This document shows positions 1 through 64,000 of a DNA stretch of 64,000 bases, one piece after another. How positions within the stretch are numbered: position 1 is the first letter of the stretch; each line of letters begins with the position of its first letter. The stretch lies in the NCBI GenBank assembly GCA_010093815.1, contig ML996572.1; one strand, written 5' to 3'. The DNA is from Pseudovirgaria hyperparasitica (Eukaryota). A model generated the notes under the pieces. It did not search any database. It was not told where the DNA came from and saw nothing but the letters and a program-made list of their open reading frames with translations. The position numbers and the translations under genes are program-made.

Positions 1-813
1 GGATACTATCCTAAGCTAATAGAGCCCTAAGGAGCTTAGCCGCGTTATACGGTCGTGGATCTAGAATAAATAGAGAGAGGTACTTAAAGCCTAGTAGGTC
101 TCCTAATAGAATAGGTATCTAGAATAGATCTAAGGGCCTTAGAAGGAACTAAGTAAATAGATATATAAAGGGCTAACGAAGGCCTAAGCATCTATACTCC
201 TCTAAGCCCGAATAGGCGCTATAGGTCTTCTATATTACCTCTACTAGAGAGGCGTCCTAGATATATCTCCCTAGTGCGAGGACTACGGCCGGAGAGATAT
301 AATACGCCACTACCTCGCGACGTGCTCTAGCCTCTATACCCTAAGATAAGCCCTCGTCCGTATAACGAGGACCTCCGATATTATATAATAGCTTAATAAG
401 TACCTTAAGGATATTACCCGATAGATGCTCGTATACCTTCCTCTCCTCTAGTTCTAGTAGACCCGCGTATATATACCGGAAGAAGCCTAATATATACTAG
501 AAGAACCCCGGTATACGTTAGAAGAACCCCGGGAGAACCGCGATTATTAGTTAAGGGTAGCCCTTAACTAATAATCTCCGTACCTACACGTGCTACCTAA
601 GGGTAAACTATTATAATATAGGCTATAGGCCTATAGGTAGCCCCTAGGGCTATATATATATAAAGAACGAGAGGATAGATAGAGCGTAGTTATGGATATA
701 AGGGAGTTTTTCCTATTTATAGGTTTCTTCTTATATAGTAGCTTAGACTAGAGAAGGCATGCGCCTATAGAGTGGTACTCTACCTAGTTTACTAATATTA
801 TTATTATTATTAT
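1..813 (+). mobile_element. LINE L1 (Tad1-like), 3' end only: end of ORF2, 3' UTR and (TAT)n tail; inserted into the integrase region of Gypsy copy A0
   Basis: Reverse complement of the L2 3' end (10531-11350). Tail tattattatt at ~797-813 is followed directly by A-family integrase sequence. Confidence 0.85.
542..576. repeat. Palindrome gattattagttaaggg-tag-cccttaactaataatc at the ORF2 end of L1
   Basis: 16-bp perfect inverted arms 542-557 and 561-576. Confidence 0.95.
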
Positions 814-1243
814 AGATATACTACTCCGTAACGTAGTCCGGCTCTATAGTATACTAAATAGTATAGTTTTAGATAGAGGTCTATAGATAACATCTAAATT
901 TTAGAAGGATTTCTACTATATACTAGAAATTAAGCGGAAACTTAGTACTACGTTCTATCTATAAATAGATAGATAGATAGAGTAGTAGAATTAGATAGTC
1001 GAGGCGTATTTACGCGTATATTATAACTATAAGTAGAATAACTAGGTAAGGTTAGTCTATATTATAGAATTTATATATAATAATAGCCGATATATGTTAA
1101 CCTACGTAAGTCTATTTAAAGTAAACTTCGGTTAGAACTATAATATATAGTTCTTAGAGACTTAGTTTAAAGTAGAATAACCTAACGTTAAAGTAATAGA
1201 AATTACTATAGAACTATTCTAAATATAAAGAAGCGTTATAAAG

Positions 1244-1471
1244 TGTAAGAATAGGGTAGTTAGATAGTAGTGTAGCCAGATAGAATAATAGGGTGTATTC
1301 TATTATAGAACGAATTACTACCGAACCCTTTCGGTAGGAATCCGAGAGTATATATATAAAGGGACGCCGATCTATCTAGCACGTAACTATTTACCACCCT
1401 TCACGTTACCTCCTAACCCTATTAGCTAAGGTACGTATAGGTCGAGTCCTACCTAAGGCTAAGTCCTAATA
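1244..1471 (-). repeat. A1 3' LTR
   Basis: Direct repeat of 8402-8629. Confidence 0.95.
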
Positions 1472-2043
1472 ATTATCCCTTCCCTCTAGGAAGCTACCCT
1501 TAGCGACCTAGATCATTATCTATCCCTATATCCCTATCCTAAGTCTTATAAGACCTTAGTCGTTCTCCATGCTTCGTCTTAGATACTTACCGATATTCGC
1601 CGATCTAAGATTCACACAAGCGTTTTCCTAACAAACTAGATTTTAGTCTATCTTAACTTCTCCCCTAGGTGAGATTACCTAATTAGGCCTAGCGTATTAT
1701 GTAATGTGATTAGGTAAGCCCGGGTGCTACCTATATCAAAATCTTTTCTTAGAAATATTCCTTTCTTTAAAAAACCTCTTAACTCTTTATAGAGTTTTTT
1801 AGATTATTAGGTATATCACCCGATCCTTATAGACATAGATTTATATAGATTTACTATAATTTAGTACGATTTACGTAATTTACTGATTTTCGTGCCGTCC
1901 TTAGCTAGTAATAATATAATTCGTAATAATCCGCATAAATTAATAATAATTATAATATGGTTTCCCGAAATCTCGACACTCTAAAGCAATCGGCGCGGAA
2001 ATAGGCGCCTTCGAATAATCCCTGTCTTACATACGTCACCGAC

Positions 2044-2938
2044 ATGTCGAAAGCCATTAATCTACCCCGACCTAGGCCGGGCTCTAATAATCTAGCCATA
2101 TATTATTATGGTTATCGCTTTCCGTTGTACATTACTTACGGTAGTACTAAATCTATGATATACGGTACTTACATGACTAAGAAGCGTTATTACTTATAGG
2201 TATTTAAGTAAGTTTAAAGAACTTTACGTAGATTCACTTATATCGGTGTAGATTACTACTAGGCCTCTAGTAACCCCTACCGATAAGGAGCGTGGTACTA
2301 CTAATCGCAACGCCTTAGAGAAGGCTTTCTACGAGCTATATACCTAAGATAAGGGTTACGCCTAGGAGTACGATTCTAATAAGATCCGTAAGGGTTTATC
2401 GGAATCTACTATAGCTATTATTACCGCGATTACTAGGTAATATCGTTTTTCTTAAATCGTTATAGATTCTTACTAATATATATTAATCTCTATAATAGTG
2501 CTAAAATCTCTACCACTTCGGACTTCTTTCTATATACCGGCGATATTAAAATTCCTAGAAAAGGTTCTAGTAAAAAGGCTAAGGTTCCTTCCTCGCGCGT
2601 GCTAAAGAGCCGTAAATTTAGGGAAGATGGCTCTAATCTAGAAGTTTCTACACTAACGGTATGTGGTTCTATACCGATCGTTGAATCTTTTCGCTGATTT
2701 ATATAATTCTTAGCGTGCCCGCGCCGGTCCGTCCCTCTCTATCCCGGGTCCCGCCGCTCCGTAGGTTTCTATAGAGGAGTTTATAGCTATAAGGCGCGCT
2801 ATATAGAATTTATAGCGTCGGAACGAAAGGCTAGAGACTTATATTATAAAGCTCTATACTATGCTAAATAAGAACTAGCGGAAGGAATTAGATAGAACCA
2901 TCGCGGTGATTAGTACTTCTACTCCTACTCCGACTTAA
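2044..2938 (+). pseudogene. Antisense accessory gene of Gypsy family A (exons 2044-2199, 2252-2436, 2499-2658, 2714-2938; ~241 aa; Zn2Cys6-like N-terminus, coiled-coil C-terminus), RIP-damaged
   Basis: Starts at ATG; three GT..AG introns of 52, 62 and 55 nt; exons join in frame. Internal stops are all TAA/TAG, as expected from RIP of CAA/CAG/TGG. Confidence 0.8.
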
Positions 2939-3334
2939 TTAGTTTAGATCTACACCGATTAGTACTAATATGTCTCTTTTATCTGGCGTTTTTGGTTTTT
3001 TCGGTTTTAATTTTAAAGCGATCTTATTTCTTCTAGATAGATTAGTACGAGTTTATATAGATCTATATAGATCTTTATATTTTCTTTTAGCTTTCTTAAT
3101 TTTATCTTTCTTTAATAATAACTTCTTTAATCTTTTTAGTAATCTATACCGATCTATACCAATCGGTACCGATTTTCGATGTCCATTTCTCTTAGTAAAT
3201 CATTTTTCTAAGTCTCTTTTTTAGTTAAATTTTTTAAAGTTCTAAGTTCGAACTTTCTAAGGAAGTTCCTTAATTCCTTAGAATGTTTTAAAGATCTATA
3301 TCTCTTTCACCTTCTTCCTTTTAGGCGGCCGTCC

Positions 3335-6300
3335 TTAGCACCAAACTATACTAAAAAACGTCGAATCGCCGTACTTTAGCATAATTCTCTGCGATTCCGC
3401 GGCTTCCTTTACTAATCGCTACTCATATACTAATATCGCTACTTTACTAATGTTTATTGTAGGTTCCTAAGTATCTTCGTTAGGATTATACCCTTTCTAA
3501 TAAATTTTATATAGCCACGTACTATCTTCGGCACGTTATTAGCCTAGTATCTACTTAACTTCGTAGATATCCGCACCTCCTTACGTAACTACTTTATATA
3601 ATGTCTATTCGGAACGATCCGGCAACGATAAGGCATGGAATGGCTCGAGAAGCGTAATATGGAACACATTATATATCTTTAACGTGGGAGGGAGTTTCAA
3701 CTTATACGCCTGGTTATTAATTACACGAGTAACCTTAAATGGACCTATCATCGTGTAGTTAAGCTTCTTCTTCGGCCTAATACTACGAATATTCTTACTA
3801 TTTAGTAAAACTTTATCTCTAATATTAAAGATTATAGGCTTTCTACCCTTATCATGGTGCGATTTACTATAATCTATAGCATCTTATAATAACTTTATAA
3901 CGCTTCTTTGCGTTTAGAATAGTTCTATTATAATCTCCGTCGCCTTAACGTTAGGCTACTCTAATTTATACTAAGTTCCTATAAACTACGCTTTATGGTT
4001 TCGACCGAAGTTTGCTTCGAACGGACTTACGTGGGTTAACGCATGTCGGCTATTATTATACGCGAATTCCGCGATATAGACTAACCTTACCTAGTTATCT
4101 TGCTTATAGTTATAATATACGCGTAAATACGCCTTAACTATCTGATTCTACCGCTCTATCTACCTATCTATTTATAGGTGGAACGCGGTGCTAAGTTTCC
4201 GCTTAATTCCTAGCGTATAGTAGAAATCCTTCTAAAACTTAGACGTTATCTACGGACCTCTATCCGAAACTATGCCGTTTAGTATACTATAGAGCCGAAC
4301 TACGTCACGAAGTAGTATATCTATAAGATCCGGTACTTAGATCGTCTTTCTTATAGGGATATAGTATAACATCTTTATAAATCTATCTAGAACTACGAGT
4401 AAACTATTATAAACATACCTAAGATACTTACTTAGGGGTAGATCTGTGATGAAATCCATCGACAATTCCTTCCATGCTTCCTTTAGCATAGGTAATGGCC
4501 TTAATTCGCTATATGGCAAGTGTCTATACACTTTCGTATGCTGGTAAACGTTATACGTTTTTACGTAGTCTTTCATATATTTATGAAGACCCGGCTAGTC
4601 GTACATCCTTCGGATTAAATCGACCGTCCTTATAACGCTGAAGTGCCCTACTAACGCGTAATCGTGCTATTCCCTTAAAATATTAATTTATAAGCCGCCT
4701 TCCGGCACGTAGAGTCGGCCTTAGAAGTAGATCGCGTCTAATCGTCGTTCCTACCTTAATAACCATAGCGGATCTATAGCGCTTCCTTTTATACTCATGA
4801 CTTTCTTTACTAATATATCGGAATTCTAGGTAGATTTAATCAAGTCTTCGAGGATTTGCTCTATTTCTTAGATATTAGTTTAGATTACTTGATACCCGCT
4901 CTAATTCCCGCGGAGAGTCGCCGAAAGTGTCCTGGCTTCCGGCACTCTATTAGATAACTAGTCTTTTAGTATCTATAGTATAGTATAGTCTAAATTACAC
5001 CGACTATCTACGTTATTCTACGACGATTTCTCGTAATCTTCACGCCGTAATAGAGAATCTGCTTTATTCTCTCTTCTAGCTTTATGTGAGATTTTAAAGT
5101 TAAATATTAATATCTACTTAGCCCAACGTACTTATCGGCGATTAAGGACCTTAGTCGATATAAAGTAACGTAGATTTGCGTGATCCGATAATAATTTAAT
5201 CTAATATATAGAGCCTTCTAAATAATATTACTATTACTTAAAACTCTTAATAATTATAAGTAGTTCCTGGTCGTGCGTGTTATAACGCGTCTCTATATCC
5301 GCCATTTTACGGGAAAAGAAGGCGACCGGGTGCTATTACACCTTATCTTTCGTATCTTTATGCGGTTAACTAATGATTCTAGTAATTACGAATCTAGATG
5401 CGTCTATTTCGACCCGAATATGCTTCTTAGGATCGAAATACCTAAGAATCGGCGTAGTTATAAAGTAATTCTTTAATGATCGGAACGCATCTCGCGCTTC
5501 CGGCGTTAACTATATCTCGACCGACTTAGCTTTACGCTATGCTCGCCCACCTATAGGGATTTTACCGCCATTTTCGGTGAGTTTATTAAGCGGCGCCGTA
5601 ATTCGTGAGAAACCTATAATGAATTTACGATAATAGTTTACGAAACCTATAAACGTCCTGATTTAACGTATAGTAGTAGGTTCTAGCCATTCTATAATGG
5701 TCTTGACACGCTCTAGCTCTATTTTAAGGCCGCTGTGTGTTATAATAAAGCCGAGAAACCCAACTTCTTATTAGTAAAACTTATATTTAGACAACTTTGC
5801 GTAGAGTTTATGCTGTCTTAAACGATTTAGCACCAATTTCACGTGTTCTTCGTGATTCTACATGCTATCGGAGTAAATTAGTATATTATTAAGGTAAACT
5901 ACGTAGATTACATTAAGTAATCCTATAAGTGTAGTATTAATGTATCCTTAGAACGCTCCTAGCGCATTTATTAGCCTAAACGGCACAATAGTATACTTAA
6001 AATAACCATATCTGGTCCGAAATGCGGTTTTCCACTTATCTCCGCGACGGATTCGAAGCCGGTAATATATATCTCGTAAATCTAGCTTCGTAAAGTACTT
6101 TGCCTTCGTTAATTAGTCTAAAGATTTACTAACTAATAGTAATGGGTGACGATTCTTCTTAGTCACCGCATTTAGTACTTGATAGTCGACGCATAGACGT
6201 AAACTTCCGTCTTTCTTCTTCACGAAGAGAATAGGTACGCCGGCTAATAACGTACTATGACGTATCTAGCCTCTTCCGAGATATTCTTTAATATATTTAT

Positions 6301-7060
6301 AAAGAACTTTAAGTTCTAGTCTCGAAAGTAGGTAAAGTAGACTATAAGGGACGTCTACTCCCTCTTCGAGCTTGATCTTTAGCTTATACGGCCTATGGTT
6401 AGGGAGAAGTGACGCGTCTTCTACCGAAAACACATCCGTATACTACGAATATACGTTAGGTAGCGTGTCTTTACCCTGATTATTACCATCCTCTTCGTCT
6501 TCGTCGACGATCGATAGGGATATAAGATAGATTAGTAACGATCGGGTCCGCACGGCGAGGTTCTATGCCTCCTTACTAATAGTTACGACTTACTAGTATA
6601 ATTTACCGCGATGTCGACGGAACGTTAATGTCTCCTTCTAAAAATCGAGGATTGGGTTTAGGCGTTTAAGCTAAGGCATCCCTAGAATTATATTCTATTA
6701 GCTAATATTAGCCACAATAAATTTATTAGACATCTACTATTTTATTATCTTTAAGTTATGAACTTCGTAATTCGTTATAGTTTTATCTAAAGTTCTAACT
6801 TCATGTCCATTAACTACGATGGTTTAGCTAACTTTGCCGAGATCGTACGATAATCTATACTCCTTAGCGAGAATCGACGAAATATAGTTATCTTCTATAC
6901 TAGTGTCCACGAGGGCCTATATAGTTTTATTACCATTTACTATGGGTAATAATACTTTTAGTAATATTAGGTCTTTACTCGCCGGAAGGCGCTACGGCTC
7001 CTCCTAAGTATATATAATTTAGCTAAGAACGCGGTTAGGTCTCGCGTACTAGCCTATTCT
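3335..7060 (-). pseudogene. pol: A1 pol (PR-RT-RH-IN-chromodomain), RIP-damaged
   Basis: Integrase motif WKELSMDFITDLP (ORF 4337-4576); RT motifs KTAFRTRYG and YLN/DD; chromodomain YEV..IL...Y.I.(W)KGY...DT(W)EP at ~3440-3580. Confidence 0.9.
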
Positions 7061-8385
7061 TTTTTCGGATTCTTATAGTTAGGCGAAATATATCCCTTTT
7101 CTCTATACTTATAGTAATAAAGTGCGCTATGATCCTACTATTTTGCGATAGGCGTTATATTTAAGCCTGTGCCTTATCCTTTTCCGCGTTGGGAACCACC
7201 GTCTCGATTATTTTAGTGTCCTCTTAACGCGTTTCTACCCCGATTTACGCTCTTCTAGCGTTAATCGCGGTAAGGTTACTCTTAATCGAACGTATTCGAT
7301 CGACCTCGTTTCTAACCCGTATAGGGTTCGTCGGTTTTACCTAGAGAGCCGCGTTCCTTAAGGATGCGGTAGTGTTCGTTAGCTTTCTCCTCTAATTCGT
7401 GTAGATAGTTAAAACTTAATAATACTATTCCTAATCTTTCGCGGATTAACGGGAGTAGTACTTCGCGAAACTAGAATATACGAATATTTTCCTATAGTAT
7501 AGGGATATTATCCTAGAGGTTTTATAGGTATTATAGTAGTTAAGTAGATGTCTAGTTCGGTCGTTGTGCCACGCTTCTTAACTTAGATAGTGCCTTTCTT
7601 TCGCGTTCTCCGTTAGTTCCGAGGGTATTTAGTATAAATATAGCTAAATGTTCCTAGGTTATCGCTGATAGTGGCTTGACTTCCTTCTATCTATCCTATT
7701 AATCGCGGGATTATAAACCTAAGTAACGTTCTCCGAATAAAATGCGTTATACTTCGGTAGAAAAGAGCATAGGGTTATTAAGGAAGTACTTCTCGTAGTC
7801 TCTCTTCTAATCTTTCCACTCCTTTTAGTTCTTCCCTATAAATATAGTCGGATCTTTAGATTTCGGCACACCTAAGGAAGGAGTAGGGTAAATTGGTAAC
7901 GAAGCGGCCGGGTATATAGTGGATTATCGCAACTCTAATGGTAGGTAAACTAATTCCGCCTAAATTAGTATAGGAAGTCGTCTACCTTCTATCGTTCCGC
8001 GTAGTCTTTTAAGAGACTCGTTAAGTTCTCGTCGTTTTGCGAGGAGTTTCGCACGTTCGGTCTATTCTTTAAGGATCTATATCTCTCGGGCTTAATTAGC
8101 GATATACTCCTATAGTTCGGCGATTAATGGTTGTGATTCCTCGTGTAGCTCTACCACGACTCGTTATCTAGCTTCCTATCGTAGGAAGTCGCTTAGTATA
8201 TCCACTATTTCCTTATTAGAAAGTTCCGTGATTCGGTCGGACATCTCCACTTCTCTATTAAGAACGGCCGGATTTAATGCCGATTATAGAGGATCCCTGT
8301 TATTTAATATAGTGTTGCTTGTCCCTATAGTGGATCGTGTCGACCTTCTTGGTTCTAGTTAGACTATCTTAACTATAGTACTATA
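7054..8385 (-). pseudogene. gag: A1 gag with C-terminal CCHC knuckle
   Basis: De-RIPed CYKCGEKGHISPNC at ~7075-7120, then PKKE-stop with A-AAA-AAG. Start position approximate. Confidence 0.75.
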
Positions 8386-8401
8386 TGGGTAGTAATTCGA
8401 A

Positions 8402-8629
8402 TGTAAGAATAGGGTAGTTAGATAGTAGTGTAGCCAGATAGAATAATAGGGTGTATTCTATCATAGAACGAATTACTACCGAACCCTTTCGGTAGGAATC
8501 CGAGAGTATATACACAAAGGGACGCCGATCTATCTAGCACGTGACTATTTACCGCCCTTCACGTCACCTCCTAACCCTGTTAGCTAAGGTACGTGCAGGT
8601 CGAGTCCTGCCTAAGGCTAAGTCCTAACA
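8402..8629 (-). repeat. A1 5' LTR
   Basis: tgtaagaat...gtcctaaca, direct repeat of 1244-1471. Confidence 0.95.
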
Positions 8630-9587
8630 TAAAGTTACTATAAGATACTATAAATTATAGTAAATTATACTATAATAAGGGTAGAAAACCTATAATCTTT
8701 AATATTAGGGATAAAGTTTTACTAAATAGTAAGAATATTTATAGTATTAGACTAAAGAAGAAGCTTAACTATATAATAATAGATCTATATAAGATTACTT
8801 ATATAATTAATAACTAGACGTATAAGTTATAACTCCCTTATATATTAAAGATATATAATATATTCTATATTACGCTTCTCGAGCCATTTTATACCTTATT
8901 ATTACTAGATTATTCTAAATAGATACTATATAAAGTAGTTATATAAGAAGGTATAGATATCTATAAAGTTAAGTAGATACTTAGCTAGTAACGCGCTAAA
9001 GATAGTATATAGCTATATAAGATTTATTAGAAAGAATATAATTCTAATAAAGATACTTAGAAATCTATAATAAATATTAGTAAAGTAGTAATATTAGTAT
9101 ATAAGTAGTAATTAGTAAAGAAAGCTACGGAATCGTAGAGAATTATACTAAAGTATAGTAATTTAATATTTTTTAGTATAGTTTAGTACTAAGAACGGCC
9201 GTCTAAAAGGAAGAAGGTAAAAGAGATATAGATCTTTAAAATATTCTAAGGAATTAAGGAACTTCCTTAGAAAGTTTAAACTTAGAACTTTAAAAAATTT
9301 AACTAAAAAGAAGACTTAGAAAAATAATTTACTAAGAGAAATAGATATTAAAAATTAGTACTAATTAGTATAGATCGGTATAGATTACTAAAGAGATTAA
9401 AGAAGTTATTATTAAAGAAAGATAAAATTAAGAAAGCTAAAAGAAAATATAAAGATCTATATAGATCTATATAAACTTATACTAATCTATCTAGAAGAAG
9501 TAAGATTACTTTAAAATTAAAACTAAAAAACTAAAAACGCTAGATAAAAGAGATATATTAGTACTAATTAGTATAGATCTAAACTAA

Positions 9588-10482
9588 TTAAGTTAGAGTA
9601 GAAGTAGAAGTACTAATTACCGTGATAATTATATCTAATTCCTTCTACTAGTTCTTATTTAGTATAGTATAGAGCTTTATAATATAAGTCTCTAGCCTTT
9701 TATTCTAATACTATAAATTCTATATAGCGCGCCTTATAGCTATAAACTTCTCTATAGAAATCTATAGAGCGGCGGGACCTAGAATAGAGAGAGATAGACC
9801 GGCGTAGATACGCTAAGAATTATATAAATTAGCGAAAAGATTTAATAATTAGTATAGAACTATATACCTTTAGTATAGAAACTTCTAGATTAGAGCTATC
9901 TTCTCTAAATTTATAGCTCTTTAGCACGCACGAGAAAGGAACCTTAGCCTTTTTACTAGAATCTTTTCTAGGAATTTTAATATCGCTAGTATATAGAAAG
10001 AAGTCTAAAGTAGTAGAGATTTTAGTACTATTATAGAGATTAATATATATTAGTAAGAATCTATAATAATTTAAGAAAAACGATATTACCTAGTAATCGC
10101 GGTAATAATAGCTATAGTAGATTCTAATAAATCCTTATAGATGTTATTAGAATTATACTCCTAGGCGTAACTCTTACCTTAGATATATAGTTTATAGAAA
10201 GCCTTCTCTAAGGCGTTATAATTAGTAGTACTATACTTCTTATTAGTAGAGGTTACTAGAGGCCTAGTAGTAATCTATACTAATATAAGTAAATCTATAT
10301 AAAGTTCTTTAAACTTACTTAAATACCTATAAGTAATAACGCTTCTTAGTTATATAAGTACTATATATTATAGATTTAGTACTACCGTAAGTAATATACG
10401 ACGGAAAGTAATAACTATAATAATATATAGCTAGATTATTAGAGTCCGGCCTAGGTCAGGGTAGATTAATAGCTTTTAATAT
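9588..10482 (-). pseudogene. Antisense accessory gene copy in A0
   Basis: Reverse complement of 2044-2938, same 895-bp span, more heavily RIPed. Confidence 0.75.
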
Positions 10483-10772
10483 ATTAGTAATATATATAAG
10501 ATAGGGATTATTTAAAGGCGCCTATTTCTATAATAATAATAATAATAATAATATTAGTAAACTAGGTAGAGTACCACTCTATAGGCGCATACCTCCTCTA
10601 GTCTAAGCTACTATATAAGAAGAAACCTATAAATAGGAAAAACTCCCTTATATCTATAACTACGCTCTATCTATCCTCTCGTTCTTTATATATATATAGC
10701 CCTAGGGGCTATCTATAGGCCTATAGCCTATATTATAATAGTTTACCCTTAGGTAGCACGTATAGATACGGA

Positions 10773-10807
10773 GATTATTAGTTAAGGGCTACCCTTAACT
10801 AATAATC
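10773..10807. repeat. L2 3' palindrome
   Basis: gattattagttaaggg-cta-cccttaactaataatc. Confidence 0.95.
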
Positions 10808-13800
10808 GCGGTTCTCCCGGGGTTCTTCCGATATATACCGGGGTTCTTCTAGTATATATCGGGCTTCTTCTAGTATATATATACGGGTCTACTAGAACTA
10901 GGGGAGAGGAAGGTATATAAGTATCTATCGGGCGACGTCCTTAGAGTACTTATTAAGCTATTATATAATATCGGAGGTTCTCGTTATATAGATAAGGGCT
11001 TATCTTAGAGTATAGAGACTAGAGTACGTCGTAAGGTAGTAGCGTATTATACCTCTCTAGCCGTAGTCCTCGTACTAGAGAGATATATCTAGGATACCTC
11101 TCTAGTAGAGATAATATAGAAGATCTATAGCGCCTATTCGGGCTTAGAGGAGTATAGATGCTTAGGCCTTTATTAGCCCTTTATATATCTATTTACTCGG
11201 TTTCTTCTAAGGCCCTCGGATCTATTCTAGATACCTATTCTATTAGGAGGCCTACTAGGCTTTAAGTACCTCCCTCTATTTATTCTAGATCTATAACTAT
11301 ATAACGCGGCTAAGCTCCTTAGGGCTCTATTAGCTTAGGACGGTATCCGGGTTATTTTAAACCTCCTATATAGTCTAGCTTAAGTCCGCCTCTATATAGT
11401 ATTTATATTATACTTAAGTTTATTCTATAGTAGGGAGGGCCTAGTAATATACGCGGATACGTGTACGTAGTACAGCGAAGGTATATACTCTATCTCCTCT
11501 ACGTTCTTATACTTATTATTTAATAAAGTATATAAGTCTCTATATCTAGTAGAAGTTCTATATACTTATTATATTTATCTCGTGTTAGAGGAGCGTTATA
11601 TTAGTAGCTTTATATACACCGGAGATAAGGCGGAGTATACGGTTTTATATAGACTTAAGCTTTACCCGCTAAGCTTATATAAGGGCTATATACTAGTACT
11701 TGTGTCTATATATAAAGGCTAGGCGTGCTAGAGAGATATATAGCTATCTCGCCTTATCCTAGGCTATTCCCTATATAGATACCGTAATCCGGCGTATAGC
11801 GGTTTCTATCTAGAGGGCTCTAGAGACGCCGTATACTATCTATAGTCCCTATTTTAGCTTATTATTAATTATGATACCGAGTACGCGTATACTCTATGCT
11901 AGTAGTTCTATAAAGGCGTCGATTTAGGGGCGACGTGCCCCCTCCCTAGTAGCCTATTCTCTATAGCGGTTAATAAAGTACATAAGCTAGTATTTTTTAG
12001 GTGCGAATTTTACTCTATAGCGCTTTATCTACTAGACGTATTTCTCGTGGTCTCGTTCGAGTCGTGTATATATTCTACTAGTACTACTATCGACCATAAG
12101 GAGGTATATATCGTCCACGTATCTAACTATCTCTATATATTCTATTCTCTAAAGGAGGTCTACTATAAAGAAGAGGAAGAGAATCGGGGAGATAGTACTC
12201 CCTTACAGGATACCGTATACCATCTCCTTATATTCACTTCAGTATCCAGGAATATATATTTAAGTAGTCCTTTACGCGAGGAAGGACTATATAAATTATA
12301 TAATCTACTTAGGTATTCGCCTTATCCGGAGGTTATAGATAAGTCTTATATAGTTTACCTTATTAAACGCCTCTACTATATCTAGGGAGAGTAGTATAAT
12401 AACTCGTCCTTATTTCTATATAGTCTAGATAACCTTAAGGATATATTAAATAGCTATAATTAGGGAGCTTCCTACCTTCGCCTTCTAGTTTACTAGGAGA
12501 AGGCCGTATACCTATACTACTATACTTATCTTCTTAGTAATTATAGCTTCTAGTACCTTACTAAGGTAGAAGAGGAGGGCGATCGGCCTCTATCCCTTCG
12601 GTATATTTAGACTCTTCCCTAGTTTTAGAAGTATAACCGTATATATAGTTTAGAAGCTCTATAGGTAGTATCCTATACGGGCGCACGCTCGGAATATATA
12701 GCCTATAATTAGTAAGGTCGCCTATATAGTTCTCTTAAGGCATCGATTCGGAATTCTATCTAGCCTAGGCGCTTTATCGTTCGGGAGTATCTTAATAGCG
12801 CCGAGTATATCGTCCTCCGTGATTTCTCTAGGGATACTTATAGCTTCCGGGTATTCCGTGCTATTAATATCTAATAGGTCTATAGGTTCTAGGAGAGGTA
12901 ATATAACCTCTTATAGAATCTCTATTTTCTCAAGGCTCGTGGAGTATGTCTTTTCTTAATATATAAGGGGAGGTATAAGTGGTGTAGGTGTCGGGGAGGC
13001 GGTGCTTTTGGCCTATTTTACTATATACTATAGTCTAGTAGTATTACGTGTATATCTATCTATAACTATATACTACTATTTATATTACTCGTTACGGAGG
13101 ACCTTATCTTATTATCTTCTCGCCTCTCTCTATTTATCCTATACTTTAGGTATATGGTTATAGTATACGCGTATATATAATCTCTAGACTTCTCGCCTAT
13201 GCTCTTATACTTAAGGTATACTTTTCGGGTCTAGGGGTCTATATATTTAGTACGGCACGTGTTTATCTCTTACTCCCTAGTACGCCTATAGAAGTATATT
13301 CACGGCCTAGTCGATGGCCGGGCCATTAGATACGTCGACTATAGACGGGTCTAGGATCGTCGATTCTAGGTCCTTTAGGTACTTTTCCTAGTTAGTATCC
13401 TTCTATAGCTATTACCCTCGTTAGTCTTAAGGGGTAGATACGTCTATTACGGTCTCTATATATTTATAGTCGGAGTCTATCTATATAAGGCTTAGGCGGT
13501 AGTATTAAGTCCTATTATAAATATATCTAGTGGCTAGGGTAAGGTCGAGTGTAGATCCGCCCTTATCTTATTTATATTTTCGCTAGGTAATCTATTCTAC
13601 TAGTATAAGAAGGTATAGGAAGCCGTAGTATTAGATATATAGTTCTCTAGCTTAAAGCTCTTCGCGGGTAATAGTTAGTCTACCCTACTAGCTATAATAG
13701 AGGTTAAAGTCTCCTAGGAGGATATATTATCCTAGCTCGGTAGTACCCTTAAGCATGTTATCTACCTAAAGTAATCGGTTCTAATTATATATATTATATA

Positions 13801-14123
13801 TATAGAGGGGTCCGATATTTATCTAGAGGTGTAGTATTATTTAGAGGTTATTCCGTTTAGTATACGACTATAATAAGAGTAGAATAGACTTATAGATATG
13901 GAAGAGGACTCTCCTCTCCGGTCCTAGGGGGTGTATTATATAATATCCTAGGTGTATTATTAGTTTATTTATCTAGTAGTATTTATATAGCTCCTATATA
14001 GCGAGTATTACAGCTCCGGTCTCCTCGAGGAGTATTACCTAGTTCTTACGTTTATACTATACGTTTACCTATATAATTAGGAGTATATCTTGGTCTCTTA
14101 TTAGGTACTAGGGAATATATAGG

Positions 14124-17100
14124 TGTAAGAATAGGGTAGTTGGATAGTAGTGTAGCCAGATGGAACAATGGGGTGTATTCTATTATAGAACGAATTACTA
14201 CCGAACCCTTTCGGTAGGAATCCGAGAGTATATATATAAAGGGACGCCGATCTATCTAGCACGTAACTATTTACCGCCCTTCACGTCACCTCCTAACCCT
14301 ATTAGCTAAGGTATATATAGATCGGGTCCTACCTAAGGCTAAGTCCTAATAATTATCCCTCCCCTCTAGGAAGCTACCCTTAGCGACCTAGATCGTTACC
14401 TATCCCTATATCCCTATCCTAAGTCTCGTAAGACCTTAGTCGTTCTCTACGCTTCGTCTTAGATACTTACCGATATTCGCCGATCTAAGATTTACATAAG
14501 CGTTTTCCTAATAAACTAGATTTTATCCATCTTAACTTCTTATATAGGTGAGATTGCCTAATTAGGCCTAGCGTATTACGTGATATGATTAGGTAAGCCC
14601 GGGTACTACCTATATTAAAATCTTTTCTTAGAAATATTCCTTTCTTTAAAAAACTTCTTAACTCTTTATAGAGTTTTTTAGATTATTAGGTATATTACCC
14701 GATCCTTATAGATATAGATTTATATAGATTTACTACTATTTAGTGCGATTTACGTAATTTACTAATTTTCGTACCGTCCTTAGCTAGAAATAACATAATT
14801 CGTAATAATCCGTATAAATTAATAATAATTATAATATAGTTTCCCAAAATCTCGACGCTCTAAAGTAATTAGCGCGGAAATAGGCGCCTTCGAATAATCC
14901 CTATCTCGTATATGTTACCGACATGTCGAAAGCCATCGATCTACCCCGACCTAGGCCGGGCTCTAATAATCTAGCTATATATTATTATGGTTGTCGCTTT
15001 CCGTCGTATATTGCTTACGGTAGTACTAAATCTATAATATACGGTACTTATATAACTAAGAAGCGTTATTACTTATAGGTATTTAAGTAAGTTCGAAGAA
15101 CTTTACGTAGATTTACTTATATCGGTATAGATTACTACTAGGCCTCTAGTAACCCCTACTAATAAGGAGCGTGGTACTACCGATCGTAACGCCTTAGAGA
15201 AGGCTTTCTACGAGCTATATACCTAAGGTAAGGGTTACGCCTAGGAGTACGATTCTAATAAGATCCGTAAGGGTTTATTAGAATCTACTATAGCTATTAT
15301 TACCGCGATTACTAGGTAATATCGTTTTTCTTAAATTATTATAGATTCTTACTAATATGTATTAATCTCTATAATAGTGCTAAAATCTCTACTACTTCGG
15401 ACTTCTTTCTATATACCGGCGATATTAAAATTCCTAGAAAAGGTTCTAGTAAAAAGGCTAAGGTTCCTTCCTCGCGCGTGCTAAAGAGCCGTAAATTTAG
15501 AGAAGATGGCTCTAATCTAGAAGTTTCTATACTAACGGTATATGGTTCTATACCGATCGTTGAATCTTTTCGCTAATTTATATAATTCTTAGCGTGCCCG
15601 CGCCGGTCCGTCCCTCTCTATCCCGGGTTCCGCCGCTCCGTAGGTTTCTATAGAAGAGTTCATAGCTATAAGGCGCGCTATATAGAATTTATAGCATCGG
15701 AATAAAAGGCTAGAGACTTATATTATAAAGCTCTATACTATACTAAATAAGAACTAGCGGAAGGAATTAGATGCAACCATCGCGGTAATTAGTACTTCTA
15801 CTCCTACTCCGACTTAATCGGTTTAGATCTACACCAATCGGTGCTAATATATCTCTTTTATCTGGCGTTTTGGTTTTTTCGGTTTTAATTTTAAAGCGAT
15901 CTTACTTCTTCTAGATAGATTAGTACGAGTTTATATAGATCTATATAGATCTTTATATTTTCTTTTAGCTTTCTTAATTTTATCTTTCTTTAATAATAAC
16001 TTCTTTAATCTCTTTAGTAATCTATACCGATCTATACCGATCGGCACCGATTTTCGATGTCCATTTCTCTTAGTGAATTATTTTTCTAAGTCTCTTTTTT
16101 AGTTAATTTTTTTTTAAAGTTCTAAGTTCGAACTTTCTAAGGAAGTTCCTCAATTCCTTAGAATGTTTTAAAGATCTATGTCTCTTTCACCTTCTTCCTT
16201 TTAGGCGGCCGTCCTTAGCGCCGAACTATACTAAAAAACATCGAATTACCGTACTTTAGCATAATTCTCTGCGATTCCGCGGCTTCCTTTGCTAATCGCT
16301 ACTTATACGCTAATATCGCTGCTTTACTAATGTATATTACGGGTTCCTAAGTATCTTCGTTAGGATTATACCCTTTCTAATGAATTTTATATAGCCACGT
16401 GCCATCTTCGGCACGTTATTAGCCTAGTATCTACTTAACTTCGTAGATATCCGCACCTCCCTACGTAACTACTTTATATAACATCTATTTAGAATAATCC
16501 GGTAACGATAAGGCATGGAATAGCTCGAGAAGCGTGATATGGAACATATTATATATCTTTAACGTGGGAGGGAGTTTCAACTCATACGCCTGGTCATTGA
16601 TTACACGAGTAACCTTAAATAGACCTATTATCGTGTAGTTAAGCTTCTTCTTCAGCCTAATACTACGAATATTCTTACTATTTAGTAAAACTTTATCTCT
16701 AATATTAAAGATTATAGGCTTTCTACCCTTATTATGGTACGATTTACTATAATCTATAGTATCTTATAATAACTTTATAACGCTTCTTTACGTTTAGAAT
16801 AGTTCTATCGTAATCTCCGTCGCCTTAACGTTAGGCTACTCTGATTTATACTAAGTTCCTATAAACTATACTTTATGGTTTCGACCGAAGTTTGCTTTGA
16901 ACGGACTTACGTGGGTTAACGCATGTCGGCTATTATTATACGCGAATTCCGCGACATAGACTAACCTTACCTAGTTATCTTACTTATAGTTATAATATAC
17001 GCGTAAATACGCCTTAACTATCTAATTCTACCGCTCTATCTACCTATCTATTTATAGGTGGAACGTGGTACTAAGTTTCCGCTTAATTCCTAGTATATAG

Positions 17101-20100
17101 TAGAAATCCTTCTAAAACTTAGACGTTATCTACGGACCTCTATCCGAAACTATACCATTCGGTATACTATAGAGCCGAACTACGTCACGAAGTAGTATAT
17201 CTATAAGATCCGGTGCTTAGATTATCTTCCTTATAGGGATGTAGTATAACATCTTCGTAAATCTATCTAGAACTACGAGTAAACTATTATAAACATACCT
17301 AAGATACTTACTTAGGGGTAGATCTGTGATAAAATCCATCGATAATTCTTTCCATGCCTCATTTAGCATAGGCAATGGCCTTAATTCACTATATAGCAAG
17401 TGTCTATATACTTTCGTATGCTGGTAAACGTTACACGTTTTTACGTAGTCCTTTATATACTTATAAAGACCTAGCTAGTCGTACGTCCTTCGGATTAAAT
17501 CGACCGTCCTTATAACGCCGAAGTGCCCTACTAACGCGTAATCGTGCTATTCCCTTAAAACATCGATTCGTAAGCCGCCTTCCGGCACGTAGAGTCGGCC
17601 TTAGAAGTAGATCGCGTCCGATCGTCGTTCCTACCTTAATAACCACGGCGGTTCTATAGCTATTCTCTTTATACTTATAACTTTCTTTACTAATATATCG
17701 GAATTCTAGGTAGATTTAATTAAGTCTTTAAGGATTTACTCTGTTTCTTGGACGTTAGTTTAGATTACTTAATACCCGCTCTAATTCCCGCGGAGAGTCG
17801 CCGAAAGTGTCCTAGCTTCCGGCACTCTATTAGATAACTAGTCTTTTAGTATCTATAGTATAGTATAGTCTAAATTACACCGACTATCTACGTTATTCTA
17901 CGACGATTTCTCATAATCTTTACGCCGTGATAGAGGATCTGCTTTATTCTCTCTTCTAGCTTTATATAAGATTTTAAAGTTAAATATTAACATCCACTTA
18001 GCCCAACGTACTTATCGGCGATTAAGGACCTTAGTCAATATAAAGTAACGTAGATTTGCGTGATCCGATAATAATTCAATCTAATATACAGAGCCTTCTA
18101 AATAATATCACTATTACTTAAAACTCTTAATAATTACAAGTAGTTCCTGGTCGTACGTGTTATAACGCGTCTCTATATCCGCCATTTTACGGGAAAAGAA
18201 GGCGACCGGGTACTATTACACCTTATCTTTCATATCTTTATACGGTTAACTAATGATTCTAGTAATTACGAATCTAGATGCGTCTATTTCGACCTAAATA
18301 TGCTTCTCGGGATCGAAATGCCTAAGAATCGGCGTAGTTATAAAGTAATTCTTTAACGATCGGAACGTATCTCGCGCTTCCGGCGTTAACTATATCTCGA
18401 CCGACTTAGCTTTACGCTATACTCGCCCACCTATAGGGATTTTACCGCCATTCTCGATAAGTTTATTAAGCGGCGCCGCAATTCGTAAGAAACCTATAAT
18501 GAATTTACGATAATAGTTTACGAAACCTATAAACGTCCTGATTTAACGTATAGTAGTAGGTTCTAGCCATTCTATAATGGTCTTAACACGCTCTAGCTCC
18601 ATTTTAAGGCCGCCGTGTATTATAATAAAGCCGAGAAACCCAACTTCTTATTAGTAAAACTTATATTTAGACAACTTTACGTAGAGTTTATACTGTCTTA
18701 AACGATTTAGCACCAATTTCACGTGTTCTTCGTGATCCTACATGCTATCGGAGTAAATTAGTATGTCATCGAGGTAAACTACGTAGATTACATTAAGTAA
18801 TCCTATAAGTATAGTATTAATATATCCTTAGAACGCTCCTAGCGCATTTATTAGCCTAAACGGCACAATAGTATACTTAAAATAACCATATCTAGTCCGA
18901 AATGCGGTTTTCCACTTATCTCCGCGACGGATTCGAAGCCGGTAATATATATCTCATAAATCTAGCTTCATAAAGTACTTTGCCTTCGTTAATTAGTCTA
19001 AAGATTTACTAACTAATAGTAATGGGTGACGATTCTTCTTAGTCACTATATTTAGTACTCGATAGTCGATGTATAGACGTAAACTTCCGTCTTTCTTCTT
19101 CACGAAGAGAATAGGTACGCCGGCTAATAATATACTACGACGTATCTAGCCTCTTCCGAGATATTCTTCGATATATTTATAAAGAACTTCGAGTTCTAGT
19201 CTCGAAAGTAGGTAAAGTAGACTATAAGGGACGTCTACTCCCTCTTCGAGCTCGATCTTTAGCTTATACGGCCTATGGTTAGGGAGAAGTAACGCGTCTC
19301 CTACCGAAAACACATCCGTATACTACGAATATACGTCAGGTAGCGTGTCTTTACCCCGATTATTACCATCCTCTTCATCTTCATCGACGATCGATAGGGA
19401 TATAAGATAGATTAGCAACGATCGGGTCCGCACGGCGAGGTTCCATGCCTCCTTACTAATAGTTACGACTTACTAGTATAATTTACCGCGATGTCGACGG
19501 AACGTTAATGTCTCCTTCTAAAAATCGAGGATTGGGTTTAGGCGTTTAAGCTAAGGCATCCCTAGAATTATATTCTATTAGCTAATATTAGCCACGATGA
19601 ATTCATTAGACATCTACTATTTTATTATCTTTGAGTTATGAACTTCGTAATTCGTTATAGTTTTACCTAAAGTTCTAACTTTATGTCTATTAACTACAAT
19701 GGTTCAGCTAACTTTACTAAGATCGTATAATAATCTATACTCCTTAGCGAGAATCGATAAAATATAGTTATCTTCTATACTAGTATCCACGAGGGCCTAT
19801 ATAGTTTTATTACCATTTACTATAGATAACGATACTTTTAGTAATATTAGGTCTTTACTCGCCGGAAGGCGCTGCGGCTCCTCCTAAGTATATATAATTT
19901 AGCTAAGAACGCGGTTAGGTCTCGCGTACTAGCCTATTCTTTTTTTGGATTCTTATAGTTAGGCGAAATATATCCCTTTTCTCTATACTTATAGTAATAA
20001 AGTGCGCTATGATCCTACTGTTTTACGATAGGCGTTACATTTAAGCCTATGCCTTATCCTTTTCCGTATTAGGAACCACCGCCTCGATTGTTTTAGTATC

Positions 20101-21509
20101 CTCTTAACGCGTTTCTACCCCGATTTACGCTCTTCTAGCGTTAATCGCGGTAAGGTTACTCTTAATCGAACGTATTCGATCGACCTCGTTTCTAACCCGT
20201 ATAGGGTTCGTCGGTTTTGCCTAGAGAGCCGCGTTCCTTAAGGATGCGGTAGTGTTCGTTAGCTTTCTCCTCTAATTTATATAGATGGTTAAAACTTAAT
20301 AATACTATTCCTAATCTTTCGCGGATTAACGGGAGTAGTACTTCGCGAAACTAGAATATACGAATATTTTCCTATAGTATAGGGATATTATCCTAGAGGT
20401 TTTATAGGTATTATAGTAGTTAAGTAGGTGTCTGGTTCGGTCGTTATACCACGCTTCTTAACTTAGATAGTACCTTTCTTTCGCGTTCTCCGTTAGTTCC
20501 GAGGGTATTTAGTATAAATATAGCTAAATACTCCCAGGTTGTCGCCGATAGTAGCTTGGCTTCTTTCTATCTATCCTATTAATCGCGGGATTATGAACCT
20601 AAGTAACGTTCTCCGAATGAAATGCGTTATACTTCGGTAGAAAAGAGTATAGGGTTGTTAAGGAAGTACTTCTCGTAGTCTCTCTTCTAATCTTTCCACT
20701 TCTTTTGGTTCTTCCCTATAAATATAGTCGGATCTTTAGGTTTCGGCACACCTAAGGAGGGAGTAGGGTAAATTGGTAACGAAGCGGCCGGGTATACGGT
20801 GGATTATCGTAACTCTAATGGTAGGTGAACTAATTCCGCCTGAATTAGTATAGGAAGTCGTCCACCTACTATCGTTCCGCGTAGTCTTTTAAGAGACTCG
20901 TTAAGTTCTCGTCGTTTTGCGAGGAGTTTCGTACGTTCGGTCTATTCTTTAAGGATCTATATCTCTCGGGCTTGATTGGCGATGTGCTCCTGTAGTTCGG
21001 CGATTAATGGTTGTAATTCCTTGTATAGCTCTGCCACGACTCGTTGTCTAGCTTCCTATCATAGGAAGTCGCTTAGTGTATCTACTATTTCCTTATTAGA
21101 AAGTTCCGTGATTCGGTCGAACATCTCTACTTCTCTATTAAGAACGGCCGGATTTAATACCGATTATAGAGGATCCCTGTTATTTAATGTAGTGTTACTT
21201 GTCCCTATAGTGGATCGTGTCGACCTTCTTGGTTCTAGTTGGACTATCTTAACTATAGTACTATATAGGGAGTAATTCGAATGTAAGAATAGGGTAGTTG
21301 GATAGTAGTATAGCTAGATAGAATAATAGGGTGTATTCTATTATAGAACGAATTACTACCGAACCCTTTCGGTAGGAATCCGAGAGTATATATATAAAGG
21401 GACGCCGATCTATCTAGTACGTGACTGTTTACCGCCCTTCACGTCACCTCCTGACCCTGTTAGCTAAGGTACGTGTAGGTCGGGTCCTACCTAAGGCTAA
21501 GTCCTAACA
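14124..21509 (-). mobile_element. Gypsy chromovirus copy A2, full length, inserted near the ORF1/ORF2 junction of L2
   Basis: LTRs at 14124-14351 and 21282-21509; TSD ATAGG at 14119-14123 and 21510-21514; intact RT YLDD codons at ~18765-18777 (minus). Confidence 0.97.
14923..15817 (+). pseudogene. Antisense accessory gene copy in A2
   Basis: ATG at 14923; colinear with 2044-2938; retains a TGT (Cys) codon at 14992. Confidence 0.8.
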
Positions 21510-22953
21510 ATAGGCCTATATATTTATTCCTCTAAGACGCGACTATCCTCGTATAGCGGCAGCCTTAGTAATTCCTTAGGGCTATCCTATTATTAGCTTT
21601 CTCGGGATAGTTTACTATTTCTAACTACTTTCTCGTAAGGAGGTAGTCTATAGTAGTAGTATTATAGTAAAGAGAGGAACGGTAGTAGATTACATTATTT
21701 ATAGCTACCTTACTCCCTTTATCCGGATTAAGTAGATATATTTAGTAATCTATTTGCGTTTCGTGCACGTAGCCGACTACGATAGGTGCTTACTATCGTA
21801 GTTAGAGTACTTCGTCGTATCTCTATCCCTCTAGCCCTCTCCTTATATCCCGTAGGGGTACTTCTAGATACTATATTCTTATTAATACTATCTATACCTA
21901 GTCTTTTAGAAGTACCGCTATACCGTATATCTATATCCCTAATAGTTAAAGTACTATATTATCGCCTATACTCTATCCTATAGTTCCGCTATAAGAAGCT
22001 CCCCTTCTACTAGAAATCCCTCTTACATAATTTAATATACGAGGGCGGGGTCCTTAAGCTCTACTATTATAGTAGAGTATGCCTTTAATCTAGTTTTAAT
22101 CCCTTATATATTCTTCTACTATACTCTTATGATCTTAATCTCTAGGTATTTTTACTCGTTTAACTATTCTATCCGTGTGATATCCTCTTCTCTAATAATC
22201 TATCCGCTTATAGATATAGAGTATATCTATATCGGGTATATGGCCGCTCTAATAGAGGCGCCTAGGAAGATACTACTAATCGCGTTTAGATTACGCGAGA
22301 TAGTCTACTACGCGATATTCGTTATTATAGTAAGTACTACTCCTTCTAGCGTAAGTTTAGCGGTAATAACATTTAACTATATTCCCTTTTATTTATTAAT
22401 CTTACTTACTATATCCTTTAGGGATGCTTACTAGACCTATACTAGGGTATCCTTATCCTAGATTATAACGTATATACTATACGCCACATCACCGGTCCGG
22501 GGGGCCCATAGTATAGCCTCCGGTATTACTACTATTTATACCTATATACTAGGGCGCTTACCTTAAGTAAGTTCCTCCTAGATTCTATATAGACTAGCCT
22601 CTATTCGGTTAAGCCTACCCTCCGGTCCTCCTAGTTATATCTTCTTCTCCTCCTCTATAATTCCCTTTAGATTCTAGATAAGATTCTAGAATATATATAG
22701 AAGGGTCTTCTAGCCCTCTCCGGCTTCCTTCTCTATATATACTACCTAGTAGTTAATATAATCTAGAAGGGTTTCCCCTCTCGGGGTCCCCTTTATTCCG
22801 TCTATCTATAGTAGCGTACGCCTTTAGGTATATTCTATATTTTAGATAGGTGTATAGTTACCCTTAGTAATATCGCTATATAGCCTTTTCTATCGTACCG
22901 GTAGGGGTATATCCGGTATATACTAGGGTATATTAGTGCCTAAGGCCGCTATA

Positions 22954-22986
22954 TTTATTAGTTAAGGGCTACCCTTAACTAATAAA
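22954..22986. repeat. L2 5' palindrome, immediately upstream of ORF1
   Basis: tttattagttaaggg-cta-cccttaactaataaa. Confidence 0.95.
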
Positions 22987-23770
22987 AGGGGGTCGGCGTA
23001 TTAGTATTCTAGTAGCGTGGTCCGTGCCTCTATCTCCGTGAGGATTTTAAGAGGGTATATATATATCTTTATACGGTAATAACGTCTTGGTTTCGACGCT
23101 ATACGTATATACGTGTAGTAGTAGTTAGTATACTCGGTATACTCTATTAATTAAGATATGTATCTCGCTATATTACTCTAAATAGACTAAGTTAGCCTCT
23201 TAGGGATGTAAAAGAAGTTTTGATTTTAAAGTTATCGCCTATTTCTATACTAATTACTTTAGAGCGTTAAGATTTTAGAAAACTATATTATAATTATTAC
23301 TAATTTATATAGATTATTACGAATTATATTATTACTAGCTAAGGATAGTATAAAAATTAGTAAATTATATAAATCATACTAAATTATAGTAAATCTATAT
23401 AAATCTATATCTATAAGGATTAGGTAATATATCTAATAATCTAAAAAACTCTATAAAGAGTTAAGAAGTTTTTTAAAGAAAGGAATATTTCTAAGAAAAG
23501 ATTTTAATATAGATAGTATCTAGGCTTATCTAATTATATTACGTAATACGCTAGACCTAATTAGGTAATCTTATCTATATAAGAAGTTAAGATAGATAAA
23601 ATCTAGTTTATTAGGAAAACGCTTATATAAATCTTAGATTAGTAAATATTAGTAAGTATCTAAGACGAAGTATAGAGAATAACTAAGGTCTTACGAGACT
23701 TAGAATAGGGATATAGAGATAGATAATAATCTAGGTCGCTAAGGGTAGCTTCCTAGAGAGAAGGGATAAT

Positions 23771-23998
23771 TATTAGAACTTAGCCTTAGATAGAACCCGA
23801 TCTATATATATCTTAGCTAATAGAGTTAGAAGGTAACGTAAAGGGCGGTAAATAGTTATATACTAGATAGATTAGCGTCCCTTTATATATATACTCTTAG
23901 ATTTCTACTAAAAGGGTTTAGTAGTAATTCGTTCTATAATAGAATATACTCTATTATTCTATCTAACTATACTACTATCTAATAACTCTATTCTTATA
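23771..23998 (+). repeat. A0 3' LTR
   Basis: 228-bp reverse complement of the A LTR, preceded by PPT agagagaagggataat. Confidence 0.93.
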
Positions 23999-24301
23999 CT
24001 AATAGACTAATACTTAGAGTTTCTAGGCCCTGGAACCCTTAGAAAATTATCTAGTATACTTATAGCTAAAACTTCTCACACCCCAACGGACTAAACTGGT
24101 TAATTCGGGGTAAAACAGCGATTTACATACATTAAACGATAGAGTATACCGAGTATAATAACCTCCGACATACGTGCGTACGTGTAGCGTATAATACGCG
24201 ACGATACCAACGTGTAGAGATACTATATATATACGCTCGAAGACTCTTCGATAACACGAGCATAGACTATATCTAATAAACGCCGACACGCCGACCCCCT
24301 T

Positions 24302-24332
24302 TTATTAGTTAAGGGCTGCCCTTAACTAATAA
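24302..24332. repeat. L3 5' palindrome, 2 nt before the ORF1 ATG
   Basis: ttattagttaagggc-t-gcccttaactaataa, then ccATGG. Confidence 0.95.
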
Positions 24333-24863
24333 CCATGGCGGCCTTAGGTATCGTAATACCCTAGTATACGCTAGATATGCCCCTACTAGTACGGTAGAAA
24401 CGGCTATATAGCGACATTAATATAGATAGCTAGACACCTATCTAAAATATAGAAACTAACTAAGGGTGCGAAGCGCTATAGAAAACCTAGACTAAGGGGA
24501 CCCTAAGAGGGGAGACCCTCCTAGATAAAATCGAATACTAGGTAATACGTATAGAGAGGGACGCTAAGGAGAGAAAGAAGACCCTGTTAGGACGGGAACT
24601 ATAATAGACCTATATAGACCATTCTAATCCATGTAGCCACGTAGTGGCTAGAGCTAGGTTAAGTTAGCTAAGTTAAGCGAGGTTACTATATAAGTAGACC
24701 ATATAAACCGATTCCTACTTATTAGGAATTAACCTTATATAAGAGTAAGATTACTCTATAAATATATTCCTATATCTCTCTATGAACTATTAGACTACTA
24801 TCCTACGTCTTTACTCTTTATATTTTAATTCCTCTCTATATAGTATAATAGTAGCTTATAGAG

Positions 24864-26246
24864 ATGGCTTCTACTACGCGCTATAATACCCGTGGTACTA
24901 CCTTATATAAGAGACTCTCTCTAAATCTAAACGAAGAGAATAGTCTCCCTACGACCACCTCTACTAATAAGTATACTCTATAGACTATTATACTAATAAC
25001 TAGTACGGTATTCTATATAACTATAGAAGATTACCTAGATAATAAGGAAGGAGTCTATTATACTCTATTGCGGTCTAGTTTATACTATACTAGACCCATC
25101 CTTACTATAAGACTAGACCCTATTAACGTTAACGAATTAATTCATTAGAACTAACTAACGTTAACCACGCCTTACGACGACGTATATACTAAGCTATACA
25201 CGGAGAGGTAGCGTTAGGCTTAGCTTAAGTAGTAACTTCGCGAACTCGATAAAGCGCGAGGACAAACCGCTAGACTCGAAGCCGTACTACGCGCTTTAGT
25301 ACTAGTAGTAACTAACCTATACTAATATAGACTAACTTAAGCCGAAATAGTCTAACTAAGTCTACTACTATCCTAGTTACCTTAGCCTAAGAAACTATCT
25401 TACTTCGACGGTAAAACCAGGAGGAGCTTTTATAAATAGACTTACTAGTATAGCCGATTCTTCTACCTATTCATAAACGATAGTAATAAGATTAGGTTTA
25501 TATAGAACTACCTAGACCTAACGCTATCTAAACGTTAGATGGTATATCGAATTAAATACCCTAAGGATACGTATAACTAGGACACGTTTACTAAATTCCT
25601 TCTTTAATACTTCGGTAATAGAGCCGAGCGACGCGAATAGGCTTAGAGCTATATCTTTAAGACTTAATAGCGAGAGAGATAATCCCCGTTATAACTTCTT
25701 AAATACCTCCGACCTCTTTAGAGAGAAGCTAAGAAAGATTATATAGTTTAATAATACGACGACTTTAAAAGGTCCCTTAACCCGAGCGTAAAGGAATACA
25801 TCGACCTTATAACGTCTATCTCTACTAACCTTTAGGCACTCGCGAATCTCGTAGAACGATATTAGTATATAATGAATAACTAACGTCGTATAGGTATATA
25901 ACTATCTCTATTAATCTAATCCGATGCGAAATCGTCTAAAGAGGACCGGTTTAGTAATAGATCGCGCGGAATACCTCGTGGGTACTACCACTCTACGAAC
26001 TCGAGAAGACGAGACCCGTACCGCGGATCTTTCTACTAGTTAATATATTAAGACGCGAGAAACGACTCGTATAAACGACCTAAAGTTACCTACTATACCT
26101 ATGGTAGAATAGGCTATATAGTACCCGAGTACCGCTTAGGGAAACCACCGAATACTAATATAGATACTAAGTTAGTTATATACTATAAGTGCTAGTAGCT
26201 AGGACATATCGCGCCTAACTATCTAGTATATAATATAAAAAACTAA
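24864..26246 (+). pseudogene. gag: B1 gag
   Basis: ATG at 24864; de-RIPed knuckles CYTCGRIGHIVPEC (~26091) and CYKCQQLGHIAPNC (~26181); ends A-AAA-AAC-TAA. Confidence 0.8.
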
Positions 26247-29200
26247 CTATCTATAAGGAACCCTCGCGACTTATAGGCGTAACTAAAATAGAGGGATAAC
26301 TAGCTAACTAGTATATCGAACTATAGGCTAGGCCTATCAAGGTCCCTCGTGGATAATATTAGACCGTAATACTTAATAGCGGTTTAGCTACTAACGTTAT
26401 ATCAACTTAACGAGCACAAGAACTTAATATTAATATTTAAGTACTAATAGATACTACCTTCTATAGTATCGACAGTCCTATTAAATCATAGGGTACCTAT
26501 ACTATTAAATACAGTATCTAGGATAGCGGGGGGAAGTGGAAACCCTACTACTTAACCTTTATCGTGGTAGATAGTCCCTTTAACATGATCCTTAGTATAC
26601 TATAGCTCGAAAAATATAACCCGAAACTAGACTTTATCTAGAAAACAGCTGGCTAGCGCATATACCCACTATAATAGAACCTAGTATAGCTAGTCGACGA
26701 CGAATAATTCTAGAAGGACTATAAAAAGGTAATCTCCGCTATCTACGTCCTCTTACTTACTTAAAATAGAGAGCTTAGTATTAAAGTAGACGAAAACCTA
26801 CTATATTAGTATAAAATATACTAATATATCGCGTTAGCAATCAACTCGTCCGAATTACCTTAATACTAATCTACTAACCTTACTATTAACCTCGAAGACG
26901 GTTAATAACCCCTACACGGACCTATCTACCCTCTATTAGAACCCGAGCTATAGGTCCTCCGAGAATATATCGAAAAGAACCTTACGCGAGGATAGATTAG
27001 GCCTAGTATATCCCTAGCCGGAGCTCTAATCCTCTTTATAAAGAAGAAGGATAGAAGTCTCTATCTATATATCGACTACCGTAGCCTAAATAACATTACG
27101 CGAAAGAATCATTACCTACTACCTCTTATCTCCGAGTCTATTAATAGACTAGAGCGCGTGAAGATCTTTACTAAGCTCGATCTACGCGACGTCTACTACC
27201 GCCTATATATTAAGAAGGGCGATAAGTAGAAAACGGCGTTTAGGACCCGTTATAGATACTTTAAGTATATAGTAGTCCCTTCTAGACTAACTAACATACT
27301 AGGAACCTTCTAAGCGTATATTAATAACGCGCTAGTAGGTCTACTTAACACGACGTGCATCGTATACCTTAATAATATCCTTATCTTCTCTAATAATAAA
27401 GAAGAATATATCTAGCACGTACGCGTAGTCCTAGATAGGCTAGAAAAACATAAGCTATATATTAAGCTATCTAAATATAAGTTCCACTAGGACTATATTA
27501 ACTTCCTTGGCTTCGTTATTACTAATTAAGGTATAACTATAGAAAGGGATAGAGTTACTACTATTATAGACTAGCCTAAACCAAAATTAGTTCGAGATAT
27601 ACATGTCTTTATTAGATTCGCTAATTACTACCGAAAATTCGTTAAGCATTTCTTCCGGCTAGTAGTACTACTTAACGCGCGTACTACTACTATAGATTCG
27701 TCTATTACGGTCCACGGTAGATAGAAATAGCGTAATATTAAATTATAGTCTATAGAATTATTAGAAGGCGAAAGGGCCTCCTTCGAGAAAATCAAAGAGG
27801 CATTTATAACTACTCTATTACTAGTGCACTTCGACCTAACTAAACCTATCCGCGTTAAAACTAACGCGTTAGGATTTATAATCTTAGGTATTCTCTCCTA
27901 GCCTAGACTAACTAAGTCTAAAAAGGTCTAATAGTATCTAGTTACGTTCTTCTTACGCAAAATAGTCGATATTAAGACTAGATATACTATCTATAACCAA
28001 GAGCTACTAGTAATAGTAGAGTCGTTTAAATAGTGGCGATATTATCTTAAAGATACCATATATAACATCGAGTTACTAACTAATTACTATAACTTAAAGG
28101 GGTTTATAAGCACGACGGTTTTAAACCGTCAATAGGTCCGATAGACTAAGTAGCTTACAAACTTTTACTTTATAATCTACTATTAACCTAGAAGTATAAA
28201 CCTAGCTAATAGAATATTAAGAAGACCTAACTATAAAGAAGGCGCCTAGAATTATAGTAGCTATAGGGTTCTAGAGTAGCTATAGGCCTAACTCTTAAGG
28301 ACGAGGTTAGATTTTAAGTTATTAGGCGATTAGCGAGATGCTAACGTCGATGCTAGTAATCGAATCTCTAAGACTAAAGCTAGTAACTAAAGACGCGGTA
28401 CTAAAGTCCCTAGTAGGCCGTTTATTAGCGCTATCGGGAAGGGCGATAATGCCCGGCGTAAATATCTAATTAACCTTATCTAGTTAATCGTGGATCTATA
28501 GAAGATAGACCCGATAGTTTTAAAGTTACGTAAAATATAGTAAGATAGGTTATTACGGACTAAAGTAGACTATAAGTAGACCTTTATGGACGGCTTACTT
28601 TACTATAATAGAAAGTACTATATACTAATAGATAACACGCAATTTAACGTAGTTAGCCGATACTATAACGCTAACCTAGTAGGATACTTTGGGTATATAC
28701 GTACCCTAAGCTTAATTCGTTAGTACTATTTTTAGGAAGATATACCTAAGTACGTTAAAGAATAGATAGCTACTTATCCGATTTATTAAAGAACGAAGGC
28801 CCCTAGGCATAAGCTATATAGGAATTTATAGCCTCTTTTAGCCCCCCTCTTTATATAGGAAGACATTACTATAGACTTTATAGTTAACTTATCTCTAAGC
28901 GAGATACTTAGAATAAGTTATAATTCTATTCTTATTATCGTGGATAGACTTATAAAGATGTCTAGGTACATCCCGGTATAGAAGACGATTATATCTAAAG
29001 AACTAGCGTAGGTGTTCTAGAACGAGATTATTAAGGTCTATAGTATACTAAAAAGGATCGTTATAGACCGAGGAAGTACCTTCACGTCTAAATTCTAGAC
29101 GTTAACCTAAAAAATAGTAAGTATAAATAGAAACATGTCTATAGTATTTTATCCTTAGACGGATAGCTAGATAGAGCGATAGAACTAGACGCTTAAGGCC

Positions 29201-30060
29201 TACCTACGCGCATTCTATAATTTCGAGTAGGATAACTAGGCCTCCCTACTAAGCATAGTAGAGTTCGTATATAATAATAGTCGTTATAGTACGATAGATA
29301 TTATACCTTTCTAGGCGAACCTCGGACGTAGTCTAAGGATAGGTTTTAAGCCTTAGACGGTCTAATTTAATCGAATAATAGACGTGAACGTCCACGCTTA
29401 GAAATTAGTAATTAAAATCTTTAAAACCGTACGTAACTATCGCGCTATAATCTAATAAGTAAATAACTCGTATATAAAGTACTATAATAGATTAGCTAAG
29501 GATTAGACGTACGAGGAGGGCGATAAGGTCCTTCTTAACGTCTATAATATATGAATATCATAAGTAAATAAGAAGCTCGATTATAAAATAGCTAGTCCCT
29601 TCCGAATTAAACGTCGTATTAGTATAAGAGTCTATAAGCTTAACTTAGAAAGTAATATAAGAATCTATAACGTGTTCCACGTCTTACTACTCGAAAGATT
29701 TTAACCTAACATGTATGGCCGTATGAACGTGTAGTTACACTCTATTATACTCTAAGATAGACTAGACGTATTCGAAGTAGACTATATTATCGAATATAGG
29801 ATTAATAAAGACGGTGTTTAGAAATATAGAATCCGTTAGACGGACTATACTAAGGACGAGGACACCTAGGAACTAGTAGTATATATCTTAAGTTCTATAA
29901 TGGCTGCGTATAAGTAAAAGATATAGAATAGCGTATTATTAATGTAAGTATAGTAACGTCGCGGTCGTTGTAAAAAGAAGAAGGATACTATAGAGAACGA
30001 AGTACTAAACTAGGAAATCTAGACGCGCACTAGGAAAACTCTATATAGTAGCCCTATAAT
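26237..30060 (+). pseudogene. pol: B1 pol
   Basis: RT motifs [22 protein letters not shown] and YLNN (RIPed YLDD, ~27365); integrase; chromodomain. Ends approximate. Confidence 0.88.
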
Positions 30061-30551
30061 TTAAGTATTATACGGTTACTAGACGCAAAGAAAGCGTAAA
30101 TAACTATTTTAGAAACGCGACGCGACACACTATAATAGAATAACATAGAAGAGTCTAGAATGGACTAATATAGACTATTATACACGAGAAAAACATAGGA
30201 CTAAGAACCTAAAAAAAGGTACCCTACTATAGAATTAAACTCTTAATACGAAATATAAAAGGTTAGAGTACCCGAACTAATAACTACTAGGCCACTAGTT
30301 CGGGTACTCTAATGGAATTCATAGAGATAAACTAATTTATATATGGTGCCTATACTTAGGTAACTTAAGGAAAATCAGAATATAGAAACCGATAGTTATA
30401 AGCTAAGTAAGCGTATATATAATATCATTAAGTTAAGAATTAAATTACTAGAAACTAGCTAATAGGTATCTAAATGGTCTAAAAAGGACTAAAATAGATA
30501 AAAGCCAGGTAAATAGAGCCGGCGTACACCACCTATAGTAGATCTAGAATA

Positions 30552-30640
30552 TATAGAGCTAGATATAGAGCTAATATATAGAGCTAGACCATAGAGCTAA
30601 TATATAGAGCTAAACCCATAGAGCTAGAACCATAGAGCTA
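30552..30640. repeat. Tandem ~13-bp ATAGAGCTA-core repeat, 7 units in B1 (4 in B2 at 39217-39265)
   Basis: gagct cores at 30556, 30568, 30581, 30594, 30607, 30621 and 30635. Confidence 0.85.
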
Positions 30641-31950
30641 CTCCTCTATCTTATTATCCGTCCTAACCTCTAGCATAGTCCTCTCTAACCGCACGATATA
30701 GCGGCGGAGGATAACGACCTTAGTCTCTAGAGTAATAACCTAATCCGTTAGAGTCTAGAGGGAAGAGCCTTAAGCGCCGGAGCGTAGCGACTAGGTCTAA
30801 AGTTAGCTAATATAATCTAGAATAATCTAGAAGGGAATATATACCCTCTTATAAGGCGACTTAGAGGGAGAAATAGTAGACCTCTTATAAGATCTATTAG
30901 TAGCGCGAGACGGATAGGGGGGGATAGAGCGAATCCTCTCTATAGCCTCTATGGCTAGAATAGACTCTCTAGAATAGGTAGTCTAGGCGCTAGGGATCTC
31001 GCGGCGGCTAGAAAAATTAATAGGTATTAAAAATAATTAACGTGCTTATAACTTATACTTTAATAACCTCTAGGAAGAGCTTATAGCGCTCCCTAAACTC
31101 CCTCTATATAGTAGGTAGGCGGCTATAAGGACCCCTAAGGGTCTCGCGGACGCGAAGGTCGTTATATATATCTTATATATATATAGGAACCTAAGAATAT
31201 ATTAGCGCGGACTACTTTAGATTATACTAGATTAAGATAGCCTATTATACTTACCTATAGATAAGTCTTACTAGTTACGGTATAGTGGCGGTAGCGGGTA
31301 GATAGAGTAAAGATAGGGCGTATAGGCCCGTCGCAGTTAGTAGAGTAGTAGCTAATACTAGAGTTAGAGCGAAAGAGATATTTAGAGCCGGCCGTATAGC
31401 CCTTAATATACTTATAGTATATTAAACTATAGTTCGCTGTTTTCCTATAGCGTAAACCGTAACTACGTTTAGTATCCTCGGCGACCTAGGCCTTATTATT
31501 AGTAGGCTAGGGTTTAGAGCGAATATTAAGGTCCTAAAAGAACCTAGAGTAACTAAATTAGTCTATGTTAGACCGGAAGGAAGAGCGGCGAGACGGCGGC
31601 GTAGGTAAGTATAAGGGCTCGCGATTATCATCTATAATAAGATCTTCTTTATCCTCTAGAGGAGGTAGAGTAGGCGGTATACGCTTTAGAGCGAGAGGGG
31701 AACCTATAACCACTTTATCTATAAGTTTAGTACTAGGATTACCTAGATTAGAGTAACTAGTAGCTATATTAGTGGTAGAGGCAGTAGTAGTAGTAGCCCT
31801 AACTACTCTCTTCTCCGACTTAGAGCGTGCCTTCATACTACTATAATAGGTAGACTTCTTAGCCGGCGTAGCCGGGGAGAAGGTAATATCTTTAGAGCGA
31901 GTCTTATAAGAGGAGGAGGTAGGCTTAGAGATAGGACTAGTATTAGATAT
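30638..31950 (-). pseudogene. Antisense accessory gene of Gypsy family B, copy in B1
   Basis: Includes ORF 31558-31836; canonical intron 31191-31254 (GTAAGT...GCTAAT...TTAG on minus); colinear with the B2 copy. Confidence 0.78.
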
Positions 31951-34900
31951 CTATATATATACGTTAGCTAGAGATCTAAGGAAGGAATATTCGTCTACCC
32001 TTAACGGCGATTAACGAAGCTAAATTAGTAACTATAATAACGCGAATAGGTTATATTAGACCGGTTCTAATAAGAATAGACTACTATAGACCCTTCTAAA
32101 CCTAAACTAGAGAAGATAGTATATAAATTAACGACTTACCTTAAGAGCGAGGTAGATATACTAGAGAATAAAATTAAAGGCGAGTGAAGCTAAATATATA
32201 CTCGACTAAAGTAGCGATTACGTGTTCTAGGTAGTAGCTATAAAGTAAGGGATGAGCGCGTGTATAAACTAGTAAAAGTAAACTAGAATCTCGAGTTTAC
32301 CTATATTAAGGATAGTTATAACGTTATAGGAACTTAGTTATAGATATATAGATATACGATAGATTATAGAGACTTAGAATTATATATACTTAAGTGCTTT
32401 AGGGCGAAGCATAAAAAGAAGAAGGATATTATTAGGACGGGAACTATAATAGACCTATATAGACTATTCTAATCTATGTAGCCACGTAGTGGCTAGAGCT
32501 AGGTTAAGTTAGCTAAGTTAAGCGAGGTTACTATATAAGTGGACCGTATAAACCGATTCCTACTCGTTAGGAATTAACCTTGTATAAGAGTAAGATTACT
32601 CTATAAATACATTCCTATGTCTCTCTATAAACTGTTAGACTACTATCCCACGTCTTTACTCTTTATAGACCCTCCTTTATATATTCTAGGACCTTATCCG
32701 GAACCTAAGAGGAATTACAGAGGAAGAAAGGAAGTCGCCACGAGAGGAACCTAGTAGTAGGCTCGACCGAATAGAAGCTAGCCTACGGAGAATCTAGGAA
32801 GAGCTATCCTAAGGTAAGCGCCCTAATACGTAGGCTTAGATTATAGTAATACCCGGAGCCACCGTACTAAGAACTACTAGAACCATAGATAGAGTATATA
32901 GTATACGTATTGTAATCTAGGATAAGGACACGCTAGCATAGGTCTAATAGGCATCCCTAAAGGAAATTATAAATAAGATTAACGAATAGAAAGGAATGTA
33001 GTTAAGTATCATGGCTACTAAAGTTACGCTAGATAGGGTAGTACTTACTACTATAACGAATACTACGTAGTAAAACATCTCGCGAGATCCGAACGCGATA
33101 GATAGTATCTTCCCTAGCGCGTCTATTAGGGTAGCTATATACCCGATTATAGTATACGTAGTACCTATGCGGGGATAGGCTATTAGAGCGGAGGATATTA
33201 CGCGTATAGAATAATCCAACACGTGAAAATACCTAGGGATTAAGATTGTAAAAGCGTGGTAGAAGAACCTATAGGCGATTAAGAGGACGGCGAAAAAACA
33301 CTCTACTATAATTATAGAGCTCTAAGACCCCGCCCTTATATAATATATTATATAGAAGGGATTCCTAATAGAAGGAGAGCTTCTTATAGCCGAGCCATGG
33401 GATAGAGCATAGGTAATAATATAGTGCTTTAACTGTTAAGGGTATAGACATACTATATAAAGGTACTTATAGAAGACTAAGTGCGGATAGTACCGTGGGG
33501 ACCACGCTATCTAAGAGTACTCTTATAAACCGCGAGGAGACGGACTAAGAAATAGGGATATAGTATAGTATTTAAACTACGACGGGAAACACCCGTCGTA
33601 GTCGTTAACGTGTATAAAACGTAAATAGGTTATAGAATATATTCGCACGATAAAAGCGAGAGGCGCGAGATAGTTATAGAATATAACATCTACCACGAGC
33701 CCTTCCTTTATAATACCCCTAACCTCCCCTCTAGAAGGTAGTTAGGTGGGATAGTAGACTATCCCGAAGACGATAGGACGACTAAAAGATATAGTTAAAG
33801 CCGCTACCGCGCGAGGATAGTCGCGCCTCTAAGGAATAAGTATATAGGTATATATACTCTCTAGTATCTAATAAGGGACTAGAATATACTCCGAATTATA
33901 TAGGTAAACATATAATATAAAAGAGAGAACTAGGCGACGCTCCTCGAAGAGACCGGGGCTATAATACTCGCTATCTAGGAACCCTATAAATACTACTAGA
34001 CGAGTAAACCAACCATATACCCCGGATACCATACTATATACCCTCTAGGACTAGAAAGACGAGTCCTCTTCCACATTTATAGGTTAATACTACTCTTATT
34101 ATAGTCGTATACTAAGCGCGATAACCTTAGGATAATACTACACCTATAAATAGATATAGGCCCCCTATATATATATAATATATATAACTAATAACGTATA
34201 CTTATACTAGACGAGATGCTCGAGGGTACTACGGAACTAGGGTAACACATCCTTCTAGGAGACTTTAACCTCTACTACTAATAGTAGAGAGGCCTAGCCG
34301 TGGTTAGGGAAGAACTTAGAGTAAGGGAACTACGCACCCGCTACCACGACTTCCTATACCTACTTACACCTATAGAATAAGTTATATAGAAAAAACATAA
34401 ATAGAACAAAGACGGGTCCACGCTTAACCTTACCTTCGCTACGGAGTATATTAGTTACCGGATCTAATACTACCGCCTAGGCTAGGTATAGACGGATTCC
34501 GACTATAAATATATAGAAACTATAATAAACGTGTATACCCCGAATAAATAACGGGGACGATGGATATAGAAGGATACTAACTAGGAAAAGTACCTGAAGA
34601 ACCTAGAATCAGCGATCCTAGATCCCTCTATAGTCGATATATCTAATAACCTAGCTATAGACCAGGCCGTATAGATACTCCTATAAATATACTAGAATAC
34701 GAGAAATAAACACGTACTATACCGAATATACCGGCCCCCGGAAGTAAAGGGGATTCCTTAAGTACGGGAAAGTAGATAAGACGCCCGAAGACTATATAGA
34801 CGTATATACCGTATAAGAATACCCGAGTTATAGGAAGAATAGAAGGAAGCGATATGATAACGCGATAAAGTCCTCTATAATAAAAGGCGTAAATAGTAGC

Positions 34901-37189
34901 GTATAATTACTAGTTAATAGATATAATATGTAATAGGGCTATGGCGTATGGCGAAATGGGCTAAGGGTATAGATACTCCGATACCCCCGCTACTTATACC
35001 TCCCCTAATATATTAGGGGAGAACATACTCCACGGGCCTTAAGAAAACTAAGGCCCTATAGGAGGCTATATTCCCTCTCCCGGAACTAGTAGACCTATTA
35101 GACGTTTACGGCGCTAAATATCTACACGCGGTAGACATCCCCGAAGAAGTTACGGAGGAGGATATACTTAATATTATTAAGACACTCCTAAATGATAAAG
35201 CACCCGGACTAGATGGAATTCTAAATTAATACCTAAAAAGTACTATAAAAGTAACCCTACCACTTATTACTCGTATATTCTAAGCATGCGTCACGTAGGG
35301 GTACCACCCCTAGAGCTTCCGAGTCGCCTATACTATTATACTCCCGAAACTAGAAAAGAGCCCTAACTCCCTAAAGGAATAGAGACTAATCGCCCTTCTC
35401 TTCTACCTAGGTAAGATACTAGAGGCTATAATAGCGAAGAAGATAAGTACCGCGGTATAGGAATATAATCTCCTCCCTCCGAACCAGAAGGTAAAGATAG
35501 ATAGCTCCCTAATAATAGCTATCTAATATATTATTAAAGTCGTCTAGGCCGTATAGAAATAGAGACGGGTAGTATCGCTCCTCTCCCTCGATATGGCCGG
35601 AGCGTTTAATAAGATAAACTATATAAGACTTATTTATAACCTCCGGATAAGACGAATACTAGAATGGATTACACGCTTTATATAGTTATTCCTTATAGGA
35701 AGAATAACTTAGATACATATCCCTAGATACTAGAGCGAATATAAAGAGACGGTATACGGCATCCTATAAGGGAGTACTATCTCTCTAATTCTATTCCTCT
35801 TCTTTACGGTAGACCTTCTTTAAGAAATGAAGTATATAGAGGTAGTCGGATACGCCGATAATATATACCTTCTAGCCATTAATAATAATACTAACCGAAC
35901 GTATAGACGACTAGAATAGGACTATAAGAGGTGCCTCTAGTAGGTAAAACGCCACGGAGTAAAGTTCGCCCTAGAGAAATACTAGCTCATGCACTTTATT
36001 AATCGTTAAGGGAAATAGGTAACTAGGGAAGGCGAACAACGCCCCTAAATCGACGTATTTAACGAACTACTAGTATAAAGCATACGCGCGCTCGGAGTTA
36101 TACTAGATGGTAAGCTTAAATAGGGACCATAAGTGGTATACGCCGTCTCTAGGGCCCTCTAGGTAGAAGCCACTATATAATGGATTATAGCCTCCACGTA
36201 GGGAACCGCCTAGAATAAGGCACGCTAGCTATATATATCTATAGTACGACCCGCCTTTACGTACGGACACGAGTACTAGTATACGGCCCTTATATAGACT
36301 AGGTAAATAAAGCTCGAATCCATATAGAACCGTATACTCCGTCTTATATTAGGCGTATATAAAGCTACTAATACGGTGCTACTACGACACGAGATAGACG
36401 TCCTAAGTATATATAACTTCTACTAGATATAGAGGGTAGTATACTTTACTAAATAATAAGTATAGGAACGCATAGGAAATGTAGAATATACTTTCGCCGC
36501 GATATGTATATAAATTAGTATATATTACCGCGCACTCCTATATATAGGCCGGAATCGAATATGGTATAGGTGCTTAATAGAAGCCGACTCTAGCTAAGTA
36601 GTATAAGAAGTCCGAGATAACCCGGACGCTCTTCTAGACCGGTAGAGCCTTTAAGAACTTATAAAAAATATATAGTCGTGGACTTAAGATAAGTAGAAAG
36701 AGGCACTCCGTACCTACTAGACCTTCTAGTAGAATAGGTATCTAGAGTAGATTCGAGGGCTATAGAAGGAACCGAGTAAATAGATATATAAAGGGCTAAT
36801 GAAAGCCTAAGTATCTATACTTATCTAAGCCCGAACGGGCGCTATGGAACTTCTATACTATATCTATAAGAGAGGCGTTCCCGATACCTCTCTATAGTAT
36901 AAGGCGTACGGCCGGAGAGGTATAATACGCTACTATCTAGCTATATACCCTAACCTCTATATATAACGGTAATAGCTTATCTACGTTACGAAGACTTTAG
37001 ATGTCGTATAATAGCTTAATAAGTACCCTAAGAACGTCTCCCGATAGATGCTTATATATCTACTACTCCTCTAGTACTAGTAGACCCGGAAATATATACT
37101 AGAAGAGACCCGGTATACGCCGGTAGTAACCCGATATATACCGGAAGAACCCCGGGAGAACCCCGATTATTAGTTAAGGGCAGCCCTTA

Positions 37190-40100
37190 TGTAAAGAGTA
37201 AAGACGTAGGATAGTAGTCTAACAGTTCATAGAGAGACATAGGAATGTATTTATAGAGTAATCTCACTCTTATACGAGGTTAATTCCTAACGAGTAGGAA
37301 TTAGTTTATACGGTCCACTTATATAGTAACCTCGCTTAACTTAGCTAACTTAATCTAGCTCTGGCTACTACGTGGCTATATAGATTAGAATAGTCTATAT
37401 AGATCTATTATAGTTCCCGTCCTAATAATATTCTTCTTCTTTTTATGCTTCGCCCCGAAGCACTTAAGTATATATAATCCTAAGTCTCTATAATCTATCG
37501 TGTATCTATATATCCGTAACTAAGTTCCTATAACGTTATAACCATTCTTAATATAGGTAAACTCGAGATTCTAGTTCACTTTTATTAGTTTATGTACGCG
37601 CTTATCCCTTACTTCGTGGCTACTACCTAGGACACGTAATCGCTACTTTAGTTAAGCATATATTTAGCTTCGCTCGCCTTTAATTTTATTCTCTAGTATA
37701 TCTACTTCGCTCTTAAGGTAAGTCATTAATTCATATACTATCTTCCCTAGTTTAGGTTTAGAAGGGTCTATAGTGGTCTATTCTTATTAGAACCGGTCCT
37801 ATGTAACCTATTCGTATTATTACGGTCACTGATTTAGCTTCGTTAATCGCCGTTAAGGGTAGACGAATATTCCTTCCTTAGATCTCTAGCTAATATATAT
37901 ATATAGATATCTAATACTAGTTCTATCTCTAAGCCTACCTCCTCCTCTCGTAAGACTCGCTCTAAAGGTATCGCCTCCTCCCCGGCCACGCCAGCTAAGA
38001 AGTCTACCTATTACGGTAGTATAAAGGCGCGCTCTAAGTCGGAGAAGAGAGTAGCTAGGGCTACTACTACTACTGCCTCTACTACTAATATGGCTACTAG
38101 TTACTCTAATCTAGGTAATCCTAGTACTAAACTTATGGATAAAGTGGTTATAGGTTCCCCTCTCGCTCTAAAGCGCACGCTATCTACTCTACCTCCTCTA
38201 GAGAATAAAGAAGATCTCGTTATAGATAATAATCGCGAGCCCTCGCGCTTACCTACGCCGCCGTCTCGCCGCTCTTTCTTCCGGTCTAATATAGACCGAT
38301 TTAGTTGCTCTAGGTCCTTTTAGGACCTTAATATTTACTCTAAACCCTAGCCTACTAATAATAAGGCCTAGGTCGCTAAGGATACTAAATATAGTCGCGG
38401 TTTACGCTATAGGAAAACGGCGAACTATAGTTCGATATACTATAAGTATATTAAGAGCTATATAGCCGGCTCTAAATATCTCTTTCGCTCTAACTCTAGT
38501 ATTAGCTACTACTCTACTAACCGTAACGGGCCTATATACCCTATCTTTACTCTACCTACCCGCTACCGCCGCTATACCGTAACTAGTAAGACTTATCTAT
38601 AGATAAGTATAATAGACTATCTTAATCTAGTATAATCTAAAGTGGTCCGCGTTAATATATTCTTAGGTTCCTATGCGTATATAAGATATATATAACGACC
38701 TTCGCGTCCGCGAGACCCTTAGGGGTCCTTATAGCCGCCTACCTACTATATAGAGGGAGTTTAGGGAGCGCTATAAGCTCTTTCTAGAGGTTATTAAAGT
38801 ATAAGTTACGAGTACGTTAATTATTTTTAACATCTATTAATTTTTCTAGCCGCCGCGAGATCCCTAACGCCTAGGCTACCTATTCTAGAGAGTCTATTCT
38901 AGCTATAGAGGCCGTAGAGAGGATTCGCTCTATCCCCCCCTATCCGTCTCGCGTTACTAACGGATCTTATAAGAGGTCTACTATTTCTCCCTCTAAGTCG
39001 CCTCGTAAGAGGGTATATATTCCCTTCTAGATTATTCTAGATTATATTAGCTAACTTTAGACCTAGTCGCTACGCTCCGGCGCTTAAGGCTCTTCCCTCT
39101 AGGCTCTAATGGATCGGGTTATTACTCTAGAGGCTAAGGTTATCGTCCTCCGCCGCTATATCGTGTAGTTAGAGAGAACTATACTAGAGGTTAGGACGGA
39201 TAATAAGATAGAGGAGTAGCTCTATGGTTCTAGCTCTGTGTGTTAGCTCTATGCCTGGCTCTATATATTCTAGATCTGCTATAGGTGGTGCGCGCCGGCT
39301 CTGTTTACCTAGCTTTTATCCGTTTTAGTCCTTTTTGGACCGTTTAGATATCTATTAGCCAGTTTCTAGTAATTTAATTCTTAACTTAACGATATTATGT
39401 GTACGCTCGCTTAGCTTATGACTATCGGTTTCTATATTCTAATTTTCCTTGAGTTATCTAAGTGTGGGCACCGTATATAAATTAGTTTATCTCTATAAAT
39501 TCTATTAGAGTATCTAAACTAGTAGCCTAGTAGTTATCGGTTCGGGTACTCTAACCTTTTATATTTCGTATTAAGAGTTTAATTCTATGGTGGGGTACCT
39601 TTTTTTAGGTTCTTAGTCCTATGTTTTTCTCGTGTATAATGGTCCGTGTTAGTCCATTCTAGACTCTTCTATGTTATTCTATTATAGTATATCGCGTCGC
39701 GTTCCTAAAATAGTTGTTTACGCTTTCTTCGTGTCTAGTAACCGTATAATACTTAAATTATAGGGCTACTATATAGAGTTTTCCTAGTGCGCGTCTAGAT
39801 TTCCTAGTTTAGTACTTCGTTCTCTACGGTATCCTTCTTCTTTTTACGACGACCGCGACGTCGCTATACTTATATTAATAATACGCTATTCTATATCTTT
39901 TACTTATACGTAGCTATTATAGAACTTAAGATGTATACCACTGGTTCCTAGGTATTCTTATTCTTAGTGTAGTCCTTCTAACGGATTCTATATTTCTAAA
40001 TACCGTCTTTATTAATTCTATGTTTAATAATATGGTCTACTTCGAACACGTCTAGTCTATCTTAGGGTATAATAGAGTGTAACTATACGTTCGTGCGGCC

Positions 40101-43100
40101 ATACACGTTAGGTCGAAATCTTTTAAGTAGTAAGACGTGGAATACCTTATGGATTCTTATATTACTTTCTAAGTCGAGCTCATAGGCTCTTATACTAATG
40201 CGACGTTTGATTCGGAAGGGACTAGCCATTTTATAATCGAGCTTCTTGTTTACTCGTGATGTTCGTATATTGTGGACATTAAGAAGGACCTTATCGCCCT
40301 CCTCATACGTCTAATCCTTAGTTAACCTATTATAGTACTTTATATATAAGTCGTTTACTTATTAGATTATAGCGCGATAGTTACGTGCGGTTTTAAAGAT
40401 TTTAATCGCTAATTCCTAAGCGTGGACGTTCACGTCTATTATTTAATTAAATTAGACCGTCTAAGGCTTAAAACCTATCCTTAGACTACGTCCAAGGTTC
40501 ACCTAGAAAGGTATAATACCTATCATACTATAACGACTATTATTATATATGAACTCTACTATACTTAGTAGGGAGGCCTAGTCGTCCTACTCGAAATTAT
40601 AGAATACGCGTAGGTAGGCCTCGAGCGTCTAGTTCTATCGCTCTATCTAGCTATCCGTCTAAGGATGAAATACTATAGATATATTCCTATTTATACTTAC
40701 TATTTCGTAGAATAACGTCTAGAATTTAGACGTGAAGGTACTTCCTCGGTCTATAACGATCCTTTTTAGTATACTATGGACCTTAATAATCTTATTCTAG
40801 AATACCTATGCTAGTTCTTTGGATGTAATCGTCTTCTATACCGGGATATACCTAGATATCTTTATAAGTCTATCCACGATAATAAGAATAGAATTATAAC
40901 TTATCCTAAGTATCTTACTTAGAGGTAAGTTAACTATAAAGTCTATAGTAACGTCTTCCTATATAAAGAGGGGGGCTGAAAGAGGCTGTAAATTCCTATA
41001 TGGCTTGTGCCTAGGGGCCTTCGTTCTTTGATAAATCGGATAAGTAGCTATCTATTCTTCGATATACTTAGGTATATCTTCCTAAAAATAGTACTAATAA
41101 ATTAAGCTTAGGGTACGTATATATCTAAAGTGTCCTACTAGGTTAGCGTTATAGTATCGGCTAACTATATTAAATCGCGCGTTATCTATCGGTATATAGT
41201 ACTTTCTATTATAGTAAAGTAAGCCGTCTACGAAGGTCTACTTATAGTCTACTTTAGTCTATAATAATCTATCTTACTATATTTTACGTAACTTTAAAAC
41301 TATCGGGTCTATCTTCTATAGATCCACGATTAACTAGGTGAGGTTAATTAGATATTCACGCCGGGTATTATCGCCCTTCCCGATAGCGCTAATAAACGGC
41401 CTACTAGGGACTTCGGTACCGCGTCTTTAGTTACCGGCTTCGGTCTTAGAGATTCGATTACTGGTATCGACGTTAGTATCTCGCTAATCGCCTAATAACT
41501 TAAAATCTAACCTCGTCCTTAAGAGTTGGGCCTATAGCTACTCTAGGACCCTATAGCTACTATAATCCTAGGCGCTTTCTTTATAGTTAGGTCTTCTTAA
41601 TATTCTATTAGCTAGGTTTATACTTCTAGGTTAATAGTAGATTATAAAGTAAAAGTTTATAAGCTACTTAGCCTATCGGACCTATTAATAGTTTAAAACT
41701 ATTATACTTATAAACCCCTTTAAGTTATAGTAATTAGTTAGTAACTCGACGTTATATATGGTACCTTTAAGATAATATCACCACTATTTAAACGACTCTA
41801 CTATTACTAGTAGCTCTTGGTTATAGATAGTATATCTAGTCTTAACATCAACTATTTTGCGTGAGAAGAACGTAACTAGATACTATTAGACCTTTTTAGA
41901 CTTAGTTAGTCTAGGCTAGGAGAGAATGCCTAAGATTATAAATCCTAACGCGTCGGTTTCGACGTGGATAGGTTTAGTCGGGTTAAAGTACACTAGTAAT
42001 AGGGTAGTTATAAATGCCTCTTTGATTTTCTCGAAGGAGGCCCTTTCGCCTTCTAATAATTCTATAGACTATAATTTAATATTATACTGTTTCTATCTAC
42101 CACGGACCGTAATAGATGAATCTATAGTAGTAGTACGCGCGTTAAGCGGTGCTACTAGCCGGGAGAAATACTTAATAAATTTTTAGTAGTAATTAGTGAA
42201 TCCGATAAAGACACGTATATCTCGAACTAATTTTAGTTTAGACTAGTCTACGATAGTAGCGACTCTATCCCTTTCTATAGTTATATCTTAATTAGTAATA
42301 ATAAAGCTAAGGAAGTTAATATGGTCCTAGTGGAACTCGCATTTAGATAGCTTAATATATAGCTTATATTTTTCTAGCCTATCTAGGACTACGCGTACGT
42401 GCTAGATGTATTCTTCTTTATTATTAGAGAAGATAAGAATGTTATTAAGGTATATAATGCACGTCGTGTCGAGTAGGCCTACTAGCGTGTTATTAATATA
42501 CGCTTAGAAGGTTCCTAGCGCGTTAGTTAGTCTAAAAGGGACCACTATATACTCGAAGTGTCTATAACGGGTTCTAAACGCCGTTTTCTACTTATCGCCC
42601 TTCTTAATACGTAGGCGGTAGTAGACGTCGCGTAGATCGAGCTTAGTAAAGATCTTCGCGCGCCCTAGTCTATTAATAGACTTAGAGATAAGAGGTAGTA
42701 GGTAATAATTCTTTTATATAATATTATTTAGGCTACGGTAGTCGATATATAGACGGAGACTCCTATTCTTCTTCTTTATAAAGAGGATTAGAGCTCCGGC
42801 TAGGGATATACTAGGCCTAATCTATCCTCGCGTAAGGTTCTTTTCGATATATTCTCGGAGGACCTATAGCTCGGGTTCTAATAGAGGGTAGATAGGTCCG
42901 TGTAGGGGTTATTAACCGTCTTTAAGGTTAATAGTAAGGTCGGTAGGTTAGTATTAAGGTAATTTAGACGAGTCGATTACTAACGCGATATATTAGTATA
43001 TTTTATACTAATATAGTAGGTTTTCGTCTACTTTAATACTAAGCTCTCTATTTTAAGTAAGTAAGAGGACGTAGATAGCGGAGATTACCTTTTCGTAGTC

Positions 43101-45232
43101 CTTCTAGAATTATTCATTATCGACTAGCTATACTAGGTTCTATTATAGTGGGTACATGCGCTAGCTAGCTGTTTTCTAGATAAAGTCTAGTTTCGGGTTA
43201 TATTTTTCGAGCTATAGTATACCGAGGATTATATTAAAGGGACTGTCTACTACGATGAAGGTTAAGTAGTAGGGTTTCTACTTCCCCCCGCTATCCTAGA
43301 TGCCGTATTTAATAGTATAGATACCCTACGATTTAATAGGACTATTAATACTATAGAAGGTAGCACCTATTAGTACTTAAATATCGACGTTAAGTTCTCG
43401 TGCTCGTTAAGTCGATATAACGTTAGTAGCTAAACCGCTATTAAGTATTACGGTCTAATATTATCCACGAGAGACCTCGATAGGCCTAGCCTATAGTTTA
43501 ATATACTAGTTAGCTAGTTATCCCTCTATTTTAGTTGCGTCTATAAGTCGCGAGGGTTCCTTATAGGTAGTTAGTTTTTTATATTATATACCGGGTAGTT
43601 AGGCGCGATGTATCCTAGCTACTAGCACTTATAGCATGTAACTAACTTAGTATCTATATTAGTATTTAGTGGTTTCCCTAAGCGGTACTCGGGTACTATA
43701 TAGCCTATCCTACTATAGGTGTAGTAGGTGACTTTAGATCGTTTATATAAGTCGTTTCTCGTGTCTTAATATATTAACTAGTGGAAAGATCCGCGGTACG
43801 GGCCTCGTCTTCTCGAGTTCATGGAGTAGTAGCGCCCACGAGATGTTCCGCGCGATCTATTACTAAACTAGTCCTCTTTAGACGATTTTATATTAGATTA
43901 GATTAATGGGGATAGTCGTGCGCCTATATAACGTTGGTTATTTATTATATGCTAATGTCGTTCTACGAGATTCGCGAGTGCCTAAAGGTTAATAGAGATA
44001 GATATTATAAGGTCGATGCGTTTCTTTACGCTCGGGTTAAGAGACCTTTTAAAGTCGTCGTATTATTAAACCATGCGATCTTCCTTAGCTTCTCTCTAAA
44101 GAGGTCGGAGGTATTTAAGGAGTTATAATAGGGATTATCTCTCTCGCTATTAAGTCTTAAAGATATAGCTCTAAGCCTATTCGCGTCGCTCGGCTCTATC
44201 GCCGAAGTATTAAAGAAGGAATTCGGTAAACATGTCCTAGTTATACGCATCCTTAGGGTGTTTAATTTAATATGCTATCTAACGTTTAGATGGTATTAGG
44301 TCTAGGTAGTTCTATACGAACCTAATCTTATTACTATCATTCGTGAATAGGTAGAAGAATCGGCTATACTAGTAAGCCTATTCATGAAAGCTTCTCCTGG
44401 TTTTACCGTTAAAGTAAGGTAGTTTCTTAGGCTAAGGTAACTAGGATAGTAATAGACTTAGTTAGACTATTTCGGCTTAAGTTAATCTATATTAGTATAG
44501 ATTAGTTATTACTAGTACTAAAGCGCGTAGTGCGGCTTCGAGTCTAGCGGTTCGTCCTCGCGCTTTATTAAGTTTATAAAGTTACTACTTAAGCTAAGCC
44601 TAACGCTACCTCTCCGCGTATAGCTTAGTATATATATTATTATAAGGCGTGGTTAACGTTAGTTAGTTCTAACGAATTAATTTATTAACGTTAATAGGGT
44701 GTGGTCTTATAGTAAGAATGGGTCTAGTATGGTATGAACTAGACCGCGATAGAGTATGATAGACTCCTTCCTTATTATCTAGGTAATCTTCCACGGTTAT
44801 ACGGAATACCGTACTAGTTATTAGTGCGATAGTCTATAGGGTGTACTTATCGGTGGAGGTGGTCGTAGAGAGACTATTCTCTTCGTTTAGATTTAGAGAG
44901 AGTCTCTTATATAAGGTAGTGCTACGGGTATTATAGCGCGTAGTAGGAGCTATCTCTATAAGCTACCGTCGTGCTATATAGAGAGGAATTAAAATATAAA
45001 GAGTAAAGACGTAGGATAGTAGTCTAATAGTTTATAGAGAGATATAGGAATGTATTTATAGAGTAATCTTACTCTTATACGAGGTTAATTCCTAACGAGT
45101 AGGAATCGGTTTGTACGGTCTACTTATATAGTGACCTCGCTTAACTTAGCTAACTCAACCTAGCTCTGGCTACTACGTGGCTGCATGGATTAGAATGGTC
45201 TATATAGGTCCGTTATGGTTCCTGTCCTAACA
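37190..45232 (-). mobile_element. Gypsy chromovirus copy B2, full length, inserted inside the L3 3' palindrome
   Basis: LTRs at 37190-37427 and 44995-45232; TSD CCTTA at 37185-37189 and 45233-45237; reverse complement of B1. Confidence 0.97.
37907..39219 (+). pseudogene. Antisense accessory gene of family B in B2 (exons 37907-38602, 38667-38800, 38850-39012, 39067-39219; ~380 aa)
   Basis: Long frame including ORF 38090-38323; six-Tyr(Cys) cluster; introns of 64, 49 and 54 nt give in-frame joins. Start ATG and two donors are RIP-altered in this copy. Confidence 0.75.
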
Positions 45233-48200
45233 CCTTAACTAATAACCTCCGCATCTATACGTACTATCTAAGGGTAAAATAATAGTAATATAGGCTATAG
45301 GCTAATAGGCGTACCCTATAGCTATATACTTAAGACGAAATAGAGGTTTAACGAGATATAGTTATAGATATAAGGAAGTTTTTCCCTATGGGGTTTCTTC
45401 TTATATAGTAGCTTAGACTAGAGGAGGCATAGGCCTATAGAGTACTACTCTACCTAGTTATATAATATTATTATTATTATTATTATACTAATAGACTAAC
45501 TAATATTTTTATAATACCTACTAAAGTAGTAGACATAATAAATCATATCGTATAACTAGTATATATATCTTAGTATAGTATAAGCTAGGTTTCTATAAGA
45601 AGCCTTATATAACTAGATAGGCTTTATCAATTAGCTCCCCCTAGGCGTTTATCTTAATATTAAATATCTAGCGGTAGCCGACTAGCTTAGTAGGCTATAT
45701 ATTAGAGAGATTAACTTCGGTCTATAAGCTATTATTATAATATATCTAAAGCTCTTTCTTAATAGTAAGTAACTAAAATAGCTACTCGATATAAGCTTAG
45801 ATCTATTTTAAGTTCTAAGGAATAAATCGCTTAATAAAGGCGTATATAGACTTAGGAATATTAATAGCCGAGAGTCTAGTAGATTTAATAAGGCGTTAGG
45901 TAGGCTTATAGAGACGGCCTAATCGGGTTATACTCTAAGAACCTAATATATTAGAGAAATATAGGTTAGTTTAAGACGTATTAGGATTAGACTTTAGAGC
46001 CTAATAAATAGATATTAAATATAGCTATATTTTCTAAAAACGTATAGCTAGTCTTAGGGTAGAAGGAATTATATTATCTTAGGAAGGCTCCGTATCTTAA
46101 GATTCTTAGGGAAGAGTAGTAGTTTCTATAATAACTAAAGTAGAAGAGGAATCTTTTAAAGCCTCTAGAAGGGTACTAAATTTAATATTCTAAGTCTTAA
46201 TAATACGTAATTAGTTAGAAATATAGTATCTAAAGATCTTAGAGGATTTCGTATACCTAATAAAAATACCTTTCTTAGCTTAATATAGAAGTTTTATACT
46301 AGCCTTACGTGCTTCTATAGGGATATAAATAAAATATTTAATTCTAAAGGGCTAAAGGTACTTAATTAAGGGCTTTATACCGAAGAGTATATAAAAGGGT
46401 ATATCTTTATATAGGGTAGAATATAGCGCAATATTCTTAAGGAAAGTCGAAGTATAGACTAACTCTAGCTAAAGCTTTAATATTAAGTTATCTATAATTT
46501 AGACGTAAGTAGACTTAATAATAGTTCGATTAAACCGCTTAGTAAGTCTATTTAACTTATAACTATATAGAGGGGAGACTTAGTACGTAATGCCCTCGGA
46601 ATAGAAAAAGACTTAAAGCTTTTTAGCTTTATACTTACTACTACTATTAGAGATAAAGATAGTGGCTTCTATATAATATTAACGCTTAATATACGTAATA
46701 TATTTAATAATTACTAAGGTAGTCTCCGATTTATACTTTAGAAAGCGGATCTAAGTAAATTATATAAATTCGTTAATAAAGGTAATAAAATACTAGAACC
46801 CTTAAAGCGACGTATATAAAAACTTTTCTAATAAGTTAGAATAAATTCGTTTAAAAGAATAAGCGGCTTTAGAAAGAAGGCGAGTAGGTTTCTAATACGT
46901 GGACTTCGAAAGTAAGTAGATAGTATATATAAAGTCTACTAGCTTTAGAGGAATATTATAAGCGTCTTTATATATTTATTATAGGTAAGAAATCGAATAA
47001 TAACTAATAGCTTTATAGAATATTCTATAGGACGCGAAATATATAAACTTCTAATAGTATATAGCACCTCGAGTCTAAATCCGTAATAGGCCCTTTTTAA
47101 AGCGCATCTAGAGCGCCTTATTACCGTTAGAGAGGATAATAAAAAGATTATTACCCTTTATATAGAGCTTATTTCCTTGCTTTCTAATATATAGCTAACT
47201 AAATAGGCGAGTATTATAGAGGCGATTACTATAAAGAACGTTAGTAAGTTATATCGCGTATAAGGAGCTATTAGATAGAGTACTATTAAGTAAGATAGTT
47301 CTAATAGTATAAATTAGTATCTAGAAGTTCCCTATAATAGTAATTAAACTACTAGAGCGAGAATAATCTAAAGTTTCGAAGTTATCTAGAATACTATATA
47401 TATACTTACTAGTACTAGTATTAAAAACCTAGTTATTATTATTTAAGAAGGTATTAATACTAGCTAGAGAGTATATCTTATTAATTACAATATATAGGGG
47501 AGTTAATATACTTATATTTCGAGACCTTTTACCGTTTATATTTATTATAGTAATAAATATATAGACTATATTATTAGACTTAGAATCTAAGCTAATATAG
47601 TAAGCCTTATATACCTTCTATTCTAATGCCTTTATACGTTTAGAAGACGAGACATTCTAGTCCTTCTCTTTTAATACCTTTAGCTTCCGATAATTCTAAT
47701 AATTATAGCCTTTTAAGTTAAAACCACGCTTCTTATACTAGCTATACTTAAGGACTTTATCGGAGGAGTCTTAGGTAGTAGTTAATGGCTTCTTTTTATG
47801 CCCCTGGTTATTAGCTTAGAACCTATAAGAGGCGGGATGAAGGTTAATACTATATTTCTCGCCTAAGTCTATTATCTTAGACTCGAGATTGACGAAACGG
47901 GTAAGATTACGTATACTAAGGTTATTAATAATATAATCTATTATATTAGGAAGGAAGGTAAGGAGGAAAGAGCCTTTAACTTCTTCTAATTTAAAAATTA
48001 GAGCTATAGACTTAGCTATAGTATAAGAAGAATTTTTATACTATTTAGCTATACGGACCTAAAGCTAGTAAAACTTATTAAGATATTCGTGAATATCCTT
48101 ACTATTCTAATAGTAGAGAGAAGTAATTATATAGAATAAGTATATAGAGGTATTACCCGTATTATAATTAAAGCGATCGGATAGGTAACGCTATACCTCT

Positions 48201-48373
48201 ACTAAAGTATTATATATTATAACTTCTATAATAAGATTAGGGTATACTATAGAGAGAAGTATAATTATAGTCTTATTATCCTTATTATCCTATACGTTCT
48301 TATATTAATCTATTCCTAGTCGTGGCTCTTTACTAAGGACTATCTAGTATAATTCTATATATTATAATATAAT

Positions 48374-51300
48374 TATAAGAATAGGGTTATTGGATAGTAG
48401 TGTAGTTAGATAGAACAATAGGGTGTATTCTATTATAGAACGAATTACTACCGAACCCTTTCGGTAGGAATCCGAGAGTATATATATAAAGGGACGCCGA
48501 TCTATCTAGCACGTAACTATTTACCGCCCTTTACGTTACCTCCTAACTCTATTAGCTAAGGTACGTGTAGGTCGGGTTCTATCTAAGGCTAAGTCCTAAT
48601 AATTATCCCTTCCCTCTAGGAAGCTGCCCTTAGCGACCTAGATTATTATCTATCCCTATATCCCTATCCTAAGTCTTATAAGACCTTAGTCGTTCTCTAC
48701 GCTTCATCTTAGATATTTACCGATATTCGCCGATCTAAGATTTATATAAGCGTTTTCCTAATAAACTAAATTTTATCTATCTTAACTTCTTATATAGGTA
48801 AGATTACCTAATTAGGCCTAGCGTATCACGTGATATAATTAGGTAAGCCCGGGTGCTACCTATATTAAAATCTTTTCTTAGAAATATTCCTTTCTTTAAA
48901 AAACTTCTTAACTCTTTATAGAGTTTTTTAGATTATTAGATATATTACCCAATCCTTATAGACATAGATTTATATAGATTTATTATAATTTAGTATGATT
49001 TACGTATTTTACTAATTTTCGTGCCGTCCTTAGCTAGTAATAATATAATTTATAATAATCCGTATAAATTAATAATAATCTTAATATAGTTTCCCGAAAT
49101 CTTAATACTCTAAAGTAATTAGCGCGGAAATAGGCGTCTTCGAATAATCCCTATCTCGTATATATTACCGATATGTCGAAAGCTATTAATCTACCCTAAC
49201 CTAGGCCGGGCTCTAATAATCTAGCTATATATTATTATAGTTATCGCTTTCCGTCGTATATTACTTACGGTAGTACTAAATCTATAATATATAGTACTTA
49301 TATAACTAAGAAGCGTTATTACTTATAGGTATTTAAGTAAGTTCGAAGAACTTTACGTAGATTTACTTATATCGGTATAGATTACTACTAGGCCTCTAGT
49401 AACCCCTACTAATAAGGAGCGTAGTACTACTAATCGTAACGCCTTAGAGAAGGCTTTCTACGAGCTATATATCTAAGGTAAGGGTTACGCCTAGGAGTAC
49501 GATTCTAATAAGATCCATAAGGATTTATCAGAATCTACTATAGCTATTATTACCACAATTACTAGGTAATATCGTTTTTCTTAAATTATTATAGATTCTT
49601 ACTAATATATATTAATCTCTATAATAGTGCTAAAATCTCTACTACTTCGGACTTCTTTCTATATACTAGTAATATTAGAATTCCTAGAAAAGGTTCTAGT
49701 AAAAAGGCTAAGGTTCCTTCCTCGCGCGTGCTAAAGAGCCATAAATTTAGGGAAGATAGCTCTAATCTAGAAGTTTCTATACTAAAGGTATATGGTTCTA
49801 TACCAATCGTTGAATCTTTTCGCTGATTTATATAATTCTTAGCGTGCCCGCGCCGGTCCGTCCCTCTCTATTCCGGGTCCCGCCGCTCTATAGGTTTCTA
49901 TAGAGGAGTTTATAGCTATAAGGCGCGCTATATAGAATTTATAGCGTCAGAACGAAAGGCTAGAGACTTATATTATAAAGCTCTATACTATACTAAATAA
50001 GAACTAGCGGAAGGAATTAGATATAACCATCGCGGTAATTAGTACTTCTACTCCTACTCCGACTTAATTAGTTTAGATCTATACTAATTAGTACTAATAT
50101 ATCTCTTTTATCTAGCGTTTTTAGTTTTTCGGTTTTAATTTTAAAGCGATCTTACTTCTTCTAGATAGATTAGTGCGAGTTTATATAGATCTATATAGAT
50201 CTTTATATTTTCTTTTAGCTTTCTTAATTTCATCTTTCTTTAATAATAACTTCTTTAATCTCTTTAGTAATCTATACTAATCTATACTAATCGGCACCGA
50301 TTTTCGATGTCCATTTCTCTTAGTAAATTATTTTTCTAAGTCTCTTTTTTAGTTAAATTTTTAAAGTTCTAAGTTCGAACTTTCTAAGGAAGTTCCTTAA
50401 TTCCTTAGAATGTTTTAAAGATCTATGTCTCTTTTACCTTCTTCCTTTTAGGCGGCCGTTCTCGGCGCTAAACTATACTAAAAAATATTAAATCGCCGTA
50501 CTTTAGTATAATTCTCTACGATTCCGCGGCTTCCTTTGCTAATTACTACTTATATACTAATATCGCTACTTTACTAATATTTATTATAGGTTCCTAAGTA
50601 TCTTTATTAGGATTATATCCTTTCTAACGAATTTTATATAGCTACATGCTATCTTCGGCGCGTTACTAGCTAAGTATCTACTTAACTTCGTAGATATCTA
50701 TACCTTCTTACGTAACTACTTTATATAGTATCTATTCGGAACGATCCGGTAATAATAAGGCATGAAATAGCTCGAGAAGCGTAATATAGAATATATTATA
50801 TATCTTTAACGTAGGAGGGAGTTATAACTCGTACGCCTAGTTATTAATTATATAAGTAATCTTATATAGACCTATTATTATATAGTTAAGCTTCTTCTTT
50901 AGTCTGATACTATAAATATTCTTACTATTTAGTAAAACTTTATCTCTAACATTAAAGATTATAGGTTTTCTACCCTTATTATAGTGCGATTTACTATAAT
51001 TTATAGTATCTTATAGTAACTTTATAACGCTTCTTTACGTTTAGAATAGTTCTATAGTAATTTCTATTACTTTAACGTTAGGTTATTCTACTTTAAACTA
51101 AGTCCCTAAGAACTATATATTATGGTTCTAACCGAAGTTTACTTCGAACGGACTTACGTAGGTTAACGCATGTCGGCTATTATTATACGCGAATTCCGCG
51201 ATATAGACTAACCTTACCTAGTTATTCTACTTATAGTTATAATATACGCGTAAATACGCCTCGACTATCTAATTCTACCGCTCTATCTATCTATCTATTT

Positions 51301-54300
51301 ATAGATAGAACGTAGTACTAAGTTTCCGCTTGATTCCTAGCGTATAGTAGAAATCCTTCTAAAATTTAGACGTTATCTACGGACCTCTATCCGAAACTAT
51401 ACTATTTAGTATACTATAGAGCCGGACTACGTCACGGAGTAGTATATCTATAAGATCCGGTACTTAGATTATCTTTCTTATAGGGATATAGTATAATATC
51501 TTTATAAATCTATCTAGAACTATAAGTAAACTATTATAAATGTACCTAGAACACTTACTTAGGGGTAGATCTATAATAAAATCTATTAATAATTCCTTCC
51601 ATGCCTCCTTTAGTATAGGTAATAGCCTTAATTCGCTATATAGTAAGTGTCTATATACTTTCGTATACTAGTAAACGTTATACATTTTTACGTAGTCTTT
51701 TATATATTTATAAAGACCCGGCTAGTCGTACGTCCTTCGGATTAAATCGACCGTCCTTATAATACTAAAGTACCCTACTAACGCGTAATCGTGCTATTCC
51801 CTTAAAATATTAATTTATAAGCCGCCTTCCGGCACGTAGAGTCGGCCTTAGAAGTAGATCGCGTCCAATTATCATTTCTACCTTAATAACCACAGCGGAT
51901 CTATAGCGCTTCCTTTTATACTTATGACTTTCTTTACTAATATATCGGAATTCTAGGTAGATTTAATTAAGTCTTTAAGGGTTTTCTTAGTTTCTTAGAC
52001 GTTTATTTAGATTACTTAATACCCGCTCTAATTCCCGCGGAGAATCGCCGAAAGTGTCCTAGCTTCTAGCATTCTATTAGATAACTAGTCTTATAGTATC
52101 TAAAGTATAGCATAGTCTAAATTACACCAACTATCTACATTATTCTATAACGATTTCTTATAATCTTCACGCCGCGATAGAGGATTAGCTTTATTCTCTC
52201 TTCTAGCTTTATATAAGATTTTAAAGTTAAATATTAATATCTACTTAGCCTAACGTACTTATCGGCGATTAAGAACCTTAGTCGATATAAAGTAACGTAG
52301 ATTTATATGATCCGATAATAATTCGATCTAATATATAGAGCCTTCTAAATAATATTACTATTACTTAAAACTCTTAATAATTATAAGTAGTTCCTGGTCG
52401 TGTGTATAATAACGCGTCTCTATATCCGCTATTTTATAGAAAAAGAAAGCGACCGGGTGCTATTATACCTTATCTTTTATATCTTTATACGGTTAACTAA
52501 TGATTCTAGTAATTACGAATTCTAACACGTTAGTTTTAATCTAAATATGCTTCTTAGAATCGAAATACCTAAGAATTAGCGTAGTTATAAAGTAATTCTT
52601 TAACGATCGGAACGCATCTCGCGCTTCCAGCGTTAACTATATCTTAACTAACTTAGCTTTACGCTATACTCGCCTATCTATAGGGATTTTACCGCCATTC
52701 TCTATAAGTTTATTAAGCGGCGCCGTAATTCGTAAGAAGTCTATAATGAATTTACGATAATAGTTTATAAAACCTATAAATATTCTAATTTAACGTATAG
52801 TAGTAGGTTCTAGCTATTCCATGATAGTCTTTACACGCTCCAGCTCCATTTTTAGGCCGCTATATATTATAATAAAGCCGAGAAACCCAACTTCTTATTA
52901 GTAAAACTCATATTTAGATAATTTTACGTAGAGTTTATACTATCTTAGACGATTTAGTACCGATTTCACGTGTCCTTTATAATTCTACATGCTATCGGAG
53001 TAAATTAGTATATTATTAAGATAAACTACGTAAATCACGTTAAGTAATCCTATGAGTATAGTATTAATATATCCTTAAAACGCTCCTAGCGTATTTATTA
53101 GCCCGAATGGCATAATAGTATACTTAAAATAACTATATCTAGTCCGAAATGCGGTTTTCTACTTATCTCTGCGATGAATTTAAAGCCGGTAATATATATC
53201 TTATAAATCTAGCTTCGTAAAGTACTTTACCTTCGTTAATTAGTCTAAAGATTTACTAACTAGCGGTAATAGATAACGATTCTTCTTAGTCACCGTATTT
53301 AGTACCTAATAGTTAACGCATAGACGTAAACTTCCGTCTTTCTTCTTTACGAAGAGAATAGGTACGCCGGCTAATAACGTACTATAACGTATCTAGCCTC
53401 TTTCGAGGTATTCTTTAATATATTTATAAAGAACTTCGAGTTCTAGTCTCGAAAGTAGGTAAAGTAGGCTATAAGGGACGTCTACTCCCTCTTCGAGCTC
53501 GATCTTTAGCTTATACGGCCCGTGATTAGGGAGAAGTAATATATCTTCTACCGAAAATACATCTATATACTACGAATATATGTCGGGTAGCGTGTCTTCG
53601 CCCTAATTATTACTATCGTCCTTATCTTTATTAATAATTAATAAGAACGTAAGATAGATTAGTAATAATCGGGTCCGCACGGCGAGGTTCTATGCCTCCT
53701 TACTAATAGTTATAACTTACTAGTATAATTTACCACGGTATTATCGGAACGTTAATGTCTCCTTCTAAAAATTAAGGATAGGGTTTAGGCGTCTAAGCTA
53801 AGGTATCCCTAGAATTATATTCTATTAGCTAATATTAGCCACGATGAATTTATTAGATATCTACTATTTTATTATCTTCGAGTCATGAACTTCGTAATTC
53901 GTTATAGCTTTACCTAAAGTTCTAACTTTATATCTATTAACTACAATAGTTCAGCTAACTTTACCGAGATCATACAATAATCTATACTCCTTTATAAGAA
54001 TTAATAAAATATAGTTATCTTCTATACTAGTATCTACGAGGGCCTATATAGTTTTATTACTATTTACTATAGGTAATGATACTTTTAGTAATATTAGATC
54101 TTTACTCGCCGGAAGGCGCTATAGCTCCTCCTAAGTATATATAATTTAGCTAAGAATACGGTTAGGTCTCGTGTACTAGCCTATTCTTTTTTCGGATTCT
54201 TATAGTTAGGTAAAATATATCCTATTTCTCTATACTTATAGTAATGAAGTACGCTATAATTCTACTATTTTACGATAGGCGTTATATTTAAGCCTATGTC

Positions 54301-55756
54301 TTATCCTTTTCTACGTTAAGAAGTACCGCCTTAATTATTTTAGTATCCTCTTAACGCGTTTCTACCCCGATTTACACTCTTCTAGCGCTAATTATAGTAA
54401 GGTTACTCTTAATCGAACGTATTTAATCGACCTCGTTTCTAACCCGTATAGGGTTCGTTGGTTTTATCTAGAGAGCCGCGTTCCTTAAGAATATAGTAGT
54501 ATTTATTAGCTTTCTTCTCTAATTCGTATAGATAGTTAAAACTTAATAATACTATTCCTAGTCTTTCGCGGATTAACGGAAGTAGTACTTTATAAAACTA
54601 GAATATATAAATATTTTCCTATAGCGTAGAGATATTATCCTATAGGTTTTAGAGGTATTATAGTAGTTAAGTAGGTGTCTAGTTCGGTCGTTATACCACG
54701 CTTCTTAACTTAGATAGTGCCTTTCTTTCACGTTCTCTATCCGTTCCGAGGGTGTTTAGTATAAATATAGCTAAATATTTCTAGGTTATCGTAGATAGTA
54801 GCTATACTTCCTTCTATCTATTCTATTAATCGCGGGATTATAAGTCTAGGTATCGTTCTCTAAATGAAATGCGTTATACTTTAGTAGAAAAGAGTAGAGG
54901 GTTATTAAGGAAGTACTTTTCGTAGTCTCTCTTCTAGTCTTTCTACTCCTTTTAGTTCTTCCCTATAAATATAGTTAGGTCTTTAGATTTTAGTATATCT
55001 AGGGAAGGAGTAGAGTAAATCGGTAACGAAGCGGCCGGGTATACGGTAGATTATCGTAACTCTAATGGTAGGTGAACTAATTCCGCCTGAATTAGTATAG
55101 GAAGTCGTCCACCTACTATCGTTCGGCGTAGTTCTTTAAGAGACTTCTTAAGTTCTCGTCTCTTTGCGAGGAGTTTCGCGCGTTCTACCTATTCTTTAAG
55201 AGTTTAAATCTCTTAAGCCTAATTCGCGACGTATTCCTAAAGTTCGGTAATAGTTTATTATAATACCTTGCGTAGCTCCGCCACGACTCGTTATCTAGCT
55301 TTATATTATTAGAAGTTACTTAGCGTATCTACTATTTCTTCGTCTAAAAGCTCTATGATTTAGTCTAATATTTCTACTTCTTAGTTAGAAACGGCTGGGA
55401 TTAATACCGATTATAGAGGATCCCTATTATTTAATATAGTATTACTTATCTCTATAGTAGATCGTATCGATCTTCTCGGTTCTAGTTAGACTATCTTAAC
55501 TATAGTACTATATAGGGAGTAATTCGAATATAAGAATAGGGTTATTAGATAGTAGTATAGTTAGATAGAATAATAGGGTGTATTCTATTATAGAACGAAT
55601 TACTACCGAACCCTTTTAGTAGGAATCTAAGAGTATATATATAAAGGGACGCCGATCTATCTAGTATATAACTGTTTACCGCCCTTTACGTTACCTCCTA
55701 ACCCTGTTAGCTAAGGTACGTGTAGGTCGGGTCCTATCTAAGGCTAAGTCCTAACA
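48374..55756 (-). mobile_element. Gypsy chromovirus copy A3, full length, inserted in the Copia gag region
   Basis: LTRs at 48374-48601 and 55529-55756; TSD ATAAT at 48369-48373 and 55757-55761. Confidence 0.96.
49173..50067 (+). pseudogene. Antisense accessory gene copy in A3
   Basis: ATG at 49173; colinear with 2044-2938. Confidence 0.78.
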
Positions 55757-56099
55757 ATAATAATCTATAAGGATTTCTACTTAGAAAAGTTATTACTATA
55801 AGAGATAAGCTTAGAGAGGACTAATAGATTAAGCTTAAAGTTAAAAGCTATCTAGTAAGGCGCTTACGGAGGGCTACGTAATTCTAGAAGGGTTTTAGAT
55901 ATAGTAGTATCTAATATATATATAGTAGGAGGAGTAGAAGTATATAAGGCTTATTTATTAGGCTTAGTAAATACGGGAAGTAGTAGGTATACTTTAAAAA
56001 GAACGGAGGATAGAATAAAGTCTATGAATAGCTGGATATAGATAGTATAGTAAGAATTATAATAGAAAAACGATAGATAATTAATATAGCGGAGCTATA

Positions 56100-56187
56100 G
56101 GGATTATAATCTATTAAAGTTCTAAAGAAGTTATATTATCTAAGTCCTTAAGTCTAAGAGAGACGACTTAAGTATTCTACGCTAATA
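56100..56187 (-). repeat. Putative Copia PBS (56100-56112) and short or truncated 5' LTR (56112-56187)
   Basis: Minus strand agattataatccc resembles the GGTTATGAGCCC-type site seen after fungal Copia LTRs; tatt...aata could be RIPed TGTT...AACA; RIP signature ends here. Confidence 0.4.
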
Positions 56188-57329
56188 GCTAGTGTGACAA
56201 ATAAATGAGAGAGTAGTTCCTTCCACATAGATTACTAAGTACATAGTAAGTTTAGGGTAAGCCCATGACGCAAGGGACAATATGAGGGAAGTAGGTTGCG
56301 TTCAAACCGTAGATATTGGGCGTAGATGTGGGAGCCGGGGCTCGACAGCAATCGATTCAACTAAGAAGCGGTTGTGAACGTTGGCATTGAAGGAAGTGGG
56401 GAAGTATATCCATCCTTAAGGCATCTAAAACAACCCACACTAGAAAGGCTGGCAAGGCTAGTACTAGTGTAAGTCCTTATACCCACCATGAATGAACTTT
56501 GTGGCGCGTTAGATAAAGTGGCACAGCAAATAAATGGTAGAACGATATCTGTATATCCGTCGTTCTCCTAGAACCTAACACACCTAGCACTTGTACACAC
56601 GTATTCTTACTTCATCTTCCTATTTTGAGCTCTTCTATATATTTTTTTATAGATGAGTATATAAGAATATCAAGAGTCGATATAATAGACAAATGGATAT
56701 ATCTTATGTCGTTTATAAGTCTATCTTATGTCTATAAAGTCTCTATTAAGAGATAGAAAAATTTTCAAAAAATCTTAGAAGTTCCTAGAACATAGCCTAT
56801 GTGAAAAATATTTACTAAATTTTTCCGTATTATGGTACTCTATAAGTCTATATAAAATTATAATATGTGGACTCTTATAGAGAGGCATAGAAGTCCAAGA
56901 GACCTCTGAAATGGGGGTGGGCTGAGCACGCGTATGTGAAGAAAACAGCCAAAGAGTCAGATTGTATAGGAAGAACGACGAAAGGTTAAGGGCAACGACA
57001 GCTAGAGAGACCGTGGCAAGACATTGCTAATGTGCTTTGTGATTTCTTGGGATGCGACTCCTCGGACGTTTACTAGACGATATACATACTTATGTGCCGT
57101 AATCTTCTTTCAGCAGGCTTATGTCTGTATGCAAAGTCAGTCTAGGCCTGCGAGATAGACTTCGATATGCCTCGAATGTGGAACTGACGGTAGGCGTGCA
57201 AATATGTGTACGGGGTATCATTGTGTTTGTGTGTTATAGGTAGGGTAATTACATACTTTTCCATTGCTACATGTCCTGCTTTTTTGTTGAGAGCTATACG
57301 TATATCTAAACTCAGATCGCTTGTTGTCA

Positions 57330-58204
57330 TCATTTCGTATTTAGTTCGAAGGGGCCCGCGTTTGCTCTCAATTCCACGGGTTGTCCGTTGATGTAACCTC
57401 CGGTAGGCGCTGTAGGCGTCAATACTGGTGACTTGGGCTGGTCGTGCTCGGCCGTTCTGGGTTGCCAATAGGTATTACCGCCGGAGTAGTGGTGGTACGC
57501 TTGAGCATGCATGGCTCGTTGTTTGTCTGTGTGTGCGCGGCGCGAGCACCAAAACGTAGCACCGATGATTGTCGCGATGGCTAGAGAGGCTCCGACTCCA
57601 ATACCGACACCAATGCCTAATTGGACGCCTTTGTTGTAGACCGGACATGTGGAGCTTTCGGCTGGTGCTATGGTAGGGCAGCTACTAATGGCAGGGCAGC
57701 TACTATTATTGGTTGGGGTAGGGCTCTGGCTCTGAGACCCAGTAGGAACTGGTGACTCTACCACTGCACAGTCGGACGGAGCAGTGAAAAACTGAGTGTC
57801 TCTTTCCGAAGTTTCGCGATCCATCTGGCCGCTGTCAAACCATCCATAACTGGCTTGTTTGGCCATCTGAATATGGCAGGGAAAGGCCCATGCTGCAGTT
57901 ACATTCAGAGTATGGGAGCCTTCTGCGGGCATATCAAGGAATTGAGCGACTAGAATACCGTTAGAAGCCTGGAATAAGCTCTTCTTAATAGAGAGTGACC
58001 TTGGTTGTTATCGCCACACCATAGGGTCATGACGTTCGGCTGGAAGCTTGAGATCCAGCTCAAGTTCACACGGTCCCCTTCTTGCAGGGCTGGCACCAAG
58101 CCGACCTTGGAAGGCCAATAGAAAACATCGAGATTTGTCCTGCCTAGGACTGGAAGTAGCAGATGAGAGGAGAATAGAACGAAGGACAAGAAGCACCTAA
58201 GCAT
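57330..58204 (-). CDS. Single-pass type I membrane protein (~274 aa; signal peptide, Ser/Thr/Pro-rich stalk, TM helix, short tail; Mid2/SKG6-like architecture); intron 57950-57999
   Basis: A 50-nt GT..CTAAC..TAG intron joins ORF 57950-58204 in frame to ORF 57330-57932; TM segment GIGVGIGVGASLAIATIIGATFW; PVEL/PFEL tail motifs. Confidence 0.8.
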
Positions 58205-58812
58205 GGCTGAGCGAGTGACTGTCGTGCAAGATACGAGGGCGGCAGCATCTTAATAACGTCTGGTCATCGTCCTGGCAATGTAACTCTGTAACTCTGGACA
58301 GTGGCTACATCCTGCAAGCTTGGGGCGCAGGCATCGTCTATTGTGTGGATAGACGCTGACCTTGCGGTTAAGAGAGAAGACTTCAGCGTTTGTTGTATCA
58401 GGACATGCACGGTATTCTATCTTGGGTAGGCAGACTGGGTTGTTTACTCAAATCTAGAGTAGCTCATTTATGTAGTGGCTAGACCGTAAGCAATATAGAC
58501 TGGTGCGTTTGCTCACTACCGACGTAGTGATTGGACGTGTTGACGCCCGTTCATTCTAGGCATCAGGCACCTAAGGGCATCAGGACCCATAAACGGCCCG
58601 GGCTGCGGCGTAAACAGCAGCATTGTAGATAGGTTGATCTGTCAAGTGGAGTGAGGATGCGGGCGCTTCTAAGCGGCTGACCAGGAGAATCGAGTGGTCT
58701 AGGCGGTACTGCAGACCCACCGATAGCCGGTCACTCAAGTATCATCAATATCATCTCGTTCTTCTGCCCCCTTCCTCCAACCGCTCCTGTCCAGACGCAG
58801 ATGTAAAACACC

Positions 58813-60186
58813 ATGGTTCTTGCGAGACTCACATCGAAGCCGGCCTTACTCGTGCTACCTGTCTTGCTCTTGTTCATCATTGCCTACCACCTCTCGTCAA
58901 ATCATCATTTCCCTACCCCTACCATACCTCAGCTCTCTGTCCCACGCCACTGCTCTCCAAACCTAGCCAGATTGCAACAGCTGAAGCTGTCCGCAGAGAT
59001 AAACTACGGTCGCGCTGCTATAAACGTTCGTTATGCTGCCTCCACATCGCAACCCGAACAATTTCAGCTCCCGCTTCCTGAATTCAACAAGATGCGGGTG
59101 CATGAACATGTGGAGGGAAGTGAACCTCCTCAATGCCCAGAGCCTTTCATGCTAAGCTACGACACTCCGCCGCCGCCACCTGACCTCTCCCACATCATTT
59201 TTGGCGCCGCGACGACGATCGATCGATTGGAGGCCTCGTTCTATGATTTTGCTCATTGGATAAGTGGCACAAATGCTCTGCTCTATGCAATCCTTGAGCC
59301 AGCAGCCGCGCCCGATATCGAGCGTTTGAAAGAGAGAGCAAAGTCAATGGGATTCCGACTCACTGTGGAAGAATCAGAATTGGACTGGCATCGACGCTAT
59401 TTCACCCTTACGCGGCGCTTCTATGAACATCACACGAGCACCACCAAGTGGGGTATAATAATTGACGACGATACCTTTTTCATCTCGCCTACCCGCCTAT
59501 CATCTTTCCTGGCCTCCTTTGACCATACGCAAAAATATTACATCGGGGGTGTGACTGAAGACTTCGGACAGATTAAGAACTTTGGTATTTTTGGATATGG
59601 CGGTGCGTCGAACATCTTATCAATTCCATTATTGGCAGAGTTGAACGGTCTATACGACGTGTGTGTTAAGGAAGAGACTGGTGGAGACATCATGCTCGCT
59701 AGGTGCCTTTATGGGCACACCGGAACCAAGCTGACAATGGAACACCGATTACATCAATTCGACATGAACGGAGATCTTTCAGGAATTTACGAGTCCGGTC
59801 GCCGCCGGCCCCAAATGCTTTCAGTGCACCATTGGAAATCGTGGCATCAAGCAAATATGACCAACATGGCTGCGGTGTCATCAGTCTGCGGCGATGAATG
59901 TTTGCTTCAGCGCTTCAAGTTTGCCGATGGTTGGTGGTTAACCAATGGCTACTCCCTCGTTAAGTACAGCAAAGATCTCTCGCTAGACGATGTTACGATC
60001 GAACACACGTGGAGAGAGAATGGAGACTACTGGCACAGCTTCGATCCACTGCGGCCAAAAGACGAGGGAAAGACATCTTTGAGACTGGAGCTTGTGGAAA
60101 GGACGGAGAATAGTGTTTCTCAATTCTACGTGCAAAGGAAGGAGGGACTCGACCATGTATTTGAGATGGTCTGGACGACGACGTAA
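58813..60186 (+). CDS. Glycosyltransferase family 31 (Fringe/DUF604-like), type II membrane protein, 457 aa
   Basis: N-terminal anchor; motifs W.IIIDDDTFF, YYIGG..E, GYGGA...LS.PL, GGD..LARC, LHQ.D..GD, SVHHWKSW. Confidence 0.9.
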   Translation: MVLARLTSKPALLVLPVLLLFIIAYHLSSNHHFPTPTIPQLSVPRHCSPNLARLQQLKLSAEINYGRAAINVRYAASTSQPEQFQLPLPEFNKMRVHEHVEGSEPPQCPEPFMLSYDTPPPPPDLSHIIFGAATTIDRLEASFYDFAHWISGTNALLYAILEPAAAPDIERLKERAKSMGFRLTVEESELDWHRRYFTLTRRFYEHHTSTTKWGIIIDDDTFFISPTRLSSFLASFDHTQKYYIGGVTEDFGQIKNFGIFGYGGASNILSIPLLAELNGLYDVCVKEETGGDIMLARCLYGHTGTKLTMEHRLHQFDMNGDLSGIYESGRRRPQMLSVHHWKSWHQANMTNMAAVSSVCGDECLLQRFKFADGWWLTNGYSLVKYSKDLSLDDVTIEHTWRENGDYWHSFDPLRPKDEGKTSLRLELVERTENSVSQFYVQRKEGLDHVFEMVWTTT

Positions 60187-61077
60187 AACCACGAAACTAG
60201 CACTTACTGTTCTTTCTGCCTATTCATTGGTATAGATATCCCACGGAGATGCTTATCCACATTCAAGACGTCAAAACAAACCTCGTCTTACAACCGAATG
60301 CTTCGGTGAAAGGCATTGTGCACTATTTCTCGACTAAAGATTTGGACCACCCGCTCCCGTATTAGCCTTACCGGGCGGGAGACGCTGGACGTTCCACTAA
60401 CTCTTCATATTTCTCCTTTTTACACTGTTACATGTTCGGGTGTTGTGCGAATTGCTTGTATTCTTGTGCCATCTATTATGCGATGGCAGCAACTTATAAC
60501 GTTGGAAGCTTCAATGCTTCATACAGCGCAAGAAATCCTGAGAGGCCCCTCGAATCTTGTAGTTCGATATCTCGCTTCGAAAGTATCTGTAAGCAATACG
60601 CAAGCATAGAAGTCAGTCCTCTTCGCCGGCTTTACTCGTGATCTAAACACATGATACAACATCTCGTCAATGCGACAGACACTATTACCCGCCGCCAGGC
60701 TTGCAGGTCAGAATGCTAGCATATTACAGTCACATGATAGCTTTGCGTTGCATCCACATCCGCTTTTCCGGTTGAAATTATCGTTTATCATTTTCTGAAA
60801 AAAAAATAGACCAGCTTTCTGATAGTAACCGATTGGCTCTGACACCTAGGATCAACCCTCACCGCTGGCACTGCGGCGGGCAACCAAGCAAACAAGCAAA
60901 CAAGCAAACAAACAAACCAAAAATATCGCAGAGGTCAAAAGGATACACCAAATCCAATCATCCATCTCGCCGTCTCCTCTCTGCGCCACAGCCACACACA
61001 TGCCACCCACCAAATCACAGAAACAATACGGCAAATGCTCTCCACACAAGTCCTGAGTTCCCCGGCAAACACAGAGG

Positions 61078-61125
61078 GCCACAGCCACAGCCACAGCCAC
61101 AGCCACAGCCACAGCCACAGCCACA
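61078..61125. repeat. (GCCACA)8 microsatellite
   Basis: Read directly from the sequence. Confidence 0.95.
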
Positions 61126-61277
61126 GCCAGCCTTGTAGACAAACGAATTTCCACAAACGCACGCGCCATGCACAACGACGAACACACCGCCGCACGCGCT
61201 GTGCAATGAATACAATGCAGCACAGTCCATCGTCGTAAATGTAAAACGCAAAACGCGACACATCCCCCACGCACGAA

Positions 61278-61306
61278 GGGAGGGGTGAGGGGTGAGGGGT
61301 GAGGGG
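61278..61306 (+). repeat. (GGGGTGA)n repeat, potential G-quadruplex
   Basis: Four GGGG tracts separated by TGA. Confidence 0.8.
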
Positions 61307-61997
61307 TAATCAACGAGTCCATGACGCGGGTTTTTTTTACCAAAAAAAAAAAAAAAAACCGTCAAGGGCCCATCCCTGCCCGAAAAAAAATTCAGATCAC
61401 GTTGTAATCATGTACAAGAATCAAGGAGACAGCGAGCAGCATGTGCAACAGCAAGCTCTGCAACTCATGTGGCGACGCTGTAGTGTCCGGAAATGCACAA
61501 ACAAGACGCTATTCTTTTTCGAGAAGAACTGCGTCTGTGTGTGTCCGTGTGTACATACCATGTGCGCCTACGGATATCCTGCTCTTACGTATAGATTGGG
61601 AAAAATCCCCAAAGCCGCCTTCCTCAAACCCCCCACACAGACAATCATGTTTCTGTATACAACCAGGCACTCCGATGGTTTGCGTGACTGGCAGTATGGG
61701 TCCAGTAATCATGAATGTAACTGTACAGTCGTCAAGCACACTTTGCATTGAAACAGCACAGTGTAGATTTCTCATTTCAGAGTCTCTGCAGCAAGACGAA
61801 AGTCGGAGGAAGGCGAACGAAGAGCCAAAATTTCAACGGAGGTCCGGGTTCGCTTGCTATGCTATTAGCTTTGAGTCGCACCCGACTAAGCTGGCTACCT
61901 GTCTATTGCCGGTTGGGGCGCGGAAGTAGTTCGTAAATGTTGGTTAAATTAAGGTATATCTGCTTATGGGATGTGATACCATTCCTTGTCTCGAAAT

Positions 61998-62932
61998 CTA
62001 AGGCAAACAAGTCAACAAGCTCTTTAATTTCTCCAACACAATTTCCTGCCGACGAGCGTCCACTGTCGTCCTGTCCTTCGCATCTCCCGGGCTCACACTG
62101 ACGAAACAGCCTTTGTCAAGAACCGTCTTCTCCCTCGGCAATCTTCCGTCGTTGTTACATGTCACGACGTCCTTGTTCCAAACCAAGCCGACATTGATCC
62201 TACTAAGCACGAACTTGAAATCACTGATATCATTGCACTTCTTGTTGACTTTCGGGAAATTAACATTCAAAAAAACGTTCTCTGGAAGATACGGGGCTCC
62301 TGACGCGATGACCGCATCTGTGAGGTTCATCGCCAGATCAGCGTAGATCTTGCTGTAAAGTGGCGTGGCGGCGTTGAATGCTGTTCGGTGTCCAGTGCTG
62401 CCACTGAATGCGATGGCCGGGATACCTTGCTTAACGGCTTCAATTGCTGCACCGATGGTTCCAGAGAAAGGAATCTGGAGTTCGATGTTGGTTCCAACAT
62501 TTGGGCCTGTTACGGCGAGCTCAGGGGCGCCGCCGAGTTCACGAGGCGAGACGGTGGCGATACCGTATTTCATTGCCGTGACAGGATAGGAGTTAACGTA
62601 GTTCAGGCGCGAGTTATTTGGGTCTGCGCCGACGGGACCAGAGTTTGCAGGGCAGGAATTGAATTCGCAGGGTTTGATGCGAGGGGTCGGTGGTTTGTCA
62701 GACGAGCCTGCTGAATGTGAGCATACAGAGTTCAACGATCAAGGACGTGCAATGACATACTGCTTCCAGATTGGTTGTCAGCGGGACCTGACAGGACGAC
62801 GCTGTGGCTCGCTGCGTTCAGTACTTCGTTGAAGACACGGATGTTCTTCTCAGCCCAGCCGTCATCATTAGATTGCACGATGCGAATTGCGCCAGCAGCG
62901 ATGGGGAGGATGGCGATAATAATGGAGCGCAT
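61998..62932 (-). CDS. surE: Secreted SurE-family acid phosphatase / 5'-3'-nucleotidase (~294 aa); intron 62711-62760
   Basis: Signal peptide; motifs SNDDG, P..NQSG, GPN.G.N, SGT.GAA.EA...GIPAIAFS; a GTATGT...CAG intron joins the two ORFs in frame. Confidence 0.92.
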
Positions 62933-63789
62933 GGCGACAGAGCCTGGGAGCGAGAAGACGTCGGTGACTGAGGCTCAAGCGACAGAAGGCAAGGCTGGCG
63001 GCTGGCTGATTGATATGCGCGATATTCAACCTCTTAAATGAATGTTGATAGTGGATCTCTTAAGACAAAGCCAGATTTAGTCGCTACCCCGGACGGACGT
63101 GGGGTGGGAGTGGCTGGAAGCAATGCCCACGACCACGTTCCCGGAACTAGAGGGAAAGCGGCAGGTCGATCTGCCGTGAGCCATAATTTGCTGGTAACAT
63201 ATTCATGACAGGCCGTGAGAGGCTCCAGTGAGGATGATCTGCCTTTCGCTTAAAAAGCTTGCAATGTCGTTTGTGGGCCACTTGACGTCGAGAGCTTACA
63301 CCCAGGCCGTTTCTAAAGAGATATGCCGAGACGCTATTGAAGCAAAGTTGGAGTGTCGAATGTCGGGGGCACAGATAGAGATCCGTGCGAGTTTTACCAT
63401 CTTCGAGCAGGACTGTAGAATCATGCATCCCACGCGGAATATGTCATAGGAATGAGATCTGCCGACCGTCATTCGGTCTCTGGGTTACAAGTCTCTGCAG
63501 CAATGGGTGCATGAAGTCACGAAAGCACTCGGTGCATACACGTGCTTTATGGAAGTACTATGATGGTTCCATGAGGTTTCACTATCTTCTGCTGCGGATT
63601 TTCGGTTTTTTGTCTCTTTTGGAGAATCTCGTAGTGCGCTTTGGCGGTGTATTTTGAGGGCCATCCTCCGAAGATATCTTCTTTGGCAAAATCTTCTTTA
63701 CCGCACCCATCTTTGGTGGGCCCCTCTTTGGTGGACCTTTCTTTGCAAATGTCCTCTCTGGCGCGGCCTTCCTCGTGCCTAGGCTGGCT

Positions 63790-63999
63790 TTAGCCTCTGG
63801 TTGTCGCTGGTTCTATGAGAAATCTGTGTTTCTCTGATAACCTCGCACTACGACGAGGTTGCTGAACAGCTTGTTCAACGGCTGGACTAGTGCCCCTGGC
63901 CTTCGTGGACTGAGTATTATTAACAACTTCTACCCCCACTCTGCCTTGCTCCAGAGATTCGACACGACTAGCAGTCGCGCGGGCCTTGCGACTTTTCCG
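63790..63999 (-). CDS. 3' part of an unidentified ORF entering from the right edge (basic, contains PRRSARL)
   Basis: Open frame RKSRKARA...QQPRRSARLSEK...RG*; start lies outside the window. Confidence 0.45.
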   Translation of the reverse strand, partial: RKSRKARATASRVESLEQGRVGVEVVNNTQSTKARGTSPAVEQAVQQPRRSARLSEKHRFLIEPATTRG

Positions 64000-64000
64000 A

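Follow-up and report, generated by a model that had tools for sequence, protein, structure and literature searches.

The spacer of about 1.9 kb that separates the end of pol from the 3' LTR in a family-A retrotransposon of Pseudovirgaria hyperparasitica raises the question of whether DNA so heavily altered by RIP can still hold the remains of a gene, and of which gene. An earlier note, made from the letters of the window (the whole 64,000-nt stretch of contig ML996572.1 analyzed here), had proposed a gene at 2044-2938 on the plus strand, opposite to the minus-strand gag-pol and between the pol end and the 3' LTR, with three introns and a zinc-cluster-like product. We consider it probable that this candidate is a RIP-inactivated member of an antisense accessory-gene family of related chromoviruses, while the exact three-intron model is unproven. 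The earlier interpretation, taken overall, is partly supported.

The element that houses the candidate, A1, spans 1244-8629 and is bounded by a direct repeat of 95.6% identity, the 3' LTR lying at 1244-1473 (approximately 230 bp, minus strand) and the 5' LTR at 8402-8627 (minus strand). Its pol (3350-7975, minus strand) is RIP-degraded, with 84 stops per 1542 codons, and runs from protease through RT, RNase H, integrase and SH3_Tf2-1 to a chromodomain-like end. Pfam places gag-asp_proteas, RVT_1, RT_RNaseH, Integrase_H2C2, rve and SH3_Tf2-1 in a single minus frame of A1 and leaves the other five of the six frames blank. The last of these domains stops near 3634 and the chromodomain-like sequence stops near 3410; in family A it is a conserved C-terminal stretch with no Pfam match, and nearly all pol relatives carry a precomputed chromodomain (PF00385) annotation. 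By its LTR pair and the order of its pol domains, family A is a Ty3/Gypsy chromovirus.

It is clear that RIP has acted here. The TpA/ApT ratio is 1.48 vs. 0.69 in the host part of the window, (CpA+TpG)/(ApC+GpT) is 0.37 vs. 1.27, and the two-state sites among copies A1-A3 comprise 852 transitions vs. 65 transversions. The transversion-type sites fall 13, 5 and 21 by codon position in pol, and their numbers in the candidate exons (2) and elsewhere in the spacer (9) are too few to interpret. The spacer itself (1474-3400), from the end of the pol chromodomain to the 3' LTR, has what appears by eye to be a purine-rich tract adjoining the LTR on the minus strand. Pfam found nothing in its six frames, and Rfam found no family at gathering score, the best entry (mir-9457, E 0.84) lying far under that score. 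The tandem and inverted repeats of the family-A spacer are not telling. A tblastx comparison of this spacer with the rest of the window gave no paralogue (best E 0.23), so that the spacer of family B is not detectably homologous to it.

All parts of the candidate gene lie on the plus strand, and its four exons, spliced in frame from an ATG at 2044, give 726 nt (241 codons). Candidate exon 1 (2044-2199) encodes Met and then a Tyr/Cys cluster and has a TAG at its end, A1 and A2 being free of stops up to that final TAG. Candidate exon 2 (2252-2436) has two in-frame stops common to all copies. Candidate exon 3 (2499-2658) encodes a basic segment and is stop-free in all four copies, which bears out what had been claimed for it; one minus-strand frame is equally stop-free over the same span. 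Candidate exon 4 (2714-2938) encodes a Pro-rich stretch and then a helical, heptad-like segment, and carries four internal stops as well as the terminal TAA. The candidate introns are intron 1 (2200-2251, 52 nt, GTATTT..TAG), whose consensus is weak, with neither a CTRAY branch motif nor a G at +5, intron 2 (2437-2498, 62 nt, GTAATA..TACTAAT..TAG) and intron 3 (2659-2713, 55 nt, GTATGT..CTGAT..TAG), which has the best consensus of the three. We found the coordinates, the frames, the donors and TAG acceptors, and the CTAAT and CTGAT motifs of introns 2 and 3 all as the earlier note gave them. The GC content is 0.37-0.46 in the exons and 0.19-0.33 in the introns. Intron 2 was also picked by an unbiased path search over the whole spacer (stop cost 15, intron cost 5), and is absent from the best paths of a later control comparison.

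The same candidate gene is present in all four family-A copies of the window, again as proposed: besides A1, it lies at 14923-15817 (plus strand) in copy A2, at 49173-50067 (plus strand) in copy A3, and at 9588-10482 (minus strand) in fragment A4. Copy A2 keeps TGT at codon 24 and GAT at codon 6, while A4 is the most heavily RIPed and has ATA in place of the ATG. TAG acceptors occur in all four copies and the splice-site differences between copies are of RIP type only; the donor of intron 3 becomes GTATAT in A2-A4, as RIP of GTATGT predicts. The proposed frames contain 8 stops in 241 codons vs. 15-30 in the other five frames. The seven internal in-frame stops are each common to all four copies, as expected after RIP. 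The earlier note had counted stops and Tyr codons that persist among pooled copies against its gene. None of the 8 stops of A1 (terminal included) is resolved by A2 or A3, and Tyr stays at 5 of 6 cluster codons; but even in pol the copies resolve just 9 of 84 stops (75 of 118 stop sites are common to the copies), so pooling the window copies has no power to restore ancestral codons.

The feature of exon 1 that suggested a zinc cluster is a putative former six-Cys cluster at 2104-2193 (plus strand), Y/C-x2-C-x7-Y-x7-Y-x2-Y-x6-Y, which corresponds to codons 21-50 of the candidate and lies 630-720 nt inward of the LTR edge. We confirmed the six Tyr codons, at 2104, 2113, 2137, 2161, 2170 and 2191, and the TGT that A2 has at the second of them. 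The proposal of six ancestral Cys residues therefore has one attested position, in A2 only, with Tyr at the other five. The further claim of GAL4-type spacing does not hold, since the family-A spacing is 2-7-7-2-6 and the second gap of x7 departs from the x6 of canonical Zn2Cys6 (C-x2-C-x6-C-x5-12-C-x2-C-x6-8-C). The lone canonical Y/C match among the copies, in A4, relies on a Tyr derived from an Arg codon. Pfam Zn_clus (PF00172) matches neither family A (E up to 10) nor 10 ORFs of the relatives described below (E up to 1).

These relatives are 50 chromovirus contigs fetched through pol, the intact ones being found among contaminant contigs of bacterial metagenome bins. In eight of the 50 loci (L018, L033, L046, L028, L009/L020, L037 and L041) the stretch from pol to the 3' LTR contains a six-Cys ORF on the antisense strand, and in most of these carriers the gene was found intact. 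A strict six-Cys pattern has 7 matches in the 791,638 translated residues of the 50 loci, and 5 of the 7 are in the antisense context between pol and the 3' LTR. The cluster of the family is N-terminal and reads C-x2-C-x6-11-C-x8-10-C-x2-C-x6-8-C. Where members were aligned over their full length (L018, L033 and L046), the protein has approximately 165-210 residues (CDS of 500-640 nt), the cluster starts at residue 28-30, and a long helix region follows within about 10-20 residues; L018 and L033 also have an acidic, hydrophobic tail. Longer versions, of 355-381 residues, are found in L009. In L018 and L033, respectively, 104 and 86 nt at the 3' end of the pol ORF are shared with the antisense ORF.

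Two expectations of the earlier note find a counterpart in this family. An intron within such an antisense gene is present in L033 (48 nt, GTAAGT..CTGAT..CAG), where its removal restores the frame and a Trp that aligns with L018 and L046, two members that need no intron. Mixtures of Cys and Tyr at the cluster positions, as inferred for family A, are seen in L041 and L037 together with a RIP-like composition. Pairwise alignments of the cluster among members reach E 0.003-0.015. In a pol tree (FastTree) the carriers fall in at least four clades and A1 groups with B1, L041 and L049 (support 98-100), a grouping with L041 that may partly reflect shared odd composition. L049 is too degraded to be read. 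A search of viral contigs with single proteins of the relatives gave no loci and one weak locus, and the LTRs of four relatives contained no CGG-N-CCG sites. The nearest Atlas clusters of the relatives' family are unnamed, have 62-122 members each, and are commonest in Ascomycota.

Taken as a whole, the layout of the relatives' protein looks like that of a small GAL4/PUT3-like DNA-binding factor. As in GAL4/PUT3-type Zn2Cys6 proteins, six Cys are arranged as C-x2-C...C...C-x2-C...C ahead of a helix predicted in L018 to pair chains. L033, L046 and L037 share the canonical spacing 2-6-(8-10)-2-6, whereas some other relatives have first loops of 7-11 residues; the GAL4/PUT3-type proteins are also products of host genes, whereas those of the relatives belong to the elements. 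Against the PDB, the best matches of the family profile are to PUT3 over the cluster and helix, 1ajy at rank 1 (E 0.19) and 1zme at rank 3 (E 0.39), with E-values that are not significant. AlphaFold2 predicts a helix at residues 69-150 of L018 with pLDDT >90. A two-copy model of L018 residues 25-155 scores 0.56 vs. 0.00 for the best control, where 21 of 30 proteins with a paired solved structure, and none of 23 solved as single chains, attain the score mark (17 of 29 and 0 of 30, respectively, among eukaryotes). The two-copy runs have at least 91% of contacts in common and a partner pLDDT of at least 81. The predicted dimer looks antiparallel (contacts 89-107 and 82-110), in contrast to the GAL4 and PUT3 dimers, which pair in parallel.

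Whether family A descends from this gene family is a separate matter, on which the candidate and the relatives can be compared in layout and in sequence. Family A matches the family in strand, in its place between pol and the 3' LTR, and in having its putative cluster near the N-terminus. If each Tyr is a former Cys, the family-A loops are 2/7/7/2/6 vs. 2/6-11/8-10/2/6-8 in the family, so that every relative exceeds family A by at least one residue in the second long loop. The heptad-like segment of exon 4 lies approximately 130 residues past the cluster, vs. directly after it in L018, L033 and L046, and the positions of the candidate introns differ from that of the L033 intron. A Y/C version of the family-range motif has 24 matches in the RIPed 57 kb, of which 6 are stop-free, and 5 of these 6 belong to the four A copies; counted as independent loci over six frames there are two stop-free ones, and exon 1 is one of them. 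A rough estimate, taken from 1 decoy per approximately 68,000 non-redundant residues, gives about 0.03 chance matches expected in the antisense spacer of A. The stop-free Tyr/Cys motif, placed where the relatives have their Cys cluster, thus seems moderately in excess of chance.

Similarity searches from family A gave little, and none of them established homology with the family at the level of sequence. The tblastn comparison that the earlier note had called for yielded nothing under E 0.1 among the 50 loci, nor did tblastx, and BLASTP of A2 exon 1 against L041 gave E 8.2. With every Tyr read as Cys, the family HMM scored exon 1 of family A at -0.6 to -1.5 bits (rank approximately 13-21 among 79; best decoy, 5.4 bits); with only the six chosen positions read as Cys the score was 7.5 bits, the weakest true member having 9.7. 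We also scanned the window in a RIP-aware manner with a mixture score (scoring by the best ancestor per codon was too permissive, with a median of 94-205, and was dropped). With the L046 protein the best match in the window was exon 4, which ranked first in A3, fifth in A1 and eighth in A2 among 2850 bins, and with L018, L033, L009, L028 and a three-sequence profile the A exons were not among the 12-15 best matches listed. Word-based protein searches with the A frames (stops as X) returned nothing, an exhaustive profile search with the exon 2+4 frame against 1.84 billion protein representatives returned 0 matches, and metagenome scans with an exon 1+3 alignment and with an integrase-chromodomain alignment likewise returned nothing. 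Pfam at E up to 10 on the A frames gave only DUF7802 (E 0.16-0.52), and an Atlas search with exon 3 gave no usable match. The power to detect similarity of family A to the family is low, since true members score just 9.7-26.5 bits when they are left out of the HMM. The outcome for the claim of an antisense Cys-cluster gene is divided: the window alone proves little, and such a gene is found intact in relatives, in the same place and on the same strand, with a helix after the cluster in L018, L033 and L046.

An alternative that we regard as unlikely is that the spacer is non-coding and the gene a chance reading of the TA-rich words that RIP creates (GTA, TAG, CTAAT and Tyr codons). Almost any stretch would yield a spliced ORF once every TAA or TAG may be explained away as an ancestral Gln or Trp codon, and the words such an ORF needs are enriched in the RIPed part relative to the host part (GTA per kb 25.6 vs. 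9.5-11.4, YAG 45 vs. 27-31, CTRAY 5.8 vs. 2.3). Of the three-intron model, the GT..AG signals are indeed present, but signals of this type are inflated 1.5- to 2.5-fold by RIP and two of the three donors are missing the G at +5. Tyr makes up 8.0-8.7% of all six frames, and the relaxed Tyr spacing of the earlier note has 17 matches, at several other loci. Longer and cleaner spliced paths can be drawn on control strands: the antisense strand of gag offers 235 codons with 2 stops and 209 codons with 1 stop. Another path through the candidate's own 900 nt has 174 codons and 0 stops, and when introns of GTA/YAG type are used the candidate stretch stands 32nd among 374. The openness and GT..AG signals of the candidate are accordingly not demonstrably above chance, and a chance reading is also in keeping with stops common to all copies and with a candidate for which the searches found no homologue. 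Against it, the stop-free family-range motif is nearly unique in the window and sits at the relatives' cluster position, and relatives found afterwards show the layout that had been predicted without sight of them (antisense strand, Cys cluster at the N-terminus, helix further on). Dinucleotide shuffles equal the best spliced path of the plus strand in 8 of 300 cases, so that this strand beats most shuffles, vs. 102-110 of 300 for the minus strand, which does not.

It is possible, though we do not favor it, that a relic of the cluster gene is real and that the gene model differs from the one drawn here, with exon 1 joined to a later helical exon, fewer introns or another end, and with exons 2 and 3 intronic or non-coding. 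The short distance from cluster to helix and the short CDS of L018, L033 and L046 speak for such a model, as do the two poor donors and the intronless L018 and L046; exons 1 and 4 are, moreover, in frame with each other because exons 2 and 3 sum to 345 nt. It would leave aside that exon 3 is stop-free in every copy and that longer versions exist in L009. Exon 2 likewise has the best coding-potential score of the four, being the 1 of 4 exons in which a periodic Markov coding model puts the proposed frame top of six, albeit with a weak model whose positive control was correct in 17 of 25 windows. Far less probable still is that the sense strand codes part of the spacer, as a K/R-rich pol tail or a third sense ORF, and that the openness of the plus strand is its antisense shadow. 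A K/R-rich stretch in the pol frame at 2942-3299 (minus strand), which may be compositional, has a pol-like stop density (7 stops in 119 codons, only 1 of them in the last 87, the two remaining minus frames having 15 and 11) and could be a pol tail abutting the antisense stop. A minus-strand frame is also open over 2492-2741, and the antisense frames of genuine coding DNA here have relatively few stops (6.5%). However, over 2941-2044 the 299 codons of the pol frame include 30 stops, the best spliced path of the minus strand is typical of shuffles, and the pol of the relatives ends, by homology, soon past the chromodomain.

Returning to the reading that we prefer, the family-A spacer would hold the mutated relic of an antisense accessory gene, which may have had a promoter of its own and been transcribed in the direction opposite to the genomic RNA. 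Because it lies on the antisense strand, introns of the kind seen in L033 could not be spliced from the genomic RNA and would be inherited through reverse transcription. The product might have been a DNA-binding dimer, encoded by the element, that regulated the transcription or chromatin of the element itself. RIP would then have converted TGY (Cys) to TAY (Tyr), and Gln and Trp codons to stops, in every copy. With RIP stops and Cys loss in every copy nothing functional of it is left in the window, so that the gene, if it was one, is dead here and no longer functions. Such genes are invisible to ORF finders in RIPed genomes and unprovable from degraded copies alone, and it is intact relatives that enable the call.

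That LTR retrotransposons can carry extra genes on the antisense strand has been established for decades, as in Grande, RIRE2, Retand and Boty. The earlier note knew of no characterized equivalent of its candidate and in this overlooked brtn, which Boty-like Ty3/Gypsy elements of Botrytis cinerea and Sclerotinia carry on their antisense strand (Zhao et al., 2011, as cited in PMC7264820 and PMC8365987). The citing papers describe brtn as an extra gene of a fungal chromovirus, lying in the interval from pol to the 3' LTR and present in most copies (PMC7264820, PMC8365987, PMC4227169), and a BRTN-like transcript is mentioned in Monilinia (PMC5987419). Compared by description rather than by the sequence of brtn, the two share their place, their antisense orientation and their presence in most copies, whereas the citing descriptions give brtn no zinc cluster, coiled coil or intron. 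The plant aORF-3R genes (maize Grande gene23, rice RIRE2, Silene Retand and Phaseolus PvRetro13) agree with the candidate in position, orientation and presence in most copies, and are described as having their own promoter and, for some, nuclear products, with function unknown (PMC7264820). They differ in that they belong to plant elements, mostly not chromoviruses, and the account of them in that source reports no protein database similarity and describes no zinc cluster (PMC7264820). For antisense extra genes in general, the same account gives the functions as unknown and reports no database similarities (PMC7264820). In the literature searched we found no description of a retrotransposon-encoded zinc-cluster protein.

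On a tentative view, to which we give slightly less than even weight, several fungal chromovirus lineages share a conserved, as yet unnamed antisense gene, at times with an intron. Its product would be a small zinc-cluster protein of GAL4/PUT3-like type that dimerizes, binds DNA and has an acidic tail; family A would be a RIP-killed member and brtn maybe another. Should the product prove a true DNA-binding zinc-cluster dimer, the antisense genes would gain a testable biochemical role, with a product that binds either the LTR of its own element or the chromatin of the host. A layout of this kind is known from HBZ of HTLV-1, an antisense, spliced, basic-zipper regulator encoded opposite the retroviral genome. 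The antisense promoter of HTLV-1 is described as lying in the 3' LTR (PMC7264820). By analogy, HBZ resembles the proposed gene in being an antisense accessory regulator near the 3' LTR with a dimerizing helix and its own promoter, and differs in that it belongs to a human retrovirus and is a bZIP rather than a zinc-cluster protein, so that the likeness is one of layout without homology. If the proposal is true, these chromoviruses would be retrotransposons that carry their own transcription factor, the element bringing its own regulator as HTLV-1 does with HBZ.

The gene proposed in the earlier note, a plus-strand model (2044..2938) with exons at 2044-2199, 2252-2436, 2499-2658 and 2714-2938, runs antisense to the gag-pol of A1, a copy of the RIPed Ty3/Gypsy chromovirus family A. 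It is probably the remnant of a genuine accessory gene that RIP has killed and whose family is kept intact in related elements, and nothing functional is left of it in the window. The exact three-intron model is rather doubtful, strict membership in Zn2Cys6 is unproven, and "GAL4/PUT3-like" most likely describes the kind of protein that was encoded.

The window from 1 to 57 kb is an AT-rich repeat block (GC 0.25-0.42), adjoined at 57-64 kb by ordinary DNA (GC 0.46-0.53). TpA/ApT is 1.48 in A1 vs. 0.69 in the host part, (CpA+TpG)/(ApC+GpT) is 0.37 vs. 1.27, and the two-state sites among copies A1-A3 comprise 852 transitions vs. 65 transversions; given these indices and this excess, the repeats carry the marks of RIP. 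Self-comparison of the window gives three full copies of family A, each ~7.39 kb with LTRs of ~230 bp (A1, 1244-8629; A2, 14123-21511; A3, 48376-55761), and a broken, inverted copy, A4 (8629-10528, 23236-24000 and 810-1244). The order of nested insertion within 810-24000 is readable from the breakpoints: A1 is lodged inside A4, which resumes at 810-1244 and 8629-10528, and the A4 spacer is broken near 2000 (A1 numbering) by an insert at 10528-23236 holding C1, a copy of a further repeat (family C) in turn interrupted by A2.

One minus-strand frame of family A pol matches protease, RVT_1, RNase H, integrase and SH3_Tf2-1 in Pfam, and the remaining five frames gave no Pfam match. With pol ending in chromodomain-like sequence near 3410 and the start of the 3' LTR at 1473, there is indeed a 1.9-kb spacer where the gene was placed. 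Beyond the chromodomain, a Lys/Arg-rich stretch in the pol frame (2942-3299, minus strand) has a pol-like stop density, with 7 stops in 119 codons and 1 alone in the last 87, and closes with a TAA at 2941-2939 beside the TAA of the candidate gene at 2936-2938. The stretch is possibly the tail of pol running towards the antisense gene, comparable to the pol/antisense overlap in the related loci L018 and L033; T-poor composition could just as well account for its low stop density.

Family B, the second RIPed chromovirus (24585-32665, plus strand; 45232-37192, minus strand), is 8.08 kb long with LTRs of ~236 bp, has a pol 39-40% identical to that of family A, and also carries ~2.4 kb between pol and 3' LTR. 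Antisense to it are 130-138 open codons rich in Ser/Thr/Lys/Arg (31558-31950 minus, 37907-38323 plus), where both strands are open and where neither a Pfam match nor a Tyr/Cys motif of the family range used below was found. The family C repeat (~4.5 kb) is present in two copies of ~74% identity, 10783-14121 plus 21512-22708 (the one split by the A2 insertion) and 37189-32667; it shows no pol similarity and no Pfam match in the three plus-strand frames tried, and the RIPed block has its longest open stretches here, including 159 codons at 11906-12385. The GC-normal part contains a host ORF of 457 residues at 58813-60186 (plus) with matches to Fringe-like and DUF604 glycosyltransferases, and another at 61998-62738 (minus) matching SurE (E 1e-22).

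The features of the candidate gene are all present as described. From the ATG at 2044, the four exons form one continuous frame of 241 codons, the intervening introns measure 52, 62 and 55 nt and have the donors, acceptors and CTAAT/CTGAT motifs reported, the six Tyr codons are present with TGT at the second in A2, and the structure is identical across all four family A copies, the splice-signal changes between copies all being of RIP type (GTATGT to GTATAT, GTGTAG to GTATAG). The candidate spacing of 2-7-7-2-6 departs from the canonical Zn2Cys6 spacing quoted in the note. In A1 there are 7 internal stops besides the terminal one, and all 7 are common to 4/4 copies. Stops number 8 in the 241 codons of the proposed frames, vs. 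15-30 in each of the other five, and GC is higher in the exons (0.37-0.46) than in the introns (0.19-0.33), features that are partly built into the drawing of such models. A G at donor position +5 is usual in filamentous fungi and is absent in two of the three donors.

That the spliced gene is a chance reading seems unlikely to us, and the window by itself shows very little about it. RIP inflates splice-like signals, with GTA at 25.6 per kb in the RIPed part vs. 9.5-11.4 in the host part, YAG at 45 vs. 27-31 and CTRAY at 5.8 vs. 2.3, and every frame has 8.0-8.7% Tyr and 0.5-0.9% Cys. In a dynamic-programming search for spliced open paths (at most three GT..AG introns of 45-75 nt), the best path on the plus strand of the spacer beats most dinucleotide shuffles, being reached by 8 of 300, and that on the minus strand is typical of them (102-110 of 300). 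On real DNA the candidate region (144-159) is no better than gag antisense (152-157) or the family B spacer (180-183), the mean over 374 windows being 88 (sd 32), and with introns restricted to GTA/YAG the candidate region ranks 32 of 374. The exact model scores 35 on this scale; the same 900 nt also give another path of 174 codons with zero stops, and the antisense strand of gag yields 235 codons with 2 stops in A2 and 209 with 1 in family B copy B1. Exon 3 is indeed open, as claimed, and the same bases are also stop-free in a minus-strand frame, so that its openness is matched. A periodic Markov model trained on family B pol, a weak instrument that picked out the true frame among six in 17 of 25 control windows, put the proposed frame first in 1 of the 4 candidate exons. 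Pooling the window copies cannot undo RIP: even the true pol frame keeps 75 of 118 stop sites common to three copies, with 9 of 84 A1 stops resolved, and the figures for the candidate exons (8 of 9 common, 0 of 8 resolved) are therefore uninformative. The Tyr spacing, with a second gap of 6-7, has 17 matches in RIPed DNA, of which several lie outside family A.

Direct homology searches used translations of the four copies with stops as X. No match was returned by two word-based searches, by a profile of the exon 2+4 frame searched exhaustively against 1.84 billion proteins, or by Pfam and Atlas searches; two metagenome scans with family A gave none, no spacer paralogue was found elsewhere in the window, and the candidate exons against 50 chromovirus loci reached a best E no lower than 0.1.

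These 50 loci were reached through pol. The integrase-chromodomain part as query gave 431 relatives, and an alignment of 13 of them led to 8 viral_contigs loci and to 42 eukaryotic chromovirus contigs (L009-L050, genome_contigs) contaminating assemblies labelled as bacterial genome bins. Three of the latter (L043, L045, L049) share a 5.8-Mb contig that is labelled Trueperaceae; GC here is 0.18-0.30, the RIP-like indices are extreme ((CpA+TpG)/(ApC+GpT) 0.02-0.73), and this looks like fungal DNA under a bacterial name. Most of the loci are not RIPed, so their ORFs are plainly readable, and several carry a six-Cys ORF downstream of pol on the opposite strand. In L018 the ORF is 211 aa with C-x2-C-x7-C-x8-C-x2-C-x8-C; L009 and L020 (381 and 355 aa) have the spacing 2-11-10-2-6, L028 has 2-11-8-2-6 within a 150-codon open frame, L033 has 2-6-8-2-6 in exon 1, and L046 has 2-6-10-2-6 in its second, inverted element copy. 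The strict six-Cys pattern has 7 matches across the 50 loci (791,638 translated residues), 5 in this antisense post-pol context and the remaining two in a low-complexity stretch of L015. The postulated conversion of Cys to Tyr has counterparts in two loci of RIP-like composition with mixed clusters, L041 (three positions Cys and three Tyr, ~300 nt inside the 3' LTR) and L037 (canonical spacing, two Tyr).

The antisense and pol ORFs overlap at the pol end, by 104 nt in L018 and 86 nt in L033. In L033 the antisense ORF halts after 77 codons, and removing a 48-nt intron (8948-8995, minus strand; GTAAGT, CTGAT, CAG) restores a product of 196 residues; the intron splits a Trp codon (T|GG) whose Trp aligns with a Trp in L018 and L046, as does the helical part with theirs. 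L033 thus shows cleanly that a retrotransposon can carry an antisense intron, and bears out the general argument that such introns outlast retrotransposition. In a FastTree pol tree the carriers are spread over at least four clades, and A1 groups with B1, L041 and L049 at support 98-100, all four being oddly composed such that they may attract one another. The two L046 element copies differ by ~300 bp at the antisense ORF (7168-7256 vs. 12405-12702); the first is without part of the gene, so accessory gene loss occurs within one family.

The relatives' clusters align pairwise at E 0.003-0.015, and models of four members score the fifth at 9.7-26.5 bits. Pfam Zn_clus gave no match on these ORFs at E up to 1. 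The top PDB matches of the family profile, over the cluster and next helix, are to PUT3, a Zn2Cys6 protein that dimerises through a coiled coil; at E 0.19 (1ajy) and 0.39 (1zme) they are not significant, and thus offer a lead on the kind of protein and no proof of membership. In the AlphaFold2 model of L018, residues 69-150 form a single long helix (pLDDT above 90) and the cluster (52-65) is of low confidence. Modelled as two copies, residues 25-155 gave 0.56 vs. 0.00 for the best control. Of 30 proteins with structures solved as pairs, 21 attained this mark, compared with 0 of 23 whose structures are single chains; for eukaryotic proteins the corresponding counts were 17 of 29 and 0 of 30. 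At least 91% of contacts are common to the runs, partner pLDDT is at least 81, and the predicted contacts suggest an antiparallel pair. The L018 protein is present letter for letter in the Atlas, where its nearest clusters (0.93-0.94; 122, 90 and 62 members of 192-214 aa) are unnamed and commonest in Ascomycota, and exact look-ups of the cluster proteins returned no names. By our reading of the sequence, the tails of L018 and L033 appear acidic and hydrophobic, like activation domains.

By layout, the family A candidate fits this family: it is antisense, in the spacer, with a Met followed by the putative cluster, which starts at codon 21 vs. codons 28-30 in L018, L033 and L046; its loops, if the Tyr codons were once Cys, are within the family range or one residue outside it, a helical heptad-like segment lies downstream, and the CDS is of similar size. 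When the 57 kb of RIPed DNA were scanned in six frames for the family-range motif, allowing either Tyr or Cys at each of its six positions, 24 matches resulted, 6 of them stop-free, and 5 of these 6 are the four A copies, the other (at 12290) falling in family C. From one decoy per ~68,000 non-redundant residues, our own rough estimate is that ~0.03 chance matches are expected in the A antisense spacer. Membership could not be shown by sequence: BLASTP of A2 exon 1 against L041 gave E 8.2, and the family HMM on exon 1 scored -0.6 to -1.5 bits with every Tyr as Cys (decoys up to 5.4) and 7.5 bits with the six positions alone as Cys. A RIP-aware local alignment, a mixture over possible pre-RIP codons, ranked exon 4 first (A3), fifth (A1) and eighth (A2) among 2850 bins with L046, and placed no A exon among the best 12-15 with L018, L033, L009, L028 or a three-sequence profile.

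Unlike in L018, L033 and L046, the heptad-like segment of family A lies ~130 residues past the cluster, and its introns are at other positions than that of L033. Our literature searches found no description of a retrotransposon-encoded zinc-cluster protein. Genes lying antisense between pol and the 3' LTR are themselves already known, according to passages of earlier reports, from plants and from the fungal element Boty, as brtn (PMC7264820, PMC8365987, PMC4227169, PMC5987419).

Follow-up and report, generated by a model that had tools for sequence, protein, structure and literature searches.

The window analysed here, a 64,000-nucleotide stretch of a Pseudovirgaria hyperparasitica contig, is made up to ~56 kb of a RIP-mutated block of nested fungal retroelements, in which a 31-base palindrome (hereafter P) recurs beside LINE coding sequences (Table 1). 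An earlier note on this DNA had reported five copies, and all five lie where it placed them; four are intact, compared to 0.00 expected from 100 shuffles, and the fifth is split by an inserted LTR element. Perfect arms reach 542-576, 10773-10807 and 22954-22986. The details given for LINE L3 also hold, in that an ATG follows the 5' copy after a gap of only 2 bases and the ORF2 product ends EEPRENPDY, with its TAG inside the left arm of the 3' copy. The two other LTR families of the window are without P.

Table 1. Positions of P, its carriers and associated features (window coordinates except for the last row)
Feature	Position	Strand	Remarks
LINE L1 (family B), 3' copy of P	544-574	.	L1 3' end to ~812
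LINE L2 (family B)	10529-23226	-	LTR element inside at ~14117-21510
L2, 3' copy of P	10775-10805	.	
L2, 5' copy of P	22955-22985	.	element on minus strand
LINE L3	24068-45486	+	RIP-mutated; APE + RT; (ATT)n tail; LTR elements at ~24572-32667 and 37190-45232
L3 5' UTR	24068-24301	+	last ~22 bases, CGCCGACACGCCGACCCCCTTTT, conserved with P across LINE families
L3 (family A), 5' copy of P	24302-24332	.	2 bases before ORF1 ATG
L3 ORF1 start codon	24335-24337	+	ATG 2 bases past P
L3, 3' copy of P, left part	37167-37189	.	ORF2 stop TAG at 37171-37173
Target duplication CCTTA around LTR element splitting L3 3' P	37185-37189 and 45233-45237		
L3, 3' copy of P, remainder	45238-45245	.	beyond inserted LTR element
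Gypsy accessory ORF, ~900 codons	L031:5701-8478 (G000:C4)		PhyH-like 2OG-Fe(II) dioxygenase core

The P-bearing element of the window is a true LINE with several families. An un-RIPed, internally deleted family-A copy (L071, on G000:C52), in which ORF1 is open from its ATG, has the order 250-base 5' UTR, P, ORF1, APE-RT ORF2, P, 250-base 3' UTR and (ATT)n tail. Its ORF1 carries three Cys/His knuckles, its ORF2 contains the LINE-type APE and RT domains PF14529/PF03372 and PF00078, and it has a simple-repeat tail and a target duplication of 15 bases without LTRs; tails were also found on 12/12 further copies. Named relatives are ascomycete RTs with 29-34% identity, and we take the element to be Tad1-like, as it has in common with Tad1-like fungal LINEs the 5' UTR, the ORF1 with three knuckles, the APE-RT ORF2, the (ATT)n tail and the 15-base duplication. 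P brackets ORF1-ORF2, as proposed from the window alone, in every LINE family whose two ends were seen. In family E the ORF2 reads through P and stops 24 bases later, and so the stop codon in the P arm is incidental. A joint skipping 1355-6419 of L071 was seen in two runs, which suggests either an empty site for the un-RIPed copy or a flank that is itself repeated. Immediately upstream of the 5' P (window 24279-24301 and 22986-23010) lie a CGCCGAC tandem and CCCCCTTTT, which are kept in families A, B, C and L069 (a diverged single-copy LINE) and are possibly part of an internal promoter.

One LINE lineage lacks the left arm and centre of its 3' P, while keeping the right arm, and is present as 23 copies in the genome. 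Of these, 12 were checked, and all are independent insertions, each with a tail of its own and flanked by different sequence; at least two copies of the lineage (C6 and C34, ~4.8 kb) are full-length by spacing. As this half-site lineage amplified to 23 copies, the 3' P of the LINE is dispensable.

The native, un-RIPed arms of P are TTAGTCAAGG with a spacer of 5 bases; un-RIPed copies read ...TTAGTCAAGGGCWGCCCTTGACTAA... and were palindromic before RIP, the full un-RIPed P being TTATTAGTCAAGGGCWGCCCTTGACTAATAA. The earlier note's account would have failed if P were absent or non-palindromic in un-RIPed relatives; in the un-RIPed copies of this genome it is present and palindromic. The note had also supposed that RIP could not erode the motif and may have shaped it. 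RIP did change P, symmetrically, from TCAAG/CTTGA to TTAAG/CTTAA, altering the centre and a single CpA in each arm, but it neither spared the motif nor made its symmetry, because the un-RIPed copies are already palindromic; creation of the palindrome by RIP was thus rejected. The arm CpA is RIP-mutated in 11/11 and 15/16 copies (TCAA average 0.97) and the level of RIP is flat along the LINE (38 aligned segments), so that RIP at the arms is as frequent as at other TCAA sites and P gives no shielding from it. The CAG/CTG at the centre of the family-A P was RIP-mutated in only 8/16 and 8/11 copies compared to 0.96 at the GCAG sites of the rest of the element.

A search of the whole genome with the general form TTAGTYRAGG-N5-CCTYRACTAA found 578 sites, all with the 5-base spacer (none had a spacer of 0-4 and none one of 6-20 bases), and the strict RIPed pattern found 471 sites compared to 0 for a control pattern. 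By their flanks, 164-192 of the copies are LINE 5' P, 191 are LINE 3' P, 126 belong to two sites (P1 and P2) of a Ty3/gypsy element and 62, found among 88 half-site matches, are a third gypsy site (P0); these classes account for at least 94% of the copies in the genome, the class total of 543-571/578 being approximate as the patterns used for the classes differ slightly. Of the 88 half-site matches, four others that were inspected proved to be three further-RIPed LINE sites and one unrelated match. The concern raised in the earlier note, that P might be scattered as an independent mini-element, was therefore not borne out, but its restriction to LINEs did not stand either, as P occurs three times in the gypsy element. 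Neither scattered independent insertions nor, among the 88 half-site matches, separated transposon-like ends of the kind expected of a MITE or DNA transposon were found. Loose half-site pairs were not enriched in host DNA (4 extra matches compared to 3 for the control).

Beyond this genome, the native P was absent from viral contigs and, searched with a stricter centre, from metagenome contigs, and the one match in prokaryote genomes, on an Acinetobacter contig, is read as chance since a motif with 20 fixed bases should match about once in 596 Gb. As to the check suggested earlier, on Tad1-type relatives, among 80 metagenome LINE relatives (23-44% identity, many of them partial) none had P or a matched bracketing palindrome pair, which sets the P-bearing LINE apart from other Tad1-like LINEs.

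The second carrier, elsewhere in the genome, is an 11.3-kb Ty3/gypsy element unrelated to the LINE. Its 320-base LTRs are direct repeats ~11 kb apart, its P pairs are 7.3 kb apart, and its domains follow the gypsy order of RT_RNaseH and then Integrase_H2C2 (the latter below its cut-off). P0, a variant with 10-base arms, lies near the start of gag, ~500 bases past the 5' LTR. P1 and P2 are full copies, P1 being read in-frame between protease and RT and P2 covering the stop of an accessory ORF, ~150 bases before the 3' LTR. Some 20-30 bases of flank at P1 and P2 weakly resemble LINE flanks (5-6 of 3000 null draws), although these pairs are the best ones, picked after the fact from 160 comparisons, and the likeness is suggestive of copying between the elements.

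The predicted product of the accessory ORF is helical towards its N terminus and combines a CxC...C..H motif with the PhyH-like core. PhyH matches were obtained for 9 of the 23 members of its family that were scanned (1 above the cut-off and 8 weak), and both H-x-D...H and CxC...C..H are kept across the family. A PDB sequence search with the accessory protein gave nothing under E 0.28, and matches in the Atlas, which serve as leads only, were to PhyH clusters at 0.83 and, for residues 1-200, at 0.76 without a family.

The arms of P are conserved beyond their surroundings in some comparisons between diverged un-RIPed lineages. The 5' P of family A and that of L069 (X) differ at 0/26 arm positions with flanks 32% different (p<0.0001), and the 3' P of families A and F at 1/26 with flanks 37% different (p 0.0001); for families B and D the effect is weak (p 0.03-0.05) and for family E it is not significant (p 0.31), while the family C UTR matches that of A and so gives no information. 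Among the matches listed, the LINE 5' P is nearly invariant apart from RIP-type changes, with one other change among 100 listed of 162 and none among 100 listed of 192 in a second listing. The 3' P is under looser constraint, with TCGAG in 6 of 100 matches listed and TCGGG in 3/5 variant loci fetched. Read on the sense strand, most natural changes affect the left arm; in the 3' P, this arm shows two successive A>G changes that would keep G-U pairs. The spacers of un-RIPed copies (GCTGC, GCAGC, GATTC and CAATC) differ, and the orientation of the centre varies between families. Placement is independent of reading frame, as P is found in a UTR, over a stop, in-frame in gag, in the PR-RT linker and in family-E ORF2. 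Selection on the peptide SQGxPLTN was rejected as the main cause, given that the LINE 5' and stop-bearing sites are not read in that frame.

Because LINEs and LTR elements have no replication signals in common, finding one long site unchanged in both suggests either that they share a protein partner or that regulatory parts pass between the classes. Our best explanation from sequence, which may well be right but falls a little short of probable, is that P could be a double-stranded DNA docking site for a homodimeric sequence-specific protein which aids retrotransposon expression, and that it was copied between elements. Homodimeric DNA-binding proteins typically recognise inverted invariant half-sites around a free spacer of fixed length, and P has two invariant inverted half-sites of 10-14 bases, held at five unrelated positions in two unrelated element classes, with arms that keep their sequence instead of co-varying. 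That LINE copies missing half of the rear P still jumped also speaks for a docking site. A protein bound at P would keep the retrotransposons transcribed or resistant to silencing; the 5' P would form part of the LINE internal promoter, with the other copies as accessory sites, and short copying events such as template switches by reverse transcriptase may have moved P between elements.

There are two candidates for such a binder. Each arm contains TTAGTCA/TGACTAA, which is listed as a Yap1 site (PMC6545440), so a host AP-1-type factor may bind here; P shares this heptamer with a Yap1/AP-1 element, but its conserved site is 25-31 bases compared to 7, and some P variants that amplified have a disrupted left heptamer. 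The other candidate is the PhyH-like dioxygenase of the gypsy element, which the LINE would exploit. By analogy with VANC proteins, this enzyme might dock on P as a dimer and remove a silencing mark, the LINE having copied the site to both sides of its genes to hijack the protection, but we regard this particular version as doubtful. If the partner were indeed the dioxygenase, there would be a defined enzyme-site pair for fungal counter-silencing, with an uncharacterised family of 809 relatives of ~900 aa behind it.

Several results sit uneasily with a docking site. P offers no protection against RIP, searches with the accessory protein brought up no DNA-binding fold, and all 73 genome matches to the gypsy dioxygenase contain stops, yet un-RIPed, apparently recent LINE insertions exist. 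The loose half-site pairs are unenriched in host DNA, arm conservation is of weak significance for families B and D and not significant for E, and the bias of changes to the left arm and sense strand, together with the G-U-compatible A>G changes, leans towards RNA. A role in RNA, in which a local hairpin of 13-14 bp or a protein-bound right arm would influence how translation begins, how stable the RNA is or how it is packaged, in LINE and gypsy alike, is possible, though we do not think it likely. The hairpin that the earlier note proposed for each P can form (-18.1 kcal/mol) and appears in the centroid structures of both UTR regions, in three families only 2 bases separate P from the ATG, the right arm is retained in the half-site lineage and family E offers one possible compensatory pair. 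However, family E also has a C-A mismatch, and the arms otherwise keep their sequence at five unrelated sites rather than co-varying, so that the search for compensatory changes suggested earlier yielded that single pair; moreover the loop length never changes, the 3' hairpin is dispensable and there was no Rfam match. The more specific idea of the earlier note, that the 5' and 3' copies pair to close the LINE RNA into a loop favouring full-length copies, is very unlikely. In isolation the duplex is indeed stable at -53.9 kcal/mol compared to 2 x -18.1 for two hairpins, and 5' ends are common, with ~192 compared to 236 3' ends genome-wide, from which most LINE copies look full-length, a high share for LINEs. 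The half-site lineage nevertheless amplified and includes full-length copies, the family B centre is identical at both ends and would leave a central mismatch, and the gypsy element has three copies of P and no terminal pair, so that closure is unsupported.

It is unlikely, too, that P is a functionless passenger of master copies, such as a TA-flanked mini-element of 25 bases or a short patch copied in, with its symmetry kept by hairpin-templated repair. Its lineage-specific occurrence, with none in the metagenome relatives, its position in tolerant linkers and tails, the loss of the 3' copy and the weak likeness between gypsy P1/P2 and LINE flanks would suit a passenger, as would breakpoints at P in three cases (L069, L227 and the element inserted in the window). 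Against this, P is not scattered and lacks separated ends, repair would preserve symmetry but not sequence, whereas the sequence is retained between lineages that differ by 32-37%, and P would have had to become fixed five times independently in just two types of element. Inverted arms around a fixed spacer are also the form of a site-specific recombination site, which might excise, invert or swap the coding cassette, and in L069 one 5' UTR with P is fused to a foreign gypsy fragment; we think this highly improbable, however. The deletion check proposed earlier, when run, found 0 products (5'-flank/3'-flank hybrids) in the genome, and the 29 matches to an inversion pattern all end ATTA/ATCA, like family-C 5' ends, with 10/10 inspected being normal 5' ends. 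Contigs of 2 samples, in 4 sets, contained no joint between both sites; in L069 the junction lies at the outer edge of P, not at its centre; and no recombinase domain was seen in either element. Since the genome itself offers half-site, A>G and spacer variants as natural mutants, along with a LINE copy that is un-RIPed, the question of function is directly testable.

Among described systems, the precedent for anti-silencing is that of Arabidopsis VANDAL transposons, where VANC proteins and repeated element-specific DNA motifs are known and where an unrelated element, AT9TSD1, shares the VANC6 motifs and is affected too (PMC5735166). An element-borne accessory gene, repeated element-specific motifs and an unrelated element sharing them are alike in both cases. 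The VANC motifs there are non-palindromic words of 8-9 bases, densely arrayed in tandem in the non-coding parts of plant DNA transposons, whereas P, a putative binding site, is a long palindrome of fungal retroelements with 2-3 copies per element (3 per gypsy, 2 per LINE), rare elsewhere, which forms no such arrays and has 2/3 of its gypsy sites in-frame in coding sequence. The Conserved Hairpin Site of fungal GalEa Copia elements is likewise a conserved inverted repeat in fungal retrotransposons, with an extended form common to different families in a species; it is a single site immediately downstream of the 5' LTR, its 9-base arms enclose a loop that varies between 12 and 41 bases, and it is confined to Copia (PMC5445492). 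P has a fixed 5-base spacer, does not occupy the primer-site place directly after the 5' LTR but lies ~500 bases from it with two more gypsy sites, and is common to a LINE. Mobile elements carrying a 2OG-Fe(II) dioxygenase proposed to counter host silencing, as the P gypsy does, are also known: TET/JBP dioxygenases occur in fungal DNA transposons, the same study stating that it found no retrotransposon with them (PMC12730594), and an m6A demethylase domain is reported in orchid gypsy elements (PMC9289625). The enzyme of the P gypsy is PhyH-like and not TET/JBP or AlkB. No published description of P was found in the literature searched; supplements such as the extended-CHS table of PMC5445492 and Repbase entries could bear on novelty. 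P is thus a real, unusual, lineage-specific motif common to a LINE and a gypsy element, with a putative function.

Some individual loci deserve description. At L069:6150-8960 (G000:C47) the 5' UTR and P of the diverged single-copy LINE are joined, at the outer edge of P, to part of gag-pol from another gypsy family, which is inverted and un-RIPed. At L227:2180-2550 (G000:C36) a family-E LINE 3' end, broken off inside the left arm of P, adjoins and shortens an ORF that by its look is presumably a HET-domain gene. A lone un-RIPed P variant with the spacer GATTC lies at L056:1320-1700 (G000:C19) between two genes, which we take to be Myb-like and Tim15/zf-DNL-like, and is probably an old LINE 3' remnant; its origin as a solo P from a P-P deletion is unsupported, as the upstream sequence scored z -2.0 against the 5' UTR and, weakly, z 3.8-4.0 against LINE 3' ends. 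Within the window, both L2 and L3 have a second inverted repeat, ACTACGA...TCGTAGT, at the zinc-knuckle end of their ORF1 (21776-21802 and 33576-33602), which varies by family, and just outside the repeat block lies a host ORF of 459 codons (58807-60186), by its look presumably a glycosyltransferase.

Follow-up and report, generated by a model that had tools for sequence, protein, structure and literature searches.

The feature described here lies in a 64,000-nucleotide stretch of Pseudovirgaria hyperparasitica DNA (contig ML996572.1), which we refer to as the window, inside a complete gypsy retrotransposon of family B, copy B2. The element is a chromodomain Ty3/gypsy element of 8.04 kb on the minus strand, its LTR ends read TG...CA and it is flanked by a 5-bp target-site duplication (TAAGG at 37185–37189 and 45233–45237). 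Pfam recognizes RVT_1 (5.6e-22), RT_RNaseH_2 (3.5e-16) and Integrase_H2C2 (1e-4) in the B2 minus frame. The end of pol matches SH3_Tf2-1 (E = 5.1e-15 to 9.4e-15) and, in a chromodomain-like stretch, Chromo (E = 0.0034 in the B2 minus frame; E = 0.0018 for the pol end, with 18.6 bits against a Pfam cutoff of 25.1). The feature runs from 37907 to 39030 or 39219, in the interval that separates pol from the 3' LTR, and on the strand opposite to gag-pol. LTRs, target-site duplication, polypurine tract and pol domains all show a location internal to a gypsy element and antisense to gag-pol, as had been predicted. Searched in six frames, the region from 37426 to 40310 contains no Pfam family at E ≤ 1 except the end of pol. 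It also carries a 13-nt tandem array at 39217–39253, whose length differs between the two copies B1 and B2.

Table 1. Features at the locus, in window coordinates; exons and introns are those of the proposed gene model in copy B2.
Feature	Position	Strand	Remarks
Gypsy family B copy B2, complete	37190–45232	-	LTR pair and inverted arms relative to copy B1
B2 3' LTR	37190–37427	-	
Polypurine tract	37431–37444	-	minus-strand sequence AAAAAGAAGAAGAA; lies upstream of the B2 3' LTR at a distance of 3 bases
Pol-to-3' LTR region holding the feature	37428–39926		2.5 kb
Proposed exon 1	37907–38602	+	232 codons; best-supported coding remnant
Putative intron 1	38603–38666	+	64 nt, GC 0.27; B2 reads ATAAGT...GTTAAT...TTAG
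Proposed exon 2	38667–38800	+	134 nt, GC 0.44, 2 in-frame stops; needed to link frames
Putative intron 2	38801–38849	+	49 nt, GC 0.20; ATAAGT...TTAAC...CTAG
Proposed exon 3	38850–39012	+	Frame +1, GC 0.51, 1 stop
Proposed intron 3	39013–39066	+	GCTAAC at 39050; not supported
Proposed exon 4	39067–39219	+	Heptad-like stretch; not supported
B2 pol end	39927–40298	-	Integrase SH3 domain 40116–40298; chromodomain-like stretch 39927–40046
Feature in copy B1	30638–31950	-	B1 element at 24572–32667, plus strand

Both of the family B copies in the window carry the feature, and the base-by-base comparison of the family was made between these two. In B1 it includes a 130-codon open run at 31561–31950, the fourth longest in 56 kb. 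Contigs from two DNA runs aligned to the region in large numbers (9372 from X1 and 3580 from X2; X3 and X4 contributed next to none) and gave depth in all 30 bins of 37400–40400 in both X1 and X2, which indicates that the region belongs to family B as a whole; the contigs suggest that the complete genome has hundreds of copies of the family. A parallel in the same position of gypsy family A had also been proposed; the post-pol region of family A shows neither periodicity nor similarity to that of family B, and the best six-frame blastp match between the two (E = 0.011), which does not lie in the candidate frame, was rejected.

Exon 1 could be reproduced as 232 codons in a single frame, encoding a product rich in Ser, Thr, Lys, Arg and Pro; an ancestral protein with almost no Gln or Trp among 214 residues would be unusual, which weighs against a gene. 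TAG stops stand at codons 139, 148 and 155 and at the final codon, 232. The three internal ones, which are present in both copies, had been left unmentioned by the original prediction. This leaves B2 with an open run of 138 codons, and just one frame in 56 kb stays free of stops for longer. In Markov simulations matched to the composition of the region, none of 1000 first-order and none of 1000 second-order sequences had as few as four stops or stayed open for at least 138 codons.

The same frame shows strong three-base periodicity. When 370 windows across 56 kb were ranked by period-3 chi2, the two lying over the feature came first and second, with 61.2 in B1 (window at 31351) and 60.5 in B2, while windows over B2 pol reached at most 27. 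The flanks from 37426 to 37906 (p = 0.45) and from 39220 to 39900 (p = 0.70) have no period-3 signal. A composition model trained on 37907–38320 alone scored 38372–38602 at P = 0.016 in the predicted frame; a codon-position model trained on pol separated neither the strands nor the frames of the region. The open plus-strand frame and the three-base periodicity of exon 1 exceed chance.

Could this signal come from DNA that was never a gene? The region might instead be decayed low-complexity sequence, with ACT/CTA, TCT and CCT runs whose three-base period keeps one frame clear of stops, and in which splice-like motifs are TA-rich by-products of RIP. A (CTA)9 run at 38061–38087 does supply part of the exon 1 periodicity, and dropping it lowers the chi2 of 37907–38320 from 51 (p = 3e-9) to 32; homologues are lacking, as detailed below, and in plant Retand elements tandem arrays are frequent downstream of pol, according to the available text of PMC11963269. 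However, with trinucleotide runs masked (runs of at least three, 33 bases) the periodicity of this segment still has p = 1.6e-5, and it is equally strong in 38321–38602 (chi2 32, p = 1e-5), where TRF found a single 19-nt row of period 10 (38311–38329) and no period-3 array. The periodicity moreover returns 250 nt downstream in another frame.

The putative introns bear on the same question. We accepted as introns GT...AG segments 40–90 nt long that have a donor of GTAAGT type and, 3–22 nt before YAG, a CTAAY branch site. Intron 1 has these hallmarks of filamentous-fungus spliceosomal introns in B1 and in the form that predominates in the family. B1 indeed preserves GTAAGT...GCTAAT...TTAG at 31254–31191, as predicted, where B2 has ATAAGT...GTTAAT, and the two bases in question (38603 A>G and 38652 T>C) account for most of the family depth in X1 and X2. 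The strict motif GTAAGT..RCTAAY..YAG has one match on both strands of 56 kb (112 kb in all), and this is intron 1 in B1, placed exactly at the end of the exon 1 frame. These observations support an ancestral intron 1 of the form GTAAGT...GCTAAT...TAG, a match that is more than chance as judged from the sequence. For intron 2, the expected GT donor at 38801 was not found, both copies having A in place of G. A relaxed motif that includes it has 27 matches in 112 kb, one of them a frame-unsupported site at 38442 inside exon 1, and the loose motif of intron 3 has 295, about 2.6 per kb, which is the chance level. That relaxed and loose motifs are so common fits a region that was never a gene, but the uniqueness of the strict motif at the frame end argues against it, as does the periodicity, and we consider this reading improbable. 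Within the region, strict and relaxed motifs fall on the plus strand only, with 0 on the minus strand, and GC is 0.43–0.51 in the proposed exons versus 0.20–0.28 in the proposed introns. A single 247-nt intron (38603–38849) was rejected, since exon 3 would then be read out of its frame. A candidate extra in-frame intron around the clustered stops (38321–38371), an AT-rich dip ending ACTAAT...CCTAG, has no acceptable donor.

Exon 3 repeats the signature of exon 1. Its codon-position composition is the same, its period-3 chi2 is 17.1 (p = 0.009), and the model trained on 37907–38320 scores 38851–39012 at 11.3, versus -20.9 and -28.6 in the other frames (empirical P = 0.0033). The phase track agrees with the exon 3 frame, which is shifted by one base from that of exon 1; read without intron 3, this frame ends at the TAG at 39028–39030. 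Exons 1 and 3 show coding-type periodicity in the claimed frames, by chi2 and by trained-model scores.

We propose, with a probability of roughly 55%, that the feature is the remnant of an antisense accessory gene, present between pol and the 3' LTR in all family B copies and destroyed by RIP. Such a gene would be of a known type, exemplified by the plant aORF-3R genes and by brtn of the Botrytis element Boty. Both readable copies, B1 and B2, are dead. Several points weigh against a gene: the ATA at the start, the 10 internal stops, the ATAAGT donor of intron 2, the lack of coding composition in exons 2 and 4, the near strand symmetry of the codon pattern, the share of the (CTA)9 run in the periodicity, and the searches that gave no relative.

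An antisense gene could also have arrived as a passenger, a fragment of an intron-containing host gene captured in reverse by the founder of the family and without a role for the element. The ATG start proposed at 37907 reads ATA in both copies, and a GCTAAC/GCTAAT...TAG acceptor-like site lies immediately before it, as would fit a fragment cut inside an intron. A canonical donor (AAG followed by GTAAGT) at 37718 in both copies suggests more exon-intron structure upstream, and gene transduction has been raised as a possible origin of antisense ORFs (PMC7264820, in the text available). A candidate upstream exon in frame +1 (37715–37895) scored 0–2 bits, which is not significant, and was dropped. 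A conserved host gene should, however, have relatives. The 138-aa open run had no match at E ≤ 0.01 in a word search of 5.8 billion proteins, a search of 1.84 billion representative proteins with the 231-aa read-through, X standing for stops, had 0 matches at E ≤ 0.001, no usable match came from the ESM Atlas, and the exon pieces matched no Pfam family beyond a sub-threshold zipper hint. Unlike the feature, the RIP-damaged pol of B2 is still recognized by Pfam. Retention of the region in both copies and across every depth bin also speaks against a passenger, and we regard this origin as unlikely. One metagenome locus (L001) shares only the seeded 8-residue word NGPIYPIF and has unrelated flanks; it was set aside as a chance match.

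An accessory gene on the plus strand has further to be weighed against a third sense-strand ORF after pol, env-like or other, in the codon-aligned minus frame, with the plus frame as its mirror image. The codon pattern, A-rich at position 1 and T-rich at position 3, is nearly self-complementary. Over the 232 codons the plus frame (+2) contains 4 stops in B2 and 5 in B1, and the aligned minus frame (-2) comes second lowest with 9 and 10; the remaining counts in B2 and B1 are 10 and 12 (+0), 16 and 19 (-1), 42 and 41 (+1), and 48 and 49 (-0). Open runs of 72–74 codons likewise occur here on the minus strand, and sense ORFs after pol occur in plant elements, according to the available text of PMC7264820. 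But stops are twice as frequent in the minus frame as in the plus frame, the minus-strand open runs are split over two frames, and read in this direction the second codon position would be 35% G versus 14–15% in the local pol genes. The minus strand of the region has none of the strict or relaxed intron motifs, and the codon-aligned minus-frame product has no relatives in the searches and no Pfam family. Fewer stops, intron motifs and second-position composition favour plus as the probable coding strand, and a sense-strand ORF appears quite unlikely.

The original prediction went further than an antisense gene, to a complete model with four exons, a six-Cys cluster and a C-terminal heptad helix; on this reading the cluster (CxxC...CxxC) would bind metal and the helix would form a coiled coil. 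Its pieces do join in frame, over 1146 nt, to end in ALMDRVITLEAKVIVLRRYIV, a stop and LERTILEV, but exon 4 and intron 3 are unsupported. In B2 the model contains 11 stops, of which 10 are internal (including the TAG at 38600, read as Gln) and one is the terminal TAG at 39217; just one, at 39166, is resolved by the other copy, where B1 has CGG. Exon 2 has no independent coding signal (period-3 p = 0.09; composition score P = 0.69). Exon 4 likewise lacks one (period-3 p = 0.26; score P = 0.80), and its stops number 3–6, equal in all frames. The stretch at 39106 satisfies the heptad pattern at 8 of 8 positions; nine windows in 56 kb reach this count, two of them being the feature locus in B2 and in B1. 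When at least 7 of 8 positions are asked for, 84 loci in 56 kb qualify, which is the chance level; heptad-like stretches are common in this DNA, and the helix does not stand out from them. No profile recognized a bZIP or coiled-coil C-terminus in a supported exon; the sole match, a weak one that would fit the heptad helix, is Lzipper-MIP1 below threshold (E = 0.099; 13.4 bits against a cutoff of 32.2).

The Cys cluster depends on six Tyr codons in the last part of exon 1, which are as described: those at 38438, 38447, 38477, 38564, 38573 and 38594, corresponding to residues 178, 181, 191, 220, 223 and 230, are spaced x2-x9-x28-x2-x6 and followed by CTA TAG. Neither copy has TGY at any of the six sites, and both have TAY at all of them. 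The spacing does not distinguish a cluster either: when the 76-residue stretch with its 14 Tyr was shuffled 20000 times, two YxxY pairs 10–60 residues apart appeared in 59% of the shuffles. TGY to TAY is a preferred RIP change, TpG being depleted to 0.24 of expectation, and one codon (38306) does read TGC in B2 and TAC in B1. Nine codons of the model have TAY in one copy only, however, and at eight of these the other copy has CGY, for Arg, with TGC at the ninth. RIP in this family also targets CpG, the two copies differing at 334 of 958 CpG sites and at 195 of 264 CpA sites, and reading TAY back as Cys is unsafe where this happens because Arg CGY can reach TAY through Cys and His codons. Codon 38522, CGT in B2 and TGC in B1, demonstrates that RIP can generate a Cys codon as an intermediate. 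We infer that most of the Tyr codons in the last part of exon 1 descend from Arg (CGY via TGY or CAY to TAY) and not from Cys, and the product was probably Ser/Thr/Lys/Arg-rich and not Cys-rich. Among the contigs, the six Tyr sites, 37909 and 38801 are absent from the best 40 of 232 variant places. With no TGY at the six sites, a spacing expected by chance, discordant codons that point to Arg and a silent exon 4, we regard the complete four-exon, six-Cys model as very improbable, even though its frames join.

What the antisense accessory gene might have encoded can be sketched from the surviving exons. It would have had at least two short introns and a product of about 330 residues or more, rich in Ser, Thr, Lys, Arg and Pro and probably disordered and basic. 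Its introns may have outlasted retrotransposition because their antisense orientation keeps them from being spliced out of the genomic RNA of the element. If plant aORF-3R genes and Boty brtn are a guide, the gene could have had its own promoter and a nuclear or regulatory role in the life cycle of the element. A more specific picture, which we offer as a doubtful possibility, is that family B, while active, expressed from an antisense gene with introns a basic and disordered nuclear protein, an orphan regulator that originated within a fungal chromovirus and is convergent with aORF-3R and HBZ.

Boty brtn, a close parallel, was reported in 2011 (Virology 417:248). Boty is a Ty3/gypsy element of a filamentous ascomycete with a chromodomain pol, according to the available text of PMC7264820, PMC8365987 and PMC4227169, the last giving its domains as gag, RT, IN and CHROMO. 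In section 5 of PMC7264820, brtn is described as an extra gene antisense to gag-pol, among the ORFs between pol and the 3' LTR. Going by that description, brtn and the proposed family B gene are both antisense post-pol genes of fungal chromodomain Ty3/gypsy elements; they differ in that both readable family B copies have been killed by RIP. The large protein collections searched, in which public fungal proteins should be present, gave no match to the family B product.

Plant aORF-3R genes, as presented in the available text of PMC7264820 and PMC11963269, include gene23 of maize Grande and the antisense ORFs of rice RIRE2, Silene Retand (TRP28, PF04195) and Phaseolus PvRetro13. There the antisense ORF occurs in most copies of a family, the products show no clear similarity to other proteins, and some are nuclear. 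Family B resembles them in having a long region between pol and the 3' LTR with a putative antisense ORF and short tandem repeats, here the 13-nt array. The plant elements are, however, non-chromoviruses with post-pol regions of 2.9–6.6 kb, whereas family B is of the chromodomain type and has 2.5 kb. Introns are proposed for the family B feature, while the word 'intron' occurs 0 times in the text available from these two sources. TRP28/Transposase_28 (PF04195) was not found in the three plus frames of 37426–40310 or in the exon pieces at Pfam E ≤ 1.

HBZ of HTLV-1 has a spliced main mRNA and a regulatory nuclear product. Like the proposed family B gene, HBZ and other deltaretroviral antisense genes lie close to the 3' end of an element that replicates by reverse transcription; its host and element lineage are unrelated to family B, and the family B feature has no detected bZIP or other domain, its heptad stretch lying in the unsupported exon 4. 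HTLV antisense genes and an antisense promoter in the 3' LTR are covered in the available text of PMC7264820 and PMC11963269.

Most known antisense accessory genes of LTR retrotransposons come from plants, with one fungal case in the available text of the literature surveyed. Another fungal example, unrelated to the first and with its introns retained, would show repeated origin of these genes, and family B would illustrate why antisense introns survive retrotransposition. More generally, codon periodicity is not erased by RIP and can reveal lost genes in RIP-degraded isochores. One contig skips 37446–39864, with 22 letters on its short side, a weak hint of a short form. Neither readable copy is functional, and the finding is accordingly of little direct biological importance in this genome.

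The antisense gene model proposed at 37907-39219 (+) lies in B2, one of two copies in the window of the chromodomain Ty3/gypsy family B; the other copy, B1, carries the counterpart at 30638-31950 (-). The 238-nt LTRs of B2 open with TG, mutated to TA in the 3' copy, and close with CA. The 5-bp target site TAAGG is duplicated around the element, and a polypurine tract lies 3 bases upstream of the 3' LTR. B2 pol terminates near 39927, and therefore about 2.5 kb (37428-39926) separates pol from the 3' LTR. The candidate sits within this stretch, antisense to gag-pol. Recognition of B2 pol by Pfam served as the positive control for searches using translations damaged by repeat-induced point mutation (RIP).

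Features of the window, with Pfam matches, period-3 chi-square (chi2) and codon-position composition scores in the predicted frame
Feature	Coordinates	Strand	Evidence
Family A (second gypsy family) copy	14117-21600	-	
Further family A copies	near 1237-8694 and 48367-55821		
Copy B1, family B	24572-32667	+	
Copy B2, family B, complete element	37190-45232	-	
B2 pol, single frame		-	RVT_1 E=5.6e-22; two RNase H models, 3.5e-16 and 1.4e-11; Integrase_H2C2 1e-4; Tf2-type integrase SH3 9.4e-15; chromodomain-like end 0.0018-0.0034 (under Pfam cutoff)
Flank	37426-37906		chi2 5.8, p=0.45
Exon 1, first segment	37907-38320	+	chi2 51, p=3e-9
Exon 1, second segment	38321-38602	+	chi2 32, p=1e-5
Exon 1, scored part	38372-38602	+	score 6.9, empirical P 0.016
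Intron 1 (proposed)	38603-38666	+	
Exon 2 (proposed)	38667-38800	+	chi2 10.9, p=0.09; score -6.5, empirical P 0.69
Intron 2 (proposed)	38801-38849	+	
Exon 3 (proposed)	38850-39012	+	chi2 17.1, p=0.009; score 11.3 (other frames -20.9, -28.6), empirical P 0.0033
Intron 3 (proposed)	39013-39066	+	
Exon 4 (proposed)	39067-39219	+	chi2 7.7, p=0.26; score -9.0, empirical P 0.80
Flank	39220-39900		chi2 3.8, p=0.70
Non-LTR-type reverse transcriptase remnant	32668-37188	+	RVT_1 E=2.6e-13
Copia-type pol remnant	45233-48366	-	SH3_retrovirus E=9.6e-9

Every coordinate and motif listed in the original prediction was present. Not mentioned there are in-frame TAG codons that interrupt exon 1 at codons 139, 148 and 155 in both copies, and a total of 10 internal stops plus the terminal stop in the four-exon model of B2. 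B1 has a sense codon, CGG, in place of only one of these, at 39166. The exon 1 frame exceeds chance on several measures. Across 37907-38602 it holds 4 stops in B2 and 5 in B1; the two remaining plus frames hold 10/12 and 42/41, the three minus frames 48/49, 16/19 and 9/10. We simulated the same 696 bases under first-order and second-order Markov models, 1000 times each: no simulation produced a frame with as few as 4 stops (the mean minimum was 15-16) or an open run reaching 138 codons (maximum 112-115). Ranked by length over all six frames of the AT-rich 56 kb of the window, this 138-codon run comes second among stop-free stretches and its 130-codon counterpart in B1 fourth. Three-base periodicity, measured as phase-by-nucleotide chi-square, is not something RIP can create; the windows over the candidate in B2 and B1 scored highest among 370 of 600 nt each (chi2 60.5 and 61.2; median 11, 95th percentile 26), and B2 pol windows reached 27 at most. 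Part of the periodicity of the first segment is due to a (CTA)9 run at 38061-38087; with all runs of at least three trinucleotides masked (33 bases), chi2 was 32 (p=1.6e-5).

The scores come from a model of composition by codon position, with 37907-38320 as its sole training segment; their null is the best of three frames in about 2700 windows taken on both strands from the remaining AT-rich DNA. A sliding phase track ran at +2 until about 38600, then weakly at +0 and clearly at +1 at 38825-39080. Together, scores and phase track show that coding-type signal spans exon 1 and exon 3, with exactly the frame offset that the first two predicted introns demand. The frame arithmetic also requires exon 2, which carries no coding signal of its own. 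The predicted exon 4 lacks such signal by both measures and is unsupported; without intron 3, the exon 3 frame terminates at a TAG at 39028-39030.

Antisense introns persist through retrotransposition whereas sense introns are spliced out, the principle of retrotransposition indicator genes. A strict intron pattern (GTAAGT, 15-60 nt, RCTAAY, 3-22 nt, YAG) matched once on both strands of the 56 kb, at intron 1 of B1 (31254). In B2 the donor G and branch-site C are both mutated; contigs from sequencing runs X1 and X2 have G at 38603 in 82% and 100% of depth and C at 38652 in 100%, which identifies the unmutated motif as the ancestral state. Intron 1, which abuts the final codon of the long frame (CTA TAG/GTAAGT), is thus well supported. 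Intron 2 is plausible: the frame offset and a relaxed pattern (RTAAGT...CTAAY...YAG; 27 matches in 112 kb, among them 38801) speak for it, and a donor reading ATAAGT in both copies speaks against it. The relaxed pattern also matches 38442 inside exon 1, where the frames give no support. Intron 3 fits a loose pattern with 295 matches in 112 kb (2.6 per kb) and is unsupported. GC is 0.43, 0.44, 0.51 and 0.48 in proposed exons 1-4 and 0.27, 0.20 and 0.28 in introns 1-3; exon 1 itself contains AT-rich dips comparable to the introns.

Because the periodic pattern, A-rich at position 1 and T-rich at position 3, comes close to being its own complement, the codon-aligned minus frame likewise appears open (9-10 stops). 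A composition model trained on pol gave no strand discrimination. The plus strand has half the stops of that minus frame, all within a single frame, and minus open runs are split over two different frames. Strict and relaxed intron motifs in the candidate region occur on the plus strand only. The second codon position of the plus frame is 35% C (Ser/Thr/Pro/Ala codons); read on the minus strand it would be 35% G, compared with 14-15% in two pol genes. We judge the plus strand to be favoured over the minus by roughly four to one.

GC of 0.28-0.43 in AT-rich RIP-degraded repeats over the first 56-58 kb of the window shifts abruptly, at an isochore boundary at about 56000-58000, to about 0.5 over the last 6 kb. 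Relative to expectation, dinucleotides in the window stand at 0.19 (CpA), 0.24 (TpG) and 1.66 (TpA), and B1 and B2 differ by 625 transitions and 6 transversions in 8097 alignment columns (91.5% identity, 54 gap columns). Such a transition-dominated, CpA/TpG-poor pattern is the signature of RIP in a filamentous ascomycete. Where one copy keeps C, the other has T at 195/264 CpA, 334/958 CpG, 82/694 CpC and 14/1344 CpT sites. CpG is thus often converted completely to TpA, as numerous CG/TA double differences between 37190-45232 and 24572-32667 show; Arg CGY therefore decays to Tyr TAY through Cys or His codons. This decay is a trap for "deRIP by eye" and calls for caution in reading RIP backwards.

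The six-Cys cluster predicted at the end of exon 1 is unsupported: each of its six positions reads TAY in B1 and in B2. Tyr codons number 14 in the 76 residues 156-231 and 4 in residues 1-155, and two YxxY pairs 10-60 residues apart, the proposed type of spacing, arise in 59% of 20000 shuffles. In the full model, TAY is shared by the two copies at 22 codons and confined to one copy at 9; opposite these 9 stand eight CGY (Arg) codons and a single TGC. A CGT of B2 at 38522 is TGC in B1, which shows that decay from Arg to Tyr can pass through Cys, and the family majority in X1/X2 contigs, CG at 38390-38391, turns that Tyr codon into an Arg codon. Since TGY mutates faster than CGY, codons that read TAY in B1 and B2 alike tend to conceal a Cys origin; a rough estimate from per-copy rates traces just one or two of these 22 to TGY. 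The six Tyr sites, 37909 and 38801 were not among the 40 listed of 232 X1/X2 contig differences. More coherent would be a Ser/Thr/Lys/Pro-rich protein with a basic end rich in Arg.

The proposed ATG start is unsupported and reads ATA at 37907 in both copies. An acceptor-like site just before it (GCTAAT, in B1 GCTAAC, then 9 nt, then TAG) and a consensus AAG/GTAAGT at 37718, alike in B1 and B2, suggest that the left edge of the open frame may be an intron-exon boundary instead of a mutated ATG; upstream of 37907 the phase track gave no significant frame signal. The C-terminal heptad helix did not hold up either. The stretch at 39106 has L, I, V or M at 8/8 a/d positions; in six frames of 56 kb, windows with at least 7/8 occurred at 84 loci and windows with 8/8 at 9 sites, which include the present stretch once in B2 and once in B1. 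Leu, Ile and Val codons are enriched by RIP, many hydrophobic residues of the stretch lie off the heptad, and it falls within the unsupported exon 4. Pfam searches with exon pieces gave Lzipper-MIP1 at E=0.099, far under threshold. Immediately beyond the proposed gene end is a 13-nt tandem repeat (TAGCTCTATGGTGC-like; 39217-39253, B1 30627-30560), with 40 bases more in B1 than in B2.

No relatives were found for the 138-aa run in a word-indexed search of 5.8 billion proteins, for the 231-aa read-through with HMMER against 1.84 billion representatives, for the candidate product in the ESM Atlas, for any frame of the region in Pfam, or for the minus-frame product by protein search. A metagenome scan match was a seeded chance hit only. 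The region between pol and the 3' LTR is also long in family A (about 1.8 kb, 14417-16229 in the copy at 14117-21600). The suggested parallel is not supported: periodicity did not rise above background (maximum 14.5, 95th percentile 21.9), and six-frame comparison of the A and B post-pol regions gave no similarity (best E=0.011).

The interval 37907-39219 thus contains a real, degraded coding remnant. Its source was probably an accessory gene lying antisense, of aORF-3R type (named after the plant antisense ORFs between pol and 3' LTR), with one good and one plausible intron; both readable copies are dead. Plant elements with such ORFs are Grande (gene23), RIRE2, Retand (TRP28 domain) and PvRetro13; on the model of accessory and antisense genes in retroviruses, reviews usually suggest that the products may act in the nucleus as regulators. 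The antisense gene brtn of the Botrytis element Boty was reportedly first described by Zhao et al. in 2011. It is mentioned in PMC8365987 and PMC4227169. The literature searched, of limited coverage, offered no account of a fungal LTR element whose antisense gene has introns. The interest of the candidate is moderate and lies chiefly in adding a second fungal antisense accessory gene and in the warning it gives on deRIP.

In one X1 contig, 16 other letters connect 37446 with 39864, which takes the sequence straight from the pol end to the polypurine tract. The joint omits the 2.4-kb post-pol region and is a weak hint, from one contig with a 22-letter side, of a possible short form of family B. 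Contigs of runs X3 and X4, which carry the same species label as X1/X2 and total 23-27 million letters against 37-51 million, hold next to nothing of the highly repeated family B; its load may differ greatly between lineages under one species label, although such sparse contigs do not prove that the family is absent. The copia-type remnant, flanked by B2 and a family A copy, has a GC of 0.28 and strong 3-base periodicity (chi2 30-34, windows 46951-47701). The RIP-degraded non-LTR-type remnant between the inverted B1 and B2 is related to 11311-14121 in inverted orientation at 74% identity, and its open run at 35062-35229 ends ...NDKAPGLDGILN.
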